Source: Escherichia coli (GTDB lineage Bacteria > Pseudomonadota > Gammaproteobacteria > Enterobacterales > Enterobacteriaceae). Taken from it: a DNA stretch of 64,000 bases. The stretch lies in NCBI RefSeq assembly GCF_050920415.1, contig NZ_CP169309.1; one strand, given 5' to 3'. Positions 1 to 64,000 of the stretch are shown here, one piece after another. The position numbers and the translations under genes were made by a program. The notes under the pieces were generated by a model, which made no database searches, was not told the DNA's origin, and saw only the letters and a list, made by a program, of their open reading frames with translations. Position 1 is the stretch's first letter, and the number at the start of each line of letters is the position of its first letter.

Positions 1-411
1 GCCGGTCATACCACCGGCCCCAATGGCTGCCCCCCATGCTGCAAGGGTGGCTCCGGCGGTAAAGAATGATCCGGCAATGGCGGCAGCCCCCAGGACAATC
101 TGGAATACGCCACCTGACTTGGCCCCGGCGACTCTGGGAACAATATGAATCACAGCGCCATCAGGCAGAGTCTCATGTAACTGCGCCGTTAACCCGGACG
201 TGCTGACGTCCCGCCCGGCAATCCGTACCTGATACCAGCCGTCGCTCAGTTTCTGACGAAACGCCGGGAGCTGTGTGGCCAGTGCCCGGATGGCTTCAGC
301 CCCCGTTTTCACACGAAGGTCGATGCGGCGACCAAATCGTTGTAAATCCCCGTAAAGGCAGATGCGCGCCATGCCCGGTGACGCCAGAGGGAGTGTGTGC
401 GTCGCTGCCAT
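1..411 (-). CDS. I: tail tip assembly protein I (lambda gpI-like); partial, 3' end beyond window start
   Basis: Minus-strand translation from ATG at 409-411 reads MAATHTLPLASPGMARICLYGDLQRFG... to ...FTAGATLAAWGAAIGAGGMTG at the window edge; overlaps the 3' end of K by ~100 nt as in lambda. Confidence 0.85.
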   Translation of the reverse strand, partial: MAATHTLPLASPGMARICLYGDLQRFGRRIDLRVKTGAEAIRALATQLPAFRQKLSDGWYQVRIAGRDVSTSGLTAQLHETLPDGAVIHIVPRVAGAKSGGVFQIVLGAAAIAGSFFTAGATLAAWGAAIGAGGMTG

Positions 412-1052
412 TTGTCGGTGTACCTCTCTCGTTTGCTCAGTTGTTCAGGAATATGGTGCAGCAGCTCGCCGTCGCCGCAGTAAATTGCGGCGTGATTCGG
501 CACCGATGAACCAAAACAGCACAGCAGCACATCGCCCGGCTGTGCCGCTGACAACGGCACCTGATACAGCCCCGTCGCCTCCAGATTATCCAGATAGAGA
601 TTCTGGCCGTTACGCCACCAGTCATCCTCACGATGAAAGTCCGGCATCTCAATCCCCGCCAGATGATAAGCATCCCGGAACAGTGTGTAACAGTCCGTCA
701 CACCGTGCTCAAAGCGCCGCCCGGTGAGATGCGGCACACAGCGGAACTTATGAATCGTCCCCCGGCAGACCAGCCACCACGGCAAATCACTCTGCACCTG
801 CAGCCGCCGGTCGGCCTCACTCAGCCAGGGCAGACCACCGGGGTGGCTGTGGACCAGCGCCACAATCTCACCCTGCATTTCTGCCTGCAGCCAGTCTTCC
901 GGCGACATACGGAAATACGCCTCCGGCTCACCGGAGATATTCACGCAGGGGAAATATCTTTCCCCCTCCGGCGTGCTTACCACGAAGCCGCACGACTCCG
1001 CTGGCGCACATCGCCGGGCGTGCGCCAGAATCGCTGATTCTGTCTGTGTCAT
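309..1052 (-). CDS. K: tail tip assembly protein K (lambda gpK-like, HSHPGG JAMM/MPN-like motif)
   Basis: Track ORF 247 aa MTQTESAILAHARRCAPAESCGFVV...; the start could instead be the internal Met (MSPEDWLQ...). Confidence 0.85.
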   Translation of the reverse strand: MTQTESAILAHARRCAPAESCGFVVSTPEGERYFPCVNISGEPEAYFRMSPEDWLQAEMQGEIVALVHSHPGGLPWLSEADRRLQVQSDLPWWLVCRGTIHKFRCVPHLTGRRFEHGVTDCYTLFRDAYHLAGIEMPDFHREDDWWRNGQNLYLDNLEATGLYQVPLSAAQPGDVLLCCFGSSVPNHAAIYCGDGELLHHIPEQLSKRERYTDKWQRRTHSLWRHRAWRASAFTGIYNDLVAASTFV

Positions 1053-1057
1053 GGGAT

Positions 1058-1756
1058 TTACTGCGAAAGTTTGTTAATGGAAAGGAAGCCGCCAAAGTTG
1101 CCGACGTTATTGCGGAACTTACAACCGCTCAGGCATTTGCTGCATTTATCCTTCGTGATATCGGACGTTGGCTGGTCATATTCATCCGCGACAGCCGGAC
1201 CGCTATAACCGCACTCGTCACCGCGATAGGTCCAGGTGCAGGTGTTGGCCAGCATGATACGTCCCGGAAAAACAGCGCCATCCGTTTCCGTCGGCGTGGA
1301 CAGTACAAAGGAGGCACTCACCGCGCTCAGTTCGCTGCACTGCTCAATGCGCCAGCGGCTGATCACCTCCTGCTCCGGATCGGCATAACTGTTTCCGTTG
1401 ACGAAGTTCACCGCATCCAGAAAACGGGCGTAAACCTTACGCCGGACCACCGTTCCGCCGACCAGACTCTGCATATCTTCCGCCATCCCGGTGACCATAC
1501 CGTACAGGTTAGAAACCGTCAGCGTGGGGCGCGTACTGGTGCCTTTGCCATTCAGTTCAAAACCGCTCCCCTGAATGGGATACGGCTGATACTGTCGCCC
1601 CTGCCAGGTGACCGGCTCACCTTTTTCGTTCTGCTCATTACAGAAAAAATAACGTTCTCCACCGACCTCTGTCAGGTCGATTTCCCAGAGCACCACGCTG
1701 GCCGACTGCTCCGCACGGGTGCATTCATTCAGTGTTTCCTGCCGGATATCCTGCAT
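1058..1756 (-). CDS. L: minor tail protein L (lambda gpL-like)
   Basis: Track ORF 232 aa MQDIRQETLNECTRAEQSASVVLWEIDL...; length and sequence as recalled for lambda L. Confidence 0.9.
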   Translation of the reverse strand: MQDIRQETLNECTRAEQSASVVLWEIDLTEVGGERYFFCNEQNEKGEPVTWQGRQYQPYPIQGSGFELNGKGTSTRPTLTVSNLYGMVTGMAEDMQSLVGGTVVRRKVYARFLDAVNFVNGNSYADPEQEVISRWRIEQCSELSAVSASFVLSTPTETDGAVFPGRIMLANTCTWTYRGDECGYSGPAVADEYDQPTSDITKDKCSKCLSGCKFRNNVGNFGGFLSINKLSQ

Positions 1757-2085
1757 CAGTTCACCACCTGTTCAAACTCTGCGCTGAACTCAACACGCAG
1801 CATACTGACCCGCGACGACCATTTTGCGCAGGTCACCTTTATCTGCCGCCACTCATAAGGCGGCGTCCACAGAAAGGATTTCCAGCCCCCGTGCTCTTCC
1901 AGAAACGACTCCAGTACCGTGGCCTCCTCACGGGGGACAGAAAGCGTCACGCTGTACGTTTTCAGGTTGGCATTCAGCCCGGCAGGCGCTCGCTGAGAAT
2001 AGCCATCACCAAAGCGCACCTTTCTTACAGAAGGGACCGAAGCCACATCCATACCGGGTTTCACTTTCCAGCGGAAGGTCTTCAT
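1756..2085 (-). CDS. M: minor tail protein M (lambda gpM-like)
   Basis: Track ORF 109 aa MKTFRWKVKPGMDVASVPSVRKVRFGDGYSQRAPAGL...; abuts L and H. Confidence 0.9.
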   Translation of the reverse strand: MKTFRWKVKPGMDVASVPSVRKVRFGDGYSQRAPAGLNANLKTYSVTLSVPREEATVLESFLEEHGGWKSFLWTPPYEWRQIKVTCAKWSSRVSMLRVEFSAEFEQVVN

Positions 2086-4643
2086 CGTCCACCTCCGGAG
2101 AACAGGCCACCATCACGCATCTGTGTCTGAATTTCATCACGGGCACCCTTGCGGGCCATGTCATACACCGCCTTCAGAGCAGCCGGACCTATCTGCCCGT
2201 TCGTGCCGTCGTTGTTAATCACCACATGGTTATTCTGCTCAAACGTCCCGGACGCCTGCGACCGGCTGTCTGCCATGCTGCCCGGTGTACCGACATAACC
2301 GCCGGTGGCATAGCCGCGCATCAGCCGGTAAAGATTCCCCACGCCAATCCGGCTGGTTGCCTCCTTCGTGAAGACAAACTCACCACGGTGAACAATCCCC
2401 GCTGGCTCATATTTGCCGCCGGTTCCCGTAAATCCTCCGGTTGCAAAATGGAATTTCGCCGCAGCGGCCTGAATGGCTGTACCGCCTGACGCGGATGCGC
2501 CGCCACCAACAGCCCCGCCAATGGCGCTGCCGATACTCCCGACAATCCCCACCATTGCCTGCTTAAGCAGAATTTCTGTCATCATGGACAGCACGGAACG
2601 GGTGAAGCTGCGCCAGTTCTGCTCACTGCCGGTCAGCATCGCTGCCATATTCTGTGCAATACCATCAAAGGTCTGCGTGGCTGCACTTTTTACCTGCGAC
2701 ATACTGTCCGTGGCGCTCTCTTCCCACTCACTCCAGCCGGACTTCAGGCCTGCCATCCAGCTCCCGCGAAGCTGGTCTTCAGCCGCCCAGGTCTTTTTCT
2801 GCTCTGACATGACGTTATTCAGCGCCAGCGGATTATCGCCATACTGTTCCTTCAGGCGCTGTTCCGTGGCTTCCCGTTCTGCCGGCCGGTCAGTCAGCCC
2901 CCGGCTTTTCGCATCAATGGCGGCCCGTTTTGCCCGTTGCTGCTGTGCGAATTTATCCGCCTGCTGCGCCAGCGCGTTCAGGCGCTCCTGATACGTAACC
3001 TTGTCGCCAAGTGCAGCCAGCTGGCGTTTGTACTCCAGCGTCTCATCTTTATGCGCCAGCAGGGATTTCTCCTGTGCGGACAGCTGGCGACGTTGTGCCG
3101 CCTCCTCCAGTACCGCGAACTGACTTTCTGCCTTCCACAAATCCCGGCGCTGCTGGCTGATTTTCTCATTTGCTCCGGCATGCTTCTCCAGCGTCCGGAG
3201 TTCTGCCTGAAGCGTCAGCAGGGCAGCATGAGCACTGTCTTCCTGACGATCGCCCGCAGACACCTTCACGCCGGACTGTTTCGGCTTTTTCAGCGTCGCT
3301 TCATAATCCTTTTTCGCCGCCGCCATCAGCGTGTTGTAATCCGCCTGCAGGATTTTCCCGTCTTTCAGTGCCTTGTTCAGTTCTTCCTGACGGGCGGTAT
3401 ATTTCTCCAGCGGCGTCTGCAGCCGTTCGTAAGCCTTCTGCGCCTCTTCGGTATATTTCAGCCGTGACGCTTCGGTATCGCTCTGCTGCTGCGCATTTTT
3501 GTCCTGTTGAGTCTGCTGCTCAGCCTTCTTTCGGGCGGCTTCAAGCGCAAGACGGGCCTTTTCACGATCATCCCAGTAACGCGCCCGCGCTTCATCGTTA
3601 ACAAAATAATCATCCTTGCGCAGATTCCAGATGTCGTCTGCTTTCTTAAACGCAGCCTCTGCCTTAATCAGCATCTCCTGCGCGGTATCAGGACGACCAA
3701 TATCCAGCACCGCATCCCACATGGATTTGAAGGCCCGCGCAGTCCTGTCTGCCCAGGTCTCCAGCGTGCCCATGTTCTCTTTCAGGCGGCGGGTCTGGTC
3801 ATCAAACCCTTTCGTTGCGGCCTCGTTCGCCGCCTGCAATGCCCCGGCTTCATCGCCGGAACGCTGCAACTGAGCAACATACGCAATCTGCTCCGCCGTC
3901 ACGTTATGGAACTGGCGTGCCATCGCCGTCAGCCCCGACGTCGGGTCTGTGGTCAGCTTCCCGAAGGCTTCAGCGACCTTGTCCACCTCCACGCCGGATG
4001 CAGAGGAGAAACGCGCCACACTCTGGCTGATGGACGCAATCTGAGCCTCACCGCTTACCCCCGCCTTAACCAGTGCGCTGAGTGACTCGCTGGTCTGGTT
4101 AAACGTCAGCCCTGCCGCCTGCCCGGCTCTGGACAGGACCAGCATGCGATCTGCCGTCAGACCCGACTGATTGCCGGAAAGGACCAGCGTTTTGTTGAAA
4201 TCGGACAGGGTTGAGTTGCCCTGATACCAGGCATACGCCAGCGCACCGGTCGCCACCGCCAGCGAGGTGGCCCCCACCATCGGCAGGGTGATCGCACCGG
4301 CAAGCCCCCTGAACATGGGGATCATCCCGCCGAAGGAGTCCTTCACCTGCCCCCCCTGTTGCAGCAGGATCAGCCACGGACTTTGCCCGCCTGCAAGCTG
4401 CGTGGCCACGTCGGTGAACTGTGCAGGCAGCATACGCATGGCGGCTTTATACTGCCCGACGGAAATCCCCGCTTTCTGTGCAGCCAGCGCCTGTCGGCTC
4501 AGCGACTGTTCAACGACTGCCGCTGTTTTTTTCGCATCACTTTCCGTACCGGAAAAATGACGCCTGACTCTGGCCATCTGCTCGTCAAATCTGGCCGCAT
4601 CCAGACTTAAATCAACGACCAGATCGCCTACCGGTTCAGCCAT
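2082..4643 (-). CDS. H: tail tape measure protein (lambda gpH-like)
   Basis: Track ORF 853 aa MAEPVGDLVVDLSLDAARFDEQMARVRRHFSG...; Ala/Gln-rich coiled-coil body with a Gly-rich C-terminal region. Confidence 0.95.
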   Translation of the reverse strand: MAEPVGDLVVDLSLDAARFDEQMARVRRHFSGTESDAKKTAAVVEQSLSRQALAAQKAGISVGQYKAAMRMLPAQFTDVATQLAGGQSPWLILLQQGGQVKDSFGGMIPMFRGLAGAITLPMVGATSLAVATGALAYAWYQGNSTLSDFNKTLVLSGNQSGLTADRMLVLSRAGQAAGLTFNQTSESLSALVKAGVSGEAQIASISQSVARFSSASGVEVDKVAEAFGKLTTDPTSGLTAMARQFHNVTAEQIAYVAQLQRSGDEAGALQAANEAATKGFDDQTRRLKENMGTLETWADRTARAFKSMWDAVLDIGRPDTAQEMLIKAEAAFKKADDIWNLRKDDYFVNDEARARYWDDREKARLALEAARKKAEQQTQQDKNAQQQSDTEASRLKYTEEAQKAYERLQTPLEKYTARQEELNKALKDGKILQADYNTLMAAAKKDYEATLKKPKQSGVKVSAGDRQEDSAHAALLTLQAELRTLEKHAGANEKISQQRRDLWKAESQFAVLEEAAQRRQLSAQEKSLLAHKDETLEYKRQLAALGDKVTYQERLNALAQQADKFAQQQRAKRAAIDAKSRGLTDRPAEREATEQRLKEQYGDNPLALNNVMSEQKKTWAAEDQLRGSWMAGLKSGWSEWEESATDSMSQVKSAATQTFDGIAQNMAAMLTGSEQNWRSFTRSVLSMMTEILLKQAMVGIVGSIGSAIGGAVGGGASASGGTAIQAAAAKFHFATGGFTGTGGKYEPAGIVHRGEFVFTKEATSRIGVGNLYRLMRGYATGGYVGTPGSMADSRSQASGTFEQNNHVVINNDGTNGQIGPAALKAVYDMARKGARDEIQTQMRDGGLFSGGGR

Positions 4644-4685
4644 ACCGGACTCCTCCTGCGATCCCTTCTGATACTGTCATCAGCA

Positions 4686-5069
4686 TTACGTCATCTCCGT
4701 CATGTCCGCCACATCCGGGGAAGCGGGGATAACTTCATTCCCGTCCGGGCCAAAGCGGACACCTCCGGCAAGCCCTGCCGCTTTCTGCATCAGCACATCA
4801 TCTTCAGGCTCTTCGTCAGCCTCGCGCCGGTTCAGCAGACTGAAATCCAGCGGATGCATATCCGGATCGCTGAAAAACAGGCTGAGCACGGTGTACGTCA
4901 GCCCGGAAAAGTGCATATCCAGCAGAACATCATGAAAATAATGGGTACTGTAAAAGCGGTGCCAGTCGGCATACTCCGTGGATGACATCCCGGCAAGCAT
5001 GGCACGCCAGTCAGGTCGCCCCATCTCACGCGCCAGTTTCAGGGCAAAACTCAGCTCACCGTCGAACAC
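4686..5069 (-). CDS. T: tail assembly chaperone T-frame segment (partner of G in the G-T fusion); C-terminally truncated relative to lambda T
   Basis: Track ORF 127 aa ...FDGELSFALKLAREMGRPDWRAMLAGMSSTEYADWHRFYSTHYFHDVLL...; ends ...DMTEMT* 43 nt upstream of the H start instead of overlapping it. Confidence 0.75.
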   Translation of the reverse strand: MFDGELSFALKLAREMGRPDWRAMLAGMSSTEYADWHRFYSTHYFHDVLLDMHFSGLTYTVLSLFFSDPDMHPLDFSLLNRREADEEPEDDVLMQKAAGLAGGVRFGPDGNEVIPASPDVADMTEMT

Positions 5070-5472
5070 TTTCCCGCAGAAACAGGCTCTGCGGGCCCGG
5101 CGTCCTCTGTCTGTTCAGGGCATTATTCACCACAAACTCATACATACCAGACAGCCGGTACACCACGTTTTCAGCATGAGAAATTGCCTCCGTGGGCCAG
5201 GTGGTAAGCACTTCCTGCTCAATCTGTTTAACGGCTTCATTCATGGACGGCAGCTTTGTCTTCTGCGGATGGTTATGCCACAGGGACATCGCCACCAGAA
5301 ACGCGCCGGTTCTGATGGCGTCTTCCACAGTAAACTTCCGGTTGCTGTCTGACTCCGCCTGTTCTGCCTGCCGTTTCATCAGGGCGAGATGCTCAATGCG
5401 CTGCAGGGCTGACAGTTCAGAAAGCGTGACGGTCACACCGTTATGTTCAAATGATTCGGTTTTCAGGAACAT
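5056..5472 (-). CDS. G: tail assembly chaperone G (lambda gpG-like) with frame-changed C-terminus
   Basis: Track ORF 138 aa MFLKTESFEHNGVTVTLSELSALQRIEHLALMKRQAEQ... ending ...VVNNALNRQRTPGPQSLFLRESVRR; slippery heptamer GGGAAAG at 5069-5075 (minus strand). Confidence 0.8.
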   Translation of the reverse strand: MFLKTESFEHNGVTVTLSELSALQRIEHLALMKRQAEQAESDSNRKFTVEDAIRTGAFLVAMSLWHNHPQKTKLPSMNEAVKQIEQEVLTTWPTEAISHAENVVYRLSGMYEFVVNNALNRQRTPGPQSLFLRESVRR

Positions 5473-5487
5473 CGCTGACTCTCCGGA

Positions 5488-6227
5488 TTAACTGTCGGTG
5501 ACAGTGATTTCTGCAACCGCAGCAAGTTCACCATTACCGGATAAAACCGGAATGTTGACCTTACCTGCAGCAACGCCTTTCACGGTGATGGTCATACCAC
5601 TGACCGACACGGTGGCTTTTGTTTTATCCGCTGACACCGCACGGAAGCTCTTGTCAGTTGCGCCCTCCGGCTGGAATGCCACGGTCAGCGTGGTGCTCTG
5701 CCCTTTCACCACCGAGGAGCTGGCAGGCGTCACGGTCATACCGGTTGCCGCTGTTACCGTGCTGCGATTTCTGCCATTGACGGACGGCCCACATTGGTGA
5801 CCTTCACCGTACGGGTGATCACTTCCTTCGCCGTCACCGCCTTACCGATACTGCTGACCCAGCCACGGAACACATCGACCGTGCCGTTCGGGAAGCGGAT
5901 TTTATAGGCACGGGTATCACCTTCATTAAACCACGCCAGCAGCGCCTGCTGCCCCTGCTCTCCGGGCATCCACGCCAGCGTGAAGCTGGTATCTCCGGCG
6001 GATTTCTGCCCCTGCCCGGTCGCGGTCCAGTCCGCATCTTCATCATCGAGATAACTGTCGTCATAGGACTCAGCGGTCAGTTCGCCGGGCGTCAGGTCTT
6101 TAACTTTAGCCAGACGCGACCAGTCAACGTCTGAAAGCGGGTTCGCATAAGGGTCGCCGCTCCCGTTATAAACCCACAGGGTGGTCCCGGCACCTTTCAC
6201 CGGTATTGCTGGATTTGGTACAGGCAT
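5488..6227 (-). pseudogene. V: major tail tube protein V (lambda gpV-like) split by a single-base frameshift into a tube-domain ORF (5754-6227) and an Ig-like C-terminal domain ORF (5488-5739)
   Basis: ORF 5754-6257 contains [20 protein letters not shown]...[11 protein letters not shown]; ORF 5488-5739 ([26 protein letters not shown]...ITVTDS) is in a different frame; the two are contiguous in lambda V. Confidence 0.75.
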
Positions 6228-6234
6228 ATCGTCC

Positions 6235-6630
6235 TCACATTTCATAGGTAATGACATAAGTCAGATCGGCAGAACTCCACAGGCCCGCATCATCGTCGCG
6301 CCGGTAGTCATAGCCACTGGCCACCATACTGGTGATCAAATCTGACAGTGCCGGGATATCGCTCATCACCGGATAAATCCGGGACTCCATCCACGCATCC
6401 AGCTCTGAATCCGGCACCTGAGCAGGCAGGAAAACTTCGATATGCAGTTCCGCCTGCCAGGTATCGCTGTCCAGCTCTTCGCCCGTGTATTCAGCGCCGG
6501 TGAGATAAACGGCAACTGCCGGAAAATCCGCCTCATCAAAAACAGCGGGGCGACCATCAAAAAACGTCGCCCCGGTGTCATGCTTCTCCAGTGCATCCAG
6601 TACGGCTGCACGGAGTTCAGTATGTTTCAT
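6235..6630 (-). CDS. U: tail terminator protein U (lambda gpU-like)
   Basis: Track ORF 131 aa [31 protein letters not shown]... Confidence 0.9.
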
Positions 6631-7205
6631 CGCTTTATTACCATCCTCAGTTGATGCTGCAGCGCATAGCCCAGCTCTTTCGGAAGACGCTCACGCCGTA
6701 TCCGCTCAATATTCTGTTTAAACGCCGTGGTCAGCGGCACCGCCATCGGGATTTTCACCACATCAATGGGGTAACGGTTTTTCCCGGCCACACGCTGCAT
6801 GACATGCCAGCGGCCATTTTTCAGTTGCTGAATAAACGCGCCGGGAATACGACGGTTTCCCACCACAAGCACGCTGCCGCCACCTTTCAGGGCTGAACGC
6901 TGCCCCTTTTTACGACGCCTGCGTCGGGACAGGACAATCCGCGCGTTACCCAGCTTTATTACGGGCAAATCCCCCCGGTTAACCTTGATTCTGGCCTGCG
7001 GATTTTTGACCGTGGCCCTTTTCAGCCTGGCCCTTTCCTTTACCAGTTTCCGGCGTACCTTTGTCTCACGGGCAACCTGTGACGCCGACTGCGATATCGC
7101 GGATGAAGCAACGCGGTTAATGGCCATTGCGGCAGCACCGGGCACCGCCGTTCTGCTGATACGGCTGAGGTTTTCAACGGCCTGCTCAAGACCTTTTATG
7201 GCCAT
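6627..7205 (-). CDS. Z: tail completion protein Z (lambda gpZ-like)
   Basis: Track ORF 192 aa MAIKGLEQAVENLSRISRTAVPGAAAMAINRV... Confidence 0.9.
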   Translation of the reverse strand: MAIKGLEQAVENLSRISRTAVPGAAAMAINRVASSAISQSASQVARETKVRRKLVKERARLKRATVKNPQARIKVNRGDLPVIKLGNARIVLSRRRRRKKGQRSALKGGGSVLVVGNRRIPGAFIQQLKNGRWHVMQRVAGKNRYPIDVVKIPMAVPLTTAFKQNIERIRRERLPKELGYALQHQLRMVIKR

Positions 7206-7216
7206 ACATCCCCCTT

Positions 7217-7570
7217 TCAGCGGCGACGGTTAACGGCAGGCGGTACGCCCCGCCCAAGCCAGAGATGACAGCTTCCGCCATCATCCGGCGAAATCCGGTC
7301 TATCCAGAAGTTTTCCTCACCGATGGTCAGCGTGTCGCCGCGCCGCAGCTGCCGCACATCATCAGTCCGGACAAACATGGACGGGCTGGAGCCTTCAACG
7401 CGCACGCCCGGTCCGGCATAGCTGATATTTTCAGGGTCATCAAAAACACCACGTATCACAGCACCGGACTGCTCACCGGATGTCATGGTGGCTGACGTTC
7501 CCATGTACCCGCGTATCGTTTCATCGGCGCGGGCAATGGCAGCATCGAACAGGTTATCGAAATCAGCCAC
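7217..7570 (-). CDS. FII: head-tail connector protein FII (lambda gpFII-like)
   Basis: Track ORF 117 aa MADFDNLFDAAIARADETIRGYMGTSATMTSGEQSG... Confidence 0.9.
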   Translation of the reverse strand: MADFDNLFDAAIARADETIRGYMGTSATMTSGEQSGAVIRGVFDDPENISYAGPGVRVEGSSPSMFVRTDDVRQLRRGDTLTIGEENFWIDRISPDDGGSCHLWLGRGVPPAVNRRR

Positions 7571-7581
7571 AGCGCCTCCCG

Positions 7582-7977
7582 TTATTGCATTCTGGCCAGG
7601 CCGCGCTCTGTCATTTCGGCTGCCACACCGGCAGAGACACGGAACGCCGTTCCCGGCAGCACAAATGCCACAGGTTCATCCCGCGTGGCGTGAAGTGCAT
7701 CAGTATGCAGCGTCACCAGTGCCACAACCGTGACCAGATCAGCCGTATCAGTCACGGTATCCGGCTGCGCTGATACCACCTCATTTTCATGTCCGGTCAG
7801 CGCATTTTCCGGGCTGACAGATGTGTCCTGACCGGCAGCGTCATCCGTGTCATCAAGCTCCTCTTCCAGCTCTGCCACACGGAGCGCCAGTTCTTCTTTC
7901 GTCCCCGTCAGGCTGACATCACGGTTCAGTTGTTCACCCAGCGAGCGGAGACGGGCAATCAGTTCATCTTTCGTCAT
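7582..7977 (-). CDS. FI: DNA packaging protein FI (lambda gpFI-like)
   Basis: Track ORF 7582-8016; start chosen at internal Met (MTKDELIARLRSLGEQLNRDVSLTG...), giving 131 aa. Confidence 0.85.
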   Translation of the reverse strand: MTKDELIARLRSLGEQLNRDVSLTGTKEELALRVAELEEELDDTDDAAGQDTSVSPENALTGHENEVVSAQPDTVTDTADLVTVVALVTLHTDALHATRDEPVAFVLPGTAFRVSAGVAAEMTERGLARMQ

Positions 7978-8018
7978 GGACTCCTCCACAGAGAGAAAAT
8001 GGCCCCGAAGGGCCATGA

Positions 8019-9044
8019 TTACGCCAGTTGTACGGACACGAACTCATCAGGGTCAGCCAGCAGCATCAGCGGTGCTGACTGAATCATGGTGAACTCACGC
8101 GCCGGATCGCCGGTGGTCACCCAGTTTTTCGGGTAACGGGCAGAGGCGTTAATGCCTTCGCGCTGTGCGTCCGCATCCTGAATGCAGCCATAGGTGCGCA
8201 GACCGCGTGCCTGAGTGTTACCCAGCACCATCGTGTTGTCCGGCAGGAAGTTCTTTTTGACGCCGTTTTCCACGTACTGTCCGGAATACACGACGATGGC
8301 CACATCGCCATACATCCCCTTATAGGACACCGCTTTGCCCAGGTCTTTCACCGCTGTCTCCAGCTCGGAATTAGAGCCACGACGGGTATCCAGCTTCTCC
8401 CTGACGGCTTTGAAGGAACGGAACAGCGCCCAGCCTTTCGGATCGAACACGATGATATTCACCACACCGCTGGCGTTCAGCGCGTAGGCTTCGATATCGT
8501 CGGTCGGGTCATACGTGGACTTGTCACGCTTGCTCCACTCCGTGCCGCCGGACTGCGTGATGTTATTCTCCTCACTGCGGCCCATATCCACCTCAACCGG
8601 ATCGAAGGCTTCACCGGTCATGGTGTATTTGCCCTTAAGCACGGCAGAAACTGCCTGCATCTCTTCGACCTGAGCAATGGCCAGCTCTTCGTCACGCATG
8701 TTCTGCATGATGATGCGACGGCGGCGGTAAGCCGGGTCCGCCAGATTCTGCGGATCTTCATCCGGCAGGCGACGCAGGGTCATCTGCGGATTCACTTCAT
8801 GCTTCGGCTTGACATATCCCGGCGTAAATTCAGAGGTGGAGCCGCCACGGGAACGGATAACCTCACCGGAAACAATCGGCGAAACGTACAGCGCCATGTT
8901 TACCAGTCCCGGAATTTGTGAGAGATAGACTTTCTCCGTGGTGAAGGGATAGCTCTCACGGAAAAAGAGACGCAGAAACAGCGGATCAAACTTAAATTTC
9001 TGCTCATTTGCCGCCAGCAGTTGGGCGGTTGTGTACATCGACAT
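8019..9044 (-). CDS. E: major capsid protein E (lambda gpE-like)
   Basis: Track ORF 341 aa MSMYTTAQLLAANEQKFKFDPLFLRLFFRESYPF... Confidence 0.95.
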   Translation of the reverse strand: MSMYTTAQLLAANEQKFKFDPLFLRLFFRESYPFTTEKVYLSQIPGLVNMALYVSPIVSGEVIRSRGGSTSEFTPGYVKPKHEVNPQMTLRRLPDEDPQNLADPAYRRRRIIMQNMRDEELAIAQVEEMQAVSAVLKGKYTMTGEAFDPVEVDMGRSEENNITQSGGTEWSKRDKSTYDPTDDIEAYALNASGVVNIIVFDPKGWALFRSFKAVREKLDTRRGSNSELETAVKDLGKAVSYKGMYGDVAIVVYSGQYVENGVKKNFLPDNTMVLGNTQARGLRTYGCIQDADAQREGINASARYPKNWVTTGDPAREFTMIQSAPLMLLADPDEFVSVQLA

Positions 9045-9100
9045 AAAAAAATCCCGTAAAAAAAAGCCGCACAGGCGGCCTTTAGTGATGAAGGGTAAAG

Positions 9101-9433
9101 TTAAACGATGCTGATTGCCGTTCCGGCAAACGCGGTCCGTTTTTTCGTCTCGTCGCTGGCAGCCTCCGGCCAGAGCACATCCTCATAACGGAACGTGCCG
9201 GACTTGTAGAACGTCAGCGTGGTGCTGGTCTGGTCAGCAGCAACCGCAAGAATGCCAACGGCAGCACCGTCGGTGGTGCCATCCCACGCAACCAGCTTAC
9301 GGCTGGAGGTGTCCAGCATCAGCGGGGTCATTGCAGGCGCTTTCGCACTCAATCCGCCGGGCGCGGTTGCGGTATGAGCCGGGTCACTGTTGCCCAGCGG
9401 CTGGTAATGGGTAAAGGTTTCTTTGCTCGTCAT
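9101..9433 (-). CDS. D: head decoration protein D (lambda gpD-like)
   Basis: Track ORF 9101-9439; start at second Met gives 110 aa [27 protein letters not shown]... Confidence 0.9.
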
Positions 9434-9442
9434 AAACATCCC

Positions 9443-10742
9443 TTACACTGGTGTGTTCAGCAAATCGTTAACGGCATCAGATGCCGGGTTACCTGCAGCC
9501 AGCGGTGCCGGTGCCCCCTGCATCAGACGATCCAGCGCAGTGTCACTGCGCGCCTGTGCACTCTGTGGTGCTGCGGCCAGAATGCGGCGGGCCGTTTCCA
9601 CGGTCATACCGGGGGTTTCTGCCAGCACGCGTGCCTGTTCTTCGCGTCCGTGAGCCTCCTCACAGTTGAGGATCCCCATAATGCGACTGTTTTCTGCCGC
9701 AACCGCTGCGGTGATCTGCGCGTTCACGTCCGGCTGCGCCGCGCTGGCGTTTTCGCCCTCCGTCGCTGGCACCACGTCAGTAACGTCAGCCTGCGAAGCA
9801 GTGGCTGAAACAGTTGTTGATTGAGTCTCTTTGGTCATTCGCCCTCCTGAGAGACGGGATTTACGTGCATCCAGTGCATCACGCATGACGGTGATCGCAT
9901 CGGTGCTGTTAACAAGTTCATCAGCCAGTCCGGCATCAATGGCCTCCTGACCGCTGTACACTGCAGCCTCGGTATCCAGCACAGCCTGCACGGACAGGCC
10001 GGTATATGCCGACACCTTCTGCGCAAACATCTGGCGGGTTGCGTCCATCCGGGACTGCAGTGTCTCCCGGACGTCATCCGGAAGATGGCTGTAGGGGTTG
10101 CCATCCACCTTATGGCTGCCGCTGTAAATCAGCGTGATTTCCACACCCTGTTTCTCCAGCGCAGCACCGTAATTACTGTGAGCCATCATGACGCCGATGG
10201 AGCCTGTCCGGGCGGTCTGCGTGACCAGACGCCGGGAGGCGGCACTGGCAAGCAGCTGACCTGCACTGCAGTTCATGTCGTTGGCCAGCGCCCATACCGG
10301 TTTTATGTCACGCACACGGGCGATGATGTCAGCGCAGTCAAATGCCCCCGCCACCATCCCGCCGGGCGTGTCCATATCGAGCAGAATGCCGTCCACCATC
10401 GGATCGCTGGCAGCCTGTTGCAGACGGGCGATAATGCCGTTGTAACCGGTCATCCCCGAATACGGCTGCAGCGCCCGCGTCCGGCTGACCAGCGTGCCGG
10501 AAACCGGCAGCACGGCGATGCCGTTCATGACCTGATAACTGCGGGCCTGTCGTGGTCCGTCATCATCACCGGATAACGCCAGCGTCGCGGGTGTCTCCGG
10601 GGCAGTCAGGCTGTCACCGGACACCGCATCTGTCAGGCGGCTGATCCCAAGCTGGCCTGCAAGCGCACAAAAGAAAACCCGCGCATAGGCGGGTTCAAGC
10701 ATCAGCGGCTCATTAAAGGCCATACTGGCAATATGCGGGAGA

Positions 10743-10762
<20 letters not shown>
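9443..10762 (-). CDS. C: head maturation protease/scaffold C (lambda gpC-like; Nu3 scaffold expected nested in-frame in its 3' part)
   Basis: Track ORF 9443-10897; product from the in-frame GTG at ~10760-10762 is 439 aa (VTAELRNLPHIASMAFNEPLMLEPAYARVFF...), overlapping the portal gene end as in lambda. Confidence 0.85.
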
Positions 10763-14443
<3,681 letters not shown>

Positions 14444-14469
<26 letters not shown>

Positions 14470-14989
14470 TCAGCAACCCCGGTATCAGTTCATCCAGCGC
14501 GGCTGCTTTGTTCATGGCTTTGATGATATCCCGTTTCAGGAAATCAACATGTCGGTTTTCCAGTTCCGGAAAACGCCGCTGCACCGACAGGGGGATCCCG
14601 TCGAGAATACTGGCAATTTCACCTGCGATCCGCGACAGCACGAAAGTACAGAATGCGGTTTCCACCACTTCAGCGGAGTCTCTGGCATTTTTCAGCTCCT
14701 GTGCGTCGGCCTGCGCACGCGTAAGTCGATGGCGTTCGTACTCAATAGTCCCTGGCTGGAGATCTGTCTCGCTGGCCTGCCGCAGTTCTTCAACTTCCCG
14801 GCGCAGCTTTTCGTTCTCAATTTCAGCATCCCTTTCGGCATACCATTTTATGACGGCGGCAGAATCATAAAGCACCTCATTACCCTTGCCACCGCCTCGC
14901 AGAACGGGCATTCCCTGCTCCTGCCAGTTCTGAATGGTACGGATACTCGCACCGAAAATATCAGCCAGCTGCTTTTTGTTGACTTCCAT
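14444..14989 (-). CDS. nu1: terminase small subunit Nu1 (lambda gpNu1-like)
   Basis: Track ORF 181 aa MEVNKKQLADIFGASIRTIQNWQEQGMPVLRGGGKGNE... (winged-HTH N-terminus). Confidence 0.95.
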
Positions 14990-14999
14990 TGTTCATTCC

Positions 15000-15200
15000 A
15001 CGGACAAAAACAGAGAAAGGAAACGACAGAGGCCAAAAAGCTCGCTTTCAGCACCTGTCGTTTCCTTTCTTTTCAGAGGGTATTTTAAATAAAAACATTA
15101 AGTTATGACGAAGAAGAACGGAAACGCCTTAAACCGGAAAATTTTCATAAATAGCGAAACCCCGCGAGGTCGCCGCCCCGTAACCTGTCGGATCGCCGGA
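15000..15200 (-). other. cos: cos site (cosB-cosN-cosQ); 12-nt cohesive-end sequence GGGCGGCGACCT present as reverse complement at ~15167-15178
   Basis: Reverse complement of 15001-15200 matches the lambda cos region as I recall it (GGGCGGCGACCTCGCGGG...TTTATGAAAATTTTCCGGTTTAAGGCGTTTCC...; other side ...CGGGTCCTTTCCGGCGATCCGACAGGTTACG); sits immediately upstream of Nu1. Confidence 0.8.
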
Positions 15201-15377
15201 AAGGACCCGCAAAATGATAATAATTATCATCTACATGTCACAACGTGCATCTACGCCATCAAACCACGTCAAATAATCAATTATGACGCAGGTATCGTAT
15301 TAATTGATCCGCATCAACTTAACGTAAAAACAACTTCAGACAATACAAATCAGCGACACTGAATACGGGGCAACCTC

Positions 15378-15572
15378 ATGTCAACGAAGAACAGAACCCG
15401 CAGAACAACAACCCGCAACATCCGCTTTCCTAACCAAATGATTGAACAAATTAACATCGCTCTTGATCAAAAAGGGTCCGGGAATTTCTCAGCCTGGGTC
15501 ATTGAAGCCTGCCGTCGGAGGCTAACGTCAGAAAAGAGAGCATATACATCAATTAAAAGTGATGAAGAATGA
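15378..15572 (+). CDS. ylcI: DUF3950-family small protein (DLP12 YlcI-like)
   Basis: Track ORF 64 aa MSTKNRTRRTTTRNIRFPNQMIEQINIALDQKGSGNFSAWVIEACRRRL...; recalled as YlcI-like, ribbon-helix-helix-like. Confidence 0.6.
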   Translation: MSTKNRTRRTTTRNIRFPNQMIEQINIALDQKGSGNFSAWVIEACRRRLTSEKRAYTSIKSDEE

Positions 15573-15736
15573 ACATCCCGCGTTCTTCCCTCCGAACAGG
15601 ACGATATTGTAAATTCACTTAATTACGAGGGCATTGCAGTAATTGAGTTGCAGTTTTACCACTTTCCTGACAGTGACAGACTGCGTGTTGGCTCTGTCAC
15701 AGGTTAAGTAGTTTGAATGATTAGCAGTTATGGTGA

Positions 15737-15943
15737 TCAGTCAACCACCAGGGAATAATCCTTCATATTATTATCGTGCTTCACCAACGCTGCCTCAATT
15801 GCCCTGAATGCTTCCAGAGACACCTTATGTTCTATACATGCAATTACAACATCAGGGTAACTCATAGAAATGGTGCTATTAAGCATATTTTTTACACGAA
15901 TCAGATCCACGGAGGGATCATCAGCAGATTGTTCTTTATTCAT
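15737..15943 (-). CDS. ybcW: hypothetical protein (DLP12 YbcW-like)
   Basis: Track ORF 68 aa [40 protein letters not shown]... Confidence 0.6.
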
Positions 15944-16186
15944 TTTGTCGCTCCATGCGCTTGCTCTTCATCTAGCGGTTAAAATATTACTTCAAATCTT
16001 TCTGTATGAAGATTTGAGCACGTTGGCCTTACATACATCTGTCGGTTGTATTTCCCTCCAGAATGCCAGCAGGACCGCACTTTGTTACACAACCAATACT
16101 ATTAATTGAAAACATTCCTAATATTTGACATAAATCATCAACAAAACACAAAGAGGTCAGACCAGATTGAAACGATAAAAACGATA

Positions 16187-16639
16187 ATGCAAACTACGCG
16201 CCCTCGTATCACATGGAAGGTTTTACCAATGGCTCAGGTTGCCATTTTTAAAGAAATATTCGATCAAGTGCGAAAAGATTTAAACTGTGAATTGTTTTAT
16301 TCTGAACTAAAACGTCACAATGTCTCACATTATATTTACTATCTAGCCACAGATAATATTCACATTGTGTTAGAAAACGATAACACTGTGTTAATAAAAG
16401 GACTTAAAAAGGTTGTAAATGTTAAATTCTCAAGAAATACGCATCTTATAGAAACGTCCTTTGATAGGTTGAAATCAAGAGAAATCACATTTCAGCAATA
16501 CAGGGAAAATCTTGCTAAAGCAGGAGTTTTCCGATGGGTTACAAATATCCACGAACATAAAAGATATTACTATACCTTTGATAATTCATTACTATTTACT
16601 GAGAGCATTCAGAACACTACACAAATCTTTCCACGCTAA
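16187..16639 (+). CDS. ybcV: DUF1398-family protein (DLP12 YbcV-like)
   Basis: Track ORF 16106-16639; start chosen at internal Met [32 protein letters not shown]... Confidence 0.6.
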
Positions 16640-16929
16640 ATCATAACGTCCGGTTTCTTCCGTGTCAGCACCGGGGCGTTGGCATAATGCAATACGTGTA
16701 CGCGCTAAACCCTGTGTGCATCGTTTTTAATTATTCCCGGACACTCCCGCAGAGAAGTTCCCCGTCAGGGCTGTGGACATAGTTAATCCGGGAATACAAT
16801 GACGATTCATCGCACCTGACATACATTAATAAATATTAACAATATGAAATTTCAACTCATTGTTTAGGGTTTGTTTAATTTTCTACACATACGATTCTGC
16901 GAACTTCAAAAAGCATCGGGAATAACACC

Positions 16930-17223
16930 ATGAAAAAAATGCTACTCGCTACTGCGCTGGCCCTGCTTATTACAGGATGTGCTCAACAGACGTTTACTGT
17001 TCAAAACAAACAGACAGCAGTAGCACCAAAGGAAACCATCACCCATCATTTCTTCGTTTCTGGAATTGGGCAGAAGAAAACTGTCGATGCAGCCAAAATT
17101 TGTGGCGGCGCAGAAAATGTTGTTAAAACAGAAACCCAGCAAACATTCGTAAATGGATTGCTCGGTTTTATTACTTTAGGCATTTATACTCCGCTGGAAG
17201 CGCGTGTGTATTGCTCAAAATAA
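16930..17223 (+). CDS. bor: Bor lipoprotein (serum-resistance lysogenic conversion protein)
   Basis: Track ORF 97 aa MKKMLLATALALLITGCAQQTFTVQNKQTAVAPKET...; lipobox LITGC; opposite strand to late genes as in lambda. Confidence 0.85.
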   Translation: MKKMLLATALALLITGCAQQTFTVQNKQTAVAPKETITHHFFVSGIGQKKTVDAAKICGGAENVVKTETQQTFVNGLLGFITLGIYTPLEARVYCSK

Positions 17224-17254
17224 TTGCATGAGTTGCCCATCGATATGGTCAGCT

Positions 17255-17716
17255 CTATCTGCACTGCTCATTAATATACTTCTGGGTTCCTTCCAGTTGT
17301 TTTTGCATAGTGATCAGCCTCTCTCTGAGGGTGAAATAATCCCGTTCAGCGGTGTCTGCCAGTCGGGGGGAGGCTGCATTATCCACGCCGGAGGCGGTGG
17401 TGGCTTCACGCACTGACTGACAGACTGCTTTGATGTGCAACCGACGACGACCAGCGGCAACATCATCACGCAGAGCATCATTTTCAGCTTTCGCATCAGC
17501 TAACTCCTTCGTGTATTTTGCATCGAGCGCAGCAACATCACGCTGACGCATCTGCATGTCAGTAATTGCCGCGTTCGCCAGCTTCAGTTCTCTGGCATTT
17601 TTGTCGCGCTGGGCTTTGTAGGTAATGGCGTTATCACGGTAATGATTAACAGCCCATGACAGGCAGACGATGATGCAGATAACCAGAGCGGAGATAATCG
17701 CGGTTACTCTGTTCAT
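17255..17716 (-). CDS. Rz: spanin inner-membrane subunit Rz (i-spanin)
   Basis: Track ORF 17255-17728; contains [39 protein letters not shown]...; lambda Rz-like. Confidence 0.9.
17314..17496 (-). CDS. Rz1: spanin outer-membrane lipoprotein subunit Rz1 (o-spanin), embedded in Rz in the +1 frame
   Basis: Track ORF 60 aa [46 protein letters not shown]...; lipobox VVGC and Pro-rich segment. Confidence 0.85.
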
Positions 17717-18210
17717 TGCTGACCCCACAAACAGATTTCACGCTCAATCTCACGACGAGTCATGAGACCTTTCCATTGCTTACCGCCAGCATATGTCCAG
17801 CGACGTAGCTGATCACATGCGCCTTTGATATCGCCCTGGTTTATTTTGCGAAGAAGCGTCGATGTTCTGAAATTGCCAGCACCCACGTTGTAAACGAATG
17901 AGTAAAGAGCGCCGCGCATTGTTTCCGGTATATCGACTTTGATGTACGGGTTAATTTGTCTGGCGACCGTGGCAAGGTCTTTATTCAGGAGGGCTTTGCA
18001 TTCTGCTTTGGTATACGTTTTACCGAGCATGATGTCTTTTCCTGTATGCCCGTGACATACAGTCCATACACCAACAATATCTTTGTATGGTATGTAGCTG
18101 ACACCTTCCAGACCATCGTTACCACTTGGGCCAGTGATTAACACTGATGCTATAGCAATTGCTCCGCCACCAATAGCAGCAGCAACGGCTTTTCGTAATG
18201 ATGGAGGCAT
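17713..18210 (-). CDS. R: SAR endolysin (phage-21 R / DLP12 RrrD-type lysozyme)
   Basis: Track ORF 165 aa [44 protein letters not shown]...; N-terminal Gly/Ala-rich signal-arrest-release helix followed by a T4-lysozyme-like catalytic region. Confidence 0.85.
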
Positions 18211-18425
18211 TATTCACCTCTCGCAGCCTTGCGCTTATCTTCTTTAATCTTGAAATAAAGGTTTGTCAGGTACGTCAGCAGGCCAAATACCAGGCTACCC
18301 AGCACACCTATTGCTGCCCACTGTGAGGGCGTGACTTTATCGAGCAGCTGTAAAAACCAGTAACCGGCACTACCTGCTGAGGTGCCATAGGCGACACCCG
18401 TTGTTAACTTATCCATGGATTTCAT
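18210..18425 (-). CDS. S: pinholin (phage-21 S21 / DLP12 EssD-type holin)
   Basis: Track ORF 71 aa [71 protein letters not shown]; two TM segments and a charged C-terminus. Confidence 0.8.
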
Positions 18426-18532
18426 AACCCCACCTCGCAGACAAAGCGGGTGTAAATTGAGGGAATACTACGAAACGTAACAGACTCGGAGTCAGTGAAT
18501 AACTCAGGTATTGGGTTATCAGCTAATATCGA

Positions 18533-18570
18533 GACTCAAAAAATGGAAAAACCCGCTCGACGGCGGGTTT
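18533..18570 (-). terminator. putative rho-independent terminator on the late-gene strand, upstream of S
   Basis: Minus strand reads AAACCCGCCGTCGAGCGGGTTT followed by TTCCATTTTTTGAG (GC-rich stem plus T-run). Confidence 0.45.
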
Positions 18571-18998
18571 AAGCTGTGTGACGAAGTAACCACTCTTAAC
18601 AGCATAACCAATTTTTTACGTACGTAAACCACTAAATGATATTTGCGAGAATGCTACCGAGTATTGAAAACACCACTACAAATACATAAGCAAATCTCAA
18701 CAAATAACCAACAAATAATTTCCAGTGTTATTTTTAGCCGATTTAAATTGAACCTTCAAATTATAGAGCACTTATAAATAACAGCCGTTAATATAAATTG
18801 GCTAATAGATTTATTTTTATTCAGCCAAGAGCTATAAATAGGATTCGATAGAAAAAAGTTCAGATAAAAATAGAGATCTACTTCACAAATCAAACGAGAA
18901 ACCAAAACTTACATCTTGAAATAATCACATTGATTAGATGAATATTTATCGCGCAGTGACATCATTTTTTAATAATAGTTCAAAAAAAAGGGCTCACG

Positions 18999-20096
18999 AT
19001 GAAAAAATTAACAGTGGCAATTTCTGCTGTAGCTGCATCAGTACTGATGGCGATGTCTGCTCAGGCAGCTGAAATTTATAATAAAGACAGTAACAAGCTG
19101 GATCTGTACGGGAAAGTTAATGCTAAGCACTACTTCTCCTCTAATGATGCAGATGATGGTGATACTACTTATGCCCGTCTTGGCTTCAAAGGTGAAACCC
19201 AAATCAACGATCAGCTGACTGGTTTCGGTCAGTGGGAATATGAATTCAAAGGCAACCGCGCTGAATCTCAAGGTTCCTCCAAAGACAAAACCCGTCTTGC
19301 ATTTGCAGGCCTGAAATTCGGTGACTACGGCTCAATCGATTACGGCCGTAACTACGGTGTAGCATACGACATCGGTGCGTGGACTGACGTTCTGCCAGAA
19401 TTCGGTGGCGATACCTGGACCCAAACAGATGTGTTCATGACTGGTCGTACCACTGGTGTTGCAACCTATCGTAACAACGACTTCTTTGGTCTGGTTGATG
19501 GTCTGAACTTTGCTGCTCAGTACCAAGGCAAAAACGATCGTAGCGATTTCGATAACTACACTGAAGGTAACGGTGATGGCTTCGGTTTCTCTGCTACCTA
19601 TGAATACGAAGGATTCGGTATCGGTGCAACTTATGCGAAATCTGATCGTACCGACACTCAAGTTAATGCAGGGAAAGTTCTTCCTGAAGTATTTGCTTCC
19701 GGTAAAAATGCAGAAGTTTGGGCCGCAGGTCTGAAATATGACGCTAACAACATTTACCTGGCCACTACCTATTCTGAAACCCAGAATATGACTGTATTTG
19801 CTGATCACTTCGTTGCTAATAAAGCTCAAAACTTCGAAGCTGTTGCACAATATCAGTTCGATTTCGGTCTGCGTCCGTCCGTTGCTTACCTGCAATCTAA
19901 AGGTAAGGATCTTGGAGTATGGGGCGATCAGGACTTAGTCAAATATGTTGATGTAGGTGCAACCTATTACTTCAACAAAAATATGTCTACTTTCGTTGAT
20001 TACAAAATCAACCTGCTTGACAAAAATGACTTCACTAAAGCACTCGGTGTAAGCACTGATGACATCGTTGCTGTAGGTCTGGTTTACCAGTTCTAA
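18999..20096 (+). CDS. nmpC: outer membrane porin (NmpC/Lc-type general porin), apparently intact
   Basis: Track ORF 365 aa [46 protein letters not shown]...VGLVYQF; signal peptide and C-terminal aromatic residue typical of OmpC-family porins; lies between Q and S on the opposite strand as in DLP12/PA-2. Confidence 0.9.
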
Positions 20097-20104
20097 TCTG
20101 ATTA

Positions 20105-20146
20105 CGAAAAAGATATGTTGCGGGAGGCTTTGCCTCCCCAACATAT
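20105..20146 (-). terminator. putative late terminator tR' (minus strand), also usable as convergent terminator for nmpC
   Basis: Palindrome ATATGTTGGGGAGGC-AAAG-CCTCCCGCAACATAT followed on the minus strand by CTTTTTCG; ~100 nt downstream of a promoter-like sequence after Q. Confidence 0.45.
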
Positions 20147-20233
20147 AAGTGGCTCCCTCAAGCCACTTCCTTTAGGAGCACAACCTTGCTTCTAACTATA
20201 TAAACCTTCTGTTATATATTACCCTTTATTTTT

Positions 20234-20259
20234 GGGGGCGTTGCAACGCCCCATTTTTA
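20234..20259 (+). terminator. putative rho-independent terminator on the plus strand downstream of nmpC
   Basis: GGGGCGTTGCAACGCCCC followed by ATTTTTAA. Confidence 0.5.
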
Positions 20260-20285
20260 ATAACTTTTAGTAAACAACTGGCATA

Positions 20286-20669
20286 TTAATTAGAGTTATT
20301 AACAACGATATCCATCTCTAACCGGATATCTAATGCCATTAACATCCCTTCAATTATACCCTCAGCCTTCTGTAACCTTTTCCCGATATAACCATCAGAG
20401 CAGCAATGCTTACCTGCCAGTGACATGAATGTCATACCGACTACATAATAATCTACTAATAAATCGTGCAAATCGCTGTTGTTCTTTTTCAGACGGGCCA
20501 TGCACCCGCAAATGATCATCGCGTCATCGTCACAACATTGCGGGCGAGATTTTACTTTTGAAGTAATTAATCCCTTAAAACCGGCGGCAATGGACGACCA
20601 GGTCACATCTTCATGATTATTAGCCGCCCACGCTCCCCAACGCTCAAGAACCATCTGAATATCACGCAT
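20286..20669 (-). CDS. Q: late-gene antiterminator Q (phage-82 / DLP12 QuuD type)
   Basis: Track ORF 20286-20684; contains [34 protein letters not shown]...[18 protein letters not shown]... (127 aa from this Met); Cys cluster consistent with a zinc-binding Q. Confidence 0.8.
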
Positions 20670-20751
20670 CAACTTACTCCACAAAAATCAGACCAGAACG
20701 CCAATTACAAGCAAAAATCAACAAAATAGTATTAGTTGATTGTTATCTCTG

Positions 20752-20892
20752 ACTTCATACTCCTGCTCCTGTCAGGGTTTTGGCGTAATTCTTCAGTATC
20801 CGGTAATCGGTCAAAACAGAACCAGGAAAACGATATAAGCGCAGGCGCACCCAGCGGCGGCGAAGACGCTCTGCCATATAAGACTCAAACAT
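20752..20892 (-). CDS. ylcG: small DUF3927-like protein (DLP12 YlcG-like)
   Basis: Manual minus-strand translation [45 protein letters not shown]; start overlaps the rusA stop; below track size cutoff. Confidence 0.5.
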
Positions 20893-21254
20893 CATTCATT
20901 CCCCATTTCGGTGATGGTCAGTTCCAGCCTCCCACCTTTGGTAACAGGCATCTTCACAACGCGGTAATCAACGACCTGAGCATCATCCAGCCAGAAACCT
21001 GCTTTGGTGAGTGCGTCAAAAGCGGCCTTTTGCAGATTATCCAGGTCACGGCGACGGCGATCCGGCATGTGGCACTCAATACGGATTTTCACTGGCATAG
21101 CCAGGCCGATATCCAGCATTGCGTTTTTAATGATTCGGGTGACGTTATCGCGGTATGCCTGCCCTTCTGCGCTGATGTGTGTGCGCCCGCGATTATGGCG
21201 GTAATAGCGGTTATTGCTCGGAGGCCAGGGTAGTGTGATGTGGTAAGTATTCAC
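20892..21254 (-). CDS. rusA: Holliday junction resolvase RusA
   Basis: Track ORF 20892-21317; 120 aa from the GTG at 21252-21254 ([37 protein letters not shown]...); start overlaps the ybcO stop. Confidence 0.85.
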
Positions 21255-21541
21255 GCCTTGATTACCCCCTCTTTCAGCCAGATAACCTGCGTTCTCGCCA
21301 TACCTTCCAGCGCGCATTCTTTTGCGTACTCAGCATCGACAAAATGCGTGCGGCGGTCGATTTCGTCGTGACAGGCAGAACAGGCAATGGTGGCAATAAG
21401 GTCTGGCGGTTTAATACCGGTGCCGCACAATCCAGCCAGCCGGATATGTGCCAGTACAGACGTTTCAGGGTTGCCATTACATACGCCAGTGATTCTTACC
21501 TGGCATTCCCGACCACGCGCTGCTTTTCTCAAATCAGCCAT
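21251..21541 (-). CDS. ybcO: DUF1364-family protein (DLP12 YbcO-like, Cys-rich putative nuclease)
   Basis: Track ORF 21251-21580; start chosen at [35 protein letters not shown]... Confidence 0.7.
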
Positions 21542-21704
21542 GATTCCTCCTTGCTGCCAGTCGCAACCATTTTTTATCAACCAGGCTAGCGGTATATCCG
21601 AGCAGTGTTGGTATTTCGGATGGCTTCAGCTCAGGCTTACGCTTACGACGATTTGGTACTCTGTAGATGTGTCCGTTCATGACACGAATAAGCGGTGTAG
21701 CCAT
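21534..21704 (-). CDS. ninE: NinE-like small protein
   Basis: Manual translation [56 protein letters not shown]; ATG overlaps the ybcN stop (TAATG); below track size cutoff. Confidence 0.6.
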   Translation of the reverse strand: MATPLIRVMNGHIYRVPNRRKRKPELKPSEIPTLLGYTASLVDKKWLRLAARRNHG

Positions 21705-22159
21705 TACGCCTCCTGCTTGTCGCGCAGCAGCTGGAACTCGCAGCTCTGCGGAATAGTCAGGTGGCAGCCAATATTCATCGCCCAGGCTTCAACCTTACAC
21801 AGGAAGACATACATCTCTCCGGTATCAAGATCGGAAGTATGGCGTAACGACTGGATAGTAGTGATTTCGCCGGTTACGACATCAACCAGGTCCTTGGTTT
21901 CATAACCGAGGTATGTGTGTTTGAGAGCATCTTTTACCCAAGCTGGAGTGGCGAACGTTTTACCCCTGCTGATGAGGTATTCACTGATTTCGCTGTACCA
22001 CATGTGGCTGAGTGCATTCTGGGAAAGACTGCGTTTCTCACGCCACGGTTTAAGCACCATGCGAAAGCATTTGCCTTCCTCCAGATAAGGCTGGATCTGC
22101 TGGCCGATAGCGGTGAAGTTACCACGATGCAATTTGATGCCGTCTTGTGGGAGGTTCAC
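21704..22159 (-). CDS. ybcN: NinB-position protein (DLP12 YbcN-like)
   Basis: Track ORF 151 aa, GTG start preceded by [47 protein letters not shown]... Confidence 0.75.
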
Positions 22160-22193
22160 GCTTCACCTCCGCAGAGGTCAAACGCTGGATGCA

Positions 22194-22278
22194 AAAAATC
22201 GCAGGTGCATCTCTGCATCTGTGAAGGGAGAAGAGAGTTTGGATTGTATGTGCGCATAAACGTCCCCGTTTAGCGCAG
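22194..22278. repeat. ~85-bp direct repeat, copy A (partner at 24128-24211, ~93% identical)
   Basis: AAAAATCGCAGGTGCATCTCTGCATCTGTGAAGGGAGAAGAGAGTTTGGATTGTATGTGCGCATAAACGTCCCCGTTTAGCGCA; contains imperfect hairpin GCGCATAAACG-TCCCC-GTTTAGCGC. Confidence 0.75.
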
Positions 22279-22353
22279 AAGTCACCGGAGTTGTTCAAGC
22301 TCCAATGGCATGATTATGGCTGGTTGATTATTGGAAATCAAATGTGCTGAAAA

Positions 22354-22863
22354 TTAGTCTGCCAAGTCTTCCTCAGTCGCAACTGGGTAATTCCAAATAT
22401 CAAAAAAAGCTATAGCCTCCTGCCATTTGCTCCATAAGTTATCAAGTACTTGTGTAGGTTCCGTACTTTTAAAAACAGAATCAGCCGCATCACCGTTATG
22501 AACTTCCTCGTACAGTTCCATTATTAGCAGATTAACAAAGTACTGTTTCAACATTAATGCCTGATTACCTTCTTTCTGCTGGCTATCCTGCTTGATGAGC
22601 TCCATCGCCCGTACTAGGCACCTGATGATATCCGCTGCATCATTAACGCTCCATTCAGATCCGCGCTTATCTTTAGCTGATGAATTGGCTCTCTCAGCGC
22701 AAGCCTTTAAAGACTCATAAAGGTAAACTCTATTTTGTAGCTGCAGCGCTTTTTTTGACGTGCACCAACTTGCAAGCGCCGACCCCGCTGCGGCTAATGT
22801 GCCAAACGCAGAAATGCCTGCTGCTATTGCACTTAAGTCGGCACTGTCAAAGTTCCACATCAT
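22354..22863 (-). CDS. hypothetical protein with one N-terminal hydrophobic helix; no family recognised
   Basis: Track ORF 169 aa MMWNFDSADLSAIAAGISAFGTLAAAGSALASWCTSKK...; AT-rich upstream region; lies inside the repeat-bracketed cassette. Confidence 0.6.
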   Translation of the reverse strand: MMWNFDSADLSAIAAGISAFGTLAAAGSALASWCTSKKALQLQNRVYLYESLKACAERANSSAKDKRGSEWSVNDAADIIRCLVRAMELIKQDSQQKEGNQALMLKQYFVNLLIMELYEEVHNGDAADSVFKSTEPTQVLDNLWSKWQEAIAFFDIWNYPVATEEDLAD

Positions 22864-23036
22864 CGTTACACCTTATATAAACACCCCTCAGTAATATCCA
22901 ATAAGGTATGTGAACAATCAATATAATTTATATCCGTATCGGCACATAGCGATTTTAATGCTACTGATAATGGTATCTTTTAGATTATATCGTCCAGTTC
23001 CAGTACCCGTATTTTATGAAATGGACTCGCACATTA

Positions 23037-23078
23037 CCAAAAAAAATGCCAGCACTTCCGTCATCGCAGAATGCTGGC
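23037..23078 (-). terminator. putative rho-independent terminator downstream of the Bro-N-like gene
   Basis: Minus strand: GCCAGCA...TGCTGGC stem followed by ATTTTTTTTGG. Confidence 0.45.
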
Positions 23079-23098
23079 AGTATTTCTAACTAGTGACT

Positions 23099-23707
23099 TT
23101 ATTGCAACAGATTCTGACGGAAATATGGTAACACACGACTCCACTTATCATCCTGCCACGGTTGGAATTTTACATGCGCCGTTTCTCTGGCAAGGATTTC
23201 TCGCGCCCTGTTGAGTATCCGAGGATATTCTTGTTCGATTGAAGTGAATCTACCTGCTTCGCGATGCTCTGCGACCTGAAGAAGGGGCGTAACGTTCTGG
23301 CAGGCGGTTAACATCGTATCACTTGCTCGCCATAACCAGGCGAGTGTGCAAAGTTCGTTATCAGTGAATTGTTTTGTGATTGGGGATTGTTGAACTTCTC
23401 GATCGAGAATATCCAGAACCCAGCGGCGGAATTCTTTGGCCACAGGAGTACGAGCAAACATGGCGATCAAATGGGCTCCGCGAAGGCTAAATACTCGAGA
23501 CTCCTGCATTCCACGAGGGGTGGTCACTTTGACCACCCTTGTCATCATATCTGTGAATTCATCTGAGTGCCGAGAGTAAATGCGCTGAACTGCTTTATCG
23601 TCCGCATATTCCAGTGCTAAACCAACTTCAGTGGCAGTAAGCCAAATTCTGTTATTGTGGCAAATCGGGGTAAACGTCGTTTTGTGGAATGCTAATTGAG
23701 TAGTCAT
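23099..23707 (-). CDS. Bro-N / antirepressor-like domain protein
   Basis: Track ORF 202 aa MTTQLAFHKTTFTPICHNNRIWLTATEVGLALEYADDKAVQRIYSRHSDEFTD...; N-terminal region resembles Bro-N/KilA-N phage regulatory domains (pattern recognition only). Confidence 0.55.
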   Translation of the reverse strand: MTTQLAFHKTTFTPICHNNRIWLTATEVGLALEYADDKAVQRIYSRHSDEFTDMMTRVVKVTTPRGMQESRVFSLRGAHLIAMFARTPVAKEFRRWVLDILDREVQQSPITKQFTDNELCTLAWLWRASDTMLTACQNVTPLLQVAEHREAGRFTSIEQEYPRILNRAREILARETAHVKFQPWQDDKWSRVLPYFRQNLLQ

Positions 23708-23970
23708 AGTATCACCTCATCAGGTTAACCATCACCACCAACGACGCCAATCGACTGGTGGTGAACTGTGTAAGGTTGGCGTAACCGGCTACTCAAACCC
23801 GGCGCTTCCGAAGAAGCCCTCACACAGCCCACCATAATTTGGGCATAGCCGTGCTTAGCGCACAAAAAAACCGCTTAACGCGGTATGCGTTGAGTAGTAT
23901 CCCGGGACGCCAATCCCGTGTGCCGATTTTGCGGCAACGCACAGAATATAGCGCCGGATAAATCATGTCG

Positions 23971-24060
23971 TCAACCCCAGTAAATGGACACCATGATGAT
24001 CACAGCCATAGCTGCTACAACAGTTACAACTACCTCAGGCCAAAACATAACGATTTCCAT
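23971..24060 (-). CDS. candidate 29-aa hydrophobic micro-protein
   Basis: Manual translation MEIVMFWPEVVVTVVAAMAVIIMVSIYWG*, preceded by AGGTGA about 5 nt upstream; single predicted TM helix; below track size cutoff. Confidence 0.3.
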   Translation of the reverse strand: MEIVMFWPEVVVTVVAAMAVIIMVSIYWG

Positions 24061-24127
24061 ATCACCTTTAGCCGCCAGACGAATAGAGACTCCCAATTCT
24101 GGCTGTCGAAGTAAAACACCGAATGTA

Positions 24128-24211
24128 AAAAATCGTAGGTGCATTTCTGCATCTGTGAATGGAGATGAGAGTTTGGATTGTGTGTGCGCATAAACGTCCC
24201 CGTTTAGCGCA
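24128..24211. repeat. ~85-bp direct repeat, copy B (partner at 22194-22278)
   Basis: AAAAATCGTAGGTGCATTTCTGCATCTGTGAATGGAGATGAGAGTTTGGATTGTGTGTGCGCATAAACGTCCCCGTTTAGCGCA; about 6 mismatches versus copy A. Confidence 0.75.
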
Positions 24212-24519
24212 ACCCCACCACCGGGTGTTCAGGCCGACAGTAACTATATTATTCCCTACTGATTTTTGAAAATCAAAGGTCTTTATACGTCACACGAGAG
24301 CAAATATTTCCGAAGAAGAAACCTTTCGCCTTGAAAGGATAAAGAGTTCATTTCATAAATTGAAATATTCAATAAGAATATTGCAAAAAATGAAATTATT
24401 TACTAGCGAGTCTATCTAACTGATAATTATGAAGATTGTAAGCGGTAGCAATCACCCGCATACACATTGAACAGGATTTAATACAAAACGTCTTAAATTG
24501 TCCGTAAGGAATAGCACGA

Positions 24520-26022
24520 ATGACTCAAACTCCTCTATTACTTGCAATCATATTTTTATTGGTTGTTCTTGTTCTTTATATAGCTGCAATCAAACGCATC
24601 AAAAAAATACAATTAGAATTAAGTGATAGCAATCAAAAAAATGAAGAATACAAATCTCGCTTTGCAGATTATTTTAATGTAGAAGAAGAATGTAAGAAGC
24701 TTATTGAGAAAACAGAGCAAGAATGCTCCATAATAAAAGAAGAATCCCTAAAAGTAAAAGAAAATGCCAATAATGAACTAACAAACACCATTGAAAAAAT
24801 GGATGGTATCAATAAACAAATCCAAGAGCTAAGAAGAACTTATAAAGAGAAGAAAGAAATATATGATAAACTAGTAAGGCAAATTTCTATTTATTCAGAA
24901 GATGTTGAGCTAGCCGAACTAGGATTTTACGAACCTCATTTTAATTTTGAAGATTCAGAGCAATTTAAAAACAAAATAAAATCCATCAGGGATGAACAGA
25001 AATTAATGCTGCGGGATAAAACCCACTCTGGCGCAGTATATTGTACAACCCAATGGACTGTTGAAGGCTCTCGAGCAGAGGGTAAAAAAATGACAGACAG
25101 AAATATCAGGCTAACTACTAGAGCATTTAATAATGAATGTGATGCTGCAATTAGCAATTGCACGTGGAAAAACATCACTAAAATGGAAGAACGCATCACA
25201 AAGGCATTTGAGGCCATAAATAAACTAAACGAGCAAAATCACATATATATAAACACTAAATACCTCAATAAAAAACTTGAGGAATTGTGGCTTACCCATG
25301 AATATCGTGAGCAAAAACAGAAAGAAAAAGAAGAACAGGCAGAAATAAGGGCACAAATGAGAGAGGAGGAGCGTGCACAACGAGAAATAGAAAAGGCCAT
25401 GCAAGACGCAGAGGCAGAAGAGCGCCGTTATAAAAAAGCAATTGAAGCTGCAAGAAAGGAAATGGAAAAAGTTACTGGTGACATGAAGCAGCGCCTCGAA
25501 AATCGCATTGCCGAACTAGAACAGAGTTTGTCGCAGGCTGAATCAAAGCATCAAAGAGCATTATCCATGGCACAACAAACCAAACAAGGTCATGTTTATA
25601 TTATTTCGAACATAGGTTCTTTTGGGGAGAATGTTTATAAAATAGGCATGACACGACGTCTTGATCCGCAAGACCGTGTAAATGAGCTCGGTGATGCATC
25701 TGTTCCTTTTATTTTTGATGTACATGCCATGATTTATTCGGAGGACGCTCCATCATTAGAAAAAAAACTACATGATGTCTTCGATAAAAAGAGAGTCAAT
25801 CTTGTAAATCGTAGAAAAGAGTTTTTCTATGTTACTCTGGATGAGATCAAAGAAGCTGTTAAAAAACACTCTGATTCAGAAATTGAATTTATTGAGACAG
25901 CAGTCGCAAAAGACTTTAATGAGTCATTGGCTATTCGTAATCATGAAAATAAAAAAAGTGACAACAGCAACTCATCAATTATACCTGAGCGAAAAACCCC
26001 AGAGTTTGCAGATGCAATTTAA
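24520..26022 (+). CDS. membrane-anchored coiled-coil protein with C-terminal GIY-YIG/T5orf172-like domain (DUF4041-like architecture); candidate defence moron
   Basis: Track ORF 500 aa: N-terminal TM helix (LLLAIIFLLVVLVLYIAAI), ~300 residues Lys/Glu-rich coiled coil, then GHVYIISNIGSFGENVYKIGMTRRLDPQDRVNELG...EKKLHDVF...RKEFFYV; RBS AAGGAA; strongly AT-rich; opposite strand to flanking phage genes. Confidence 0.8.
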   Translation: MTQTPLLLAIIFLLVVLVLYIAAIKRIKKIQLELSDSNQKNEEYKSRFADYFNVEEECKKLIEKTEQECSIIKEESLKVKENANNELTNTIEKMDGINKQIQELRRTYKEKKEIYDKLVRQISIYSEDVELAELGFYEPHFNFEDSEQFKNKIKSIRDEQKLMLRDKTHSGAVYCTTQWTVEGSRAEGKKMTDRNIRLTTRAFNNECDAAISNCTWKNITKMEERITKAFEAINKLNEQNHIYINTKYLNKKLEELWLTHEYREQKQKEKEEQAEIRAQMREEERAQREIEKAMQDAEAEERRYKKAIEAARKEMEKVTGDMKQRLENRIAELEQSLSQAESKHQRALSMAQQTKQGHVYIISNIGSFGENVYKIGMTRRLDPQDRVNELGDASVPFIFDVHAMIYSEDAPSLEKKLHDVFDKKRVNLVNRRKEFFYVTLDEIKEAVKKHSDSEIEFIETAVAKDFNESLAIRNHENKKSDNSNSSIIPERKTPEFADAI

Positions 26023-26270
26023 TTAATTTGTAGTAGCAATAAAGCAGGCATCGTTGAGAATATTTTGTCAGCGATGCTTACTTCTCTAACAAAAACGGTG
26101 ATTACCAACGAACTAACGGACTTCAGGTAATCATAAGACAAATGGAACGACTCTCCGGTGATTAGATCCCTGCAATAACAGTAATTTTCTACTAACTGAA
26201 AAATCTTTAACTGCCGCTCCTATTTCTAAGCTGACTGCTAGATTACATGGTGTGTTACCGATGAAAACCG

Positions 26271-26573
26271 TCACAGCAAGTTTAAGTTCATATCTCCATA
26301 CACTGCCAACACTCGTTTCATCGCGGCACTCTGGCGACACTCCTTGAAAATCAGATTCGTGCTCACCTTTCCTTCCCGTTCTTCCCTGGTAGCGAACCGG
26401 TAATACACCGTTCGCCAGACCTTACCATCAACGACCAAGATTCCTGCCCGTGCCATTTTAGCCGCAGCCTGATTTATACTGGTTACTGTTGCGCCTGTTA
26501 CCGCAGCAACGTCCTGCGCACAGAAGCTCTTATGCGTCCCCAGGTAATGAATAATTGCCTCTTTGCCCGTCAT
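26271..26573 (-). CDS. ren: Ren protein (lambda Ren-like)
   Basis: Track ORF 100 aa MTGKEAIIHYLGTHKSFCAQDVAAVTGATVTSINQAAAKMARAGILVVDGKVW... Confidence 0.85.
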   Translation of the reverse strand: MTGKEAIIHYLGTHKSFCAQDVAAVTGATVTSINQAAAKMARAGILVVDGKVWRTVYYRFATREEREGKVSTNLIFKECRQSAAMKRVLAVYGDMNLNLL

Positions 26574-27271
26574 ACAGTTGCTCCTTTCAGTCCGAACTTC
26601 GCTTTGATTTCTGCGATCTTCGCCAGAGCCTGTGCACGATTTAGAGGTCTACCGCCCATGACAGGAAGTTGTTTTACTGGTTCAGGTATCGCCTCACCAC
26701 GGTTAATTCGCGCGGTCATACAAGTCAGTTCATCGGCAGCCTTGCGCCGTAATTCCGCATCAGTAAGCGCATTGGCCCGCATGTTCTGATACAGGTTGGT
26801 AACCAGCCAGTAGTGCGCGTTTGATTTCCACGGATAAGACTCTGCATCTGGATACAGGCCACGTTTCCGGCAATACTCGTAAACCATATCAACCAGCTCG
26901 CTGGCGTTTGGCAGCCCGGCGGTAACGGATGCTTCTTCCCGGCACCAGGCAACAAACTGCCCGGGTGATGGCAGGAATGGTCGATTCTGCCGACGGGCTA
27001 CGCGCATTCCTGCGTCAACCTGTTCCATCGTGGTGATCCCGTTTTCCCGGAAAGCCAGAACCCACTGGCGGCGGATTTCGTTCAGTTCGTTCTGGTCCCG
27101 GTTAGCCAGGCTCGCCGGGAAAGTTGCCAGTAACTGGCTGAACACACCATTGATGATCTGCGCTACCTGTTGTACCTGCGGCTTTTCGTCGTACTGTTCC
27201 GGCATGTTGTTGGCGATCCGGCGCATCTGCTCACGGTCAAAGTTAACCATCTGTGCGGCGATGTTTTTCAT
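26570..27271 (-). CDS. P: replication protein P (DnaB helicase loader, lambda P-like)
   Basis: Track ORF 233 aa MKNIAAQMVNFDREQMRRIANNMPEQYDEKPQVQQVAQIINGVF... Confidence 0.9.
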   Translation of the reverse strand: MKNIAAQMVNFDREQMRRIANNMPEQYDEKPQVQQVAQIINGVFSQLLATFPASLANRDQNELNEIRRQWVLAFRENGITTMEQVDAGMRVARRQNRPFLPSPGQFVAWCREEASVTAGLPNASELVDMVYEYCRKRGLYPDAESYPWKSNAHYWLVTNLYQNMRANALTDAELRRKAADELTCMTARINRGEAIPEPVKQLPVMGGRPLNRAQALAKIAEIKAKFGLKGATV

Positions 27272-28287
27272 AAATCCACCCCGTAAATCCAGTCAGTGTT
27301 TGTCAGGTCGAGTTTTGATTTTCCGGCTATCACGCCAGCCTGTTGCTTGTTACGGTTGATTTCGAGTTGGGTCCACTTGTCGCGGAGTTTGGCCGGACTT
27401 AGCACGTTACCGGACCAGAAGTTGTCCTGGCATGCCCAGCGGAACAGCACGCACATGTCGCGGTGGTTACGGCCGTCACGTTCACGCATCAGGCGGATAT
27501 CGTTAGCCCACCCTGCAAAATTCGGTTTTCTGGCTGATGGCGCGATGGTCTTCACCATGTCAAACATCCACTCTGCGGCGGTCAGGTCTTCTGCTGTCCC
27601 CCACCTGCTGCCGCTCTGAATTGCAGCATCTGGTTTCTCCACAGGAAGATCGTTTTCTGGTTGGTCAGAGGATTCGCCAGAATTCTCGGACGAAAAAGGT
27701 TTTATATTGTCTTTTGTTAGTTTGTCTTTTGTGTTTACCTGATTCGGGTAAGTGCCTTTACCTGATTTGGGTAAACTTTTCTTACCTGATTCAGGTAAAT
27801 TTACCTCTTTCAGGTAAACTTTATTTTTCTTACCTGATTCGGGTAATGTTGACCATTCACTGACCACATTATTAATGCCGATATTCCGCCCGCTCTGAAT
27901 AAAAATCCCACGCTTTACCAGAACACTTTTTGCAGCAGAACACTTGTGCGGCAATATCCCGGTCAACTCGGAAAGTTGCTCGTTGCTCACCCAATCCAGT
28001 TTTTTATTAAAGCCATATGTTTTGCGCATGACAGCCAGGAAGACCAGAAGCTGGTGCTGTGTTAATCCGGCCAGCATCACAGCTTCCAGCAACTCATTTG
28101 CAATGCGCGTATAACCATCATCGAGATCTGCCACGCGCGGCTCCTTTTGTGCCGCATCCGGCACTGGAAAATTGAATATCTCAGCAGTGTTTGCCATAAT
28201 TCCTCCCGCAATGAGTGTGTTACGATTTGCACCTGAAAGTCGGTTCTGTTCCCGCAGACCGACTTTCGCCATTTCTGAACCTGTCAT
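27268..28287 (-). CDS. O: replication initiator O (lambdoid O-like; origin iterons inside the gene)
   Basis: Track ORF 339 aa (start uncertain; internal Met at MANTAEIFNF...); C-terminal part resembles the lambda O P-interaction domain; iterons at 27735-27846 lie within the coding sequence. Confidence 0.8.
   Translation of the reverse strand: MTGSEMAKVGLREQNRLSGANRNTLIAGGIMANTAEIFNFPVPDAAQKEPRVADLDDGYTRIANELLEAVMLAGLTQHQLLVFLAVMRKTYGFNKKLDWVSNEQLSELTGILPHKCSAAKSVLVKRGIFIQSGRNIGINNVVSEWSTLPESGKKNKVYLKEVNLPESGKKSLPKSGKGTYPNQVNTKDKLTKDNIKPFSSENSGESSDQPENDLPVEKPDAAIQSGSRWGTAEDLTAAEWMFDMVKTIAPSARKPNFAGWANDIRLMRERDGRNHRDMCVLFRWACQDNFWSGNVLSPAKLRDKWTQLEINRNKQQAGVIAGKSKLDLTNTDWIYGVDL
27698..27846. 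repeat. ori: replication origin: five palindromic iterons (TACCTGATTCGGGTA-like) plus adjacent AT-rich segment
   Basis: Copies at ~27736-27750, 27759-27773, 27783-27797, 27802-27816, 27831-27845; AT-rich stretch 27698-27734 on the downstream side relative to O. Confidence 0.65.
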
Positions 28288-28823
28288 ATTGCCCCCAGCA
28301 TGGTGGTCACCATCGCCATTAATGGACCAGCCAGATCCGGGTCCACACGAAACATCGACACAATACCTTCACTCATTTCCTTCAGTTTCTGGTGGCGTGG
28401 TGCGTTGAGAATGACAGCCTGTTTTGCCTCACTGAGTTCCTTTTCCATTTCAGCCAACCGAGTCATGAAGCTATCCTGCTCAACCAGGTAACCGCGATAT
28501 TCCAGCGGTAGTACCGCCAGAATTGCCGGGGTCAGTTCACGCACGTTATTTCGGTATTTTTCAGAATCGAATTTGTTATCGAGGAAGCGGAACAGCTTCT
28601 GGCGTGCACGGCTGACATCATCAGGGAAATCGATGGTGCCGTCGCCCTGCTCCCGATACTCATTCACAATGAGTGCGGCAACGACATCCTGATTATCTAC
28701 AGCCGACCAGGCGCGGACGGCATCACGGATTTTTTCGTGGCCTGGAGCTTGTTTTGTTTGAGAACGATTTATCACCGCAGTCGGAATAAATCCGCTAGTC
28801 TGTTGGTATGTAAGTGGTTGCAT
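28284..28823 (-). CDS. YdaT-family protein (occupies the cII position)
   Basis: Track ORF 179 aa MQPLTYQQTSGFIPTAVINRSQ...ALIVNEYREQGDGTIDFP...RELTPAILAVLPLEYRGYL; resembles Rac YdaT by recollection. Confidence 0.5.
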   Translation of the reverse strand: MQPLTYQQTSGFIPTAVINRSQTKQAPGHEKIRDAVRAWSAVDNQDVVAALIVNEYREQGDGTIDFPDDVSRARQKLFRFLDNKFDSEKYRNNVRELTPAILAVLPLEYRGYLVEQDSFMTRLAEMEKELSEAKQAVILNAPRHQKLKEMSEGIVSMFRVDPDLAGPLMAMVTTMLGAI

Positions 28824-28892
28824 AATTGACTCCTTTAGTTTGAATTGACTGTTAAGTTGATTGCTTATTGTTAAAGAGCGTGAAATGGAAAT

Positions 28893-29123
28893 TTAAGCTG
28901 CGTTCTTTTCGGTGTGTGGAAACAACTTCGGAAGATCCGGGCGAATCTGGTATGCCTTCACAACTCCACCAGTAGCCGTAACAATGCTGCCGACATGTTC
29001 AGGGGATACCTTTGCTTTGTTGTGAAGCCACTTATAGACGGCCTGCTGTGAAACTTCGCAGGCATCGCCTAGTTTCTTTTGTGAACCAACGATATTGATC
29101 GCTGTTTTGATTGCTGGGTTCAT
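28893..29123 (-). CDS. cro: Cro/YdaS-type HTH regulator (cro analogue)
   Basis: Track ORF 76 aa MNPAIKTAINIVGSQKKLGDACEVSQQAVYKWLHNKAKVSPEHVGSIVTATGG...; divergent from the repressor gene. Confidence 0.65.
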   Translation of the reverse strand: MNPAIKTAINIVGSQKKLGDACEVSQQAVYKWLHNKAKVSPEHVGSIVTATGGVVKAYQIRPDLPKLFPHTEKNAA

Positions 29124-29227
29124 AACAACCTCCGTGGTTAATCCGAATCAAGATTAAAACTATGGTTGTTTTTAGTCAACAACCATTTTCGTTTGATGAA
29201 ATAAAACCTTGGTTGTACATTTGATCT
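29124..29227. promoter_or_regulatory. immunity-region operator/promoter region between divergent cro-like and cI genes
   Basis: Inverted repeats with half-site TGGTTGT/ACAACCA (e.g. ATGGTTGTTTTTAGTCAACAACCAT); same half-site recurs in the putative OL/PL region. Confidence 0.5.
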
Positions 29228-29917
29228 ATGAAAACAACACTCTCAGAAAGACTTAAAGAAGCCAGATTAGCGCGAGGCCTTACACAAAAGGCGCTTGGGG
29301 ATTTGGTCGGGGTTAGCCAAGCTGCTATTCAGAAAATCGAAACAGGGAAAGCTAACCAAACAACTAAAATCGTGGAGATCGCGAACGCTTTGGGTGTGCG
29401 CGCAGAATGGTTATCTTCTGGCGTTGGAAATATGTCAGACAGTACAGTGCAACCAATACAATCAACTGTCAGCCATTCCAAATACTTCAAAATTGACGTT
29501 CTTGATATAGAAGTCAGTGCCGGGCCAGGTGTAATCAACCGTGAGTTTGTAGAAGTTCTACGCTCGGTTGAGTACTCGTTTGACGATGCTCGTCACATGT
29601 TCGATGGCAGGAAGGCGGAAAATATCCGCATCATTAACGTGCGAGGTGACAGCATGTCAGGGACGATCGAACCAGGTGACCTGCTGTTCGTTGATATCAC
29701 TGTTAAATCTTTCGACGGTGATGGCATCTATGCGTTTCTGTACGACGACACTGCCCATGTAAAACGTCTTCAAATGATGAAGGATAAGCTGCTGGTTATC
29801 TCTGATAACAAGAGCTACTCGCCGTGGGACCCGATCGAGAAAGACGAGATGAACCGGGTGTTCATATTCGGTAAGGTCATTGGAAGCATGCCGCAGACGT
29901 ACAGGAAGCATGGTTAA
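29228..29917 (+). CDS. cI: CI-type repressor (XRE-family HTH + S24 LexA-like autopeptidase domain)
   Basis: Track ORF 229 aa MKTTLSERLKEARLARGLTQKALGDLVGVSQAAIQKIETGK...GDSMSGTIEPGDLLFVD...KRL; HTH and Ser/Lys-dyad motifs. Confidence 0.85.
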   Translation: MKTTLSERLKEARLARGLTQKALGDLVGVSQAAIQKIETGKANQTTKIVEIANALGVRAEWLSSGVGNMSDSTVQPIQSTVSHSKYFKIDVLDIEVSAGPGVINREFVEVLRSVEYSFDDARHMFDGRKAENIRIINVRGDSMSGTIEPGDLLFVDITVKSFDGDGIYAFLYDDTAHVKRLQMMKDKLLVISDNKSYSPWDPIEKDEMNRVFIFGKVIGSMPQTYRKHG

Positions 29918-30146
29918 TTTATCTACGACTTAAGGGAGCGAAGGTTAAGGTTTATACCACTCGGATTAGATATTGCACTAAATTCTCTATAAGAACGCCA
30001 AATCTGTTTGCATATTTCAGTAAATATTCTCGTTGTTAGCTGAGATTTGTTGCTACTGTCAGCAAAATGTCCCCCTATCTCGTAGCGGTTTTTATTTCGA
30101 ATCATTATGTTAAGATGTTTCTGATTATAATGAATGGAAACATAAA

Positions 30147-30527
30147 ATGAGAAAAATCCTAATCGCTGCCATGATGGCATCTGTATTGGCTGGGTGTGCT
30201 TCTTCAGGCAACCAGCAACTCAAAAATGAAACTGAAATTAGTGTCCAGTCTAAACTTCAGGAAGGTAAAACAACCAAGAATGAGGTTAAATCTTACTTTG
30301 GTTCTCCTGATGCTGTTTCATATACTGACAGTGGAAACGAGATCTGGAAGTACGCCTTTGCAAAAGTAAAAGTTAATGGCACCACTTTTATTCCATTCTA
30401 TGGATTATTCCATAATGGAACGAACGGTACGAAAAAAGAACTTACTATTCTTTTTAACGATGACACGATTAAGAAATACACAATGTCAGAAACCCAAATA
30501 AACTCGAAATCAGGTTGGGCTGACTGA
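30147..30527 (+). CDS. lipoprotein of unknown function, located directly downstream of cI (rex position)
   Basis: Track ORF 126 aa MRKILIAAMMASVLAGCASSGNQQLKNETEISVQSKLQEGK...; lipobox LAGC; AT-rich; followed by a terminator. Confidence 0.7.
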   Translation: MRKILIAAMMASVLAGCASSGNQQLKNETEISVQSKLQEGKTTKNEVKSYFGSPDAVSYTDSGNEIWKYAFAKVKVNGTTFIPFYGLFHNGTNGTKKELTILFNDDTIKKYTMSETQINSKSGWAD

Positions 30528-30535
30528 TAATCATA

Positions 30536-30560
30536 CCCGGCAACCGCGCCGGGTTTTCTT
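30536..30560 (+). terminator. putative rho-independent terminator after the lipoprotein gene
   Basis: CCCGGCAACCGCGCCGGG followed by TTTTCTTTTCC. Confidence 0.55.
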
Positions 30561-30684
30561 TTCCTCCCCCTCATAACTCATACCGTCCAAAAAACCACCA
30601 CACCTCACTTCAGTTATCGCTATGCGATGCAAGTCACAAAATAAATCCATCCTAAATACAACCAGTTATATTTAAAACAACCGA

Positions 30685-30731
30685 CAAAACAACTTTTGTT
30701 GTTGACGATAAAACAACTATAGTTTTAAATA
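30685..30731 (+). promoter_or_regulatory. putative PL promoter with overlapping OL operators
   Basis: TTGACG (30702-30707), 17-bp spacer, TTAAAT (30725-30730); flanked by AACAACTTTTGTTGTT and AAAACAAC matching the OR half-site. Confidence 0.4.
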
Positions 30732-30803
30732 AATTCATCGCAACGACACAACGATACGGTAACCACCTGTTTCACCGTGGCGATGACCGCTTAGATCCGC
30801 AGT

Positions 30804-31214
30804 TTGAATTTCAGCAGGCTTCGGGGAGTGCGAGGGGTGAAACGGACGCGTGAACGTCGGTGTGACCAGCTGAAATCAACACAACACTTTATACCTCAGT
30901 CGCTTCAACGAGGCGGCTTAGTTATGACAACCGGCGGCCATCCACCGCCTGAATACGCGCAGAAGTCTCTATATGTTCAGCAGCCCAGCTTACGGGCAGG
31001 AGTTTTTATGGTTCATCAACATTACGGAACGCAGACCGTTAATCGCGGTGCGGTCATGCCAGGAATGCTGGTCAAACACAAAGATGGTACCTGGACTGCA
31101 TCAGCTAATTTACGCGGACGGCTTTATCTGCATCGCGGCATCGAGCGCACTTATACCCGTGATTTGCTCGTGGAAGTTTTTCTCGACGGACGCGGTAACG
31201 GCCTCAATCACTAA
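30804..31214 (+). CDS. hypothetical early-left protein; possibly an N-type antiterminator if a non-ATG start is used (ATG-initiated product would be 30924-31214)
   Basis: Track ORF 136 aa with TTG start; in-frame arginine-rich segment [12 protein letters not shown] resembles N-protein ARM motifs; first ATG ([14 protein letters not shown]...) has GAGG about 10 nt upstream; ends 75 nt before gam. Confidence 0.4.
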
Positions 31215-31289
31215 TCCCCTTTCCTGTTTTCCTAATCAGCCTGGCATTTCGCGGGCGATATTTTCACAGCCATTTTCAGGAGTTCAGCC

Positions 31290-31586
31290 ATGAACGCTTA
31301 TTACATTCAGGATCGTCTTGAGGCTCAGAGCTGGGCGCGTCACTACCAGCAGATCGCCCGTGAAGAGAAAGAGGCAGAACTGGCAGACGACATGGAAAAA
31401 GGCCTGCCCCAGCACCTGTTTGAATCGCTATGCATCGATCATTTGCAACGCCACGGGGCCAGCAAAAAAGCCATTACCCGTGCGTTTGATGACGATGTTG
31501 AGTTTCAGGAGCGCATGGCAGAACACATCCGGTACATGGTTGAAACCATTGCTCACCACCAGGTTGATATTGATTCAGAGGTATAA
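31290..31586 (+). CDS. gam: Gam (RecBCD inhibitor), short GamS form
   Basis: Track ORF 98 aa [52 protein letters not shown]... Confidence 0.9.
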
Positions 31587-31591
31587 AACGG

Positions 31592-32377
31592 ATGAGTACA
31601 GCACTCGCAACGCTGGCAGGGAAGCTGGCTGAACGTGTCGGCATGGATTCTGTCGACCCACAGGAACTGATCACCACTCTTCGCCAGACGGCATTTAAAG
31701 GTGATGCCAGCGATGCGCAGTTCATCGCATTGTTGATCGTCGCCAACCAGTACGGCCTTAATCCGTGGACGAAAGAAATTTACGCCTTCCCTGATAAGCA
31801 GAACGGCATCGTTCCGGTGGTGGGCGTTGATGGCTGGTCCCGCATCATCAATGAAAACCAGCAGTTTGATGGTATGGACTTTGAGCAGGACAATGAATCC
31901 TGCACATGCCGGATTTACCGCAAGGACCGCAATCATCCGATCTGCGTTACCGAGTGGATGGATGAATGCCGCCGCGAACCATTCAAAACCCGCGAAGGCA
32001 GAGAAATCACGGGGCCGTGGCAGTCGCATCCCAAACGGATGTTACGTCATAAAGCCATGATTCAGTGTGCCCGTCTGGCCTTCGGATTTGCTGGTATCTA
32101 TGACAAGGATGAAGCCGAGCGCATTGTCGAAAATACCGCATACACTGCAGAACGTCAGCCGGAACGCGACATCACTCCGGTTAACGATGAAACCATGCAG
32201 GAGATTAACACTCTGCTGATTGCCCTGGATAAAACATGGGATGACGACTTATTGCCGCTCTGTTCCCAGATATTTCGCCGCGACATTCGCGCATCGTCAG
32301 AACTGACACAGGCCGAAGCAGTGAAAGCTCTCGGATTCCTGAAACAGAAAGCCACTGAGCAGAAGGTGGCAGCATGA
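31592..32377 (+). CDS. bet: Bet (Red-beta single-strand annealing protein)
   Basis: Track ORF 261 aa [48 protein letters not shown]... Confidence 0.95.
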
Positions 32378-33054
32378 CACCGGACATTATCCTGCAGCGT
32401 ACCGGGATCGACGTGAGAGCTGTCGAACAGGGGGATGATGCATGGCACAAATTACGGCTCGGCGTCATCACCGCTTCAGAAGTTCACAACGTGATAGCAA
32501 AGCCCCGCTCAGGAAAGAAGTGGCCTGACATGAAAATGTCCTACTTCCACACCCTGCTTGCCGAGGTTTGCACCGGTGTGGCTCCGGAAGTTAACGCTAA
32601 AGCACTGGCCTGGGGAAAACAGTACGAGAACGACGCCAGAGCCCTGTTTGAGTTTACTTCCGGCGTGAATGTTACTGAATCCCCGATCATCTATCGCGAC
32701 GAAAGTATGCGCACCGCCTGCTCTCCCGATGGTTTATGCAGTGACGGCAACGGCCTTGAACTGAAATGCCCGTTTACCTCCCGGGATTTCATGAAATTCC
32801 GGCTCGGTGGTTTCGAGGCAATAAAATCGGCTTACATGGCCCAGGTGCAGTACAGCATGTGGGTGACGCGAAAAGATGCCTGGTACTTTGCCAACTATGA
32901 CCCACGAATGAAGCGTGAAGGCCTGCATTATGTCGTGATTGAGCAGGATGAAAAGTACATGGCGAGTTTTGACGAGATGGTGCCGGAGTTCATCGAAAAA
33001 ATGGACGAGGCACTGGCTGAAATTGGTTTTGTATTTGGGGAGCAATGGCGATGA
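32374..33054 (+). CDS. exo: Exo (Red-alpha 5'-3' exonuclease)
   Basis: Track ORF 226 aa [49 protein letters not shown]... Confidence 0.95.
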
Positions 33055-33233
33055 AGCATCCTCACGATAATATCCGGGTAGGCGCGATCACTTTCGTCTA
33101 CTCCGTTACAAAGCGAGGCTGGGTATTTCCCGGCCTTTCTGTTACCCGAAATCCCCTGAAAGCACAGCGGCTGGCTGAGGAGATAAATAATAAACGGGGA
33201 GCTGTATGCACAAAGCATCTCCTGTTGAGTTAA
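33045..33233 (+). CDS. small hypothetical protein (lambda orf60a-position)
   Basis: Track ORF 62 aa [50 protein letters not shown]...; start overlaps the exo stop. Confidence 0.55.
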
Positions 33234-33397
33234 GAACGAGCATTGAGATGGCACATAGCCTCGCTCAAATTGGAGTCAGGTTTGTGCCAATACCAGTAGA
33301 AACAGACGAAGAATTTCATACGTTAGCCGCATCCCTTTCACAAAAGCTGGAAATGATGGTGGCGAAAGCAGAAGCAGATGAGAGAGACCAGGTATGA
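33206..33397 (+). CDS. small hypothetical protein (lambda orf63-like)
   Basis: Track ORF 63 aa [50 protein letters not shown]... Confidence 0.55.
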   Translation: MHKASPVELRTSIEMAHSLAQIGVRFVPIPVETDEEFHTLAASLSQKLEMMVAKAEADERDQV

Positions 33398-33473
33398 CAA
33401 CCACTGAATGCATTTTTCTGGCAGCGGGCTTCATATTCTGTGTGCTTATGCTTGCCGACATGGGACTTGTTCA

Positions 33474-33689
33474 ATGACACATCAGCAAGAAAACGCCCTT
33501 CGCAGTATTGCCCGTCAGGCTAATTCTGAAATCAAAAAAGCCAGACAGCAGTTCCCGGATAAAAACGTCGATGATATTTGCCGTAGCGTACTGAAGAAGC
33601 ACCGCGAAACGGTAACGCTGATGGGATTCACACCGACTCATTTAAGCCTGGCGATCGGCATGTTAAACGGCGTCTTTAAGGAACGGTGA
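33474..33689 (+). CDS. small hypothetical protein (lambda orf61-like)
   Basis: Track ORF 33408-33689; start chosen at internal ATG 33474 (MTHQQENALRSIARQANSEIKKARQQFPDKNVDD...). Confidence 0.5.
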   Translation: MTHQQENALRSIARQANSEIKKARQQFPDKNVDDICRSVLKKHRETVTLMGFTPTHLSLAIGMLNGVFKER

Positions 33690-33787
33690 GCATGAAAAAC
33701 AAAATCATCATGGAGCTACAGGCTCCTTTTTTATTATTCGCATTCACCCTCAAGCGTATTAACCAACAATTCAGGGATTAATGAAAG

Positions 33788-34006
33788 ATGGCAGACATCA
33801 TTGATTCAGCATCAGGAATTGAAGAATTACAGCGCAACACAGCAATAAAAATGCGCCGCCTGAACCACCAGGCTATATCTGCCACTCATTGTTGTGAGTG
33901 TGGCGATCCGATAGATGAACGAAGACGCCTGGCCGTTCAGGGTTGTCGGACTTGTGCAAGTTGCCAGGAGGAGATCGAACTTAAGAACAAACAATGGGGA
34001 CTGTGA
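33788..34006 (+). CDS. DksA/TraR-family C4 zinc-finger protein
   Basis: Track ORF 72 aa MADIIDSASGIEELQRNTAIKMRRLNHQAISATHCCECGDPIDERRRLAVQGCRTCASCQEE...; CxxC...CxxC motif. Confidence 0.75.
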   Translation: MADIIDSASGIEELQRNTAIKMRRLNHQAISATHCCECGDPIDERRRLAVQGCRTCASCQEEIELKNKQWGL

Positions 34007-34053
34007 TGGCCTCAAAGCAGCAAATTTCAACATCGTCCAACTGAGGTGTAAAA

Positions 34054-34332
34054 ATGTTCAGAATCATTTTTCCTAACACCTGGTACGTCGACCACCACGG
34101 CACTCCCTGCAAAATCCTGCGTTCTACCCACAACAAAGTTCACTACATCCGAAAAGGCAGAACATGTATCGCCAGCATGTTCCGCTTTAATCATGACTTT
34201 GAACCTGTGAATAAAGCTGATGCAGATCGGATAGCAGAAGAGATCGAAACGGCAGAACACATTAAGAAGTTACGTGACATGCGTTCAAAAAGCAGAGGTA
34301 ACCATGGAATCATACAGCCTCACACTCGATGA
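34054..34332 (+). CDS. hypothetical protein
   Basis: Track ORF 92 aa MFRIIFPNTWYVDHHGTPCKILRSTHNKVHYIRKGRTCIASMFRFN...; no family recognised. Confidence 0.4.
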   Translation: MFRIIFPNTWYVDHHGTPCKILRSTHNKVHYIRKGRTCIASMFRFNHDFEPVNKADADRIAEEIETAEHIKKLRDMRSKSRGNHGIIQPHTR

Positions 34333-34675
34333 GGCCTGTCAGTTTCTTAAGATATCCAGACCAACCGCCACCAACTGGATACGAACAGGCCGCCTACAGG
34401 CAACACGTAAAGATCCAACCAAGCCAAAATCTCCTTACCTCACAACACGGCAAGCCTGCATTGCGGCGCTTCAGTCTCCGCTGCATACTGTCCAGGTGAG
34501 CGCGGGTGATGGCATAACAGAGGAAAGAAAATGTCACTCTTCCGCAGAAATGAAATATGGTATGCCTCGTATTCGCTCCCGGGCGGGAAACGAATTAAGG
34601 AATCTCTTGGCACAAAGGACAAGCGGCAAGCTCAGGAGTTGCACGACAAGCGAAAAGCAGAACTCTGGCGAGTAG
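34304..34675 (+). CDS. xis: excisionase-like protein (AlpA/Xis-type HTH), overlapping int start
   Basis: Track ORF 34274-34675; [37 protein letters not shown]... has the HTH pattern of AlpA/Xis-family excisionases; the open frame runs ~145 nt into int. Confidence 0.5.
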
Positions 34676-35694
34676 AAAAGCTAGGGGATTTACCTGATGT
34701 CACTTTTGAAGAGGCCTGCCTAAGATGGCTTGAGGAAAAAGCTGATAAAAAATCTCTCGATTCAGATAAAAGCCGGATTGAGTTCTGGCTTGAACATTTT
34801 GAGGGTATAAGGCTTAAAGATATCTCGGAGGCAAAGATTTACTCTGCTGTAAGCAGAATGCATAACAGAAAGACGAAAGAAATATGGAAACAGAAAGTTC
34901 AGGCCGCCATCAGGAAAGGTAAAGAACTGCCTGTTTATGAACCAAAGCCAGTATCAACTCAGACAAAGGCAAAGCATCTTGCCATGATAAAGGCCATTCT
35001 CCGTGCTGCAGAACGCGACTGGAAGTGGCTGGAAAAAGCGCCTGTCATCAAGATACCAGCGGTCAGAAACAAGCGAGTCAGATGGCTGGAAAAGGAGGAA
35101 GCAAAACGCCTTATTGATGAGTGCCCCGAACCACTGAAATCTGTCGTCAAGTTTGCGCTGGCAACTGGTCTGAGAAAGTCGAACATCATAAATCTGGAAT
35201 GGCAACAAATCGACATGCAGCGACGAGTTGCCTGGGTGAATCCAGAAGAGAGCAAATCAAACCGCGCCATTGGTGTGGCGCTAAACGATACCGCCTGTAA
35301 AGTGTTGCGTGATCAAATAGGCAAGCATCACAAATGGGTGTTTGTACATACCAAGGCGGCTAAGCGAGCAGATGGAACATCAACGCCTGCGGTCAGGAAG
35401 ATGCGCATCGACAGCAAGACATCATGGCTATCAGCTTGTCGTCGTGCAGGAATTGAAGATTTCCGTTTCCATGACCTCAGACACACCTGGGCAAGCTGGC
35501 TGATTCAGTCAGGCGTCCCATTATCAGTGCTTCAGGAAATGGGCGGATGGGAGTCCATAGAAATGGTTCGTAGGTATGCTCACCTTGCGCCTAATCATTT
35601 GACAGAGCATGCGAGGAAAATAGACGACATTTTTGGTGATAATGTCCCAAATATGTCCCACTCTGGAATTATGGAGGATATAAAGAAGGCGTAA
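34531..35694 (+). CDS. int: tyrosine site-specific integrase
   Basis: Track ORF 387 aa [47 protein letters not shown]...[39 protein letters not shown]; catalytic R..HxxR..Y signature; ends 15 nt from the tRNA 3' end. Confidence 0.95.
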
Positions 35695-35730
35695 CTGATT
35701 GAATTGTAATGGCGCGCCCTGCAGGATTCG
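35695..35730. other. prophage-host junction (att site overlapping the 3' end of argU); exact core not determinable without the distal copy
   Basis: int stop at 35694 and tRNA 3' end (CCA) at 35710; the second att copy is off-window. Confidence 0.5.
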
Positions 35731-35786
35731 AACCTGCGGCCCACGACTTAGAAGGTCGTTGCTCTATCCAACTGAGCTAAGGGCGC
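35710..35786 (-). tRNA. argU: tRNA-Arg (anticodon UCU)
   Basis: Reverse complement reads GCGCCCTTAGCTCAGTTGGATAGAGCAACGACCTTCTAAGTCGTGGGCCGCAGGTTCGAATCCTGCAGGGCGCGCCA; D- and T-arm consensus, anticodon loop CUUCUAA, 3' CCA. Confidence 0.9.
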
Positions 35787-36028
35787 GTTGATACCGCAAT
35801 GCAGTGTAATCGCGTGAATTATACGGTCAACCCTTGCTGAGTCAATGGCTTTTGATCTGGTTGCTGAACAAGTGAACGACCACGTCTGATTTTCTGATTT
35901 ATTTCGCTATAGCGGCAAACAAACGCACCCCGCTGCGCATCTGAATCAAGAAAACCCGTATTTTCATGTATCAAAGTACAATTTCCAGCCCTAACGGAAA
36001 ATTGTCCTACCCTGTGAGACTGGTAACT

Positions 36029-36661
36029 ATGAAACCAACGTCGGTGATCATTATGGATACCCATCCTATCATCAGAATGTCCATTGAAGTTCTGTTGCAA
36101 AAAAACAGTGAATTGCAGATTGTCCTGAAAACGGATGATTACCGCATAACCATCGATTATCTCCGAACCCGTCCTGTTGATTTAATCATTATGGATATAG
36201 ACTTGCCCGGTACAGACGGTTTTACCTTCCTGAAAAGAATCAAACAAATCCAGAGTACGGTGAAGGTATTATTTTTATCATCAAAATCAGAATGCTTTTA
36301 TGCGGGCAGAGCGATACAAGCGGGTGCTAACGGTTTTGTCAGTAAATGCAATGATCAGAATGATATTTTTCATGCCGTCCAGATGATTCTCTCTGGATAC
36401 ACTTTTTTTCCCAGTGAAACGCTCAACTATATAAAAAGTAATAAATGCAGCACCAATAATTCAACAGCTACGGTGCTATCTAATCGTGAAGTGACTATAT
36501 TACGCTATCTGGTTAGCGGATTATCTAATAAAGAAATTGCCGACAAACTATTACTTAGCAATAAAACAATTAGTGCGCATAAATCTAATATTTATGGCAA
36601 ACTCGGTTTGCATTCAATTGTAGAACTTATCGACTACGCCAAATTATATGAATTAATATAA
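36029..36661 (+). CDS. fimZ: fimbrial response regulator FimZ (receiver domain + LuxR-type HTH)
   Basis: Track ORF 35966-36661; start at ATG 36029 gives 210 aa MKPTSVIIMDTHPIIRMSIEVLLQKNSELQIVLKTDD... Confidence 0.9.
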   Translation: MKPTSVIIMDTHPIIRMSIEVLLQKNSELQIVLKTDDYRITIDYLRTRPVDLIIMDIDLPGTDGFTFLKRIKQIQSTVKVLFLSSKSECFYAGRAIQAGANGFVSKCNDQNDIFHAVQMILSGYTFFPSETLNYIKSNKCSTNNSTATVLSNREVTILRYLVSGLSNKEIADKLLLSNKTISAHKSNIYGKLGLHSIVELIDYAKLYELI

Positions 36662-36663
36662 TA

Positions 36664-37179
36664 TTAATTATAATTGATCATAAATATCGCATCCGCTTTC
36701 GCCACACCTGGTTGGACACCGCTGGCTAACGCTCGATAATTGGCAAAAAAGTTTAGCGTTACATTGCCATTTGCATCTACCTCCTCAGTCGGGCTCGCCT
36801 CGCCCAGCGCAAGCCGGGAGCGATCGCTCTTGCGTAATTCGATGGCGACGGTTTGTGCCATTGCGGGATCGTCCAGGGCCAGCAGGTTGGCATCGGATGC
36901 CGGCGTTCCCGTAAATAAAATCGCGACTGATCCCGGAGGACATCCTTCCAGGCGCAGACTAAAAGGAACAGGTGCCGTGGTATCGCCAGCGGTCAGTAGT
37001 TGTGTCGTAGGCCATCTGCCTAAATCTACCGTCTTATCAACATCCGCTGTGTTTACGGTACAGGAGAAATCAACAACGTTACCGTGCAAATTGATATTAA
37101 TCGTTCCTAAAGGGTCAGCTGCCCATCCACTGGAACTCCACAGTAGCCCGCAGAAACAGCTAAAGATTACTCTTCTCAT
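36664..37179 (-). CDS. sfmF: fimbrial minor subunit SfmF
   Basis: Track ORF 36664-37374; start at internal Met gives 171 aa MRRVIFSCFCGLLWSSSGWAADPLGTININLHGN... Confidence 0.85.
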   Translation of the reverse strand: MRRVIFSCFCGLLWSSSGWAADPLGTININLHGNVVDFSCTVNTADVDKTVDLGRWPTTQLLTAGDTTAPVPFSLRLEGCPPGSVAILFTGTPASDANLLALDDPAMAQTVAIELRKSDRSRLALGEASPTEEVDANGNVTLNFFANYRALASGVQPGVAKADAIFMINYN

Positions 37180-37189
37180 TCTCCGTACC

Positions 37190-38197
37190 TCATTGATAAT
37201 CGACGCGTAAATACCCCAGCGCGCTAAACGGCCCTTCGGTCGGTTTTTGACCGGTAATACTGATAGGCCAGGCGCGAAGTGTGACATTGGCTGCCGCAGC
37301 TGCATCCAGACGGAAAGGAATAACGCTATTGAGATCGTTAGGCGTGATCGGCGTATCGTTCTGATCGGCGACAATAAAACCTAAATCCTGATTGTCCGAC
37401 ACCATCGCCTGACCAGAAACGGCACTGGCTTCCAGACGCATTGTTAAATAAGCCTGCGCAGCAACATTCGTACATTTGATCGCAATATTCTTGGTTTGTG
37501 GCATGACACCATTAGGTCGATTCCCCGGCCCTGCCGCACTAAATAACGATGCACCGATATCACCAAAATCAAATTCAACAATTTGCCCGGCATTTAATTC
37601 GCAGTTTTGCGGTACTTCAACCCGGCCACCAAAACTAATGGTATAAACAGGTGTAACCAACGGATCGTAAGGCGTTGATGTCACATACACGGTAAACATC
37701 ACCTGTCTGGGGATCTCCACCATGTTAATAAAAGGACGAATAACCTTTAAACGAAATATCAAACGAGAATCCATCACCCCGAACGGAAGGTTTTGCGAAA
37801 CGTTAGGATCTGTTCCCATACGGATATAATTTTGCGGGGGAAACTGAATATCCATCACGCTATCAACCAGACTCATCGCACCTAATAGATAATCATTTAA
37901 TTGCATATATTTATAATTATCGATAGTTTCCTGAACAACAAAGTTGGTGACATAACTACGGTATGTATAATTCACCAGCGTACCGGGTGGGCAAATTGCT
38001 GACACACCTACCCAGCCGGATTTTTCCGGTAAAACAACAATCTGACCTGGCTGGTTATTGGTGCTATTAAAGACATTTGAGAGATCATAGTGTTCATCTT
38101 CTGCTACGCCAGTACTATTTGCACAAACAGTAGCCCACGATATGTTCGTTAACCACAAACATGCCATTGCCAATAATGACCTGCAGATTATCTTCAT
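37190..38197 (-). CDS. sfmH: fimbrial adhesin-like subunit SfmH (FimH-like)
   Basis: Track ORF 335 aa MKIICRSLLAMACLWLTNISWATVCANSTGVAEDEHYDL... Confidence 0.85.
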   Translation of the reverse strand: MKIICRSLLAMACLWLTNISWATVCANSTGVAEDEHYDLSNVFNSTNNQPGQIVVLPEKSGWVGVSAICPPGTLVNYTYRSYVTNFVVQETIDNYKYMQLNDYLLGAMSLVDSVMDIQFPPQNYIRMGTDPNVSQNLPFGVMDSRLIFRLKVIRPFINMVEIPRQVMFTVYVTSTPYDPLVTPVYTISFGGRVEVPQNCELNAGQIVEFDFGDIGASLFSAAGPGNRPNGVMPQTKNIAIKCTNVAAQAYLTMRLEASAVSGQAMVSDNQDLGFIVADQNDTPITPNDLNSVIPFRLDAAAAANVTLRAWPISITGQKPTEGPFSALGYLRVDYQ

Positions 38198-38209
38198 TGA
38201 TAATTTCCT

Positions 38210-40819
38210 TTATGAGCCAGGATGTGTGCAAACTGCCGAAATAACAGTGACGGCTTGCTGTAAGCTTTGCTTCGGCAATACATAGTGCGCAATGCAGCGT
38301 GAGTTCGCGCCGTCTCCCCACTGAACCAGTAATTCACCAGACAATGGCGCACCACTTAAATAAACTTGCCCGTCATCACCCACCATACTGGTTATTCCGG
38401 TACTGTTTTCCCGTACCAGTGATCCAAACGGCACCGGTTTTCCGCCCTGGGTAACGGTAATGAGCGCCCGCACGCCTATGCGGGTATCAAAATTGGCACG
38501 AACCAACGCGCCTTGCGTCGGCACAACGCTGCTAATATTTTTTTCAACATCGATGGAATTCCCCATCGTATTGGTATCAAGCGCGATACGGTTATACCGA
38601 TAAACCGTGGCATACGGCATCACCGCATAGCCGCGCCAGTCGGTTAAAATTCCAGTTTGATTTTCAATGCGTACACCGCCTGCGCCAGGCGCTTTAATCA
38701 AAACATTGGTATCCCCTAAAGGCTGGCTCAGCGTTATACCATTTTCATGCCCGACCACACCGCCAGACAGCTGCCAGTTAACGTCATGTTGATCGCGGTC
38801 GTAGTTATACCCGACCCCCAGCGTACCGTAAGCGGCCTGCCAGTTTGCCGTGGCGCTGCCCGTGTACCCATTATTCGAGGTATCGCCCTGGCTTACGTGA
38901 TAACTCAGGTTGTGGCCTTCCAGTAAGGTCCCACCAACGCCTGCCAGCCAGCTATTTTGCCCGTTGCTGTTACGGTTGGCGTTAAAGGAGGCATAAGCGC
39001 GATCGAGCGCATTTTCCCGGGTGTAGCGACGTTTGGTCAGAACATTGAAAGGCACTGAAACATTAAGTCCGACAATACGTTCGTTATCGGGGATCCCTAC
39101 AGATTCATTCCACGAAAATGAGAGTGAATAACTGATGCCAACCCAGCTGCTGGTATACCCCACCTGATACCAGGTATCTGAATCCGAAGTATTCCAGTAT
39201 TTTTGATGGGTACCAGAAATATAAAGCGAGCCAAAGTCATTAAGTGATTGTGAAATATTTAACTGCAAACGGTCTTTACGACTAAAGCGTAAATTGTGGT
39301 AATTCACGATTATCGGTTCATCGCGATGCTCACCGTCATAATCGTAATCATATTCGTACCCCTCCATTCGACGATACGCAACATCATCAAGGGTATAAAA
39401 ACCTTGTGTCGAATAGCGGTAACCCATTAACTGAAAATTGGTGCCGAAAGTGTTCATTGATTTCGCATAGAGGAAGCGAATGGAATCCCCCTCATGACGA
39501 CTGTCGTCGGCTAACTGACTGCGCGCATGCGTTACATCCAGCGACACTGCGCCCCAGTTCCCGAGGTTGCGCCCCAGCCCTAACAAAAAGGCGGTGTAAT
39601 TTGCAGATAATTGCGTCCCGCCGTAGGCAGTAAATTCCTGTGGTAAACCGCCGAGTGCCGTGCCCTGAAAAAAGAAAGGCGACGATTGCTGACTATTACC
39701 GCTACGAAAATCGCCCGCCGTCAGGTCAAATTTGAAACGCCCTTCGCGTTGTAAAATTGGCACTGTTGAATACGGAATAGTGTAATTCTGCTGATTACCA
39801 TCGCGTTCGTCGATGGTGACGTCCAGATCGCCATTTGAAGATGTCGGGTGCAAATCTGTAATTTCGAAAGCGCCGGGGGAAACATAGCTTTGATAGATAA
39901 TAAAACCATTTTGCCGAATCGTTAGCTGGGCCGCCGTACGGGCAATCCCACGTACCGTTGGGGCAAACCCTTGCTGGCTATCTGGATACATATTATCAGA
40001 AGAATAAAGCCGTACACCTCGAAATCCGACGCCATCGAAAATATCACTCCCTGTATTACCGTCTCCCATTACCAGTTCACTTTTCAGCGGAATAATGGCG
40101 CGCTGTACCCAGGTGCCAATATTATTCCACTGTTCTGAATGATATCCATTTCCGCGAAAATAGTTCCAGGAACCATTGTTGCGTAAACGCCACGGGCCAA
40201 TATTAATCCCACTAAGTTCACTAAAAAAATAGCTATCGTTACCATTACCTCTGTTACCGGTGAAATTATAATTCAGGAGTAAAGCAGGAATACCTTCATC
40301 CCACTCTTCAGGCGGAATGTAACCGTGAGCGCTACTCAACAACGCTATCTGAGGAATAGTGATGTTCAGGCGCATCGCTGCAAAATCAAAGTTAATTGTG
40401 GCATCAGGTACAGCTTTCAGTAAATTAATGCATTTATTATTTTGCTGCTGGGCTAACTCGGGGAATGCACTGCTATTAAGGCCAATTCGTTCAAGGAGTG
40501 CCTGGTTAAAACAAGGCATTAACCCACCTGATTTATCACCTGTATTTACTGTCGTCGATTCAAATACGATATCCTGTGAACCAATGAACTCATCATTACG
40601 CCAGAGATCCACCCGATACACACCCGCAGGTTGATGATTACCTCTCTCAAAGCGCGATAAATCAGCAACGGATGTGCCATTCTCTAATAAAAATGCCGGG
40701 TTGAAATAACTTTCCGCATAACTTAAAAAGGAGGGTAAAATGGCAAGAGATGAATAACAAATTCCGGCCAGACACCAGGTATACCTCTGCGGAATATCCG
40801 TAGTAGTGGGTATTTTCAT
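38210..40819 (-). CDS. sfmD: fimbrial outer membrane usher SfmD
   Basis: Track ORF 869 aa [45 protein letters not shown]... Confidence 0.9.
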
Positions 40820-40849
40820 AATTAGCTCTGATATTGTCAGATGATTCGG

Positions 40850-41542
40850 TTAGTTTAAGTTCACTTCTCTGACCGGAGTTACTGAACCATAATCATTAAC
40901 GGTCTGAAATTTCAGTTTTCCCCGCACTCCTGAGGGTAAGGGAATTTGTGAATTAACTCTGGGTGCAGCCATAGCATTCCCCAACTTTTGGCTGCCCACT
41001 TGCAGGTTAACCAGGGTGACATAAAAAGGTGATGGATTATGAACATTGATATAGTTACCGGATCGCGAAAACTTGAGTGTGTCCGGCGCTTCTGCGGGTA
41101 ATTCTTGTAGCTGAATTGGACGGAGAAATAACTTCATGCGCGATAAAATCGCCAGTTGCAAAACATTCCTGCCGTTCAATGCATTTTTATCTACCGAAGG
41201 GATCGTCTTAACATTCATCCAGAACAAAGACTCACGATCTGCCGCCAGCGGTGGACCGGTGTAAATAATACGCAAGGTATTTTCGCTTTTGGGTTCACTA
41301 ACAAACAGTGGCGGTGTAATGATGAATGACTTTTCTTTTACACCGCTACTGTTTTCAATCCACGAATTGACCAGAAAGCGCTCATTGGTATGGCTATTTC
41401 TAATCCATACCGCAGTCTGTTTAGCATCAGCGGGATAAATAATACGCGTGGCACCTAATGCGATCCCTCCGGCAGCATGGGCGCTGGCCGAAATGATTAA
41501 ATAAAATATAATGGGCATCAATAACTTTATTTTAGTCATCAT
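40850..41542 (-). CDS. sfmC: fimbrial periplasmic chaperone SfmC
   Basis: Track ORF 230 aa [49 protein letters not shown]... Confidence 0.9.
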
Positions 41543-41761
41543 AGTTAATACGCCTTGTGTATTCCTGACGGCAAAAATAAGGAGTATAAAGAAATGATTG
41601 CTTTGGTTTATTACAACACATCATTCCCTTTTCATTTAATAAAGCGGCATGATACAAAGTGAGCGTGATTTCGATTTACATTGCCACCATACCGCTTCAG
41701 ACAACCGGTACATTACTTTGTTATAAGACGTGATATATAATTCAAAACTACGTAGTTTTGA

Positions 41762-42304
41762 TTATTCGTATCTCATAATAAAAGTCGCGTCAGCATTTGC
41801 TTGCCCTGCTGATGCACTTGTACCGGTGCCTTTATAACGCGCAGAAAAATGAAGAACGTTGGTCCCGGGGATCAAGTTCTGGTTGGTTGAGAAGCTATTC
41901 CCATCAGGTTTGAGAATTGCGGATGTATTATCAAGTATTTCAATACCGACACCCGTTGCTGTTGTTGTATTGGTACTGGATGCAATGGCCAATAAATTAT
42001 CATTGATTGCATCCGCCTGACCAGAAAATGCAACGGCAGCATTAGCGGCAACAACAGGATCGCAGTCGTTCAACTGTATAGTGAATGGAATTAATGCAGA
42101 GGTATTACCAACAGCATTGAAAATATCGGTACGATATTGACCGAGTGTGACAACCTGGTCTGCCGAGTCAGTATTCACTGAACAGGCAGCATTCACCAGT
42201 TCGCCTTCAAAGTGAATTGTACCGCCATCTACAACGGCAGCATAACTACCCGTAGCGGCGAATAGTGCGGCAGCCAGCGCAGACGAAATAAATCTTAATT
42301 TCAT
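41762..42304 (-). CDS. sfmA: fimbrial major subunit SfmA
   Basis: Track ORF 41762-42337; start at ATG 42302-42304 gives 180 aa [43 protein letters not shown]... Confidence 0.9.
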
Positions 42305-42775
42305 ATATATTCCTTCAATCTCATTTATCGACTCCACATCCGTATATAACCGATTACTTTATTTAAGACACTGATAGTAGTAAAATTCCTTTTTATCCTC
42401 TAAGAATGTCTTAATTGAAAATATGCACTCTATTCTAAAAAATAGAGAGCCCCGTTAGATGAATATTTCCGCGCAAAATATATTCAACACAAATATAGAC
42501 CTGAAGCGGTAAATTACCAGGCTGAAAATTCTTTTTATATTGTCAGGTATTTCTTAAATTATCTTAATCCTTAGACAAGGAAATAAATCAGTTCCAGATT
42601 TACAACGTCATCATGGACGAAAAATGAAGCTTTCAATCTCAGCGACGGTGCGCCTCACCTTCGCAAGAGGTCGCTTCACGCGATAAATCTGAAACGAAAC
42701 CTGACAGCGCGCCCCGCTTCTGACAAAATAGGCGCATCCCCTTCGACCTACGTAACAGATGGAATCCTCTCTCTG

Positions 42776-43642
42776 ATGGCAGCAAAGATTATTGACGGTA
42801 AAACGATTGCGCAGCAGGTGCGCTCTGAAGTTGCTCAAAAAGTTCAGGCACGTATTGCAGCTGGACTGCGGGCACCAGGACTGGCCGTAGTACTGGTGGG
42901 TAGCAACCCTGCATCGCAAATTTATGTCGCAAGCAAACGCAAAGCTTGTGAAGAAGTCGGGTTCGTCTCCCGTTCTTATGACCTCCCGGAAACCACCAGC
43001 GAAGCGGAGCTGCTGGAGCTTATCGATGCGCTGAATGCCGACAACACCATTGATGGCATTCTGGTCCAACTGCCGTTACCGGCGGGTATTGATAACGTCA
43101 AAGTGCTGGAACGAATTCACCCGGACAAAGACGTTGACGGTTTCCATCCTTATAACGTCGGTCGTCTATGCCAGCGCGCGCCGCGTCTACGTCCTTGCAC
43201 CCCGCGTGGTATCGTCACACTGCTTGAGCGATACAACATTGATACCTTCGGTCTTAACGCCGTGGTGATTGGCGCATCGAATATCGTCGGTCGCCCAATG
43301 AGCATGGAACTGCTGCTCGCAGGTTGCACCACCACCGTGACTCACCGCTTCACTAAAAATCTGCGTCATCACGTAGAAAATGCCGATCTACTGATCGTTG
43401 CCGTCGGTAAACCGGGCTTTATTCCTGGTGACTGGATCAAAGAAGGCGCGATTGTGATTGATGTTGGCATCAACCGTCTGGAAAATGGCAAAGTTGTGGG
43501 CGACGTGGTGTTTGAAGACGCGGCTAAACGCGCCTCATACATTACGCCTGTTCCGGGCGGCGTTGGCCCGATGACGGTTGCCACGCTGATCGAAAACACG
43601 CTACAGGCGTGCGTTGAATATCATGATCCACAGGGTGAGTAA
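42776..43642 (+). CDS. folD: bifunctional methylenetetrahydrofolate dehydrogenase/cyclohydrolase
   Basis: Track ORF 288 aa [51 protein letters not shown]... Confidence 0.95.
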
Positions 43643-43643
43643 C

Positions 43644-43856
43644 ATGGCGACATTTTCTTTAGGTAAACATCCGCACGTTGAGCTGTGCGACTTGCTGAAA
43701 CTGGAAGGCTGGAGCGAAAGCGGTGCGCAGGCGAAAATCGCGATTGCCGAAGGCCAGGTGAAAGTCGACGGCGCGGTTGAAACGCGCAAACGCTGCAAAA
43801 TCGTCGCCGGTCAGACAGTGAGTTTTGCAGGTCACAGCGTACAGGTTGTTGCCTGA
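43644..43856 (+). CDS. ybcJ: S4-like RNA-binding protein YbcJ
   Basis: Track ORF 43614-43856; start at ATG 43644 gives 70 aa MATFSLGKHPHVELCDLLKLEGWSESGAQAKIAIAEGQVKVDGAVETRKRCKIV... Confidence 0.85.
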   Translation: MATFSLGKHPHVELCDLLKLEGWSESGAQAKIAIAEGQVKVDGAVETRKRCKIVAGQTVSFAGHSVQVVA

Positions 43857-43863
43857 TCCCTTT

Positions 43864-43895
43864 CCCGGCCTGTATCAACAGGCCGGTTCTCTTTT
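43864..43895 (+). terminator. putative rho-independent terminator after folD-ybcJ
   Basis: CCCGGCCTGTATCAACAGGCCGG followed by TTCTCTTTT. Confidence 0.55.
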
Positions 43896-43963
43896 CAGAC
43901 TTTTGCCCTCTACGCCCCGTTCATCCATGCTGATAGCATCGACATTTTGCCGAAGCGACCATC

Positions 43964-44485
43964 ATGCCAACCGTTATTACGCACGCCGCCGTTCCCCTTT
44001 GCATTGGTTTAGGGTTGGGTTCGAAAGTCATCCCTCCGCGCCTGTTATTTGCCGGAATCATCCTGGCGATGCTGCCCGATGCTGATGTATTGACATTTAA
44101 ATTTGGCGTTGCTTACGGCAATGTTTTTGGTCATCGCGGGTTCACCCATTCGCTGGTGTTTGCGTTTGTTGTCCCGCTGTTATGTGTGCTGATTGGACGT
44201 CGATGGTTCAGGGCTGGGCTGATTCGCTGCTGGCTGTTTTTAACCGTTTCGTTGCTATCGCACAGCTTGCTGGATTCGGTAACCACTGGCGGTAAAGGCG
44301 TTGGCTGGCTGTGGCCGTGGTCAGATGAACGCTTTTTCGCTCCCTGGCAGGTGATTAAAGTCGCGCCGTTTGCATTGTCTCGTTACACCACGCCGTACGG
44401 GCATCAGGTGATTATTTCTGAATTGATGTGGGTGTGGTTGCCGGGGATGCTACTGATGGGAATGTTGTGGTGGCGCAGACGATAA
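43964..44485 (+). CDS. ybcI: inner membrane protein YbcI (membrane-bound metal-dependent hydrolase family)
   Basis: Track ORF 173 aa MPTVITHAAVPLCIGLGLGSKVIPPRLLFAGIILAMLPDADVL... Confidence 0.85.
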   Translation: MPTVITHAAVPLCIGLGLGSKVIPPRLLFAGIILAMLPDADVLTFKFGVAYGNVFGHRGFTHSLVFAFVVPLLCVLIGRRWFRAGLIRCWLFLTVSLLSHSLLDSVTTGGKGVGWLWPWSDERFFAPWQVIKVAPFALSRYTTPYGHQVIISELMWVWLPGMLLMGMLWWRRR

Positions 44486-44520
44486 CCGGATGCGAAAACT
44501 CGCATCCGGCAATAGCGCAA

Positions 44521-45906
44521 TTACTTACGACGCCAGGTGGTCCCTTGCGGGCCATCTTCCAGCACGATCCCCATCTCGTTAAGACGGTCACGCGCCGCAT
44601 CTGCCGCCGCCCAGTCTTTCGCTTTACGGGCATCCAGACGCTGTTGAATTAAGGCTTCAATCTCAGCCACTTCGCTGTCGTCTGCCTGCGCGCCGCTTTG
44701 CAGGAACGCTTCCGGTTCTTGCTCCAGCAGGCCCAGCACGGCTGAAAGTTTACGCAGATGAGACGCCATCGCGTTTGCCGCTGCCATATCTTCTGCTTTC
44801 AGACGGTTCACTTCACGCGCCATATCAAACAGCACGGAATAGGCTTCCGGGGTGTTGAAATCGTCGTCCATCGCTTCAATAAAGCGCGCTTCAAACGCTT
44901 CGCCACCGGCAGGCGCAACGGTTTTATCTGTGCCGCGCAGCGCAGTGTAGAGGCGCTCCAGCGCCGCACGCGCCTGCTTCAGATTCTCTTCGCTGTAGTT
45001 CAGCTGGCTGCGATAGTGGCCCGACATCAGGAAGTAACGCACGGTTTCCGCGTCGTAGTATTTCAGCACATCACGCACGGTAAAGAAGTTACCCAGCGAT
45101 TTGGACATCTTCTCTCGGTCAACCATTACCATCCCCGAGTGCATCCAGTAGTTCACATACTGACCATCATGGGCACAGGTGGACTGCGCGATTTCGTTCT
45201 CGTGGTGCGGGAACATCAGGTCTGAACCACCGCCGTGGATATCAAAGTGGTTACCCAACTGCTTGCAGTTCATTGCCGAACATTCAATGTGCCAGCCTGG
45301 ACGGCCTGCGCCCCACGGAGACGGCCAGCTCGGTTCGCCCTCTTTCGACATCTTCCACAGAACGAAGTCCATCGGGTTGCGTTTGTCGTCGACCACGTCA
45401 ACGCGCGCGCCTGCCTGCAGCTGGTCGAGATCCTGACGCGACAGCACGCCATAAGTTGGATCGGTCGGTACGTCGAACATCACGTCGCCGTTGTCCGCCA
45501 CATAAGCGTGACCTTTGGCGATCAGTTGTTCAGTGAGTTCAATGATTTCTGCGATATGGTGCGTCGCGCGCGGCTCCATATCCGGGCGCAGAATGTTCAA
45601 AGCATCAAAATCTTTGTGCATTTCGGCGATCATGCGATCCACCAGCGCTACAAAGCTTTCGCCATTTTCATTGGCACGCTTGATGATTTTGTCGTCGATA
45701 TCGGTAATGTTGCGCACATACTTCAGCTTATAGCCGAGGAAACGCAAATAGCGTGCAACCACGTCAAAGGCAACAAAGGTACGCCCGTGACCGATATGAC
45801 AGAGATCGTAAACGGTGATTCCACACACGTACATGCCGACTTCCCCGGCGTGAATAGGCTTAAATTCCTCTTTTTGGCGTGTCAGAGTATTGAAGATTTT
45901 TAGCAT
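44521..45906 (-). CDS. cysS: cysteine--tRNA ligase
   Basis: Track ORF 461 aa [48 protein letters not shown]...KMSKSLGN; class I HIGH and KMSKS motifs. Confidence 0.95.
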
Positions 45907-46079
45907 CGAAGATTCCGTTTAGACATGTGTGGGTAATTGAGTTGCGTATAATACCCATATTTCCCGCGCGAATCAGCATACATTGCGTGATGATCCGATC
46001 GTGCGGTTATGCTATAACACCACCCTATATATGACCCGAATCGGGTTGAAGCACCAATCAAACGGAACAGGATGCAAAA

Positions 46080-46574
46080 ATGGTTACTTTCCACACCAAT
46101 CACGGCGATATTGTCATCAAGACTTTTGACGATAAAGCACCTGAAACAGTTAAAAACTTCCTGAACTACTGCCGCGAAGGTTTTTACAACAACACTATTT
46201 TCCACCGTGTTATCAATGGTTTCATGATTCAGGGCGGCGGTTTTGAACCGGGCATGAAACAAAAAGCCACCAAAGAACCGATCAAAAACGAAGCCAACAA
46301 CGGTCTGAAAAATACCCGTGGTACGCTGGCAATGGCCCGTACTCAGGCACCGCACTCTGCAACTGCACAGTTCTTCATCAACGTGGTTGATAACGACTTC
46401 CTGAACTTCTCTGGCGAAAGCCTGCAAGGTTGGGGTTACTGCGTGTTTGCTGAAGTGGTTGAAGGCATGGACGTGGTAGACAAAATCAAAGGTGTAGCAA
46501 CCGGTCGTAGCGGTATGCACCAGGACGTGCCAAAAGAAGACGTTATCATTGAAAGCGTGACCGTTAGCGAGTAA
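46080..46574 (+). CDS. ppiB: peptidyl-prolyl cis-trans isomerase B (cyclophilin)
   Basis: Track ORF 164 aa [54 protein letters not shown]... Confidence 0.95.
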
Positions 46575-46576
46575 TC

Positions 46577-47299
46577 GTGGCGACACTCTTTATTGCAGAT
46601 CTTCATCTCTGCGTGGAAGAACCGGCGATCACCGCCGGTTTTCTGCGTTTTTTAGCGGGGGAAGCCCGCAAGGCCGACGCGCTGTATATTCTTGGCGATC
46701 TGTTTGAAGCATGGATTGGCGATGACGATCCCAACCCACTCCATCGCCAGATGGCCGCAGCGATCAAAGCGGTATCCGATTCCGGCGTTCCCTGTTATTT
46801 CATTCATGGCAACCGTGATTTTCTGCTCGGCAAACGCTTTGCCCGTGAAAGCGGGATGACGTTATTGCCGGAAGAAAAAGTGCTCGAACTTTATGGCCGT
46901 CGGGTGCTGATTATGCATGGCGACACGCTGTGCACCGATGACATCGGTTATCAGGCTTTTCGCGCCAAAGTCCACAAGCCGTGGCTGCAAACGCTATTCC
47001 TCGCCCTGCCGTTGTTTGTGCGCAAACGCATTGCCGCGCGAATGCGAGCGAACAGCAAAGAAGCCAACAGCAGTAAATCGCTGGCGATCATGGACGTTAA
47101 CCAAAACGCGGTGGTCAGTGCGATGGAAAAGCATCAGGTGCAATGGTTGATTCACGGGCATACGCATCGCCCGGCGGTGCATGAACTGATCGCCAATCAG
47201 CAACCTGCTTTTCGTGTCGTGTTGGGTGCCTGGCATACGGAAGGTTCGATGGTGAAAGTCACGGCAGATGACGTTGAGTTGATCCATTTTCCATTTTAA
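46577..47299 (+). CDS. lpxH: UDP-2,3-diacylglucosamine diphosphatase
   Basis: Track ORF 240 aa, GTG start, [50 protein letters not shown]... Confidence 0.95.
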
Positions 47300-47328
47300 A
47301 AAACGCGCAACTTTGCTGATTTCATAGC

Positions 47329-47346
47329 CGCGCAACCGTTTTCCTT
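47329..47346 (+). promoter_or_regulatory. putative PurR operator (PUR box) upstream of purEK
   Basis: CGCGCAACCGTTTTCCTT resembles the PurR box consensus ACGCAAACGTTTTCNT; ~70 nt upstream of purE. Confidence 0.45.
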
Positions 47347-47416
47347 GCTCTCTTTCCGTGCTATTCTCTGTGCCCTCTAAAGCCGAGAGTTGTGCACCAC
47401 AGGAGTTTTAAGACGC

Positions 47417-47926
47417 ATGTCTTCCCGCAATAATCCGGCGCGTGTCGCCATCGTGATGGGGTCCAAAAGCGACTGGGCTACCATGCAGTTCGCCGCCGAA
47501 ATCTTCGAAATCCTGAATGTCCCGCACCACGTTGAAGTGGTTTCTGCTCACCGCACCCCCGATAAACTGTTCAGCTTCGCCGAAAGTGCCGAAGAGAACG
47601 GTTATCAGGTAATTATTGCGGGCGCAGGCGGCGCAGCGCACCTGCCGGGCATGATTGCCGCCAAAACGCTGGTGCCAGTGCTGGGTGTGCCAGTACAGAG
47701 CGCCGCACTGAGCGGTGTCGATAGCCTCTACTCCATCGTACAAATGCCGCGCGGCATTCCGGTGGGTACGCTGGCGATTGGTAAAGCTGGCGCGGCAAAC
47801 GCGGCGTTACTGGCAGCACAAATTCTTGCGACTCATGATAAAGAACTGCACCAGCGTTTGAATGACTGGCGCAAAGCACAAACTGATGAAGTGCTGGAAA
47901 ACCCGGACCCGCGAGGTGCGGCATGA
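47417..47926 (+). CDS. purE: N5-carboxyaminoimidazole ribonucleotide mutase
   Basis: Track ORF 47390-47926; start at ATG 47417 gives 169 aa [49 protein letters not shown]... Confidence 0.95.
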
Positions 47927-48990
47927 AACAGGTTTGCGTCCTCGGTAACGGGCAGTTAGGCCGTATGTTGCGCCAGGCAGGCGAACCGTTAGGCATTGCT
48001 GTCTGGCCGGTCGGGCTGGACGCTGAACCGGCGGCGGTGCCCTTTCAACAAAGCGTGATTACCGCTGAGATCGAACGCTGGCCGGAAACCGCATTAACGC
48101 GCGAGCTGGCACGCCATCCGGCCTTTGTGAACCGCGATGTGTTCCCGATTATTGCCGACCGTCTGACTCAGAAGCAGCTTTTCGACAAGCTTCACCTGCC
48201 GACTGCACCGTGGCAGTTACTTGCCGATCGCAGTGAGTGGCCTGCGGTGTTTGATCGTTTAGGTGAACTGGCGATTGTTAAGCGTCGTATTGGTGGCTAT
48301 GACGGTCGCGGTCAATGGCGTTTACGCGCCGATGAAACCGCACAGTTACCAACTGAATGCTACGGCGAATGTATTGTCGAGCAGGGCATTAACTTCTCTG
48401 GCGAAGTATCGCTGGTTGGCGCGCGCGGCTTTGATGGCAGCACTGTGTTTTATCCGCTGACGCATAACCTGCATCAGGACGGTATTTTGCGCACCAGCGT
48501 CGCTTTCCCGCAGGCCAACGCACAGCAGCAGGCGCAGGCCGAAGAGATGCTGTCGGCGATTATGCAGGAGCTGGGCTATGTGGGCGTGATGGCGATGGAG
48601 TGTTTTGTCACGCCGCAAGGTCTGCTGATCAACGAACTGGCTCCGCGTGTGCATAACAGCGGTCACTGGACACAAAACGGTGCCAGCATCAGCCAGTTTG
48701 AGCTGCATCTGCGGGCGATTACCGATCTGCCGTTACCGCAACCGGTAGTGAATAGTCCGTCGGTGATGATCAACCTGATTGGTAGCGATGTGAATTATGA
48801 CTGGCTGAAACTGCCGCTGGTGCATCTGCACTGGTACGACAAAGAAGTGCGTCCGGGCCGTAAGGTGGGGCATCTGAATTTGACCGACAGCGACACATCG
48901 CGTCTGACCGCAACGCTGGAAGCCTTAATCCCGCTGCTGCCGCCAGAGTATGCCAGCGGCGTGATGTGGGCGCAGAGTAAGTTCAGTTAA
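47923..48990 (+). CDS. purK: N5-carboxyaminoimidazole ribonucleotide synthase
   Basis: Track ORF 355 aa [49 protein letters not shown]... Confidence 0.95.
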
Positions 48991-49007
48991 CCTGGTGCTC
49001 AAATTCT

Positions 49008-49205
49008 TGCCGGATGCAGCGTGAACACCTTATCCGACCTACTAATCCGGTACCCATTGTAGGCCTGATAAGACGCGTCAAGCGTCGCATCAGGCATGGT
49101 GCGCCGATTACCGGATGCGGCGTGAACGCCTTATCCGACTACCAATCCGGTACCCATTGTAGGCCTGATAAGACGCGTCAAGCGTCGCATCAGGCATGGT
49201 GCGCC
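49008..49205. repeat. REP/BIME element: two tandem ~95-bp units of paired REP palindromes
   Basis: GCCGGATGCAGCGTGAACACCTTATCCGACCTAC...TGTAGGCCTGATAAGACGCGTCAAGCGTCGCATCAGGCA repeated twice with few mismatches, between convergent purK and ybcF. Confidence 0.75.
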
Positions 49206-49223
49206 ATATGCTGGATGCTCCCA

Positions 49224-50120
49224 TCACGACAGCGAAATACAGGTCCCCGCTTCGCCCGCCAGCGTCTCTTCAATCCGCGATAAAGCCCCAATCCACGCAG
49301 GTTTACCACGGCTTCTGACATAGCCACTCACCGCCGTTACCTTCGGCCCCATCGCCCCATCGGCTTTGGCAAATGGCGCTAACTCATCCGGTGTGGCATG
49401 GCGAATGGCGCGTTGCTGCGGCGTTCCCCAGTTTTCATAAACCGCGTCAGCATCGGTGAGGATCACCAGTCCATCGGCATTAATCTGCTCGGCAAGCAAC
49501 GCCGCGGCGAGATCTTTATCAATCACCGCTTCACTCCCTGCTCCGTCATCCGTCACCGGAACACCGCCGCCGCCACTGCAAATCACCACATGCCCCTCTT
49601 TGAGCAACAACTCGATGGCTTCGCTGTCGAGAATTTTACGAGGCTGGGGAGATGCCACCACCCGGCGTAAATATTTGCCATCACGCTTCATTTTCCAGCC
49701 GTAAGCCGTTTCCAGTGCCTCTTGTTCTTCTGGCTGATAAACCGGGCCGATAAACTTCTCTGGCTGCAAAAACGCCGGATCATCAGACGAAACTTCAATG
49801 CGTGTCAGCACCGTCGTCACAGGCGGCATCTGCGGCTGTGCGCTCAAACTCTGCGCCAGCATATAGCCAATCATCCCCTGACTTTCCGCCACCAGCACAT
49901 CCAGTGGATACGGTTCGACCTCTTTCCACGCCAGATTCTGTAACGCCAACAACCCCACCTGCGGCCCGTTGCCGTGAACAATCGCCAGCCGATAAGCACG
50001 CGCCAGGCGCGCCAGCGCGGGAACAGCACTGGCAATATTGCGATATTGATTTTCTGCCGTCAGCGCCTCACCGCGCTGGAGTAAGGCATTGCCCCCAAGA
50101 GCTACAACCAGTGTTTTCAT
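49224..50120 (-). CDS. ybcF: carbamate kinase-like protein
   Basis: Track ORF 298 aa [56 protein letters not shown]... Confidence 0.9.
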
Positions 50121-50932
50121 GGTGTTCCTTGTAATAATTGTTGACCAAGCCAGAACCCCAGCAGCGTATCAGCCCCTGACGTATGCCCCAGCGCCAGCAG
50201 CGAATCAATCGCAACAGCGGTACGTTTCGGGCAACTCAGAGCATGAACAAAGTGCAGGAGTGGCGAGGCGAAGTATCCTTGCGCGGCATAACGTAAATAA
50301 TTAACGCTCACCGCTGTGGTAACGAGTTGAAGATTGTCGGAACAGGCAAAAAACGGGCGACCGGAGCGCGCATCTAAAGCGCCATAATACCAGGCTGCCA
50401 GCAGCATTCCCGTTAGCGTGTCATCATGACTCGGCGTTAATCCCGGCCCTTTACCCAGCCAGTGCCGCCAGTCGGTCTTAACGCCATTGAGCGCGGCCTG
50501 AAAACAGTGACGAAACTGGCGTAATTCAGCGGGAAGCGGATCGCCTGCCGCCAACGCCAGCGGCCCGAAAAGCCCGGTTTCCTCCGCGCGTTGCATCCAT
50601 GCCGCTGCAAGTGGTTGAGGATGCGCAGGCGGCGTAATACGCAGCAAACAATAACGCTGTGGCTGTTTAACCGTGAAACGCCCGAGGCGAATCCCTTGAG
50701 CCATAACCTGTGGTCGTTCATTGCCGCATAATCCACCGCATAACGCATCGAATTGCGCGCGGCGAAGCACCCATCCTCCGGGACCGAAACCACTTCCCTG
50801 ACGATGCAGCGTTAACAATTCACCGCTTTCCGTCATCAGGTTAATCGCCCGCCGCCACACGCCCGCTAACCGCCAGGACTGGCGATAATTCGGTGCACTA
50901 CGGCTGGCAAGCAGAGGATGGATGATCGTCAT
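50117..50932 (-). CDS. ylbF: YlbF protein (uncharacterised, allantoin-cluster associated)
   Basis: Track ORF 50117-51025 overlaps ylbE; start chosen at internal Met [32 protein letters not shown]... (271 aa), leaving a 10-nt gap to ylbE. Confidence 0.8.
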
Positions 50933-50942
50933 TGCGCGTTCC

Positions 50943-52202
50943 TCAACCAATCCCCATGCTTTCAGCCAGAGCTTCCAGCGCCTGTTCAAAGCACGCCAGC
51001 GGTGCCCGCACAGTGCCTGCACCAATCTGCCCGATCCCCGCCTCTTTATGGGCGATACCCGTATTGATGAGTGGTGTAATGCCGGTTTCTACCACGCGAC
51101 GAATATCCAGCCCCAGGCACGCGCCCTGGAAATCCCAGCCAGGGATCTGCAACTGCATATTGCGCTCAAGGAAGATTTCTGCCATCTCTTCAGATACCGC
51201 TCTGGCTGCTTCCATGCCACCCGCACCGACAAAGCGCGTTACGCCAGGCGCTGCGATCATCGCGGCACCACCGATACCAAAGGTTTCGGTAATCGCGCTA
51301 TCGCCCATATCCGGGTTCGCCTGCTCCTGCGAGAAGCCGGTGAAAAACAGACCTTGCGGAGTGTTAACTGGCGCAGTAAACCAGCGCTCGCCCAGCCCGC
51401 TGACCCGAATCCCGAACATATTGCCGTTGCGGGTCATAGCCGTGACGATGCTGCCCGCGCGGATCATCGCGCCTGCATCCATCGCCGCCTTGCAATAGGC
51501 CATCGCGAGGTTGAGGAAGAACTGATCGGTCACGCTGAGGAAATCCATCACTTCCGCGATGTGCTGTTTATCGTGATTGAGGCGAGCAATTTGTGGGGCC
51601 AGCGCACGCATTAACAGTGCTGAGGAAGCAATATTGCGCTGATGGAATTCATCGCCCATCGTAATGCCCTGCGCCATCATCGCGGTGAGATCGATACCGC
51701 GCTCCATGCGCCCCAGCGCCGCGCTTAATACCGGCATTAACACATCACGCATCCAGCGATGGCGAGTCAGGACATCTTCGCCGTAAGCGCCAAAACGCAT
51801 CACTTTACCGATACCTTCATTGAGGTTGCAGTACGCCCGGTTACCGTCGGTCACGTTCTCGACCACCAGCATCGGCATACTGGCAGAAGTAATTCCGCCC
51901 ATTGGCCCGACGGCATTCACATGGTGACAAGGAATGAAGTTCACTTCCCCCTGCTCCAGCATCGCCAGTGCCTGCGCTTCATCTTTCGCCCAGCCTTCAA
52001 ACAGACACGCACCCACGCACGCCCCTTTCATGGGGCCGGTCATCTCCTGCCAGCGCATCGGCGGCCCGGCGTGAAGCAGTGTTTTACCCTGATTTAATTC
52101 ATTAATGAGTGAAGACGCCGGTTGCACATCCAGCCAGTGTGGACGAGCGCGACGAATTTGTTCGATAACCGCAGCATTGGCTTGCGCCACTGATGTAAAC
52201 AT
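50943..52202 (-). CDS. ylbE: YlbE protein (DUF1116 family), uninterrupted here
   Basis: Track ORF 419 aa [51 protein letters not shown]... Confidence 0.85.
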
Positions 52203-52211
52203 GGGAACCCC

Positions 52212-53879
52212 TTATTGCAAACATTCTAATAAACGAGCCAGTTTTTTATTGCCGCCAGCGACTGGTGACCATTGGTAATGCACAACCGGTTTGCTGGCGC
52301 TTTGTAGTTCCAGCGCAAAGCTGCGTAATCCGATGTTAATCACGGCGACGTTTTCCAGTAATGACGGTGTGTGTGGCTGTGTGGCAGGCGAGAGCGGATG
52401 AATTAACGCCGCCGCCAGCAAGGTGGCTTCCGGCAGCGAACTCACTACCGCGATCCCTGCATCTTCCAGCGTGGCGATTTGTTGCGAGCGGCATTGCGGG
52501 TCACGTTCAGTGCCTGTCACCGTGGCAATGGCATACAGTGGTTGATTGTCTGGACGCGCGGCACAGGCTTTTTGCCAGGCGCTTACCAGCGAGGCTGCAG
52601 GATCGGTGGTCGCACCGAAGCCAATCACCACATCAAGCAGCAATACGCGCACTTGCGGTTTAGCGCCGAGATCGGCAATTAACTGGTTGCGTAAGGTTGG
52701 GTCGATCATCGGATGGGGACGCCCGACGGTGTAAAAATCATCGCCGAGGTCAATAATCTGGTGACCATCGGCGTCGAGCATCATGCCGTGATGATGGGTA
52801 TCGTCGGCTACCACGCCAAGATGCGCGGCAAGTAATCCCGCCGCTTCGGCGGCTAACGTACCGCCGGTATACAAGCCGCAAATAAGTCCGCTGCTGACAG
52901 GTGCTATTGCGTTACGTCGCGCCGTAACGCGTGAAAGCAGGCAAGCCAGGCGTGCAGCCTCATCCAGCGAGGAGGCAAACCAGACATTCTCGTCGCGGGC
53001 CACCGCCGGGATATAACCTAAAAACAGCGCCACCGTTGGTTTGCCGGTTGCTTTCATGGCATTAACAATTTTCAGACGCACAGCTTCGGCAGGCGGTTTT
53101 GAAACAAACGCCAGCACTTCGCTTTTCTCATCTACACTGAGCATTTCCAGCGCCGTTAGCGCACTGATGCCGCCCACGTCACGGCTGAGGTCGCGCCCGC
53201 CAAGACCAATCGCGTGAGTAATTCCCTCACCTGCCAGTGCAATCTGCGAACACAGTTCCTGAATCCCGGTACCGGAAGCGCCAATGACGCCAATGTTGCC
53301 TTCCGGCATCACGTTAGCAAAAGCCAGCGGCGTGGCGGCAATCATCGATGTACCGCAGTCCGGCCCCATCACCAGCAAACCTTTTTCCCGCGCGTGGGTT
53401 TTAAGTTGGATTTCATCTTCCAGCGTGACGTTATCGGAGAACATCATCACGTTGAGGTTGCGATCCAGCGCCTGGTTCGCCAGTTCCGCCGCATACTCGC
53501 CAGCCACTGAAATCAGCGCCAGATTGGCATTGGGTAATTTCTGACAGGCACTGTCCCAGCGACGCACCAGCGTCAACGCCTGGCTGCTGCCCGTTCCCTG
53601 CGCCAGTTGCTTTAGCGCCTCTTCAAGCTGCTGCATAATCGCCTGCGCGATCCCCGCATCCGCCGCTTCGCTACGAATTGCCACGCAAATATCGTTCGGC
53701 GTGGCGTTATTAAAATCGTCATGCCAGAAACCTGTGGTATCTAATAACGCTTTATTGGCGGGCGTACCCATCATTACGGAAACATCATCAACATTTTCTG
53801 ATTCGCTGAGTTTTCGTGAAATAATCATTAAACTGACCGAATCCTGAAAACACCCTTTTTTAATAAAGGCGTGGATCAT
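52212..53879 (-). CDS. fdrA: FdrA (succinyl-CoA synthetase alpha-like CoA-binding protein)
   Basis: Track ORF 555 aa MIHAFIKKGCFQDSVSLMIISRKLSESENVDDVSVMMGTPANKALLDTTGF... Confidence 0.9.
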   Translation of the reverse strand: MIHAFIKKGCFQDSVSLMIISRKLSESENVDDVSVMMGTPANKALLDTTGFWHDDFNNATPNDICVAIRSEAADAGIAQAIMQQLEEALKQLAQGTGSSQALTLVRRWDSACQKLPNANLALISVAGEYAAELANQALDRNLNVMMFSDNVTLEDEIQLKTHAREKGLLVMGPDCGTSMIAATPLAFANVMPEGNIGVIGASGTGIQELCSQIALAGEGITHAIGLGGRDLSRDVGGISALTALEMLSVDEKSEVLAFVSKPPAEAVRLKIVNAMKATGKPTVALFLGYIPAVARDENVWFASSLDEAARLACLLSRVTARRNAIAPVSSGLICGLYTGGTLAAEAAGLLAAHLGVVADDTHHHGMMLDADGHQIIDLGDDFYTVGRPHPMIDPTLRNQLIADLGAKPQVRVLLLDVVIGFGATTDPAASLVSAWQKACAARPDNQPLYAIATVTGTERDPQCRSQQIATLEDAGIAVVSSLPEATLLAAALIHPLSPATQPHTPSLLENVAVINIGLRSFALELQSASKPVVHYQWSPVAGGNKKLARLLECLQ

Positions 53880-54195
53880 AACAACTCCTTAAAAATTGCA
53901 CCCATGGCAATTGCACGAGCAGTGTTAATGTGGCGATTACGGTATCGATGGATGGTGACAAATAAGGTGATGAATATCACACGGAGATTATTAGCAAAAG
54001 AATTCAAATAACCGCCAGACTATTACGCGTTATTTTTTAATAAGCATAGTTGTTTTAAAAACCAGGTTAAAAGCGAGCGGATTATCAAATAAATTCTAAC
54101 TATATTTTTTTGCCTGTCTGGATCACATAATCCAGATATTTTCCCTGTATGTTAATTGCAGTCATGCTTCACACCGTCGTTAAAAAGGAAGACAG

Positions 54196-55245
54196 ATGAA
54201 AATCAGTCGGGAAACACTCCACCAGCTAATCGAGAATAAACTCTGCCAGGCTGGGTTAAAACGTGAGCACGCTGCAACCGTGGCTGAAGTATTGGTTTAC
54301 GCCGATGCCAGAGGGATCCACTCTCATGGCGCGGTGCGCGTTGAATACTACGCAGAGCGCATATAAAAAGGCGGCACCAACCGCGAACCAGAGTTTCGTC
54401 TTGAAGAAACCGGACCGTGCTCGGCAATTTTACATGCCGACAATGCCGCCGGACAGGTCGCGGCAAAAATGGGTATGGAACATGCCATCAAAACCGCCCA
54501 GCAAAAAGGCGTTGCGGTGGTCGGTATCAGCCGGATGGGTCACAGCGGCGCAATCTCTTATTTTGTGCAGCAGGCAGCCCGCGCCGGATTGATTGGCATT
54601 TCGATGTGCCAGTCCGATCCAATGGTGGTGCCGTTTGGCGGCGCGGAAATTTACTACGGCACTAACCCACTGGCCTTTGCCGCGCCGGGAGAAGGCGACG
54701 AGATTCTTACTTTTGATATGGCGACTACCGTACAGGCGTGGGGGAAAGTTCTCGATGCACGCTCGCGCAATATGTCTATCCCGGATACTTGGGCGGTCGA
54801 TAAAAACGGTGCACCAACAACCGATCCCTTCGCGGTTAACGCCCTGCTCCCGGCTGCCGGACCGAAAGGTTATGGCCTGATGATGATGATCGACGTCCTC
54901 TCAGGCGTCTTACTCGGCTTACCGTTCGGGCGTCAGGTCAGTTCGATGTATGACGATTTACACGCCGGACGTAATTTGGGGCAATTACATGTAGTTATTA
55001 ATCCGAACTTTTTCTCCTCCAGCGAATTATTCCGTCAACATCTTAGCCAGACCATGCGCGAATTAAATGCCATTACCCCCGCGCCCGGTTTTAACCAGGT
55101 TTATTATCCCGGACAGGATCAGGATATTAAACAACACAAAACCGCCGTCGAAGGTATCGAAATTGTTGATGATATTTACCAGTATTTAATTTCCGACGCG
55201 CTTTATAACACGTCATACGAAACGAAAAATCCCTTTGCGCAATAA
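54196..55245 (+). pseudogene. allD: ureidoglycolate dehydrogenase gene allD interrupted by an in-frame TAA at codon 57 (54364-54366)
   Basis: ATG 54196 reads MKISRETLHQLIENKLCQAGLKREHAATVAEVLVYADARGIHSHGAVRVEYYAERI-TAA-KGGTNREPEFRLEETGPCSAILHADNAAGQVAAK and continues in the same frame into the 258-aa track ORF 54469-55245; total 349 codons; the stop is confirmed by the antisense track ORF reading ...LFI... across it. Confidence 0.75.
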
Positions 55246-55266
55246 TTGTTGAGACAGGACTTTCTT

Positions 55267-56502
55267 ATGATTACACATTTCCGTCAAGCCATAGAAGAAA
55301 CGCTGCCCTGGCTTTCCTCTTTTGGCGCTGACCCAACGGGTGGAATGACCCGTTTACTTTATTCGCCGGAGTGGCTGGAAACCCAGCAGCAATTTAAAAA
55401 AAGAATGGCAGCAAGTGGGCTGGAAACACGTTTCGATGAAGTGGGGAATTTATACGGCCGCCTGAACGGCAGCGAATACCCCCAGGAAGTGATTCTGAGC
55501 GGTTCGCATATTGATACCGTGGTTAACGGCGGTAACCTCGACGGACAATTCGGCGCACTGGCGGCGTGGCTGGCGATTGACTGGCTGAAAACGCAATACG
55601 GCGCGCCGCTGCGAACGGTCGAAGTGGTGGCAATGGCGGAAGAAGAAGGCAGCCGCTTCCCGTATGTCTTCTGGGGCAGTAAAAATATCTTTGGGCTGGC
55701 GAATCCTGACGACGTGCGGAATATCTGTGATGCCAAAGGAAATAGTTTTGTCGATGCAATGAAGGCTTGCGGATTTACTCTGCCGAACGCCCCACTAACT
55801 CCGCGTCAGGATATTAAAGCCTTTGTCGAACTGCATATCGAACAGGGCTGTGTGCTGGAAAGTAATGGGCAGTCAATTGGCGTGGTGAATGCAATTGTCG
55901 GGCAACGTCGCTATACGGTGACGCTGAACGGCGAATCAAACCATGCAGGCACCACGCCGATGGGTTATCGTCGTGATACGGTTTACGCTTTCAGTCGCAT
56001 TTGCCATCAGTCAGTTGAGAAAGCGAAAAAGATGGGCGATCCGCTGGTGCTGACCTTTGGCAAGGTGGAGCCGCGCCCGAATACGGTGAATGTAGTGCCG
56101 GGTAAAACCACGTTCACCATTGATTGTCGTCATACCGACACTGCCATGTTGCGCGATTTTACCCAACAGTTAGAAAACGACATGCGGGCGATTTGCGATG
56201 AAATGGACATTGGTATTGATATCGATTTATGGATGGACGAAGAACCCGTGCCGATGAACAAGGAGCTTGTCGCCACCCTGACAGAATTGTGTGAAAGCGA
56301 AAAACTGAATTATCGGGTAATGCACAGTGGTGCCGGGCACGACGCACAAATTTTCGCGCCTCGCGTGCCGACCTGCATAATTTTCATTCCCAGCATCAAC
56401 GGGATCAGCCATAACCCGGCGGAACGCACCAATATTACCGACCTTGCCGAAGGGGTCAAAACGTTGGCACTCATGCTTTATCAACTTGCCTGGCAGAAAT
56501 AA
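55267..56502 (+). CDS. allC: allantoate amidohydrolase
   Basis: Track ORF 55246-56502; start at internal Met gives 411 aa MITHFRQAIEETLPWLSSFGADPTGGMTRLLYSPEWLETQQQFKK... Confidence 0.9.
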   Translation: MITHFRQAIEETLPWLSSFGADPTGGMTRLLYSPEWLETQQQFKKRMAASGLETRFDEVGNLYGRLNGSEYPQEVILSGSHIDTVVNGGNLDGQFGALAAWLAIDWLKTQYGAPLRTVEVVAMAEEEGSRFPYVFWGSKNIFGLANPDDVRNICDAKGNSFVDAMKACGFTLPNAPLTPRQDIKAFVELHIEQGCVLESNGQSIGVVNAIVGQRRYTVTLNGESNHAGTTPMGYRRDTVYAFSRICHQSVEKAKKMGDPLVLTFGKVEPRPNTVNVVPGKTTFTIDCRHTDTAMLRDFTQQLENDMRAICDEMDIGIDIDLWMDEEPVPMNKELVATLTELCESEKLNYRVMHSGAGHDAQIFAPRVPTCIIFIPSINGISHNPAERTNITDLAEGVKTLALMLYQLAWQK

Positions 56503-56512
56503 GGAGTTATAA

Positions 56513-57298
56513 ATGGGATATTTAAATAACGTCACCGGTTACCGCGATGATTTACTGGCTAACCGTGCGATTGTTAAACACGGTAATTTCGCGCTGCTAA
56601 CCCCGGACGGTCTGGTAAAAAATATTATTCCGGGCTTTGAAAATTGTGACGCGACAATCCTCTCCACGCCAAAGCTGGGGGCCTCTTTTGTTGATTATCT
56701 GGTCACACTGCATCAAAACGGCGGCAACCAACAGGGCTTCGGTGGTGAAGGAATTGAAACGTTCCTGTATGTGATTTCTGGAAATATCACTGCCAAAGCC
56801 GAAGGGAAAACATTTACCTTAAGCGAAGGTGGCTATCTTTATTGCCCGCCGGGTTCCTTAATGACGTTTGTTAATGCTCAGGCCGAAGACAGCCAAATAT
56901 TCTTGTATAAGCGCCGCTATGTTCCGGTAGAAGGCCATGCGCCGTGGCTGGTTTCTGGCAATGCCAGCGAACTGGAACGCATTCACTATGAAGGTATGGA
57001 CGATGTGATCTTGCTGGACTTCCTGCCCAAAGAGTTAGGTTTTGATATGAACATGCATATCCTCTCTTTTGCGCCAGGTGCCAGCCACGGTTATATCGAA
57101 ACTCACGTCCAGGAACACGGTGCCTATATTCTTTCCGGTCAGGGGGTTTATAACCTCGACAATAACTGGATCCCGGTGAAAAAAGGCGATTACATCTTTA
57201 TGGGCGCTTATTCCTTACAGGCCGGTTATGGCGTAGGGCGTGGTGAAGCGTTTAGTTATATTTATTCGAAGGATTGTAACCGCGACGTTGAGATTTAA
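56513..57298 (+). CDS. allE: (S)-ureidoglycine aminohydrolase (cupin)
   Basis: Track ORF 261 aa MGYLNNVTGYRDDLLANRAIVKHGNFALLTPDGLVKNIIPGFENCDATIL... Confidence 0.9.
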   Translation: MGYLNNVTGYRDDLLANRAIVKHGNFALLTPDGLVKNIIPGFENCDATILSTPKLGASFVDYLVTLHQNGGNQQGFGGEGIETFLYVISGNITAKAEGKTFTLSEGGYLYCPPGSLMTFVNAQAEDSQIFLYKRRYVPVEGHAPWLVSGNASELERIHYEGMDDVILLDFLPKELGFDMNMHILSFAPGASHGYIETHVQEHGAYILSGQGVYNLDNNWIPVKKGDYIFMGAYSLQAGYGVGRGEAFSYIYSKDCNRDVEI

Positions 57299-57340
57299 GT
57301 CATACCACACGCCTGATTATTTTTAGCTATGTTGGATTTT

Positions 57341-57367
57341 GCCACGGTTTATACCGTGGCTTTTTTT
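57341..57367 (+). terminator. putative rho-independent terminator after allE
   Basis: GCCACGGTTTATACCGTGGC followed by TTTTTTT. Confidence 0.6.
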
Positions 57368-57382
57368 GTAGTCAATTCAGGT

Positions 57383-57410
57383 AAAAAAAAGATGCGATAT
57401 AAATCGCATC
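57383..57410 (-). terminator. putative rho-independent terminator after glxK (convergent)
   Basis: Minus strand: GATGCGATTTATATCGCATC followed by TTTTTTTTACC. Confidence 0.55.
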
Positions 57411-57427
57411 CGCTTTAAAGGTAAGAG

Positions 57428-58573
57428 TCAGTTTTTAATTCCCTGACCTATTTTAATGGCGCAGGCAATATTTCGCGCACTGTTGAAGAGATTGGTTTCA
57501 CCGCTGGCGAGCACTTCGGCTAAAGGTGCCAGACGTGGCAAAATGCTGAATACCGCGTCAATGCCGTACTGGTGCACCACTTCCACGCCATCACCCAATA
57601 CACCAGCAATCCCAACCACCGGGACATTAAACTGCTTCGCCACCGACGCCACACCCAGCGGCGCTTTACCGCCTGCCGTTTGCGAGTCGATGCGCCCTTC
57701 CCCGGTGATCACCAGTGCTGCACCCTGCACCGCCTGCGCAAGATTGACCGCATTCAACACAATCTCAATACCCGGTTTAATATCCGCATTGAGGAATACC
57801 GCCGCCGCAATGCCCATACCGCCCGCCGCACCGCCGCCCGCCATCTGGCAGACGTTGATTTCAGTTAGCTGTTGTAAAACACGGGCGTAATTTTGCAGCC
57901 CCTGTTCCAGCTCTTCGACCATTTCTGGCGTTGCCCCTTTTTGCGGGCCAAACACCGCCGCCGCGCCGCGTGCCCCTACCAACGGATTATCTACATCGCA
58001 CGCTACTTCAATATGGCAGTTCGCCAGGCGCGGATCGCACTCCTCCATCTCAATGCTTGCCACGCGCGCTAAATTGCCACCGTTAGCCGCCAGCGCCTGA
58101 CCGTCGGCATCAAGGAAACTCGCACCAAGCGCCTGCGCCATGCCCATACCGCCGTCGACCGTCGCGCTACCACCAATGCCGAGAATAATATGGCGAATAT
58201 CGTTATCCAGCGCATGGCGAATTAACTCCCCCGTACCAAAACTGGAGGCCAGCAACGGATTACGCTTTTCAGGCTCGACCAGCATCAGGCCACTTGCCGC
58301 CGCCATCTCAATCACCGCCGTTTTCCCGTCGCCGGTAAGGCCATAAAAAGCATTCACTGTTTCCCCCGTCGGCCCACAGACTTCAAGCGTCACGATTTTG
58401 CCGCCCGTCGCTGCGACCATCGCATCCACCGTTCCTTCGCCGCCATCCGCTATCGGCAAACAGATATAGTGCGCATCGGGAAATATGGTCGAAAACCCGG
58501 CTTTAATTGCCTGACAACATTTTTCTGCACTTAAGCTCTCTTTAAACGAGTCTGGCGCAATGACAATCTTCAT
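57428..58573 (-). CDS. glxK: glycerate 2-kinase
   Basis: Track ORF 57428-58579; start at [48 protein letters not shown]... (381 aa). Confidence 0.9.
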
Positions 58574-58594
58574 TATCAATCCTTTTTCAACAAA

Positions 58595-59902
58595 TTATTC
58601 GATGCGTTCCCACGGAATAAGATTATCCATAAGAACAGCCAGTAAAATTCCGACCAGTAAGCCGTTACTGAGCAGAGGACGAAGCGTTAATGGAAGGTCT
58701 TGCAGATACACAGGCGGTAATGCCATTAAAAATATGCCGACAAATAACGGCAATGCGAGTCGATAAATATTGCGAGCGGTAAACGTTATTTGCTGACTAA
58801 ACACCAGCGCGGAAAAGAGTAAAGGCAGATAAGAAACCAGCATGACCGCGCTACTCACTGGTAAGGGGATACTGCAAAACAGTCGCGTGAATGCCGGAAC
58901 CAGTGCCACCAGCAGGCAAATAACGCTGCCATAAATAAACGAACGCCGCGTGTAATCGCCAGTCTGGGTTAATAAACCAATGGATGAAACGAACGGTGAA
59001 AATGGAATTACCGCCAACGGCACGGTTATCAGCGTCATAAATCCGGTCGCCACAAAGCTGCGCCGGTAACGCGAATTCCCCGCGCCCTGTTGCGGATAAA
59101 AAACATCCGTTCCGCGAATCGCACCGTAGGTATTACTGATATTTACCAGACCTGTAATCACCGCCGTCAGAATAATCCCCGGCGACAAAGCACCGCCACT
59201 GCCGAGCGGGAACCACTGCCAGTGCAACTCACCGGAGAGCGAATGCGAAGAAGGAAAGCAAAAGTACCACAACAACCAGCCGGTTATGGTACCGACCAGC
59301 AGGCCATAACGGGCAAAACGTTGCGGCAGGAAGATAATCATCGCCAGTACCAGGCACATCACCGCCACCGAGAGCGCGAACGGCGGTAACTGAATTTTAA
59401 AATTCGGGTCGGCTATGCCAAACGGCAGGCCGAGCATACCTTTGAAAAAGATAGTGGTCAGCTGCGCGCCCAGCATCAACATAAACAAGACCATCACAGA
59501 CGGCGTAAATAACCACGCCAGGCGATGACCTAATCCGCTAAAACCAATCAACATCGTCAGCACGCCAGAGAGCGCAATTCCCACCGCCAGGCTGGTAGCA
59601 ATATCGTTGATCGGTGTCCCGCGCGATGCTTCGCCAAGGGTGATAGTAAGGATGGTTCCCCACCACAGGCCACCCGGCCCTTCCATAATAGCGCGACGAT
59701 GACCGCAGAACGCCTGAGCGAAGCAGGCCAGTGCGGTAGCAAGAAAAGCATATTGCGTGAGCGTAAGCAGGCTACTTTGCGGCAACTGAAAAGCAGAAAG
59801 TAGCGTAGGAGGAACCACAACAGTGTTGCAAAAAATAAAGAAAAACCACTGAAATCCTGATAACAGGCTTTCGCGGCTGACTGCAAAATTGAACATAAAC
59901 AC
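58595..59902 (-). CDS. ybbY: putative purine permease (nucleobase:cation symporter-2 family)
   Basis: Track ORF 435 aa, multi-TM, MFMFNFAVSRESLLSGFQWFFFIFCNTVVVPPTLLSAFQLPQSS... Confidence 0.85.
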   Translation of the reverse strand: MFMFNFAVSRESLLSGFQWFFFIFCNTVVVPPTLLSAFQLPQSSLLTLTQYAFLATALACFAQAFCGHRRAIMEGPGGLWWGTILTITLGEASRGTPINDIATSLAVGIALSGVLTMLIGFSGLGHRLAWLFTPSVMVLFMLMLGAQLTTIFFKGMLGLPFGIADPNFKIQLPPFALSVAVMCLVLAMIIFLPQRFARYGLLVGTITGWLLWYFCFPSSHSLSGELHWQWFPLGSGGALSPGIILTAVITGLVNISNTYGAIRGTDVFYPQQGAGNSRYRRSFVATGFMTLITVPLAVIPFSPFVSSIGLLTQTGDYTRRSFIYGSVICLLVALVPAFTRLFCSIPLPVSSAVMLVSYLPLLFSALVFSQQITFTARNIYRLALPLFVGIFLMALPPVYLQDLPLTLRPLLSNGLLVGILLAVLMDNLIPWERIE

Positions 59903-59952
59903 ACCTTAACCGGAGAATGCCCGCCGCAAGGACGGGCATTGCAGGGGCCAGA

Positions 59953-61314
59953 TTACTGCTGATGTTTAAGGATAAATTGACCTTTCGGCGCAACAGGGAA
60001 GCCCTGTTCGATGTCGTAAATCACATCACCACGTAAGAGGGTTTTCGTGATACGCGCGCCAATGGTACGGCCAACATACGGGCTGACTTTGTGGCGATAT
60101 TCCAGATCGTCATTGGTAAGAACATAGCTGCTATTCGGCTGAATGAAGACGAAGTCGGCATCTTTTCCTGGGGCGATCCGGCCTTTTTGCTGCAAACCGA
60201 AAATATCTGCTGCGTTAGTTGCCATTAATTTGCCGAACATCGGCAGAGACATACCACGTTTCTGTACTGCTTCATCGAACATCACGTCCATGCAGCTTTG
60301 CAGACCGGCGATACCGCCCCATGCTTTCATGATGTTGCCTGCTTTCATTTCCGGCGGGCATGGAGAGTGGTCGGAAACCAGGCAGTCGATTTCACCGTTA
60401 AACAGTTTTTCCCACATGCCTTTCTGGTTTTCCAGATCGCGGATCGGTGGTGAACACTTCGCCAGAGTACCGATTTCTTCGAACTGATCGGTATCCAGTA
60501 CAAAGTAATGCGGGCAGGATTCACAGGTAACGTCCTGGCCTTCCTGACGCGCACGAGTCACCTCTTCAACACCTTCCGGGCTGCTGATGTGGCAAACGTG
60601 CAGACGGCAACCGGCGACTTTCGCCAGGTACAGTACGCGGCGAATCGCTTCCACTTCGGTAAACACCGGACGCGAAGCCACATAGTCATGAGCGGTTACG
60701 CGACCTTCGCGCTTCGCTTCTTCGCCCAGTTCGTCACAGATCAGCGCATTTTCGCAGTGCACCAGCACTGGCTGACCCAGTTCGCCCAGCTTCTGTGCGC
60801 CTTTGAAAAACTGCCAGTCGTTTACGTCACGGAAGTCGTTGTCGATACCGCGATCGCCACAGGTTGCAACGAAGCATTTGAAGCCGACAACGCCCACTTC
60901 ATCCAGCTCATGCAGACGGTCGATGTTGTAAGACACCAGGCCACCGAGTTGCGCCGCATCGATAGTCAGCTTGCCTTTAGCGGCATCAAACTTCAGTTCA
61001 ATCGATGCGCGGTCAACCGTTGCAGGCAGCTGGTTGAGCGGCATTTCGATCATGGTGGTGATACCCCCTTTTGCCGCTGCGCGAGTACCCGTTTCATAAC
61101 CTTCCCAGTGGCTACGACCCGGTTCAGAAATATGGGTGTGCGCATCAACCATGCCTGGCGAAACCACCAGACCAGACGCATCCATAACTTCTTTTGCATC
61201 GCCCAGATCCTGACCGATAGCAGCAATTTTTCCGCCTTTAACGGCGATATCTACAACGCGAGCTTCGTTTTCTAAAATAACGGTGCCGTTTTTAATGATT
61301 AAATCAAAAGACAT
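59953..61314 (-). CDS. allB: allantoinase
   Basis: Track ORF 59953-61362; start at internal Met gives 453 aa [61 protein letters not shown]... Confidence 0.9.
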
Positions 61315-61374
61315 AACAAACTCCTTGTAAAATACAGATTGGTTTTTTAACTCAATGTTCAATATCGGGATTAA

Positions 61375-62829
61375 TTAACCTGTGACTTTTTGTTCTCCTG
61401 TTTTTTCTGCTGCAGTACGTTTCTTTAATAAGGCGTAGGCCGCAAAGGCGACAATAACGCCGACAAACCATGAAATGCGTGATAAAGGCTCCATGAACGG
61501 AATAAATTTACCACCGAGAGATAAAATAACGGCGACCAAAGTTACTGAGAACGCGGTGAGGTTAAAGCCGTTATCATAATATTTATAATCGCCTGCTGCG
61601 GTGTACAGCTCATCAAGATTAATTTGCCCACGCATCACCACAAAATAATGCGCCATCATCACACCAATGACCGGACCAAGCATTCCGCCGATAATATCGA
61701 GGAACAGATAAATACTGTCCTGATTTTCCATTAACTTCCACGGGCAGATCAGCAGGCTAATAATACTGGCAATCAGTACGCCATTTTTATAAGTCAGTTT
61801 CGTCGGCGCAATAGCGGCAATCTGATATCCGGCTGGAATAATATTACCGGTGGCATTAGTGGAAATGGTCGTCATCAGAATAACCAGTACCGCAAAGAAC
61901 GAGGCAAACAGGCTATCCCAACGCTGAACAATATCCAGCACGTTCCAGGTGTCAGCGCCGTAGTGAATACTGGCTCCGGCAATAATACATACCCCGGCGA
62001 CCGCAAACAGAATATAGGCCACAACTAAACCCAGCGTTTGCCCCAGCGCCTGCTCACGAAACGAGTGGGCGTTTTGCGTAAAGTCGGATGCGCTCACCGC
62101 CGGTGCCGCCCAGACCGCAACCACCGCGTTGATCACCACCAAAAACAGGAAGCCACTGTTTTCTGCTTTCTGAATACCGCTCGGGATGTAGTCAAAGATG
62201 GGACCAATCCCGACGAGCGAAATCGCCCAAATTGCCATGCCGCCGAAAACGATATAGATACACGGATTAAGAATAGCGGTGAATTTATTTAAAACTTTGC
62301 CACCACCGAAACCGATTCCGACGTTCACCAGCCAGAAGAGTACGAAAGTGATTAAGCCCGGTAGAGAAAGCCCTAACAGGGTAAAATCACCACCGAGAGT
62401 TAAAAATCCCGGCCAGATTTTGCCAATCAGGATCAAGCAGGCCAGCGATCCGGCGTAACATTGCAGGCCAAACCACATAATGGCAGCAATCCCGCCTCTT
62501 AATAATCCGGGAAACAGTGCACCACGTACGCCGTAAGAAGCACGCAGGATCATGGCAAACGGTACGCCGTATTTACTGCCCGTAGCACCGTTTAATACCA
62601 TTACCGCGGCAATGAAAAAGGCACTGAGGATAATTGCCAGCATAATACTAAAGGTAGACAAGCCGAGAATAAAAAAGCCGCCAACCATCACATAATTGGG
62701 AACGTTATGAACCGAACCCATCCATAAGGTAAAATAGTTAAATGTTTTCCAGGTCCGCTGGCTTTGCGTTTTCGGCAATAGATCTTCGCTATAGCCGCGT
62801 TGCTGGAATAGTTTTCTCTGATGTTCCAT
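61375..62829 (-). CDS. allP: allantoin permease (NCS1 family)
   Basis: Track ORF 484 aa MEHQRKLFQQRGYSEDLLPKTQSQRTWKTFNYFTLWMGSVHNVPNYVMVGG... Confidence 0.9.
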   Translation of the reverse strand: MEHQRKLFQQRGYSEDLLPKTQSQRTWKTFNYFTLWMGSVHNVPNYVMVGGFFILGLSTFSIMLAIILSAFFIAAVMVLNGATGSKYGVPFAMILRASYGVRGALFPGLLRGGIAAIMWFGLQCYAGSLACLILIGKIWPGFLTLGGDFTLLGLSLPGLITFVLFWLVNVGIGFGGGKVLNKFTAILNPCIYIVFGGMAIWAISLVGIGPIFDYIPSGIQKAENSGFLFLVVINAVVAVWAAPAVSASDFTQNAHSFREQALGQTLGLVVAYILFAVAGVCIIAGASIHYGADTWNVLDIVQRWDSLFASFFAVLVILMTTISTNATGNIIPAGYQIAAIAPTKLTYKNGVLIASIISLLICPWKLMENQDSIYLFLDIIGGMLGPVIGVMMAHYFVVMRGQINLDELYTAAGDYKYYDNGFNLTAFSVTLVAVILSLGGKFIPFMEPLSRISWFVGVIVAFAAYALLKKRTAAEKTGEQKVTG

Positions 62830-62998
62830 AAATCCCTCTTAATTTCACGTATCGAATAACGCTGTTTTTAATCTAGCTATGAGGAACAAATAAAAAACAA
62901 ATATTATTTTAAATACTGAAGCAACATCTTTGGCTGCTTTCTTTTTTAATATTGCTGGCCGATTCATTTTCTGATATCGGCCATTTTTATTGCGGGTA

Positions 62999-63877
62999 TC
63001 AGGCCAGTTTATGGTTAGCCATTAATTCCAGCGCCTGCACTAACGCAGAGTGATCCAACTGGCTGCCACCGTTTGCCGCACAGGTATTAAACAATTCCTG
63101 GCAGGTCGCGGTGTTTGGCAGGTTCAGCGCCAGTGCTTTCGCACTTTGCAGTGCCAGGTTGAGATCTTTCTGGTGCAGCGCAATTTTGAAACCTGGATTA
63201 AAGGTGCGTTTAATCATGCGCTCACCGTGAACTTCCAGAATACGTGAGGAAGCAAAGCCGCCCATCAGCGCCTGGCGCACACGTACCGGATCCGCTCCGG
63301 CTTTTGAAGCAAACAGCAGGGCTTCAGAAACCGCTTCAATATTGAGCGCCACGATAATCTGATTTGCCACTTTGCAGGTCTGGCCGTCGCCGTTACCGCC
63401 CACGAGGGTGATATTTTTACCGAGCAATTCAAACAGCGGTTTAACACGTTCAAATACCGCTTCGTCGCCGCCAACCATAATCGACAACGTCCCTTCACGC
63501 GCGCCGATTTCACCGCCGGAGACGGGCGCATCGAGATAATCGCCGCCCAGTTCATTCACCTGACGAGCGAAACGCTTAGTTTCAATCGGGGAAATGGAGC
63601 TCATATCAACAATGGTTTTGCCCTTCAGCGAGGCTTTGGTACAACCATTTTCACCAAACAGAACTTCTTCAACCTGTGGCGTATCCGGCACCATAATAAA
63701 AATGATGTCCGATGCTTCCGTTACCTGGCGCGCAGTTTCAACACTGACGGCACCCAGTGACAGTAATTCATCAACAACCGGACCAATGGTTGTGACATGC
63801 AGTTGATGACCGGCACGCGCCAGATTAATGGCCATCGGTGTACCCATAATGCCTAAGCCAATAAATCCCAGTTTCAT
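62999..63877 (-). CDS. glxR: tartronate semialdehyde reductase
   Basis: Track ORF 292 aa MKLGFIGLGIMGTPMAINLARAGHQLHVTTIGPVVDELLSLGAVSVETARQV...; Rossmann GxGxxG at N-terminus. Confidence 0.9.
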   Translation of the reverse strand: MKLGFIGLGIMGTPMAINLARAGHQLHVTTIGPVVDELLSLGAVSVETARQVTEASDIIFIMVPDTPQVEEVLFGENGCTKASLKGKTIVDMSSISPIETKRFARQVNELGGDYLDAPVSGGEIGAREGTLSIMVGGDEAVFERVKPLFELLGKNITLVGGNGDGQTCKVANQIIVALNIEAVSEALLFASKAGADPVRVRQALMGGFASSRILEVHGERMIKRTFNPGFKIALHQKDLNLALQSAKALALNLPNTATCQELFNTCAANGGSQLDHSALVQALELMANHKLA

Positions 63878-63976
63878 AATTAACCTCTTTTAAATTTCGA
63901 TTTTCCTGAATTCAGACAACACGATCCCCTGCCAACTTAGCGGCCTAAAAAAGCATTGCCTGAACAGCGTTACGTT

Positions 63977-64000
63977 TTAACGGTACGGATCCATCCAGCG
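63977..64000 (-). CDS. 3' end of an upstream minus-strand gene (by K-12 synteny possibly hydroxypyruvate isomerase hyi); only ~7 codons in window
   Basis: Minus-strand frame reads ...RWMDPYR* with stop at 63977-63979; identity rests on gene order only. Confidence 0.25.
   Translation of the reverse strand, partial: RWMDPYR

Follow-up and report, generated by a model that had tools for sequence, protein, structure and literature searches.

The replication origin of phage lambda lies within the initiator gene O, after the part that codes for the N-terminal DNA-binding domain, and carries four iterons and an AT-rich element with an inverted repeat downstream of it. Phage 82 shares gene P and the right half of gene O with lambda and has its own N-terminal and ori specificity, with five iterons. 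Work on the phage 82 origin was reportedly done by Moore et al. in 1979 and 1981 and by Grosschedl and Hobom in 1979. The domain logic of these initiators was established with lambda hybrids by Furth and Yates in 1978, as cited in PMC6022878. Where Stx phages carry six lambda-type iterons, just four of these are bound strongly in vitro, though the extra ones matter in vivo (PMC7466680).

Here we describe a related region from Escherichia coli, found in a 64-kb stretch of DNA that was analysed as a whole and is referred to below as the window. We consider positions 27664-27846, in the linker-coding middle of a gene O homologue, to be the theta-replication origin of a lambda-like prophage with a probability of about 0.88; the O protein would bind and replication would fire at this site. 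Judged from its sequence, the arrangement is that of the textbook lambda origin, and the difference is in the specificity class.

Organization of the replication genes and the origin region

The gene O homologue was recognized by a match to Pfam Phage_rep_O (PF04492, E=8.6e-34) at residues 51-145 of a 339-aa ORF. This open frame (27268-28287, minus strand) runs upstream to an ATG at 28287, and the public databases contain both 309-aa and 339-aa forms of the protein. The true start is probably the ATG at 28197, since GGGAGGA stands 3 nt before it and the resulting protein aligns with Met1 of lambda O. The features of the region, in the order of their coordinates, are as follows.

26570-27271, minus strand: gene P, lambda-type DnaB helicase loader (Pfam Phage_lambda_P, E=1.7e-61)
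27268-28197, minus strand: gene O, probable true extent, 309 aa
27271-27696, minus strand: O C-terminal domain, lambda-type, P-interacting by homology
27664-27691, unstranded: short inverted repeat with an EcoRI site, GTCAGAG...CTCGGAC, 6/7 positions complementary
27697-27734, minus strand: AT-rich segment, presumed DNA-unwinding element, GC 0.25, homologous to the AT-rich region of the lambda ori
27735-27751, minus strand: iteron 5, adjoining the AT-rich region, TTACCCGAATCAGGTAA, start at -19 from the AT box
27758-27774, minus strand: iteron 4, TTACCCAAATCAGGTAA, start at -42 from the AT box
27782-27798, minus strand: iteron 3, TTACCTGAATCAGGTAA, start at -66 from the AT box
27801-27817, minus strand: iteron 2, the first core iteron, TTACCTGAAAGAGGTAA, with the atypical centre GAAAGA, start at -85 from the AT box
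27830-27846, minus strand: iteron 1, distal, furthest from the AT-rich region, TTACCCGAATCAGGTAA in O-sense, start 29 bp upstream of iteron 2
27850-28197, minus strand: O N-terminal origin-binding domain, predicted winged helix (Pfam Phage_rep_O; AlphaFold2 model)

The original prediction, which had been made from the letters of this DNA, described five TACC-N7-GGTA copies at ~19-29 bp spacing inside the O coding region. A pattern scan of the 64-kb window bears this out, with exactly five matches at 27736-27750, 27759-27773, 27783-27797, 27802-27816 and 27831-27845. All five lie inside 112 bp and none occurs elsewhere in the window, for which the chance expectation is 0.36 matches; a count of five was reached in none of 100 shuffles. 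The full iteron is the 17-mer TTACC-YGAATCA-GGTAA, and a search of the window with up to three mismatches allowed still returned the same five places. On the plus strand the start-to-start spacing is 23, 24, 19 and 29 bp. Read in the O-sense direction, iteron 1 (27846-27830) is followed by iterons 2, 3 and 4, iteron 5 (27751-27735) and the AT-rich stretch (27734-27697). The predicted order, iterons and then an AT-rich segment, thus holds in the O-sense direction, O being encoded on the minus strand, and does not hold on the plus strand. The description of the iterons as palindromic is likewise right in part: the 5-bp arms are perfect, whereas the 7-bp centre is asymmetric, so that the palindromes are imperfect. 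The array of dyad-symmetric iterons, at least four in number, is contained in the initiator gene (27735-27846) and begins 3 bp past the last codon of the DNA-binding domain as delimited here. The core iterons are spaced by 19/24/23 bp, compared with 20/24/23 bp for the annotated iterons of lambda, or approximately two helical turns.

The AT-rich region (27697-27734) directly follows the last iteron. The GC content at 27700-27739 is 0.25, compared with ~0.5-0.6 in the C-terminal half of O and 0.33-0.48 on the iteron side. This segment contains two direct copies of ACAAAAGACA, at 27723-27732 and 27708-27717, which form a 15-bp direct repeat. The AT-rich box homologous to that of lambda has the sequence cacaaaagacaaactaacaaaagacaatataaaa, and a box similar to ACAAAAGACA was found after the iterons in nearly every O class examined. 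The inverted repeat at 27664-27691 is the homologue of the sequence located just downstream of the AT-rich stretch of lambda, the DNA being 82-92% identical there.

Comparison of the two replication genes with their lambda counterparts confirmed a further part of the original prediction, namely a divergent N-terminal half of O combined with a lambda-like C-terminus and lambda P. The N-terminal domain is 48.7% identical to that of lambda O by tblastn (49% in the domain alignment), the C-terminal domain is an almost residue-for-residue match by BLASTP, and P is identical to lambda P at 227 of its 233 residues; both the C-terminal part of O and P reach ~97% identity. The helicase-loader gene P is adjacent to the part of O that encodes the initiator C-terminal domain, and it overlaps the end of O. 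At the DNA level, identity to lambda is 40-70% from 28197 to ~27730, rises to 82% over the following 60 bp and is 92-98% from 27669 downstream, covering the remainder of O and most of P. This jump at ~27730 places the mosaic junction where the last iteron gives way to the AT-rich box. Strong support for a cis-acting function of this DNA, matched to the N-terminal domain, comes from the comparisons with relatives described below.

Recognition helix and half-site specificity

The AlphaFold2 model of the O N-terminal domain (mean pLDDT 80.7) has the order of elements H-H-beta-H-H-beta-beta, as in a winged helix. Foldseek yielded matches to winged-helix DNA-binding domains only, the best being of the CRP/FNR and MarR types, and these matches are weak (E ~0.02); no PDB fold match was obtained at E <= 0.001, and we found no solved structure of any O relative. 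The modelled fold is consistent with a winged helix, in which the predicted recognition helix comprises residues 83-95 (PHKCSAAKSVLVK), with the ATG at 28197 taken as residue 1.

The O homologues that are at least ~63% identical to the window protein in the N-terminal domain keep the TACC-N7-GGTA iterons, with the exception of P22 gp18 (65%), whose sites have a shorter centre (TTTACC-N5-GGTAAA). Other half-sites were found in the remaining classes: TCCCT/AGGGA in the lambda class, which includes phage 21, 933W and representatives from Yersinia, Serratia and Pantoea stewartii; TTAGC/GCTAA in HK97, SEN34 and others; GTCTC/GAGAC in Lelliottia and Morganella; and TTCCC/GGGAA in phi80. The claim that the iterons are distinct from those of lambda is therefore correct, with TTACC-N7-GGTAA in the window and TCCCT-N7-AGGGA in lambda. 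Among 27 aligned N-terminal domains, the residues with which the predicted recognition helix begins change in step with the half-site, LPHKC being associated with TTACC, HHTH with TTAGC, PVKRC with TCCCT and SRQNV with GTCTC. SEN34 and HK97 share both HHTH and TTAGC despite their diverged domains, which are 60% and 47% identical to that of the window, respectively.

As part of the origin explanation as a whole, and with the same high confidence, we regard the N-terminal domain and the iterons as one co-adapted specificity cassette that differs from the lambda one. The same N-terminal domain and iterons are combined with an unrelated C-terminus and a gene annotated as DnaC-type in Klebsiella phage 6 LV-2017, and an unrelated C-terminus is also found in KO-TP1. 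These combinations show that the cassette is modular, in keeping with the domain logic that the original prediction assumed.

Two unusual O genes were noted among the relatives. An O homologue from Enterobacter sichuanensis (locus L016, 1501-2622) has a T5orf172 (GIY-YIG-like) domain as an in-frame insertion that separates the DNA-binding domain from the iteron and AT-box region, which places a nuclease-like domain within the origin-carrying initiator gene. Escherichia phage D2 (OM475427; locus L007, 1414-2435) possesses a frameshifted O hybrid annotated as two O fragments, the first part having a TACC-type N-terminus (99.6% identical) and the remainder being lambda-type with lambda iterons; this gene is either a recombinant or an assembly error.

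Prophage context and distribution

Positions 12000-35711 of the window, which include the O gene of the prophage, are 99.8% identical to Escherichia phage PhiR26_1, whose host according to its record is E. coli K-12 MG1655. This identity suggests that the replication module works. The match ends at ~35711, next to a tRNA gene on the minus strand (35713-35786), which is probably the integration site.

Upstream of O, the position of cII is occupied by a gene for a 179-aa YdaT-family protein (28284-28823, minus strand), which is 66% identical to phi80 CII and is not of the lambda cII type, and the cro position is occupied by a YdaS-family protein. The matches of these cro-like and cII-like neighbours to Pfam YdaS and YdaT led us to check the Rac/oriJ system as a candidate relative; it was rejected, as Rac YdaU is a DUF1376 protein and not an O homologue. 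Between the phi80-type CII gene and the O start there is an 86-bp gap laid out like the oop/M3 RNA region in lambda and phi80. The segment 28172-28268 (plus strand), antisense to the O start, holds two features that lie in this gap: a pO-like promoter, TTGAAT-17-CATAAT preceded by TG, and a strong hairpin (z = -3.5) at 28234-28268. The gap probably encodes an oop/M3-like antisense RNA, which would leave the first 30 codons of the annotated 339-aa O untranslated. No Rfam matches were found in the O region, and no curated oop family applies.

Additional elements were observed further away. A 500-aa ORF with DUF4041 and T5orf172/MUG113 domains (24520-26022, plus strand) lies just downstream of ren; it is annotated as PD-lambda-1 in PhiR26_1, a defence nuclease that has been renamed SNIPE. 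Rfam matches to C4 antisense RNA and isrK stand side by side at 23754-23936 (minus strand) within the prophage, and those to STnc480 (57305-57371) and naRNA4 (49062-49140) are located beyond its PhiR26_1-matching part.

The O gene is common. It occurs at 97.5-100% identity in 15 sequenced phage records, where it is annotated as O without origin features, and the 90% cluster of the O protein has 7825 members. Among 5426 complete E. coli genomes, the TACC-type N-terminal and iteron block was found at a coverage of at least 80% in 2296 (42%), with up to three copies per genome, and the lambda-type block was found in 1324 (24%). Within the set of O/ori classes compared, TTACC-N7-GGTAA may be the most widespread in E. 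coli prophages, and its range extends from Pantoea to Xenorhabdus and insect symbionts. A 7-kb contig from a metagenome-assembled genome labelled Collinsella sp. carries an O gene and origin that are 99% identical to the E. coli type; this contig is most likely a binning contaminant of the actinobacterial assembly.

Conservation of the iterons and alternative readings

A scan of one genome per bacterial species revealed the same iteron type beside related N-terminal domains in Escherichia, Enterobacter, Pseudocitrobacter, Citrobacter, Xenorhabdus, Pantoea, Arsenophonus and Sodalis, and the type is also present in Klebsiella phages. Ten loci could be placed in register, comprising relatives from Enterobacter, Pseudocitrobacter, Xenorhabdus, Pantoea and two Klebsiella phages, together with Citrobacter and the window, and representing seven genera. 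All ten have iterons starting at -19, -42, -66 and -85 relative to the ACAAAAGACA box, and most of them have a fifth iteron at -114. In the insect symbionts Arsenophonus nasoniae and Sodalis endolongispinus the arrays are expanded to 7-10 TACC-type iterons, and their spacing is altered.

Judged from the aligned loci, the array is more aptly seen as a conserved core of four iterons with a distal fifth that is less well conserved. It is conceivable, at somewhat less than even odds in our estimate, that only the four AT-proximal iterons (27735-27817) form the functional core, and that the distal one (27830-27846) is accessory, regulatory or a decaying duplicate. The relatives from Xenorhabdus and Pantoea carry the four core sites only, and in the Enterobacter, Pseudocitrobacter, Citrobacter and Klebsiella phage loci the distal site is altered, with mismatches in the arms or a centre that has diverged. 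The 19/24/23 spacing of the core mirrors that of the four lambda iterons, and the six-iteron origins of the Stx phages, with four strongly bound sites and extra ones that matter in vivo (PMC7466680), provide a precedent for a core of four with accessory sites. The distal iteron of the window may not be a strong binding site. In the E. coli lineage, however, the distal site is a perfect match to the consensus, identical to iteron 5, and the position -114 is kept in five genera, which argues for some selected role.

The fixed register also bears on the possibility that the sites are bound mainly for another purpose than melting, such as titration of O, exclusion or incompatibility between prophages, or transcriptional control across O. 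When cloned, lambda iterons act in trans to inhibit rep-lambda phages (PMC3349717), and some genomes contain up to three copies of the module. We nevertheless judge this explanation very unlikely, as all ten loci, which represent seven genera, hold the iterons in a constant register to the AT-rich element, and the architecture is the same as that of the lambda ori; a secondary role in titration is compatible with origin function. Equally remote is the idea of a relic, in which the origin of a defective prophage has kept its structure and is no longer used. Many E. coli prophages are defective, and Sodalis has an iteron array beside an O gene that contains a stop codon, but in the window neither O nor P is disrupted, the iterons agree with the consensus, and the prophage segment is nearly identical to PhiR26_1, a phage recorded with MG1655 as its host.

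The level at which selection acts can be seen from the substitution pattern. Invariant columns over the ten loci make up 95% of the iteron arms, 61% of the iteron centres and 24% of the spacers between iterons. In pairwise comparisons with the window, the arms of the relatives from Enterobacter, Pseudocitrobacter, Xenorhabdus, Pantoea and two Klebsiella phages are 97-100% identical and the spacers 59-82%, whereas identity at third codon positions in the adjoining N-terminal domain is just 40-54% for the same relatives. The five iterons are translated in two reading frames, as LPESGK, YLKEV, LPESGK, LPKSGK and YPNQV. The contrast between arms and third positions, together with the use of two frames, points to a constraint on DNA, and the alignments lead us to conclude that purifying selection is on the iteron DNA itself and not on the protein. 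A peptide repeat of the LPESGKK-like type, kept for the sake of the inter-domain linker of O, would account for the three of five copies that encode LP(E/K)SGK, but it is hardly tenable given that the two copies in the other frame keep the same DNA arms, that the units are dyad-symmetric, that the arms are conserved including their third positions while nearby synonymous sites are near saturation, and that other O classes swap the half-site along with the recognition helix.

Proposed initiation scheme and its implications

From the anatomy, conservation and covariation of the locus we infer O binding, unwinding, helicase loading and firing, as follows. Dimers of the winged-helix N-terminal domain would bind the 17-bp iterons TTACC-YGAATCA-GGTAA, as suggested by the covariation and by homology. 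Four core sites about two helical turns apart (19/24/23 bp) would be occupied, with a fifth site, probably accessory, lying 29 bp beyond them. By homology with lambda, the bound array could form an O-some-like complex that destabilises the AT-rich element at 27697-27734. The lambda-type C-terminal domain of O would then recruit the lambda-type P-DnaB complex and load the host helicase, as expected from the ~97% sequence identity. At the mosaic junction near position 27730 the specificity cassette meets the AT-rich region, O C-terminus and P of lambda type, and the exchange of modules can be located at the conserved ACAAAAGACA box.

The locus adds a well-delimited origin with a clearly defined specificity class to the lambda paradigm, and it makes origin annotation possible for thousands of prophage copies in E. 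coli, in which the gene is now labelled just 'replication protein'. The relation between the start of the helix and the 5-bp half-site offers a concrete hypothesis for how O-type initiators read their iterons. Should the cassette be one that has never been characterised, that is, different from ori82, the pairs LPHK/TTACC, HHTH/TTAGC, PVKR/TCCCT and SRQN/GTCTC might represent a readable specificity code of O initiators, which we consider doubtful; if such a code were true, cross-activation or interference would be predicted between co-resident prophages with the same cassette. The understanding of lambdoid replication is unchanged by the window origin, which is a common and already sequenced allele.

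Comparison with known origins

The iterons were also considered as repressor operators, and this possibility was rejected, as the cI/cro operator palindrome (ATGGTTGTTGAC...) is unrelated to them. Among the papers covered by a full-text search, none contained these iteron strings, and neither the phage collection nor the literature yielded a sequence of the phage 82 origin or O. The phage 82 origin, whose features as given above would match the locus in full, may be of this very type, in which case the locus would be already known.

Two other phages that had been proposed for comparison turned out to be of different types. Phage 21 carries the lambda origin, with four iterons annotated as ori lambda, and the assignment of phages 21 and 434 to the same class as the window was rejected, both having a lambda-type O. 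In phi80, the initiator gene 15 likewise contains iterons, four in number, and a phi80-like CII and an antisense-RNA gap lie upstream of the initiator gene, as in the window. However, its iterons (TTCCCGAAAACGGGAA, half-sites TTCCC/GGGAA) are 16 bp long and ~21 bp apart, and the relationship between the replication proteins is only a distant one.

Among classical phages, the nearest relative of the N-terminal domain is gp18 of P22 (64.9% identity), which is associated with the similar half-sites TTTACC / GGTAAA followed by the same ACAAAAGACA box. The P22 origin differs in having arms ~5 nt apart instead of 7, four sites, and a DnaB-type helicase, gp12, as a partner in place of lambda P. HK97 and SEN34 share the 5+7+5 geometry and the AT box, and SEN34 likewise has a cassette of its own N-terminal domain and iterons joined to a lambda-type C-terminus and P; their half-site is one base off (TTAGC vs TTACC), and the helix starts with HHTH and not LPHK. 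The Stx phages 933W and P27 have extra iterons on the side away from the AT-rich region, as in the window, and their AT-proximal four keep the spacing 20/24/23, whereas their six iterons are of the lambda sequence and are combined with the lambda O N-terminal domain.

With lambda itself, the window origin has in common its place within O after the N-terminal DNA-binding domain and its 17-19-bp dyad-symmetric iterons, in which two 5-bp arms flank an A-rich centre of 7 bp. Homology extends to the AT-rich element (CACAAAAGACA...) and to the inverted repeat downstream of it, and the O C-terminus and P are ~97% identical. It falls outside the ori-lambda specificity group (lambda, 434, 21 and 933W), as it has no ATCCCTCAAAACGAGGGA sites and its N-terminal domain is 48.7% identical. 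In lambda there are four sites with TCCCT/AGGGA half-sites, whereas the window has five with TTACC/GGTAA; the iteron centre is an A4 tract in lambda and GAATC in the window, and in the absence of this tract the sequence-directed bending may differ from that of lambda. Finally, the gene upstream is cII in lambda, and a phi80-type CII, 66% identical to that of phi80, in the window.

Follow-up and report, generated by a model that had tools for sequence, protein, structure and literature searches.

A lipoprotein gene of the BamE/SmpA-OmlA fold between cI and the OL/pL-like region of a lambda-like Escherichia coli prophage

Prophage add-on genes that act on the cell surface determine the phages, and at times the host defences, against which a lysogen can hold out. 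Lambda rexAB and BstA-type defence genes lie downstream of the prophage repressor gene, belong to the maintenance transcript or are appended to it, and are expressed in the lysogen. For modification of the envelope itself, the Bor/Iss, TraT and OsmE-type lipoproteins provide a model.

Among phage lipoproteins, T5 Llp is described in a preprint as an inner-leaflet outer-membrane lipoprotein that binds FhuA (bioRxiv 10.64898/2026.03.26.714494). The bacterial BamE binds BamA POTRA5, the periplasmic turns of the barrel and BamD (PMC13067283), contacting BamA and BamD via its N-terminal region and strands beta1/beta2 (PMC12523085). [quoted passage not shown] Thus, known members of this fold family grip outer-membrane barrel proteins from the periplasm. 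The Salmonella Enteritidis gene SEN1984, 378 nt long, encodes a product that Phyre2 also called BamE-like (PMC10655114).

Here we analysed a lipoprotein gene located next to a phage repressor gene in a 64,000-nucleotide stretch of E. coli DNA, referred to as the window. High confidence attaches to the descriptive part of the analysis, which covers the existence, fold, position and mobility of the gene and the strong purifying selection on it. Its possible functions are graded separately below.

The gene and its place in the prophage

The window is a lambda-like prophage from position 1 to ~35.7 kb, where the integrase gene is followed by the host chromosome. Over the compared region, 29100-30700, the window matches Escherichia phage PhiR26_1 (PV340555.1) with 100% identity. 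Locally, the minus strand carries ren-P-O-cII-cro, and the plus strand then has cI, the lipoprotein gene, a terminator and kil-gam-bet-exo (Table 1). Defence genes were named by the PhiR26_1 depositors in this set of phage genomes, yet the lipoprotein gene was left as 'hypothetical protein, putative lipoprotein'. PhiR26_1 also carries other envelope morons, namely Bor, Lom, an OmpD-like porin and an omptin.

The lipoprotein ORF starts with ATG, and the encoded protein begins with MRKILIAAMMASVLAGC followed by ASSGN. The lipobox L-A-G-C comprises residues 14-17, and Cys17 (codon 30195-30197) is the predicted lipidated residue. Since Ala and Ser occupy positions +2 and +3, the protein does not possess the Asp inner-membrane retention signal. 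Under the Lol sorting rule for residue +2 of lipoproteins, the Ala at this position predicts sorting to the outer membrane. The first-pass annotation had described a 126-aa ORF with this lipobox and no Asp at +2, and the sequence bears this out in every point. It had also placed the gene in the same orientation as cI and about 230 bp downstream of it. We confirmed cI on the plus strand and measured 229 nt from its stop codon to the lipoprotein ATG. The reported AT-richness holds as well: GC content is 38.1% in the lipoprotein gene (GC3 36%) and 34% in the spacer, compared with 47% in cI and 50% in the prophage part of the window.

A hairpin and T-run had been noticed after the gene, and folding analysis agrees with an intrinsic terminator at this site. 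The stem (30535-30554) has 7 pairs, 6 of them G-C, and is followed by TTTTCTTTTCC. The folding energy is -14.1 kcal/mol with z = -3.3, and none of 200 shuffled sequences folded equally well. An Rfam scan of 28800-31400 returned only sub-threshold noise.

Against an expectation of 3.5, the window contains 11 copies of the operator-like word AAAACAAC. One cluster of this word is located in the cro/cI intergenic region (29165, 29231) and another past the terminator (30674, 30686, 30710), the latter beside a TTGACG -35 element at 30702-30707. Based on the motif clustering and the gene order, we infer that 30670..30731 is the operator/promoter OL/pL that starts the kil-gam-bet-exo operon. As the two clusters flank the lipoprotein gene, the gene would lie between cI and OL/pL. 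This is the rex position of lambda, to which it had originally been assigned.

Table 1. Coordinates of the lipoprotein gene and of neighbouring features in the window
Feature	Positions	Strand	Description	Basis
cI-type repressor gene	29228..29917	+	HTH + S24 peptidase	PHROG 4 'transcriptional repressor', E = 9e-73; 'CI-like repressor', E = 2e-46; cI in PhiR26_1 annotation
AT-rich spacer	29918..30093	+	176 nt; unique to this phage	BLAST: self-matches only
T-run remnant	30090-30098	+	cassette 5' end	
5' end of mobile cassette	30094..30146	+	T-run remnant, predicted promoter, leader, Shine-Dalgarno	S107 homology; near-invariance
Extended -10 (predicted promoter)	TG 30108-30109; TAAGAT 30111-30116	+		conservation
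Lipoprotein gene	30147..30527	+	126 aa; BamE/SmpA-OmlA fold; 'SEN1984 family lipoprotein'; PHROG 3135	
Signal peptide with lipobox LAGC	30147..30197	+		sequence; Cys17 invariant in 58 family members
Family-specific loop	30375..30425	+	residues 77-93, F-I-P motif	hhalign insertion; conservation
Intrinsic terminator	30535..30564	+	hairpin + T-run; closes the cI/lipoprotein unit	folding; shared with sibling phages
OL/pL-like region	30670..30731	+	three AAAACAAC words + TTGACG -35, AT-rich -10	motif clustering; gene order
Integrase gene	34531-35694			

Cassette boundaries, predicted promoter and sibling phages

The phages PhiR34_1 and PhiR5_1 match the window with ~96% identity in cro-cI and ~95.5% in the terminator/OL/pL flank, and both are without the lipoprotein gene. 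Their homology to the window ends where cI ends, at its stop codon (29913/29917), and picks up again at 30536/30528. The same slot holds 125 nt of unrelated spacer and no gene in PhiR34_1, and a gene pair annotated HipA/HipD in PhiR5_1. Because phages lacking the gene share the terminator, it belongs to the phage backbone and not to the cargo. The cargo is located inside the predicted cI transcription unit, which the backbone terminator ends.

The spacer downstream of cI contains no plus-strand terminator (weak fold, z = -0.39), no credible ORF and no coding remnant, and BLAST found no homology to it in any fetched locus. Since no terminator separates cI from the lipoprotein gene, the two could plausibly be co-transcribed, with the maintenance promoter reading through into the lipoprotein gene.

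The S107 copy of the gene, from a Salmonella phage, is homologous to the window from 30094 to 30537, including ~50 nt 5' of the ATG. This upstream block (aTGtTAAGATGtTTCtGATTatAATgAATGGAAACATAAA) is almost invariant across lineages in which synonymous sites are saturated. The sequence TGnTAnnAT, 31 nt 5' of the ATG, is kept in all lineages compared. Its core also persists as TGtTAGCAT in the copy on the Kluyvera chromosome and as TGtTAATAT in a Klebsiella homologue of 48% identity. The conserved block may thus be read as an extended -10 promoter, with a transcription start near 30123 and a 24-nt leader. A weak Shine-Dalgarno sequence, GGAA, is located at 30136-30139, 7 nt before the ATG.

The conserved block also fits the RcsB box, TN(G/A)GAN4TC(T/C)NA (PMC7913699), and the only two matches to this box in the 64-kb window flank the start of the gene. 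The first match overlaps the extended -10. In the Kluyvera and Klebsiella copies the fit to the RcsB box is lost and the extended -10 is retained, and the second box is not conserved. We downgraded RcsB control of the gene to a coincidence or a weak lead.

In other phages, the hairpin and T-run terminator of the upstream gene immediately precedes the cassette; these terminators were read by eye, with folding for one locus (L008). In the PhiR26_1-type phage only the T-run of this terminator remains. The gene varies in presence and absence among near-identical phages, has its own predicted promoter and a terminator, and deviates in GC content, as expected of a moron. By these in silico measures it is an autonomous moron cassette rather than a simple cI-operon gene. 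The original placement in the rex position stands, and is refined by the conserved predicted promoter of the gene and by its insulation in other phages.

Fold, family and distribution

The first-pass annotation did not recognise the family of the lipoprotein. Pfam, hhalign and the PGAP names now place it with the BamE/SmpA-OmlA fold and the 'SEN1984 family'. The match to Pfam BamE (PF04355) is weak, with 20.9 bits and E = 3e-4, and 33 of 58 diverse family members match at the same threshold. Alignment of the family profile with E. coli BamE by hhalign gave a probability of 90% and E = 1.6e-6, with 23% identity over 90 columns. The AF2 model has a pLDDT of 85.7, and the protein combines the alpha-alpha-beta-beta-beta SmpA/OmlA fold with a lipoprotein anchor. 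All structure matches in AFDB and BFVD are unannotated 'SmpA/OmlA lipoproteins', and the viral structure library contributed only those of Pseudomonas phages PP9W2 and B3. The NCBIfam BamE model gave no match even at E <= 1.

Four residues, Cys17, Gly21, Gly52 and Gly123, are invariant among the 58 family members. The segment directly after the anchor has the pattern C-x-S-x-G-N..L..E-T, which includes the invariant Gly21 and Asn22, present in at least 90% of members. The loop with the F-I-P motif is an 11-residue insertion relative to E. coli BamE, located between beta1 and beta2, and its Pro83 is likewise found in at least 90%. The AF2 model is least confident in this loop. From its conservation and its absence in BamE, the loop appears to be a candidate partner-binding site.

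Compared region by region, the family does not conserve the surfaces through which BamE touches BamA POTRA5 and BamD. The gene also differs from a housekeeping, near-universal chromosomal gene, since it occupies a prophage cargo slot and only 68 of 5426 complete E. coli genomes contain its exact region, in each case on the chromosome. We file the protein in the SmpA/OmlA superfamily and not as BamE. With its contact regions diverged, it is probably not a BAM subunit, and RefSeq probably over-annotates it in calling it 'outer membrane protein assembly factor BamE'. The analysis thereby flags a probable mis-annotation in the databases. Homology to a housekeeping lipoprotein had been named in advance as evidence against a role in exclusion or conversion. 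The likeness to BamE, remote at 23% identity and without conserved contact regions, does not amount to such homology.

The lipoprotein matches PHROG 3135, a family of unknown function, with E = 3e-48 over residues 1-124. A word-indexed search detected 228 homologues, nearly all of 126 aa and with 70-99% identity, in Citrobacter, Enterobacter, Cronobacter, Leclercia, Kluyvera and E. coli. When the representatives of clusters at 50% identity were searched exhaustively, 854 clusters matched at E <= 1e-3. Members of the SEN1984/PHROG 3135 family match over the full length, carry the lipobox and are within about 126-133 aa, as is the case here. PGAP labels the gene either 'SEN1984 family lipoprotein' or 'BamE'. 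The extra sequence of longer family members consists only of Pro/Ala-rich linkers, tandem repeats or tails without a known domain, and the search for domain fusions among them gave no informative Pfam domain.

Comparison of four lineages showed nucleotide identities of 74-79% and dN of 0.05-0.14, with dS saturated (above 1.6). Pairwise dN/dS is 0.04-0.06 with this saturated dS. On these values the gene is under very strong purifying selection.

Among the loci examined for close relatives, 13 of 14 have the gene downstream of a cI-type repressor gene. The close homologues at such loci (at least 77% identity) belong to Salmonella, Citrobacter, Enterobacter-type and Cronobacter prophages of several immunity types, and the locus described here joins them. 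They include Salmonella phage S107, four Citrobacter, four Enterobacter-type and three Cronobacter prophages. The close relatives (77-85% identity) are co-oriented with and downstream of the cI-type repressor gene, sometimes with one or two accessory genes in between. The three Cronobacter prophages have different cro/cI types, and a gene for an NYN-domain protein precedes the lipoprotein gene. A convergent gene of 63-75 aa follows the lipoprotein gene in most other prophages and is absent here. Upstream neighbours vary, and no constant partner gene was found across the loci examined.

Other relatives are found elsewhere in phage genomes. Four of them, in Klebsiella phage RAH1, in a circular element from Klebsiella, in a prophage of Yersinia and in Pseudomonas PP9W2, belong to tail modules, where they precede the tape-measure gene and mostly have arc/ant/Rha as neighbours. 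The exclusion moron gp15 of HK97 occupies a similar tail-module position. The relative in Alteromonas P24 is located between head and tail genes, and that of Pseudomonas phage Lodos adjoins the integrase gene.

The family also occurs on 135 plasmids, 111 of them from Burkholderia and 100 conjugative. One Burkholderia plasmid copy lies ~2 kb from a gene for a YadA-like adhesin. Non-mobile relatives comprise a Kluyvera copy with 77% identity between yedD and fliE, and copies with 37-48% identity in Gilliamella, on an alphaproteobacterial chromosome (in a cluster including Vannielia litorea) and in one further genome.

Possible functions and comparison with known systems

We tentatively favour a role in superinfection exclusion, in which the lipoprotein would bind an outer-membrane barrel from the periplasm and thereby exclude superinfecting phages. 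The product would be a Lol-sorted lipoprotein in the inner leaflet of the outer membrane, facing the periplasm with a compact fold close to the membrane. Because no flexible tether separates the lipid anchor from the domain, it should sit flat under the outer membrane. In the lysogen it would be expressed constitutively under its own promoter, with read-through of the cI transcript as a further source in this phage. As BamE and TpgA-N do, the protein may attach to a conserved beta-barrel protein or complex of the outer membrane at its periplasmic face. The very low dN/dS across genera points to a conserved host partner rather than to an arms race with a phage protein. The likely contact surfaces would be the N-terminal S-G-N..L..E-T segment and the F-I-P loop. 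A receptor or a DNA-entry route could then be locked or masked from inside, as by T5 Llp on FhuA or by Cor.

In favour of exclusion, the cI-adjacent slot elsewhere holds defence-like cargo, namely the HipA-like pair and the NYN-domain protein. Relatives at other sites are also found where accessory genes are commonly inserted, adjoining an integrase gene or in the tail module beside arc/ant, in immI-like islands. On the other side, a general role in the envelope accounts no less well for the chromosomal, Burkholderia plasmid and ROD21 copies. Exclusion lipoproteins that are known mostly have their genes beside the receptor-binding gene, which is not the case here. The lack of a PADLOC match, a match to Cor restricted to the signal peptide and the depositors' label for the gene also count against exclusion. 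If exclusion is the function, the family would form a new structural class beside the receptor-masking lipoproteins Cor and Llp and would indicate which receptor or entry route is protected.

Nearly as likely is lysogenic conversion for envelope fitness or virulence. Here the lipoprotein would strengthen or modify the envelope, with consequences for serum, detergent, osmotic or antimicrobial-peptide tolerance or for colonisation, and would have no direct effect on phages. This possibility gains from the fact that the family is not confined to phages, occurring as SEN1984 on the pathogenicity island ROD21, on plasmids that are largely conjugative and as the chromosomal copies in Kluyvera, Gilliamella and Vannielia. 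The load of envelope genes in PhiR26_1 and the very strong purifying selection across genera are also consistent with it. However, no phenotype is known for any family member, SEN1984 included, and conversion leaves unexplained the preference for the repressor-adjacent slot, which carries defence-like cargo in sibling phages. A role in envelope robustness or at the BAM complex would be a new route of lysogenic conversion, and the plasmid and ROD21 copies would probably share this function.

Mimicry of BamE is unlikely. The lipoprotein would dock on BamA POTRA5 and BamD, replacing host BamE or sitting beside it, and retune outer-membrane protein assembly or the handling of RcsF. Such a change could pay off by favouring the barrels of the prophage, by lowering receptor levels or by blocking agents that use BamA as a receptor. 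Homology to BamE is real, as judged from the hhalign and Pfam matches; PGAP uses the name BamE, and the prophage carries at least three beta-barrel morons. However, the YRPDINQGN segment is replaced and the 11-residue loop is inserted between beta1 and beta2, both in contact regions of BamE, and the NCBIfam BamE model is not matched. TpgA-N, moreover, has the same fold and serves a partner outside the BAM complex. A viral mimic that inserts into the BamA/BamD site in lysogens or competes there, reprogramming outer-membrane protein assembly or Rcs signalling to the advantage of the prophage, appears improbable as well. If true, a phage would for the first time have been found to hijack the BAM complex by means of a subunit look-alike. 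Possible consequences would be masked or depleted barrel receptors, a block to BamA-dependent phages or CDI toxins, and favoured assembly of the porin, Lom and omptin.

Even less probable is a periplasmic inhibitor or immunity protein that would bind and neutralise a toxin or enzyme entering the cell, for instance a phage muralytic protein, a colicin domain or an effector of a T6SS or CDI system. The inhibitor proteins BLIP and BtiO share this fold. However, immunity proteins are normally linked to their effector, and no cognate toxin gene adjoins the lipoprotein gene in any context examined; a dN/dS of 0.05 also gives no sign of an arms race. Finally, a chance ORF, a decaying fragment or the host's own bamE is very improbable: the weak Shine-Dalgarno sequence, the AT-rich region and an 85-aa minus-strand ORF overlapping the start of the gene would fit a non-functional ORF, but full-length 126-aa homologues in many genera, dN/dS of 0.04-0.06, a confident fold prediction and the conserved promoter block speak against it, and a gene inside a prophage in 68 of 5426 genomes is not the host's bamE.

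Superinfection exclusion thus remains our preferred, though tentative, reading. The gene is worth testing as it is widespread in Enterobacteriaceae prophages, strongly constrained, predicted to have a promoter of its own, located in the rex slot and of a fold whose known members hold outer-membrane barrels from the periplasm. No functional study of the family turned up in a literature search that covered phage lipoproteins of the BamE or SmpA/OmlA type, morons and exclusion.

Among the described systems, BamE resembles the phage lipoprotein in the SmpA/OmlA fold and the lipoprotein anchor, with only 23% identity. BamE has YRPDINQGN where the phage family has C-x-S-x-G-N..L..E-T. In addition, the phage protein has the inserted F-I-P loop and longer strands, and it is encoded by a mobile element, whereas BamE belongs to a housekeeping locus. 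TpgA of Acinetobacter sp. Tol 5, which is no lipoprotein moron, has an OmpA_C peptidoglycan-binding domain at its C-terminus and shares an operon with its partner, whereas no partner gene is linked to the phage lipoprotein.

SEN1984 is tied to our gene by the PGAP label 'SEN1984 family lipoprotein' on the identical E. coli gene, a likeness by name that adds no mechanism. It resides on the excisable and mobilisable island ROD21 of Salmonella Enteritidis, in contrast to the prophage immunity region described here.

Cor (phi80/N15/HK022) and Llp (T5) are likewise small phage-encoded outer-membrane lipoproteins. Compared with them, the lipoprotein described here is larger and has a different fold, and its gene lies beside cI and not with receptor-binding or early genes. 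No sequence relationship to them was seen, the only PHROG match to Cor being confined to the signal peptide (E = 0.066). Lambda Bor and plasmid TraT are also outer-membrane lipoproteins of mobile elements that are expressed in the carrier and modify its surface. The database searches detected no homology to them, and PhiR26_1 has a separate bor gene. A moron-encoded outer-membrane lipoprotein is therefore of a familiar kind, while its fold family had not previously been tied to phage biology.

With regard to catalogued defence systems, PADLOC gave no match (0 families at E <= 1), and the gene does not form a two-protein system like RexA/RexB. Its slot between cI and OL/pL, verified by homology breaks and motifs, is nevertheless the same as that of lambda rexAB. 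The phage lipoprotein is a single exported protein, whereas rexAB and BstA are cytoplasmic or inner-membrane abortive-infection systems.

Exchange of cargo between cI and the terminator

This prophage has its terminator in common with the sibling phages PhiR34_1 (L022) and PhiR5_1 (L023), and comparison of the three phages showed that the contents of the interval from the cI stop codon to this terminator are exchanged. The slot is without cargo in PhiR34_1, carries a pair annotated as HipA toxin and HipD antitoxin in PhiR5_1, and is occupied by the lipoprotein gene in this prophage. It looks like a defence/accessory hotspot in this phage group. In other genera, additional unannotated accessory genes intervene between cI and the lipoprotein gene; these genes, encoding an NYN-domain protein, a 302-aa protein and two pairs, may be defence genes. 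Most other prophages also have a small convergent gene (63-75 aa; example product MKEEADELKE..GKRKAV.N.IHKG.LRD.) 3′ of the lipoprotein gene, which is absent from this window.

On the pL side, no N-like antiterminator gene is present between the pL-like promoter and kil (window 30732-30836), and folding of this leader was not unusual (z = 0.33). The N-less arrangement recurs in PhiR, Perceval and 4A7 phages. Kil, as annotated, is extended by 48 residues at its N-terminus. The prophage carries an unusually large set of envelope and defence morons, among them PD-lambda-1, which is the membrane nuclease SNIPE (PMC13190303). Two of the morons lie beyond the window and were located on the record of the matching phage PhiR26_1.

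Features of the slot, its flanks and the moron set
Feature	Record	Coordinates	Setting
cI-terminator slot	window	29918-30536	cI stop codon to terminator
287-aa NYN-domain protein	L027-L029	3039-3902	Cronobacter; between cI and lipoprotein gene
302-aa protein	L005-L007	7003-7911	between cI and lipoprotein gene
136-aa + 90-aa pair	L004	7113-7917	Citrobacter; between cI and lipoprotein gene
255-aa + 62-aa pair	L002	2989-3911	Salmonella phage S107; between cI and lipoprotein gene
Small convergent gene	L004	8413-8619	minus strand
Small convergent gene	L008	8510-8722	minus strand
Small convergent gene	L009	8410-8622	minus strand
Small convergent gene	L002	4423-4650	minus strand
Small convergent gene	L027	4420-4611	minus strand
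OmpD-like porin	window	18999-20096	envelope/defence moron
PD-lambda-1	window	24520-26022	envelope/defence moron
Bor	window	about 16930-17223	envelope/defence moron
Lom	PhiR26_1	39522-40121	envelope/defence moron, beyond window
Omptin protease	PhiR26_1	46781-47734	envelope/defence moron, beyond window

Signals around the lipoprotein start

The RcsB box TN(G/A)GAN4TC(T/C)NA has just two matches in the 64-kb window, at 30111-30124 and 30148-30161, on either side of the lipoprotein start codon; of these, the first shares 12/14 positions with the Salmonella osmB box. Since the pattern is lost in distant homologues, it is probably a by-product of the predicted -10 element. At 30124-30131 lies the 8-bp palindrome ATTATAAT, replaced in other lineages by GATTGCAATC, a symmetric change. 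In this phage alone, the change gives rise to a strong promoter-like minus-strand site (30153-30124; TTCTCA-18-TATAAT, 10/12) directed back toward cI, and this predicted site could drive an antisense transcript. An 85-aa ATG ORF (29923-30180, minus strand) is antisense to the spacer, overlapping the start of the lipoprotein gene, and it is probably spurious because it is sited in non-conserved AT-rich DNA.

Copies outside phages

In Kluyvera (L030-L032), a 77%-identical copy at 4001-4381 forms a single-gene insert in the yedD/fliE interval of the flagellar region. It carries the same promoter block as the phage gene, and phage genes are absent around it. Either this copy was domesticated, or the phage gene derives from it. 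On the Burkholderia glumae plasmid p4_YH67 (L025, 6986-14227), a homologue precedes a YadA-like trimeric autotransporter gene by about 2 kb, and both are on the same strand. The layout recalls the TpgA-AtaA pairing and may be a sign of a barrel-protein partner in this lineage.

Follow-up and report, generated by a model that had tools for sequence, protein, structure and literature searches.

The early-left operon of the lambdoid prophage analyzed here raises the question of what follows its promoter PL: an antiterminator of the N type in an unusual guise, or an operon that is expressed by other means. The preliminary description of this locus had reported a single open reading frame (ORF) with an arginine-rich segment in the place of N, cIII and kil, and had proposed either an N-like antiterminator with a non-canonical start or a different mechanism of early antitermination. 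To answer this question we analyzed the ORF, its leader and the surrounding prophage within the window, by which we mean the whole stretch of 64,000 nucleotides of Escherichia coli DNA. The prophage is integrated at argU, the classical leftward operon corresponds to the plus strand of the window, and the features that frame the ORF are the following.

26570-27271, minus strand: replication gene P.
27268-28287, minus strand: replication gene O.
28284-28823, minus strand: YdaT-type CII-like activator.
28893-29123, minus strand: cro, followed by OR/PR.
29228-29917, plus strand: cI.
30147-30527, plus strand: BamE-like lipoprotein moron with its own terminator at 30535-30554.
30535-30554, plus strand: intrinsic terminator that ends the cI/BamE-like lipoprotein transcript just upstream of PL, a 7-bp GC stem followed by TTTCTTTTCC.
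30702-30730, plus strand: PL promoter (TTGACG-17-TTAAAT) in OL-type repeats, read directly.
30804-31214, plus strand: the ORF between PL and gam, 136 aa from a TTG start.
31290-31586, plus strand: gam (RecBCD inhibitor), identified by PHROG 259 at 1e-60 and the annotation of an identical phage.
34531-35694: int.
35710-35786, minus strand: tRNA-Arg(tct), adjoining int.

Downstream of gam the order of genes is bet, exo, homologues of lambda-type orf60a/63/61, a gene for a DksA-like protein, xis and int. Phage PhiR26_1, for which E. coli MG1655 is recorded as the host, was 100% identical in both segments compared, one of 751 nt around the ORF and one of 341 nt around cro. The PL hexamers reported earlier were confirmed, and the assignment of PL/OL is credible because the surrounding sequence (TTGTTGACGATAAAACAACTATAGTTTTAAAT) almost duplicates that of the divergent PR/OR at ~29150-29185 (GTTGTTGACTAAAAACAACCATAGTTTTAATC) across cI, and because homology between prophages of different immunity breaks at ~30737, the predicted transcript start. 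Of the claim that 30804-31214 is the sole ORF before gam, the part that stood is that it is the only sizeable one on the plus strand, while an out-of-frame ORF (30973-31293) overlaps it.

Closer examination of this ORF revealed that its C-terminal half is Kil, and two features define the gene.

31008-31214, plus strand: kil, encoding a 68-aa FtsZ (cell-division) inhibitor of the KilR/Kil family, as judged from PHROG, NCBIfam, phi80 Kil and RefSeq.
30998-31002, plus strand: Shine-Dalgarno sequence AGGAG, 5 nt before ATG 31008, read directly.

The first in-frame ATG (30924) would indeed give 96 aa as described, and the second in-frame ATG at 31008, preceded by the strong AGGAG that resembles the style of the gam ribosome binding site, had been overlooked. 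The ORF matched PHROG 294 ('Kil protein for bacterial septation inhibition') with E=1.2e-38, and the NCBIfam profile NF008465 ('FtsZ inhibitor', KilR) aligned over positions 1-70 of 73, essentially its full length, with residues 69-136 of the long ORF (E=1.8e-17), beginning exactly at the Met of ATG 31008. Since the score of 63 bits lies under the cut-off of 92 bits curated for the Rac-type subfamily, the Kil of the window is placed by its sequence in a sister subfamily of Rac-type KilR. BLASTP against phi80 Kil (69 aa) gave 41% identity over residues 5-68. Rac KilR and phi80 Kil resemble the window Kil in family, by profile as well as pairwise comparison, in length (73 and 69 versus 68 aa), in the N-terminal pattern M-(V/I)-x-x-H-(Y/F)-G and in their early-left place upstream of recombination genes; the N-termini read MVHQHYG in the window, MVNQHYG in HK225 and MIAHHFG in Rac, while phi80 Kil starts M-I-N-H-Y-G. 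With 68 aa the product falls within the ~50-75 aa of Kil-type small proteins, and its gene lies 76 nt upstream of gam-bet-exo. For four genomes, RefSeq annotates a 207-nt CDS with exactly the bounds 31008-31214 (WP_000233576.1, 'phage encoded cell division inhibitor protein'), and the leader of one of these genomes is 100% identical to that of the window. No match was found with Pfam for the 136-aa ORF, even at E up to 10, or with PADLOC for Kil and the lipoprotein. The kil product is thus by homology a member of the FtsZ-inhibitor family, a known kind of gene that is already correct in RefSeq, and the claim that a kil-like ORF is missing had to be withdrawn. Expression of Rac KilR blocks FtsZ ring formation and gives filamentation (PMC5793797, PMC12482147).

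The remaining 68 codons upstream of ATG 31008 were assessed in a set of sequence variants. For this set, 84 loci encoding this Kil (80 from IMG/VR and four annotated records) were reduced to 65 unique upstream sequences of 330 nt. The 80 loci had been picked for a 99-100% identical Kil, a selection of which the upstream region itself is free, and the near-exclusive third-position variation within kil is, given this choice of loci, no independent control for codon periodicity. A stop codon or frameshift disconnects the extension from kil in 22 of the 65 variants, namely by TAG at 30897-30899 (C30897 to T) in 18, a 5-nt insertion (TCAAC) near 30875 in three and a 37-nt insertion (duplication) in one, while the long frame stays open in the other 43. 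Variable sites between 30804 and 31007 are distributed over codon positions 1, 2 and 3 as 12, 5 and 7 and exhibit no third-position bias, and the extension had no match in Pfam, PHROGs or NCBIfam. The 68 codons before ATG 31008 are non-coding and show no conservation as a protein-coding frame. We therefore consider it highly probable that the 136-codon ORF is an artefact in which kil is read together with its leader, the two forming one frame because no stop codon separates them in this variant.

One potential start within the extension deserves separate mention.

30837-30839, plus strand: GTG with GGAG 8 nt upstream, used as the start in some phage annotations (125-aa 'Kil', PhiR26_1).

The preliminary description had seen only poor or crowded Shine-Dalgarno spacing in this region, which does not apply to the GGAG at 30825-30828. 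In two variants GTG 30837 is replaced by ATG, in an ORF that ends after 20 codons, and this GTG is probably not a required start. The over-long 'Kil' call nevertheless persists in some phage records, including the 125 aa from GTG 30837 in the PhiR26_1 annotation. Since the GGAG is usable and 43 of the 65 frames are open, an extended Kil or a 20-aa arginine-rich peptide may be translated to some extent.

These data bear directly on the proposal of an N-like antiterminator, according to which translation from GTG 30837 or TTG 30804 would yield a 125- or 136-aa fusion of an arginine-rich motif (ARM) with Kil, or a ~20-aa arginine-rich peptide, that binds an RNA hairpin and modifies RNA polymerase. 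The 12-residue arginine-rich string is present in the upstream part of 30804-31214 as described, and its KRTRERR resembles TRRRERR, the core of lambda N, but arginine-rich heptads of such strength are common: those with at least four R and at least five R+K form 48 separate segments in the six-frame translation of the window versus ~24 in shuffled sequence, and the string is not distinctive as a hallmark of N. In favour of the proposal, GGAG precedes GTG 30837 at a suitable 8 nt, ATG replaces the GTG in two variants, synonymous changes account for four of the nine variable sites within codons 1-20, and the start has been adopted in some phage annotations. On the other hand, 18 variants have a stop at codon 21 and four more a shifted frame, and codon periodicity is lacking over the entire stretch from 30804 to 31007. 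N requires regions that bind NusA and RNA polymerase, and a 20-aa peptide is too short to have them. The search of N-family profiles that had been suggested as a check returned no N family from PHROGs, NCBIfam or Pfam for either the ORF or its N-terminal part, and the same was true of a 29-aa piece with the ARM and all small early-left ORFs against PHROGs. BLASTP against a lambda N sequence gave no alignment, a tblastn search with the ARM segment in 50,697 phage records found matches confined to the same leader family, and the PhiR26_1 record annotates no N. Homology to a non-antiterminator protein, together with proof that early transcription does without the ORF, had been named beforehand as the result that would speak against an N-like ORF, and such homology was clearly found to Kil/KilR, while the extension is broken, non-periodic and without an N family. 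We consider the N-like antiterminator extremely improbable.

The sites at which N would act were likewise searched for, and one element was detected.

28868-28880, minus strand: rrn-type boxA CGCTCTTTAACAA in the PR transcript, 12 nt past the cro stop codon.

This boxA is an exact match, at 28868-28879, to the consensus GCUCUUUAACAA and a putative Nus-factor loading site; the exact GCTCTTTAACAA has no other occurrence in the 64 kb. In comparison with lambda, the ORF of the window occupies the first place after PL that belongs to N and the boxA after cro that of nutR, but an N homologue, boxB, nutL and a conserved ORF are all absent from the window. No boxB-like hairpin follows the boxA after cro, the best 13-mer in the left leader matches boxA at 8 of 13 positions, and the PL and PR leaders share neither a motif of 9 nt or more nor a boxB-type hairpin. 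The cro boxA is missing from relatives that carry the same leader and kil together with a different immunity region. The suggested search of the leaders for boxA and boxB thus recovered a boxA only after cro and without boxB, and the earlier observations that the left leader contains neither a nutL (boxA/boxB pair) nor a cIII-like ORF were borne out. Overall, we found no N-family homology, no conserved ORF of ~100 aa with an ARM and no nut sites in both leaders, and the description of a compressed early-left operon without N and cIII was upheld.

With the coding potential upstream of kil set aside, the region between the PL start and kil was analyzed as an RNA leader, in which the following elements were distinguished in the 5' part.

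30737-31007, plus strand: untranslated PL leader (5' UTR of kil), ~271 nt, intergenic in RefSeq and with the frame interrupted in 22 of 65 variants.
30737-30784, plus strand: possible 5'-terminal stem AUCGCAAC ... GUUGCGAU, from RNAalifold on 36 variants.
30842-30861, plus strand: imperfect CG-rich hairpin ACGGACG-CGUGAA-CGUCGGU, from the sequence and the MFE and centroid folds.

Over its first ~150 nt (30737-30888), the leader is particular to this lineage of prophages. Only the first ~25 transcribed nt are similar to the PL transcripts of phi80, HK639 and HK225, and the likeness within the 5' 150 nt ends there; the local alignment of this initial sequence to HK639 scored 30 versus a maximum of 26 in 200 shuffles, while the alignments to phi80 and HK225 both scored 23, below shuffle maxima of 28 and 29, respectively. 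The in-frame translation of the hairpin at 30842-30861 is the RTRERR of the 'ARM', whose arginines stem from CGN triplets of this CG-rich hairpin read in this frame. An A/G polymorphism at 30842 preserves the pair (A-U or G-U), but compensatory changes in this putative element were not found among the variants. The helices of the 5' 150 nt in general exhibited one-sided pair-preserving changes and no compensatory pairs, and since the 30737-30784 stem likewise gave one-sided changes only among the 36 variants, its support is weak. The fold of the whole leader is no better than that of shuffles (z=+0.65), and the leader is moderately C-rich, with a C/G ratio of 1.3-1.6 over 30842-30991. Rfam covariance models searched over 28000-32000 at E up to 5 returned nothing for the leader and two chance-level matches elsewhere.

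A different picture emerged for the 3' ~120 nt of the leader, which are a module common to many lambdoid phages, conserved and paired. Its two hairpins span 30890-30949.

30890-30926, plus strand: hairpin 1, in which a lower stem UAUA/UAUG is topped by a middle stem of 2 bp and an upper stem of 9 bp formed by 30898-30906 and 30910-30918.
30933-30949, plus strand: hairpin 2, GGCGG-CCAUCCA-CCGCC, with stem and loop almost invariant in phi80, HK225, HK639 and phages of Enterobacter and Klebsiella.

The hairpins are separated by the linker ACAACC. Sensitive BLAST found 30888-30968 again in phi80, HK225, HK639 as well as Enterobacter and Klebsiella phages, each time with an intrinsic terminator on one side and kil or a different early-left gene on the other. 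Two scans of sequence collections yielded 201 instances of the motif with 39 unique variants of hairpin 1, and all 39 adopt the same three-tier fold with a lower stem CAUA/UAUG, a 2-bp middle stem and an upper stem of 8-10 bp. Pairing is kept through at least eight unrelated upper-stem sequences; seven of the eight upper-stem pairs are changed on both sides, and 99.1% of the alignment cells overall and 98.7% of those in the upper stem are paired, versus 35-56% with slid partners. The covariation score was 0.426 compared with 0.137 in shuffles (reached by 0 of 500) in an alignment that was anchored on the predicted loop of each sequence and hence favours structure, while the diversity of complementary stems is plain in the raw, unaligned sequences as well. 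Strong conservation of hairpin 2 was also seen across 214 instances picked by hairpin 1 alone. The CAG/TAG polymorphism that interrupts the long frame affects C30897, and the stop-making change is tolerated because it falls on this bulged C of hairpin 1; the ATG at 30924-30926 sits in the lower stem of the same hairpin. The loop of hairpin 2 had no convincing complementarity to nearby sequence, and hairpin 2 was labelled a terminator by the annotators of HK639. Searches of the searchable literature for the sequence string of the module and for PhiR phages gave no match, and the two-hairpin module is the only item that could not be placed in a described family.

The closest comparison is provided by phi80, in which the neighbourhood of the module is recorded as tL1, with the intrinsic terminator tL1A just before the module and the Rho-dependent tL1B ~120 nt after it. 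Positions 30920-30947 of the window match the phi80 tL1 region exactly over 28 nt, and both phages have the same two-hairpin architecture before kil, with a stem of hairpin 1 that differs in sequence in phi80 yet is still complementary. In phi80 the module follows N and tL1A, whereas the window has neither and the module begins ~150 nt after the PL start. The Rac prophage of K-12 carries the sRNA gene kilS upstream of kilR where the window has the module; the two are not homologous, and KilS was rejected as a homologue of the module.

Conservation of this kind could also be explained if the module were a mere recombination 'linker' for cassette swaps among lambdoid phages, with no function as RNA. 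It does lie at a mosaic junction of variable upstream cassettes and variable downstream genes, and these operons of phi80, HK639 and HK225 contain other conserved intergenic linkers as well, but a pure DNA linker gives no reason for pairing to persist through at least eight stem sequences, and we regard this explanation as rather unlikely. A leader peptide starting at ATG 30924 (MTTGGHPPP...), in which ribosomes stalled on the Pro run would control access of Rho or translation of kil, was rejected because deletions shift its frame and synonymous changes do not prevail, and is very unlikely. The ATG and the next 24 nt are conserved across distant phages, but the 214 instances chosen by hairpin 1 alone include deletions of 1 and 2 nt in codons 2-3, and their non-synonymous changes are many and synonymous ones few. 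A separate ORF of ~15-20 codons ending in TAA is found in phi80, HK225 and HK639, yet the conserved block downstream, GCGCAGAAGTCTTGT, is in different frames in different phages. GAG(G) is located 10 nt upstream of ATG 30924, but this potential Shine-Dalgarno sequence is not kept in the phi80 and HK639 types, and in the window both the ATG and the GAG are paired within hairpin 1. The PPP of MTTGGHPPP is a stall motif dependent on EF-P.

A cis-acting antiterminator RNA analogous to HK022 put, formed by the module (30890-30949) or the 5' hairpins and rendering polymerase resistant to termination, including that at 33712, was a further candidate for an antitermination system. N-less lambdoid phages are known, and one noted in PMC12315714 is supposed to use a put mechanism. 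Similar to HK022 and HK639, the prophage of the window is an N-less lambdoid with a structured RNA in its PL leader; the strongly conserved ~60-nt module has two stem-loops with clear covariation, and a terminator-like site is present downstream at 33712-33726. In contrast to the put systems, however, the core sequence patterns of put are absent, and a covariance model built from HK022 putL, HK022 putR and HK639 putL gave over 17000-36000 a best match of 7.4 bits (E ~0.8) that lies inside the O gene. A ~70-nt two-stem RNA with the put core after both PL and PR was not found; the module has no counterpart in the PR leader and no second copy in the PR transcript, and the complete leader gave no better fold than its shuffles. 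The module is moreover found in HK639, which has putL, and in phi80, which has N, where it is located after a terminator and not before one. A put analogue is accordingly unlikely.

The arrangement of terminators points to a simpler working of the left operon. In relatives, which include phi80, HK225, HK639 and many uncultured phages, one or more accessory cassettes precede the module, each closed by a GC hairpin and a T-run, and in almost every type other than that of the window the module is immediately preceded by a terminator. In the window type this terminator is missing, the cassettes are absent too, and what precedes CATAC is an unrelated sequence; on the plus strand between 30555 and 31238 no intrinsic-terminator pattern was detected before a weak site after kil. 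On the simplest reading, the 'compressed' operon reflects a missing N or moron cassette with its terminator, and PL transcription would reach kil-gam-bet-exo unaided. We infer that the left operon needs no antitermination, and that what sets it apart is a missing terminator, which in relatives has to be overcome by N or put, and not a new antiterminator. According to this model, with a cassette (N in phi80) and its terminator absent from the left operon of this lineage, PL would give rise to a transcript with an untranslated leader of ~271 nt from which kil would be translated at ATG 31008 behind AGGAG, and transcription would proceed into kil-gam-bet-exo without an N-type or put-type antiterminator. 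The long C-rich leader and the module would modulate kil, for example through Rho/NusG as for Rac kilR, which is held down by NusG-dependent termination (PMC5793797).

Several observations speak against a left operon free of antitermination. The 271-nt untranslated leader is a potential target of Rho, farther downstream the gene for the DksA-like protein, xis and int are preceded by the good terminator-like site at 33712-33726, and the exact boxA after cro suggests that Nus factors may be engaged in at least one early transcript.

Regarding the module itself, a role in limiting or timing kil expression is likely. We tentatively raise the possibility, which we hold to be less than even, that the two-hairpin module represents an undescribed class of cis-regulatory RNA in lambdoid early-left operons. 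A host factor such as Rho/NusG, an RNase or an RNA chaperone may in that case read the module and gate the toxic kil as well as the delayed-early genes after the first terminator. If this is true, the module would be the sole control element left between PL and kil in this N-less lineage.

The leader-kil module is nothing rare and was present in 2231 of 5426 complete E. coli genomes (~41%). Arginine-rich strings in the first ORF after PL are no evidence of N, especially when they arise from CG-rich palindromes, and several deposited phage genomes share the over-long 'Kil' call. A very common E. coli prophage module runs its early-left operon without N, nut or put, which is useful for modelling induction or the silencing of toxic prophage genes such as kil by Rho/NusG, and the conserved structured module provides a testable candidate for the control of kil expression.

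The first ~25 nucleotides transcribed from PL, AAT(T/C)CATCG(C/A)AACGA(C/A)ACA(A/T)CGATA, were common to phages of different immunity and form a small hairpin, UCG(A)...(U)CGA. The alignment of this start region with HK639 scored above all shuffles, and those with phi80 and HK225 did not exceed all shuffles. Further along the untranslated leader of kil, length polymorphisms consisted of local duplications, namely of TCAAC in three variants and of 37 nt in one, which suggest slippage during replication of the CAAC-rich stretch. Also conserved is a second intergenic linker, AAGCATTTCTCCCGCATCAGCGGGTAACGACAGAGGG, with the hairpin CCCGC-ATCA-GCGGG, common to HK639, phi80 and HK225. There it lies immediately 5' of the start codon in different early-left cassettes, and predicted ORFs of some uncultured phages even extend over it (...KAFLPHQRVTTEG...).

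Window 30731-30756, HK639 (L087) ~1270-1296, phi80 (L088) ~1741-1761, HK225 (L089) ~1243-1263: first ~25 nt transcribed from PL
Window 30870-30885 and L006 (sequence with a related leader) after 30933: leader length polymorphisms
L087 1950-2005, L088 2095-2150, L089 1760-1800 and 1985-2025: linker AAGCATTTCTCCCGCATCAGCGGGTAACGACAGAGGG
K-12 Rac prophage (L215) 6406-6503: sRNA gene kilS, with an intrinsic terminator at its end

In the K-12 annotation, kilS is placed ~175 nt upstream of the Rac gene kilR. This upstream RNA, with its terminal intrinsic terminator, has no homology to the kil leader of the window; different Kil lineages thus have different structured upstream RNAs.

Other features of the window:

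30147-30527, + strand: lipoprotein moron between cI and PL
30535-30554, + strand: the moron's own intrinsic terminator
28868-28880, - strand: exact rrn-type boxA CGCTCTTTAACAA, 12 nt past the cro stop
33712-33726, + strand: good intrinsic-terminator pattern, GGAGCTACAGGCTCC then TTTTTTATTA
~24520-26022, + strand: PD-lambda-1 anti-phage defence gene in the nin region, by correspondence with the annotation of the identical phage PhiR26_1
23945-23974: promoter-like site TTGACG-18-TATATT
23870-23884, - strand: strong terminator-like site, ACCGCGTTAAGCGGT then TTTTTTT, in the PR-to-Q interval

The moron, named 'outer membrane protein assembly factor BamE' in RefSeq, matches PHROG 3135 (unknown function) and gave no match in PADLOC. 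The cargo at this position differs among relatives, an example being the SIR2-family protein in O55:H7 RM12579. The boxA following cro was restricted to prophages of the same cro/immunity type as the window; no boxB-like hairpin was found with it, nor any partner of it in the left leader.

The terminator pattern at 33712-33726 occupies the gap between the orf61-like and DksA/TraR-like genes, 5' of xis and int, and would halt unmodified PL transcripts short of the integration genes. The PD-lambda-1 gene is oriented opposite to the strand of the PR operon. The terminator-like site at 23870-23884, preceded by the promoter-like site, is relevant to how Q is reached without N.

Follow-up and report, generated by a model that had tools for sequence, protein, structure and literature searches.

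Lambda gam is described as specifying a long form, GamL (138 aa), and a short form, GamS (98 aa), and the DNA immediately 5' of a lambdoid gam gene in an Escherichia coli genome raises the question of whether the long form has been lost there by mutation. An earlier note on the 64,000-nucleotide stretch of DNA analysed here (the window) had claimed that the sequence preceding the gam ATG at position 31290 carries the GamL extension in a frame shifted by a one-base insertion, and that this lesion marks drift of a dispensable segment in this genome. In the reading that we regard as highly probable, positions 31215-31289 are a non-coding leader between a division-inhibitor gene and gamS; the locus specifies GamS only, and it is a common natural variant in which nothing is broken.

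On the + strand of the window, the lambdoid early-left region comprises a cI-type repressor gene (29228-29917), a gene for a small lipoprotein, a BamE-like moron (30147-30527, + strand), with a terminator-like site 3' of it (30535-30554), operator-like repeats (30682-30700 and 30706-30724), a gene for a 68-aa phage cell-division inhibitor (31009-31214, + strand; a strong AGGAG 7 nt 5' of its ATG at 31009), the 75-nt intercistronic leader (31215-31289, + strand), gamS (31290-31586, + strand) and, directly after it, bet (31592-32377, + strand) followed by exo (32374-33054, + strand). The gam, bet, exo order confirmed the Red-module context, and Escherichia phage PhiR26_1 is annotated in the same order. 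Over 801 nt around the gam leader the window is 100% identical to this independently sequenced phage, in which Kil, Gam and Bet are annotated. The leader would belong to the gam-bet-exo (Red) module, which is widespread among lambdoid prophages.

The gamS gene itself is intact. Its product matches the Pfam Gam family (PF06064) with residues 1-98 on profile positions 1-98 of 98 (E 3.4e-65, 216.8 bits, cut-off 25), and it aligns over residues 1-98 with the solved chains 5MBV_A and 2UUZ_A (cryo-EM/crystal) with about 3 differences in 98 residues (E ~1e-61 to 2.5e-61). The near-identity to lambda GamS suggests that RecBCD inhibition is retained, in line with what the earlier note had expected. In the open reading frame list, 31290 is the first ATG, GTG or TTG after an in-frame stop. 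In the gamS frame this stop is the TAA at 31233-31235 (+ strand), which closes any N-terminal extension 18 codons 5' of the ATG, and a second TAA lies at 31212-31214. As judged from the reading frames, the 98-aa GamS is the sole Gam form encodable at this locus, again as previously claimed. Its translation would start only at ATG 31290, by means of the AGGAG at 31278-31282 (+ strand), 7 nt 5' of it. The 5' segment is evidently dispensable as coding sequence.

Alignment of window positions 31080-31420 with the lambda genome (NC_001416) showed that homology starts at TCACTAA (31208-31214), which is the last two codons of the upstream gene including its stop; none was found further 5'. From 31208 through gam the alignment is near-perfect, and gap-free except at one site. 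The leader corresponds to lambda 33186-33113, the 74 nt 5' of lambda's second gam ATG, from which it differs by three substitutions (31215 C->T, 31242 C->T and 31271 T->C) and one extra base. The extra base is in a T run, where lambda GCTATTTC corresponds to GCCATTTTC at 31269-31277 of the window (in longer context, CACAGCTATTTCAGG in lambda and CACAGCCATTTTCAGG in the window); the dimorphic site proper (31270-31276, + strand) reads CCATTTT in the window and CTATTT in lambda. The window allele with the extra T will be called T4, the lambda allele T3. The claim that the DNA 5' of gam is a homologue of the GamL extension, in a shifted frame with stops, was borne out by this alignment, and the region is homologous, not unrelated, to the lambda gam 5' region. 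In the window the GamL-like frame resembles lambda GamL up to the indel; from there it no longer matches the gamS register and runs into a stop at 31319-31321. In other respects the locus is very similar to lambda gam (GamS of 98 aa; PDB 2UUZ, 2UV1, 5MBV). It shares the gene order division inhibitor, gam, bet, exo, a leader identical at 72 of 75 positions, the same hairpin (see below) and the same AGGAG-N7-ATG arrangement. It differs by the extra base and a linked substitution 5' of the Shine-Dalgarno sequence, by an upstream gene unrelated to lambda kil, and by the absence of a 138-aa GamL frame.

In lambda, kil (33187-33330) overlaps gam (32816-33232), and the GamL ATG, which is preceded by GCTTATAAAAA without a Shine-Dalgarno sequence, lies with the first 15 GamL codons inside kil. 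This part is without counterpart in the window. A start codon for GamL was found 5' of 31290 neither in frame with gamS nor in the GamL-like frame of the window: the latter has a stop 4 codons before the start of homology and then no ATG, GTG or TTG, and the in-frame ATG expected about 40 codons 5' of the GamS ATG is absent. Nor does the window contain a continuous open reading frame from the extension into GamS, which is interrupted by the two TAA codons and by the +1 register shift at 31270-31276. Because the GamL-like frame has a stop and lacks a start, restoring lambda's T run would not bring GamL back. The T4 allele and the different upstream gene together therefore leave no GamL frame in the window. 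The leader resembles the GamL extension because lambda's copy happens to be open in the gamS frame and joins a kil-internal ATG.

The upstream gene product had no match to Pfam Lambda_Kil (PF06301), and BLASTP gave no alignment with lambda Kil at E <= 100. It matches, with E 1.8e-38, a different family (phrog_294, 'Kil protein for bacterial septation inhibition') that has only the name 'Kil' in common with the lambda protein. In a 125-aa form of the protein, this match begins at residue 49; the 67-aa form had no PHROG match, although the 125-aa form matches over the same residues, a discrepancy that is probably a filter effect. RefSeq gives the equivalent gene a length of 68 aa and the label 'phage encoded cell division inhibitor protein', whereas in PhiR26_1 the gene is annotated as a 125-aa 'Kil' starting at GTG 30837. 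The 5' part of this long open reading frame (30837-31214) is arginine-rich and its coding status is doubtful.

According to the explanation closest to the earlier note, this lineage once had a functional GamL frame, which a one-base insertion inactivated and which has since been in decay, with GamS retained. This is consistent with the clear homology of the DNA to the lambda extension, from which it differs by +1; the different upstream gene and the missing GamL ATG and first 15 codons argue against it. The frequencies of the two alleles among relatives bear on the same question. For an allele-blind IMG/VR sample, gamS coding sequence served as the sole anchor of the scan, and 80 loci were listed. 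Forty-two of these combine T4 with the window-type upstream gene and have no GamL frame; 24 combine T3 with lambda-type kil and have GamL open, with a 40-codon extension; 12 have T4 with lambda-type kil and GamL frame-shifted; one has T3 with the window-type upstream gene and no GamL start codon; and the remaining one has an unrelated leader, another upstream gene and no GamL frame. GamL is thus encodable in 30% of the loci (24/80 listed), and T4:T3 is 54:25. In the 12 of 36 lambda-type-kil loci (80 listed) that carry the +1, 'frame-shifted GamL' is literally true. The window carries this same allele, which is the majority form, and inactivation of a formerly functional GamL is quite unlikely as an account of it.

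Complete E. coli genomes (5,426) were scanned with 42-43-nt queries, chosen such that no 28-nt seed was common to both alleles. T4 was present in 2,589 of these genomes, at 2,899 places, and T3 in 900, at 972 places, a ratio of roughly 3:1. Both this collection and IMG/VR are redundant, with many clonal E. coli lineages, and the counts describe prevalence and not independent evolutionary events. In allele-specific IMG/VR scans each allele was present in at least 120 contigs, and a separate IMG/VR set, found via the GamS protein (80 loci listed), contained both alleles in several backgrounds. By these counts, T4 is the commoner and lambda's T3 the minority form of two old, widespread alleles. 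Taking into account that the upstream gene differs and that a GamL start is lacking, the claim that a lesion marks drift in this genome had to be given up.

The alleles differ by more than the indel. In every locus seen, the extra T was linked to the T->C substitution two bases 5' of it, and a third form of the dimorphic site, GCCATATTTC, was found in one locus (L072). Of the one-base insertion proposed earlier, the extra base relative to lambda stands, and what has to be replaced is the simple event, by a linked substitution and indel at a site that also has a third form. The complete linkage points to two old haplotypes spread by recombination and not to recurrent slippage. It also bears on two other explanations. 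The first is a homopolymer sequencing or assembly error, with three T's in the true sequence as in lambda. The difference does sit in a run of T's, where indel errors typically occur; against this, the extra T is always accompanied by the same substitution. That the extra base is not a read error follows from the 100% identity of the allele in PhiR26_1 and its presence in thousands of assemblies (at least 120 IMG/VR contigs and the 2,589 finished E. coli genomes), and the probability of this explanation is close to nil. The second is that T3/T4 is a slippage-prone switch for phase variation of an optional GamL in phages with lambda-type kil. In its favour, each allele is seen next to either type of upstream gene, and the site is a homopolymer. 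On the other side, slippage would need a much longer run than 3-4 T's to be efficient, linkage of the indel to the neighbouring substitution is complete, and a switch would be irrelevant to the window, which is without a GamL start; we regard phase variation as very improbable.

The window has a standard gam locus, of the kind present in Stx-converting phages and in many further prophages of E. coli. Those lambdoid prophages, Stx-converting and other, that were compared (933W, VT1-Sakai, PhiR26_1 and RefSeq E. coli copies) share the T4 leader allele and the 98-aa annotation. The Stx phages are 99% identical to the window from about 31208 on and have another sequence 5' of about 31205, otherwise without a substantial difference; with these phages and others, homology starts at about 31205-31208. 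The RefSeq E. coli prophage copies are labelled 'host-nuclease inhibitor Gam family protein' and are 98 aa long. At a lambda-type locus with an open 138-aa frame, RefSeq still gives 98 aa.

Against a GamL frame in decay, the leader has no excess of other changes: with 72 of 75 positions identical to lambda, the leader has, among close relatives, a nucleotide diversity similar to that of gamS third codon positions. Linkage to gamS in a recently spread module would therefore suffice to account for its conservation. The relatives contain 62 leader haplotypes, and by eye their substitutions are both synonymous and non-synonymous in the GamL frame, the number being too small to discriminate. The pyrimidine run that follows the stop of the upstream gene (TCCCC in the window, 31215-31219, + strand) varies in length among relatives, with 5 pyrimidines in 204 loci, 6 in 19, 4 in 10 and 7 in 1, and is a second frame-shifting length polymorphism of the leader.

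More distant homologues were searched in protein clusters with lambda GamL as query. Among the matches listed, all clusters covering the extension (residues 1-40) were at least 96% identical to lambda, and the Gam homologues at 71-92% identity, which come from E. coli, Salmonella, Citrobacter and Raoultella, were 97-100 aa long and aligned only to residues 41-138. That no homologue below about 96% identity has the extension (among the matches listed) also argues against a GamL frame lost in this lineage. Next to a Salmonella gam whose product is 72% identical to lambda GamL, TTCAGGAGTTCAGCCATGAACGC is kept 5' of the gene and the remaining leader is different; in the diverged Salmonella loci the TTCAGGAGTTCAGCC-ATG block alone is retained, which is the ribosome-binding site of the short form. 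Three diverged E. coli gam loci (L340-L342, 81% identical) are without the leader, and a RecE-like gene overlaps the gam start by 23 nt. This gene (Exonuc_VIII) is 684 aa long and gam is still followed by bet and exo, so the module carries both RecE-type and lambda Exo-type exonuclease genes. The run-length variation, the missing extension in diverged homologues and the retention of only the block from the Shine-Dalgarno sequence to the ATG show that the leader does not behave like coding sequence. In agreement with this, the Pfam Gam model has 98 positions, which is the length of GamS, and the solved structures are those of GamS.

In the reading preferred here, a non-coding leader in a GamS-only locus, the 138-aa frame would be a property of those loci, a minority, in which lambda-type kil occurs together with T3, and the window-type arrangement of the module bears no sign of any past GamL. 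In the literature (PMC11610958; PMC5218532) the two isoforms, GamL and GamS, are 'presumably translated from two start sites', and both continue to be described in reviews (PMC11610958). Recombinant GamL is active, and one assay showed it to be a little more effective than GamS (Wilkinson et al. 2016, PMC5218532). The activity of the recombinant protein indicates that the extension is not harmful, and it may have a role in lambda itself. In the literature searched, no in-vivo evidence for GamL was found. The comparative data would make GamL at best optional, and possibly a frame accident of lambda's lineage. An old maintained dimorphism of leader haplotypes, in which the phages with lambda-type kil and T3 make GamL for a distinct role and the majority lineage, with this prophage, manages without it, seems improbable; the slight difference in potency between GamL and GamS in Klebsiella (PMC5218532) hints at such a role. 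Conversely, infecting phages may never produce GamL, and its frame may be an accident peculiar to lambda; the textbook 'two isoforms' would then need correcting.

For this genome the consequences are small: the gam-bet-exo module is normal and intact, and the public 98-aa gam annotation is correct. More generally, GamL is encodable at about a quarter to a third of close loci and, among the matches listed, in no diverged homologue. Because of this rarity the long form is unfit as a yardstick for calling a gam gene truncated or frameshifted, and direct evidence is needed before GamL is credited with a biological role.

The leader contains a terminator-like hairpin, detected both by a consensus scan and by folding (31235-31264 including the following AUUUU, + strand). 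The arms AUC.AGCCUG / CGGGCGAU enclose an 8-nt loop and span 31235-31259. The consensus scan placed the stem at 31239-31256 with the tail GATATTTTCA; 3 terminator-like sites were found in 1.2 kb, with 1.5 expected. The hairpin folds with -9.5 kcal/mol (z -2.05) and the lambda copy with -11.7 (z -2.5), whereas the fold of the whole 86-nt leader is no better than that of shuffled sequences (z -0.67). With 5+3 bp the stem is short, and the U run is not continuous. The C->U change in the window converts a C-G pair of lambda to U-G, and other haplotype polymorphisms break pairs. We tentatively suggest that the hairpin might act as a weak terminator that antiterminated early transcription would pass. 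It is probably the counterpart of one of lambda's tL2 terminators (tL2c): arithmetic on the alignment sets the hairpin and U run at about 33135-33162 of lambda, close to the reported map position of tL2c (~33141). A full-text literature search for tL2c at this position returned nothing relevant. Luk and Szybalski reportedly described in 1983 the weak terminators that make up the tL2 cluster of lambda, which lies between ral and bet.

An N-like antiterminator open reading frame was not found in 29917-30840, from the cI-type repressor to the first early-left gene; this N-less arrangement is common to PhiR26_1 and about 15 related phages. As the N gene is absent, a structured RNA 3' of the presumed pL (30730-30885) was considered and dropped (fold z -0.2, no Rfam match). 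An Rfam scan of 29900-31700 at E <= 1 gave two chance-level matches only, none of them in the gamS leader.

Proteins of 171 aa with Pfam Lambda_Kil and Gam domains, which cover 88-100% of GamL (P0002, P0005 and P0008), come mostly from Logan read-set assemblies, and their length is what a one-base shift in lambda-type kil would give if it brought the kil start into frame with GamL. With the window-type upstream gene, the T4 allele sets the division-inhibitor gene and gamS in the same frame, and in one contig (L004, IMGVR_UViG_2713896771_000008, ~1107-1797) both stops between the two genes are lost (TAA->TAC and CCTAATC->CCGAATC), so that a continuous 220-aa inhibitor::GamS open reading frame results.

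Follow-up and report, generated by a model that had tools for sequence, protein, structure and literature searches.

A probable attL junction of a lambda-like, DLP12/PhiR26_1-type prophage at the 3' end of argU in Escherichia coli

Positions 35695–35786 of the window analysed here (a 64,000-nucleotide stretch of the Escherichia coli contig NZ_CP169309.1, read on one strand, 5' to 3') are considered, with a probability of roughly 95%, to be the attL junction of a lambda-like phage of the DLP12/PhiR26_1 type inserted site-specifically in the tRNA gene argU. The argU gene encodes a tRNA-Arg(UCU) and spans 35710..35786 on the minus strand; it is complete at 77 nt and is the only tRNA found by ARAGORN across the whole window. 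Its anticodon TCT reads as AGA on the plus strand at 35750–35752, its 3' end is position 35710, and the same gene is annotated as tRNA-Arg or argU in relatives and in K-12. Converging on it is the int open reading frame, 34531..35694 on the plus strand (387 aa, TAA stop at 35692–35694); the 15 bp that separate the int stop from the 3' end of the tRNA, 35695..35709, form the spacer CTGATTGAATTGTAA. In the initial annotation int was said to end 15 bp from the 3' end of the tRNA-Arg(UCU) and to read toward it; the distance is exact (stop at 35694, tRNA end at 35710), as is the convergent orientation of int (plus) and argU (minus). The tRNA was further described as complete, and the window copy of the 77-nt gene proves identical, base for base, to the tRNA at the unoccupied site of MS1665.

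The 15-bp spacer is the same in the attP of the free phages 2G7b and Turner and unlike the flank of the empty site (...AATGAAGAAGAAA); it is phage DNA, with which the int-proximal attP arm begins, and it stands in place of the native argU 3' trailer. A consensus scan returned a candidate argU promoter at 35818..35845 on the minus strand (TTGACT-16 nt-TATAAT, 11/12 positions, a pattern match only); the same promoter-like sequence is present at the empty MS1665 site, and it lies on the host side, unaltered by integration. A pattern scan for terminator-like hairpins 3' of argU returned none on the minus strand of 35300–35709.

The tRNA is followed on its right by fimZ, the sfm fimbrial operon, folD, cysS, ppiB, lpxH and purEK, genes that mark the locus as the E. 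coli argU/fimZ/sfm neighbourhood. When 34400–36100 was compared by megablast with 5,426 complete E. coli genomes, essentially all of them matched, with intD, tRNA-Arg and fimZ as the features under the match; the same int-argU-fimZ arrangement, matched over at least 80% of the query, was found in 1592 of the 5426 (~29%), and since the junction recurs in so many genomes the adjacency of int and tRNA is not due to chance. DLP12 has been called the most prevalent E. coli prophage (PMC10057817). An uninterrupted envY–argU junction, representing the empty site, is present in 2538 of the 5426 genomes (~47%); in MS1665 it consists of the envY stop codon, a 45-bp spacer, the complete tRNA and fimZ. 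These empty sites uphold the earlier proposal that the junction is a prophage boundary, and the comparison with a prophage-free argU locus suggested at that time finds a complete and identical tRNA in MS1665, with homology to the window beginning at 35708.

The att core was defined through an alignment of five sequences in which attL is represented by the window, attP by the free phages 2G7b and Turner, attR by the lysogen 2013C-4282, and attB by the MS1665 empty site. A 45-bp block is common to attP, attB, attL and attR; its attL copy, TGGCGCGCCCTGCAGGATTCGAACCTGCGGCCCACGACTTAGAAG, occupies 35710..35754 and corresponds to argU nt 33–77, beginning with the first anticodon-loop base and ending with CCA. 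On either side of the block the flanks are exchanged: attL combines the left-hand attP flank with the right-hand attB flank, attR the left-hand attB flank with the right-hand attP flank, and attL and attR between them contain the flanks that rebuild attP exactly, an exchange that fits the Campbell model. Both free phages carry int, the 15-bp spacer, the 45-nt 3' part of argU and then unrelated DNA up to ompT; their attP holds the last 45 nt of argU and no more of that gene. This agrees with the earlier expectation that the phage supplies the 3' portion of the tRNA, which lies 15 bp past int in 2G7b and Turner. The boundary of the element is the 45-bp block of identity (35710–35754) and not a point. 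Genomes without this integrase match the window only from 35708 rightwards, and DLP12 has been described as integrated at argU with a 47-bp repeat at its far end (PMC6379469); both the breakpoint at 35708 and the figure of 47 bp are accounted for by two extra A residues beside the 45-bp core, which are fortuitously common to both sequences.

At the inner edge of the core, 35748..35754, lies the anticodon loop of 7 nt, which reads CTTCTAA on the tRNA strand; in attB this loop is flanked by the inverted repeat of the anticodon stem, ACGAC/GTCGT, and the identity block stops exactly at the first loop nucleotide. Such a layout is known as the 'anticodon-loop sublocation' pattern of tRNA-targeting integrase subfamilies, in which the identity reaches from the crossover as far as the 3' end for no other purpose than restoring the gene (bioRxiv 10.1101/2020.11.02.365908). 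By analogy, strand exchange probably takes place within the 7-nt loop, which would serve as the overlap segment, and the anticodon-stem arms ACGAC/GTCGT are putative core-type binding sites in attB. Because all copies of the core are identical, the position of the crossover and the share of the tRNA that is physically phage-derived cannot be read from the sequence. A search for arm-type repeats flanking the core in the 2G7b attP returned a single perfect 10-mer pair, ACGACATTTT, with one copy at the window equivalent of 35624–35633 and the other 9 bp past the core on the ompT side; the pair is not claimed as an arm-type binding site, about 0.3 such pairs being expected by chance in 781 bp by our own estimate.

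Int (34531..35694) is a tyrosine integrase of the IntD/DLP12 type, similar to P22 Int, and is identical to K-12 IntD at 386 of 387 residues. Residues 184–355 match PF00589 (E=5e-47, profile positions 1–171 of 172), and the protein also matches PHROG integrase families; R215, H314, R317, W340 and Y349 align with the motifs of HP1 integrase (ATGxR, HxLRHT, G[H/W]...RYAH), so that the R...H-x-x-R...[H/W]...Y signature of tyrosine recombinases is present. The same int gene adjoins attP in isolated phages. Upstream lies xis, a full-length P22-type excisionase gene of 123 aa at 34304..34675 on the plus strand, the end of which covers, in a different frame, the initial 145 nt of int. Xis matches PHROG 2907 'excisionase' over positions 2–117 of 117 (E=6e-46) as well as Pfam HTH_17, and by tblastn is 80% identical to the epsilon34 excisionase and 76% identical to P22 Xis; the match in P22 and epsilon34 likewise lies under both the xis and the int annotations. 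From these features the excision function appears intact. In the RefSeq annotation of HN68 and 2013C-4282 the xis stretch appears as a pseudogene of no more than 66 nt, labelled as a truncated 'helix-turn-helix domain-containing protein', and the phage records have an unrelated 56-aa open reading frame or nothing annotated there; this misannotation looks like an artefact of the xis/int overlap.

The part of the lambda-like prophage that falls inside the window, 1..35709, was delimited from its identity to phage PhiR26_1, from the gene maps of PhiR26_1, HN68 and 2013C-4282, and from collinearity with 2013C-4282 by blastn. From low to high coordinates the gene order is tail I–Z, head, terminase, bor, the Rz/R/S lysis genes, porin, Q, the nin region, PD-lambda-1/SNIPE, ren-P-O, cII-cro-cI, kil-gam-bet-exo, xis and int; to judge by the relatives, the element would extend off the window to the left through J, lom, stf, tfa, cargo genes, ompT and attR. 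With its full lambdoid module order, as annotated in near-identical records and matched by open reading frames in the window, the element is classed, by gene content, as a lambda-like temperate phage (a lambdoid siphovirus). Positions 11000–35711 align with PhiR26_1 in one piece of 24.7 kb at 99.8% identity and 100% coverage; PhiR26_1 is 48,207 bp long, and its record gives E. coli K-12 MG1655 as host. The tail region, 1–11000, is more diverged from phages of the PhiR26_1 type (~97% in gene V). Comparisons with relatives revealed no IS in the 35.7 kb inside the window.

Tail gene V (5754–6257, minus strand) carries a 1-bp deletion at ~5768/5769 relative to HN68 and PhiR26_1, changing GCAGAAGATCGC to GCAGAAATCGC; a stop follows six codons on, at 5754–5756, and approximately the last 90 codons are lost, a part that in lambda gpV forms the C-terminal Ig-like domain. 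The surrounding sequence is not a canonical slippery site, and either a genuine mutation or an error of sequencing may lie behind the deletion. Given this lesion, the one defect noted in the element, the prophage may not be fully functional; the deletion has no bearing on integration. Two further genes of the prophage body are of note. The first is a 500-aa open reading frame at 24520–26022 on the plus strand, between the nin region and ren, labelled DUF4041 or 'SNIPE associated' in relatives and 'PD-lambda-1' in PhiR26_1; SNIPE is a membrane-bound anti-phage nuclease, described in a preprint that also mentions PhiR68.2 (bioRxiv 10.1101/2025.11.03.685801), and on these labels the reading frame is identified as SNIPE, a prophage-borne defence gene. 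The other is an intact porin gene of the OmpD/NmpC type (18999–20096, plus strand, 365 aa) between Q and the lysis genes; its K-12 counterpart, nmpC, is split by IS5.

The int-proximal position of the junction fits its initial label of 'attL side' under the lambda convention, and the accompanying statement that the other boundary lies off-window is confirmed by the single copy of the core in the window. A search with the 45-mer allowing up to 3 mismatches found no second copy in the window, and with k-mers of 11–20 nt no repeat of at least 13 nt from 35680–35800 occurs elsewhere in it, the only hits being 11- to 12-mers at chance level; the second core is missing because position 1 of the window lies inside tail gene I. 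In 2013C-4282, HN68 and the PhiR26_1 record a single perfect copy of the core is found between envY and ompT, and there is no internal copy in 2013C-4282, HN68 or the window. K-12 MG1655 has two copies, at 564755–564799 and 586057–586101, of which the distal one lies between ompT and envY. A distal end lacking the duplicated core, named in the initial annotation as grounds for refutation, is thus not the case in any close relative examined. The PhiR26_1 record runs from attR to attL and keeps 6 nt of the host flank on the envY side; HN68 is the closest chromosomal relative of the window, being 99.6% identical over 18000–37000. From the geometry of HN68 and PhiR26_1 the prophage is estimated to be ~48 kb in length, and the window genome's own attR would lie ~12.3–12.5 kb to the left of position 1. 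This attR is expected to consist of the envY 3' flank (...ATAAATGAAGAAGAAA), the core, TTCCTAGAACGACATTTTAAG..., and ompT.

In free phages ompT is located directly across attP from int (3428–4381 in 2G7b); at the HN68 locus the gene occupies 10641–11594. It is accordingly a phage moron that comes to stand next to envY at attR once the phage has integrated, which explains why ompT is counted in K-12 DLP12. Prophages at argU that are otherwise alike differ strongly in the cargo that separates attR/ompT from the tail-fibre genes (9185–15400 in 2013C-4282 compared with 10641–14500 in HN68): 2013C-4282 carries appY along with genes for a methyltransferase, a ferritin-like protein and an Mn-catalase, whereas an alpha/beta hydrolase gene and a methyltransferase gene occupy the region in HN68 and PhiR26_1, and leftover fragments of tail-fibre-assembly genes in the region point to repeated recombination there.

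Three other accounts of the junction were weighed against the integrated, intact phage. The element could be a fixed, non-excisable remnant like K-12 DLP12, with the int-tRNA layout only an old scar; DLP12 has the identical junction and is defective (a truncated xisD, numerous deletions and IS elements), the tail gene V of the window has a frameshift, and the far end lies outside the window. A fossil of this kind is nonetheless thought unlikely, as the lambdoid gene order of the 35.7 kb is complete and the comparisons made turned up no IS in it, the 24.7 kb shared with the isolated phage PhiR26_1 are 99.8% identical, and int and xis are both full length with their motifs intact. That the tRNA is a phage-encoded gene beside int, instead of the chromosomal target, might be supposed from the Turner annotation, which has a 'tRNA-Pro' next to int; however, of argU the free attP holds no more than the final 45 nt, after which comes unrelated phage DNA, so the 'tRNA-Pro' is that 45-nt fragment. 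The full tRNA with its promoter is also present in genomes that have no prophage at this place, and upstream of nt 33 the sequence is host DNA that continues without a break to fimZ; a phage-encoded tRNA is ruled out on the short extent of argU in attP and on the empty sites with the full gene, and practically no weight is left to it.

A composite origin was the remaining alternative, in which an older argU island with ompT and appY would own the distal repeat, the prophage having entered otherwise, for example through homologous recombination with a resident remnant. Relatives do differ greatly from attR to the tail-fibre genes (appY/methyltransferase/catalase in 2013C-4282, alpha/beta hydrolase in HN68), the early regions are mosaic, and lambdoid phages are known to recombine with remnants of the DLP12 type; one report describes phage 434B as carrying cryptic prophage sequences in place of its lysis region (PMC9119081). 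Against this, ompT lies across attP from int in 2G7b and Turner, so that the phage itself includes ompT and the distal arm; 2013C-4282 and HN68 have one distal core copy and no internal one, the window has a single copy, and the attL and attR flanks give attP exactly. An island with an internal att site was rejected because no internal core occurs in 2013C-4282 or HN68 and ompT adjoins the free-phage attP, and the composite account as a whole is held to be very improbable.

With site-specific integration of an intact phage as the preferred reading, the following course of events is proposed. The attP, 15 bp downstream of int, carries the 45-bp copy of argU nt 33–77, and the tyrosine integrase IntD recombines this core with the identical segment of chromosomal argU. 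At the int end the host 5' part of argU (nt 1–32, with its own promoter-like element) is joined to the core, so that a complete and unchanged tRNA gene remains after integration; the displaced host 3' copy of the core would end ~48 kb away, between envY and the phage ompT, as attR. In the window's own genome this distal copy is predicted to lie ~12.4 kb to the left of position 1. The reverse reaction would be directed by xis, the intact P22-type gene that precedes int, and the element is probably still excisable.

Two consequences of such a junction are raised as speculation. Transcription of argU from its strong promoter may run on past the tRNA and cover, in antisense, the end of int together with the att arm on the int side, which is conceivable because the native trailer has been replaced by phage DNA in which no terminator-like structure is found; in the lysogen this read-through might damp int, or link int expression to the way in which the sole tRNA that reads AGA is expressed or processed. 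The phage-borne 3' strand of the anticodon stem might in turn tie lysogeny to hosts with a matching 5' half of argU. Two positions distinguish the attP core of Salmonella phage SEN22 (2612–2656), whose int is ~79% identical, from the E. coli core (GCGACCCACGGC as opposed to GCGGCCCACGAC), and the phage arm TTCCTAGAAC beside the core is conserved; this suggests that the phage-borne half of the tRNA may follow the argU allele of the host. One of the SEN22 differences falls in the 3' strand of the anticodon stem, which is consistent with lysogeny being tied to a matching argU 5' half. Taken jointly, antisense read-through coupled to int and lysogeny tied to the argU 5' half are put forward as an improbable conjecture.

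The arrangement itself is already known, being annotated in the K-12 reference and described for DLP12 at argU since 1989, and the junction adds nothing new to tRNA-targeted integration. Its value is mainly one of annotation: one end of a ~48-kb lambdoid prophage is pinned to 35710–35754, the element is identified as an intact relative of K-12 DLP12, and the other end is predicted next to envY/ompT, ~12.4 kb to the left of the window. The 1989 study of DLP12 at argU by Lindsey, Mullin and Walker reportedly stated an 'overlap of int with argU'; in the present coordinates the int open reading frame and the mature tRNA do not overlap and lie 15 bp apart.

Among the known elements closest to the one described here is K-12 DLP12. 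It shares the argU target, the 15-bp gap between int and the tRNA (argU ends at 564799 and intD begins at 564815), an IntD identical at 386 of 387 residues, the 45-bp core beginning at argU nt 33, and the distal copy between ompT and envY; the K-12 RefSeq feature 'cryptic prophage DLP12' (564755..586056) itself starts at argU nt 33. Genes in common are ybcN, ninE, ybcO, rusA, ylcG, quuD, an nmpC-type porin, essD, rrrD, rzpD, bor, ybcV, ybcW, ylcI and nohD. DLP12 is however a ~21-kb remnant that lacks head and tail genes, carries insertions of IS3 and IS5 and has xisD/exoD truncated, whereas the window element is full-length at ~48 kb, and its xis is intact, as are its modules for recombination, immunity, replication, head and tail; from this comparison K-12 DLP12 looks like an eroded version of a phage of the window type. 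PhiR26_1, 2G7b/ev243 (genus Nesevirus), Turner and Kati have the same int-xis-attP module (99.8–100%) with ompT across attP; these are phage genome records, while the window presents the integrated state.

Phage P22 targets thrW instead of argU, and P22 and epsilon34 are podoviruses (Lederbergvirus), whereas the window element is of the lambda-like siphovirus type; epsilon34, whose target is argU, has a 43-bp identity to that gene downstream of an int ~80% identical to DLP12 Int (PMC2629481). As in lambda, a tyrosine integrase and an excisionase exchange attP and attB for attL, next to int, and attR; lambda, however, uses a 15-bp core at an intergenic site between gal and bio, while the element at argU uses a 45-bp core that restores the tRNA gene.

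Follow-up and report, generated by a model that had tools for sequence, protein, structure and literature searches.

The purK–ybcF gap and its repeat array

The window is a 64-kb stretch of Escherichia coli DNA in which two runs of genes, ppiB-lpxH-purE-purK on one strand and fdrA-ylbE-ylbF-ybcF on the other, converge. This gene order follows the RefSeq annotation of the 100% identical record NZ_CP169399.1, which also supports the placing of purK and ybcF. The stop codons of purK (+) and ybcF (−) are separated by a gap of 233 bp, which is filled by an array of REP palindromes and is wholly extragenic. The features are listed below, with the basis of each assignment in brackets.

47923–48990, + strand: purK, 5-(carboxyamino)imidazole ribonucleotide synthase, last gene of purEK, with stop codon TAA at 48988–48990 (NCBIfam NF004678, 673 bits)
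48991–49008, + strand: spacer of 18 nt from the purK stop codon to the first REP (sequence reading)
49009–49042, + strand: Y1, a degraded Y-type REP with CTAC at its 3′ end (31/34 consensus matches)
49043–49058, no strand assigned: linker TAATCCGGTACCCATT, 16 nt, from the CTAC foot of Y1 to the GTAG foot of Z2a (sequence reading)
49059–49095, − strand: Z2a, a Z2-type REP with GTAG 5′ on the + strand and in the classical orientation on the − strand (repeat search, blastn-short, folding)
49062–49140, − strand: one complete Y-linker-Z2 unit in the ybcF sense (Rfam RF02564 match)
49096–49109, no strand assigned: linker ATGGTGCGCCGATT, 14 nt, from Z2a to Y2 (Rfam alignment)
49110–49142, + strand: Y2, a Y-type REP (blastn-short, folding)
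49143–49158, no strand assigned: linker CAATCCGGTACCCATT, 16 nt, the second CTAC-to-GTAG copy (sequence reading, repeat search)
49159–49195, − strand: Z2b, a Z2-type REP 100% identical to Z2a (repeat search, blastn-short, folding)
49196–49218, no strand assigned: partial third unit, linker ATGGTGCGCC then TATGCTGGATGC, the remnant of the start of a Y REP, forming the right end of the array (Tandem Repeats Finder, direct repeats)
49224–50120, − strand: ybcF, carbamate kinase, 298 aa, with stop codon TGA at 49224–49226 (NCBIfam NF006926, 617 bits)
49241–49390, + strand: C-rich, G-poor stretch in the purEK sense, C/G approximately 2.0–2.2, just downstream of the array (composition count)

Tandem Repeats Finder (TRF) reports a single array at 49007–49218 with a period of 100, 2.1 copies, 92% matches, 2% indels and a score of 366. 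A repeat search identifies direct repeats of 80 nt (93% identity, spacing 100) and 32 nt (91% identity, spacing 101). The same search gives two identical palindromes with 14-nt arms, at 49063–49076/49082–49095 and 49163–49176/49182–49195. The initial annotation had described two head-to-tail units of approximately 95 bp at 49008–49205. The array and its two tandem units are confirmed; the unit length is corrected to 100 bp and the right limit moves to 49218, since a partial third unit, composed of a linker and the GCTGGATGC remnant of a Y REP, comes after Z2b.

The four palindromes, placed by sequence reading and blastn-short, occur in the order Y(+) Z2(−) Y(+) Z2(−) with inverse orientations alternating. 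The placing of a tandem REP/BIME element between convergent purK and ybcF is borne out by the TRF array, these four palindromes and the gene annotation, and the proposed pairing of REP-type palindromes within each unit holds as well, there being two imperfect palindromes per unit in inverse orientation. The foot tetranucleotides are CTAC at 49039–49042 and GTAG at 49059–49062 and 49159–49162. In Y2 an A replaces the first G and one nucleotide is deleted before CTAC, leaving a foot that reads TAC (49140–49142). The Z2 copies carry a long GACGC...GCGTC inner stem with a loop spacing of 4–5 nt. The linker at 49043–49058 recurs at 49143–49158 with two differences, and the 16-nt CTAC-to-GTAG junction linker can be written (T/C)AATCCGGTACCCATT. 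The other linker, ATGGTGCGCCGATT, aligns to the 'l' linker of the naRNA4/REP325 Y-l-Z2 unit (Rfam alignment; PMC4550694). A blastn-short search with Y, Z1 and Z2 consensus sequences places the only REP cluster of the 64-kb window here.

The array is predicted to be highly structured on both strands. Folding of the 242 nt from 48985 to 49226 gives −96.6 kcal/mol for the + strand (z = −4.96) and −101.8 kcal/mol for the − strand (z = −4.16), with 0 of 200 shuffles as stable in each case. For the individual RNA hairpins the energies, + then − strand, are −7.7 and −13.3 kcal/mol for Y1, −15.3 and −14.4 kcal/mol for Y2, and −20.4 and −21.3 kcal/mol for Z2a, the Z2 copies falling at about −20 to −21 kcal/mol. 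The REP hairpins of the array fold with an interior stem mismatch. One pair of the Z2 inner stem is C-G, T.G or T-A in different alleles or copies, a compensatory path that keeps the hairpin.

Two observations concern the coding sequences around the array. The ybcF product has 298 aa in the window as opposed to 297 aa in K-12; the gene is one codon longer, ending at TGA 3 nt nearer the repeat, because the K-12 stop codon TAG reads TCG. An ATG-initiated open reading frame of 89 aa at 49014–49283 (+) spans the entire array and continues antisense to ybcF. NCBIfam assigns it to no family; it is best treated as spurious, a by-product of the repeat, and should not receive a gene call.

Assignment to BIME-2 and comparison with REP325

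Descriptions of REP/BIME elements go back to the 1980s, and the element between purK and ybcF is of a kind already known, an ordinary E. coli intergenic repeat. Of 5,426 complete E. coli genomes, 5,425 contain the 101-nt unit at no fewer than 31 sites each, and usually at 40 or more; with up to 40 pieces counted per record, the values span 31–79 and the median is at least 40. The array is one member of a repeat family dispersed through the genome, and the unit is not unique to the purK–ybcF locus. The description of it as a typical enterobacterial intergenic repeat is upheld by this dispersal, at 31 places or more in practically every E. coli genome.

A REP is an imperfect palindrome with a stem mismatch and a foot tetranucleotide, GTAG or CTAC (PMC3333891), and an E. 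coli REP consensus, GCCGGATGCGGCGTGAACGCCTTATCCGGCCTACGA, has been derived from 224 of 356 annotated REP elements (PMC12306157). The Y elements of the array display these attributes: they match the consensus, are imperfect palindromes with a mismatch in the stem and a GTAG/CTAC foot, and belong to a dispersed, high-copy, extragenic sequence. Compared with the published 34-nt REP consensus GCCGGATGCGGCGTGAACGCCTTATCCGGCCTAC, Y1 matches at 31 of 34 positions, a figure that also holds for the first 34 nt of GCCGGATGCGGCGTGAACGCCTTATCCGGCCTACGA, and Y2 at 27 of 27 contiguous positions followed by the 1-nt deletion (blastn-short). When up to three mismatches are allowed the Y consensus has one match in the window, at 49009–49042, where 0.00 are expected on the basis of 100 dinucleotide-preserving shuffles. 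At this locus K-12, C325 and other strains have Z2 copies identical to Z2a. The comparison with REP families, which the initial annotation had proposed as the check on its reading, therefore finds similarity for both types, the Y copies to the consensus and the Z2 copies to those of K-12.

Which class of BIME is present? In BIME-2 elements, y and z2 REPs point in opposite directions across short linkers and form multiple tandem copies, the number of which varies between loci and strains (PMC3333891, Ton-Hoang et al. 2012). BIME-1 elements consist of a z1 and a y REP with a long IHF-binding L linker and occur as single copies (PMC3333891). The array has alternating inverse Y and Z2 REPs, tandem copies with short linkers (2.1 copies of 100 bp; linkers of 16 and 14 nt) and a unit number that varies from strain to strain (1, 1.5, 2, 3, 5 and 6 units). 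Like BIME-1, also known as RIP/RIB, it pairs a Y REP with a Z-type REP in inverse orientation, but there is no Z1 REP in the array, the Z1 consensus giving only 14-nt end matches in blastn-short, the IHF consensus WATCAANNNNTTR is absent from 48991–49223, and there is more than one copy of the unit. BIME-1 was rejected on these three counts, which in turn support the assignment to BIME-2. The label REP/BIME can thus be sharpened to BIME-2, because Y and Z2 alternate in tandem with short linkers and with neither a Z1 form nor an IHF site.

In further agreement with BIME-2, sequence is well conserved between the tandem copies at the one locus, the array is extragenic and its copy number varies among strains. 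Nothing essential is different, the peculiarities being the three G-to-A changes of Y1 and the base missing before CTAC in Y2. The array is bordered by purK and ybcF, and in E. coli BIMEs lie mostly far from the single tnpA-REP (RAYT) gene (PMC3333891). We estimate a probability of about 90% that the purK–ybcF feature is a BIME-2 of the form Y-Z2-Y-Z2, made up of two 100-bp units, of dispersed-repeat origin and with transcript-stabilizing and gyrase-related functions inferred from its family.

An informative comparison is with REP325, the six-unit BIME-2 located between yjdM and yjdN in K-12. TRF applied to the K-12 sequence gives REP325 a period of 100 bp and 5.8 copies; the period equals that of the array and the order of parts is the same, namely Y, a linker of 13–14 nt, Z2, and a linker of 16–17 nt. 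The two differ in locus and in unit number, six in REP325 as opposed to two here, and their CTAC-to-GTAG linkers are unrelated (AATGGGTACCGGATT in the array, AAATTCCCGCACCCTCC in REP325). The Rfam family RF02564 (naRNA4) represents the 77-nt Y-l-Z2 unit of the REP325 cluster (PMC4550694). This model matches 49062–49140 on the − strand with 73.1 bits (E = 2e-13), above its gathering score of 59.5, and the match spans model positions 1–77 of 77.

Variation at the locus and the allele in the window

The gap between purK and ybcF was surveyed in other genomes using the two joined flanks as query, with 60 genomes sampled evenly down the ranking. The gap classes were as follows.

116–135 bp: one unit, 22 of 60 genomes, including O157:H7
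191–201 bp: K-12-like, about 1.5 units, 23 of 60 genomes
229–233 bp: two units, 5 of 60 genomes
329 bp: three units, 1 of 60 genomes
529–530 bp: five units, 6 of 60 genomes, including ST131 EC958
149 bp: no REP, 2 of 60 genomes
Interrupted gap: prophage, 1 of 60 genomes

Gap lengths of approximately 133, 191–201, 229–233, 329, 529 and 632 bp correspond to 1, 1.5, 2, 3, 5 and 6 units, and alleles with 1, about 1.5, 2 and 6 Y/Z2 units were parsed individually. Strains carry from 0 to 6 units here, in increments of 100 bp, and such differences should be read as natural polymorphism and not as misassembly. Unit number presumably changes by slippage or unequal recombination between the 100-bp direct repeats. 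A possible alternative cause is the REP-associated transposase TnpA-REP, which recognises REPs via the 5′ GTAG and the stem mismatch (PMC3333891). The gap in FDAARGOS_1281, of the 149–152-bp class, holds no REP and instead a boxC-like repeat (CCCTCACCCTAACCCTCTCCCCACAGGGGCGAGGGGAC). Which repeat family occupies the purK–ybcF gap therefore depends on the lineage.

The K-12 MG1655 cluster is orthologous to that of the window. The flanks, Y1, Z2a and Z2b are as in the window and the Z2 elements belong to the TTGAC-loop lineage. The K-12 gap is 194 bp as opposed to the 233 bp with two full units in the window, because an approximately 30-nt deletion in K-12 has left only the first 12 nt of the second Y. 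In addition, the inner stem of the first Z2 has T-A in K-12 where the window has C-G. Two array haplotypes can be distinguished by the Z2 loop, which is TTGAC in the window, K-12 and C325 and TGGC in 500010 and DETEC-P881.

The exact sequence of the array is uncommon, only two records matching it at 99% identity or above. The segments covering lpxH-purE, the ends of purK and ybcF, and ylbE (46577–52202) are about 96–98% identical to all but one or two of the 5,426 genomes, and strain MFDS1022581 matches segments of the window at 100%. Judged by these identities the window comes from a rare, divergent E. coli lineage. The flanks of the BIME are about 96–97% identical to most genomes; since lpxH-purE and ylbE are as divergent as these flanks, this applies to the window as a whole, and a local hyper-divergence around the BIME was considered and rejected.

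The nearest relatives, N96 and 2017-02-2CC, carry a 233-bp two-unit allele like that of the window, and the duplication is therefore real and lineage-wide. In both relatives Y1 is a perfect consensus. In the window Y1 has three G-to-A changes (49018, 49027 and 49037), each of which breaks a stem pair, and the spacer differs from the relatives at 48997, 49002 and 49007. There are thus six changes in 41 nt (48997–49037), compared with a single one in the remaining 210 nt, roughly, of the 255-nt alignment. The cluster may be a conversion patch or reflect local mutagenesis. The three pair-breaking substitutions fall in the first hairpin that the purEK transcript meets, which suggests that constraint on Y1 is relaxed.

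The interrupted gap belongs to strain WS4437A-1 (NZ_CP035822.1), in which a lambdoid/P22-like prophage of approximately 45.6 kb (torI ... intS integrase) separates ybcF from purK. Its junction on the purK side is GCATCGCATCA|TGCATTG|GACACC, that on the ybcF side is GATGTT|TGCATTG|TGCACCAATTGCCGG, and the intact K-12 allele at this site is GCATCA GGCATTG TGCACCAATT. From these sequences the crossover can be placed within about 6 bp (GCATTG), where the first Z2 REP has its 3′ foot. At the equivalent sites, 49093–49099 and 49193–49199, the window is uninterrupted and has GGCATGG. Use of the Z2 foot by a prophage was seen in this one strain; if it were general, REP clusters would be phage integration sites defined by the repeat and not by a tRNA or gene end. 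Both the polymorphism in 100-bp steps at purK–ybcF and the use of the array as an integration site by a prophage in one strain are only mildly new.

Alternative explanations and possible functions

Several questions bear on how the array should be regarded. Is it a real feature of the chromosome? Does it encode an RNA of its own? Does it end transcription, or influence translation, at this locus in particular? A chance tandem duplication or an assembly artefact, unrelated to any repeat family, might be considered given that the exact sequence is confined to the lineage of the window. The two-unit 233-bp gap is shared by three independent assemblies, which excludes an assembly artefact; other lineages have independent two-, three-, five- and six-unit alleles, and the match to the REP consensus is not expected by chance, so that this explanation carries next to no weight. 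A more substantial case can be made for a gene encoding a naRNA4-type nucleoid-associated sRNA, a Y-l-Z2 RNA that binds HU, bridges DNA cruciforms and condenses the nucleoid. RF02564 scores above its gathering score on the ybcF-sense strand (49062–49140), and Qian et al. (PMC4550694) report DNA condensation by two-hairpin REP RNAs together with HU, as well as transcription of many REPs. Against this, the model in effect covers any Y-l-Z2 unit of a BIME-2, and the match therefore indicates sequence family and not function. No sigma-70-like promoter was found in or beside the array, the naRNA4-sense strand would be transcribed only as part of the ybcF operon, the nucleoid phenotype is tied specifically to REP325 (PMC4550694), and strains have anything from 0 to 6 units at the purK–ybcF locus. 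A dedicated sRNA of this type is possible but unsupported, and we consider it improbable. In annotation the naRNA4 match at this position is better labelled 'BIME-2 unit' than as a dedicated sRNA gene.

The remaining two alternatives assign the array a role specific to its neighbours and are less probable again. Strong, G+C-rich hairpins between convergent genes are what a bidirectional intrinsic (Rho-independent) terminator, common to both operons, would provide. A terminator scan of 48500–49700 returned 0 intrinsic sites on either strand, however, and the sequence is a dispersed repeat as opposed to a locus-specific stem-loop. There is no U-run after any of the four hairpins on either strand, and such a terminator is rejected for that reason as very unlikely. 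The second proposal is a translational brake on purK, whereby a REP close to the stop codon stalls the terminating ribosome and leads to tmRNA-dependent down-regulation. It draws on the position of a REP directly 3′ of the purK stop codon and on the discussion of REPs within 15 nt of the end of an open reading frame as translational controllers (PMC12306157). It is equally hard to sustain, because the 18-nt spacer, with about 20 nt to the first paired base, exceeds the limit of 15 nt or less for REP-mediated translational control, a value quoted in PMC12306157. Y1 is moreover the weakest of the hairpins at −7.7 kcal/mol.

We return to the BIME-2 assignment and what it would imply. The initial annotation suggested that the repeat may act as a transcript stabiliser or terminator and as a protein-binding site; these are standard roles of the family and are consistent with the anatomy of the locus. 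Because the operons on both sides lack an intrinsic terminator, the convergent purEK and fdrA-ylbE-ylbF-ybcF transcripts should enter the array and would end further downstream, probably by way of Rho. The C-rich tract at 49241–49390 (+) is, on composition, a possible Rho-loading region for purEK read-through. The 3′ exonucleases PNPase and RNase II would then trim each transcript back to its last stable REP hairpin, and the retained hairpin would protect the mRNA upstream. For purEK the protective hairpin would be Z2b, giving an end near 49195, and for ybcF it would be Y1 or Z2a. This scheme follows the model of Dar and Sorek (PMC6061677), in whose work REPs are present at 24% of Rho-dependent 3′ ends, as protective hairpins. 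No purK or ybcF entry was found among 3′-end supplements of Adams et al., and a literature search combining purK and REP gave no relevant paper.

At the level of DNA, the Y/Z2 array is likely to serve as a site of gyrase binding and cleavage, placed where the positive supercoils generated by two converging polymerases would meet. Such a role would accord with Topo-seq data, in which a subset of BIME-2 elements shows enriched gyrase cleavage, falling mostly in y rather than z2 REPs and not depending on transcription (PMC6379681).

The variation described above suggests how tightly such functions may be specified. As strains carry between 0 and 6 units, the exact number is probably of little consequence, and the range of unit number together with the decay of Y1 points to weak constraint on exact form. 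The presence of 0–6 units and the replacement by a boxC-like repeat argue against a tightly specified function and fit a largely neutral or selfish element. It is doubtful, though somewhat less so than the sRNA gene, that the array goes beyond a passive part, with unit number tuning the 3′ stability of purEK or ybcF mRNA or the handling of supercoils and with the Z2 foot acting as a prophage attachment site. The locus does offer a small natural series (1, 2, 3, 5 and 6 units) in which unit number could be related to mRNA 3′-end stability or gyrase recruitment. The value of the array as a discovery is small, the locus having a K-12 counterpart of the annotated era, and its practical value lies in annotation.

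Elsewhere in the window, Rfam matches above gathering score identify C4 antisense RNA (23754–23839) and isrK (23864–23936) within 23754–23936 on the − strand, a pair typical of the immunity region of P1/P7- or lambdoid-type prophages. A tRNA gene at 35713–35786 (−, 72 bits) may delimit the left part of the window, which is prophage-like. The enterobacterial sRNA STnc480 gives a match at 57305–57371 (−) with 85.5 bits.
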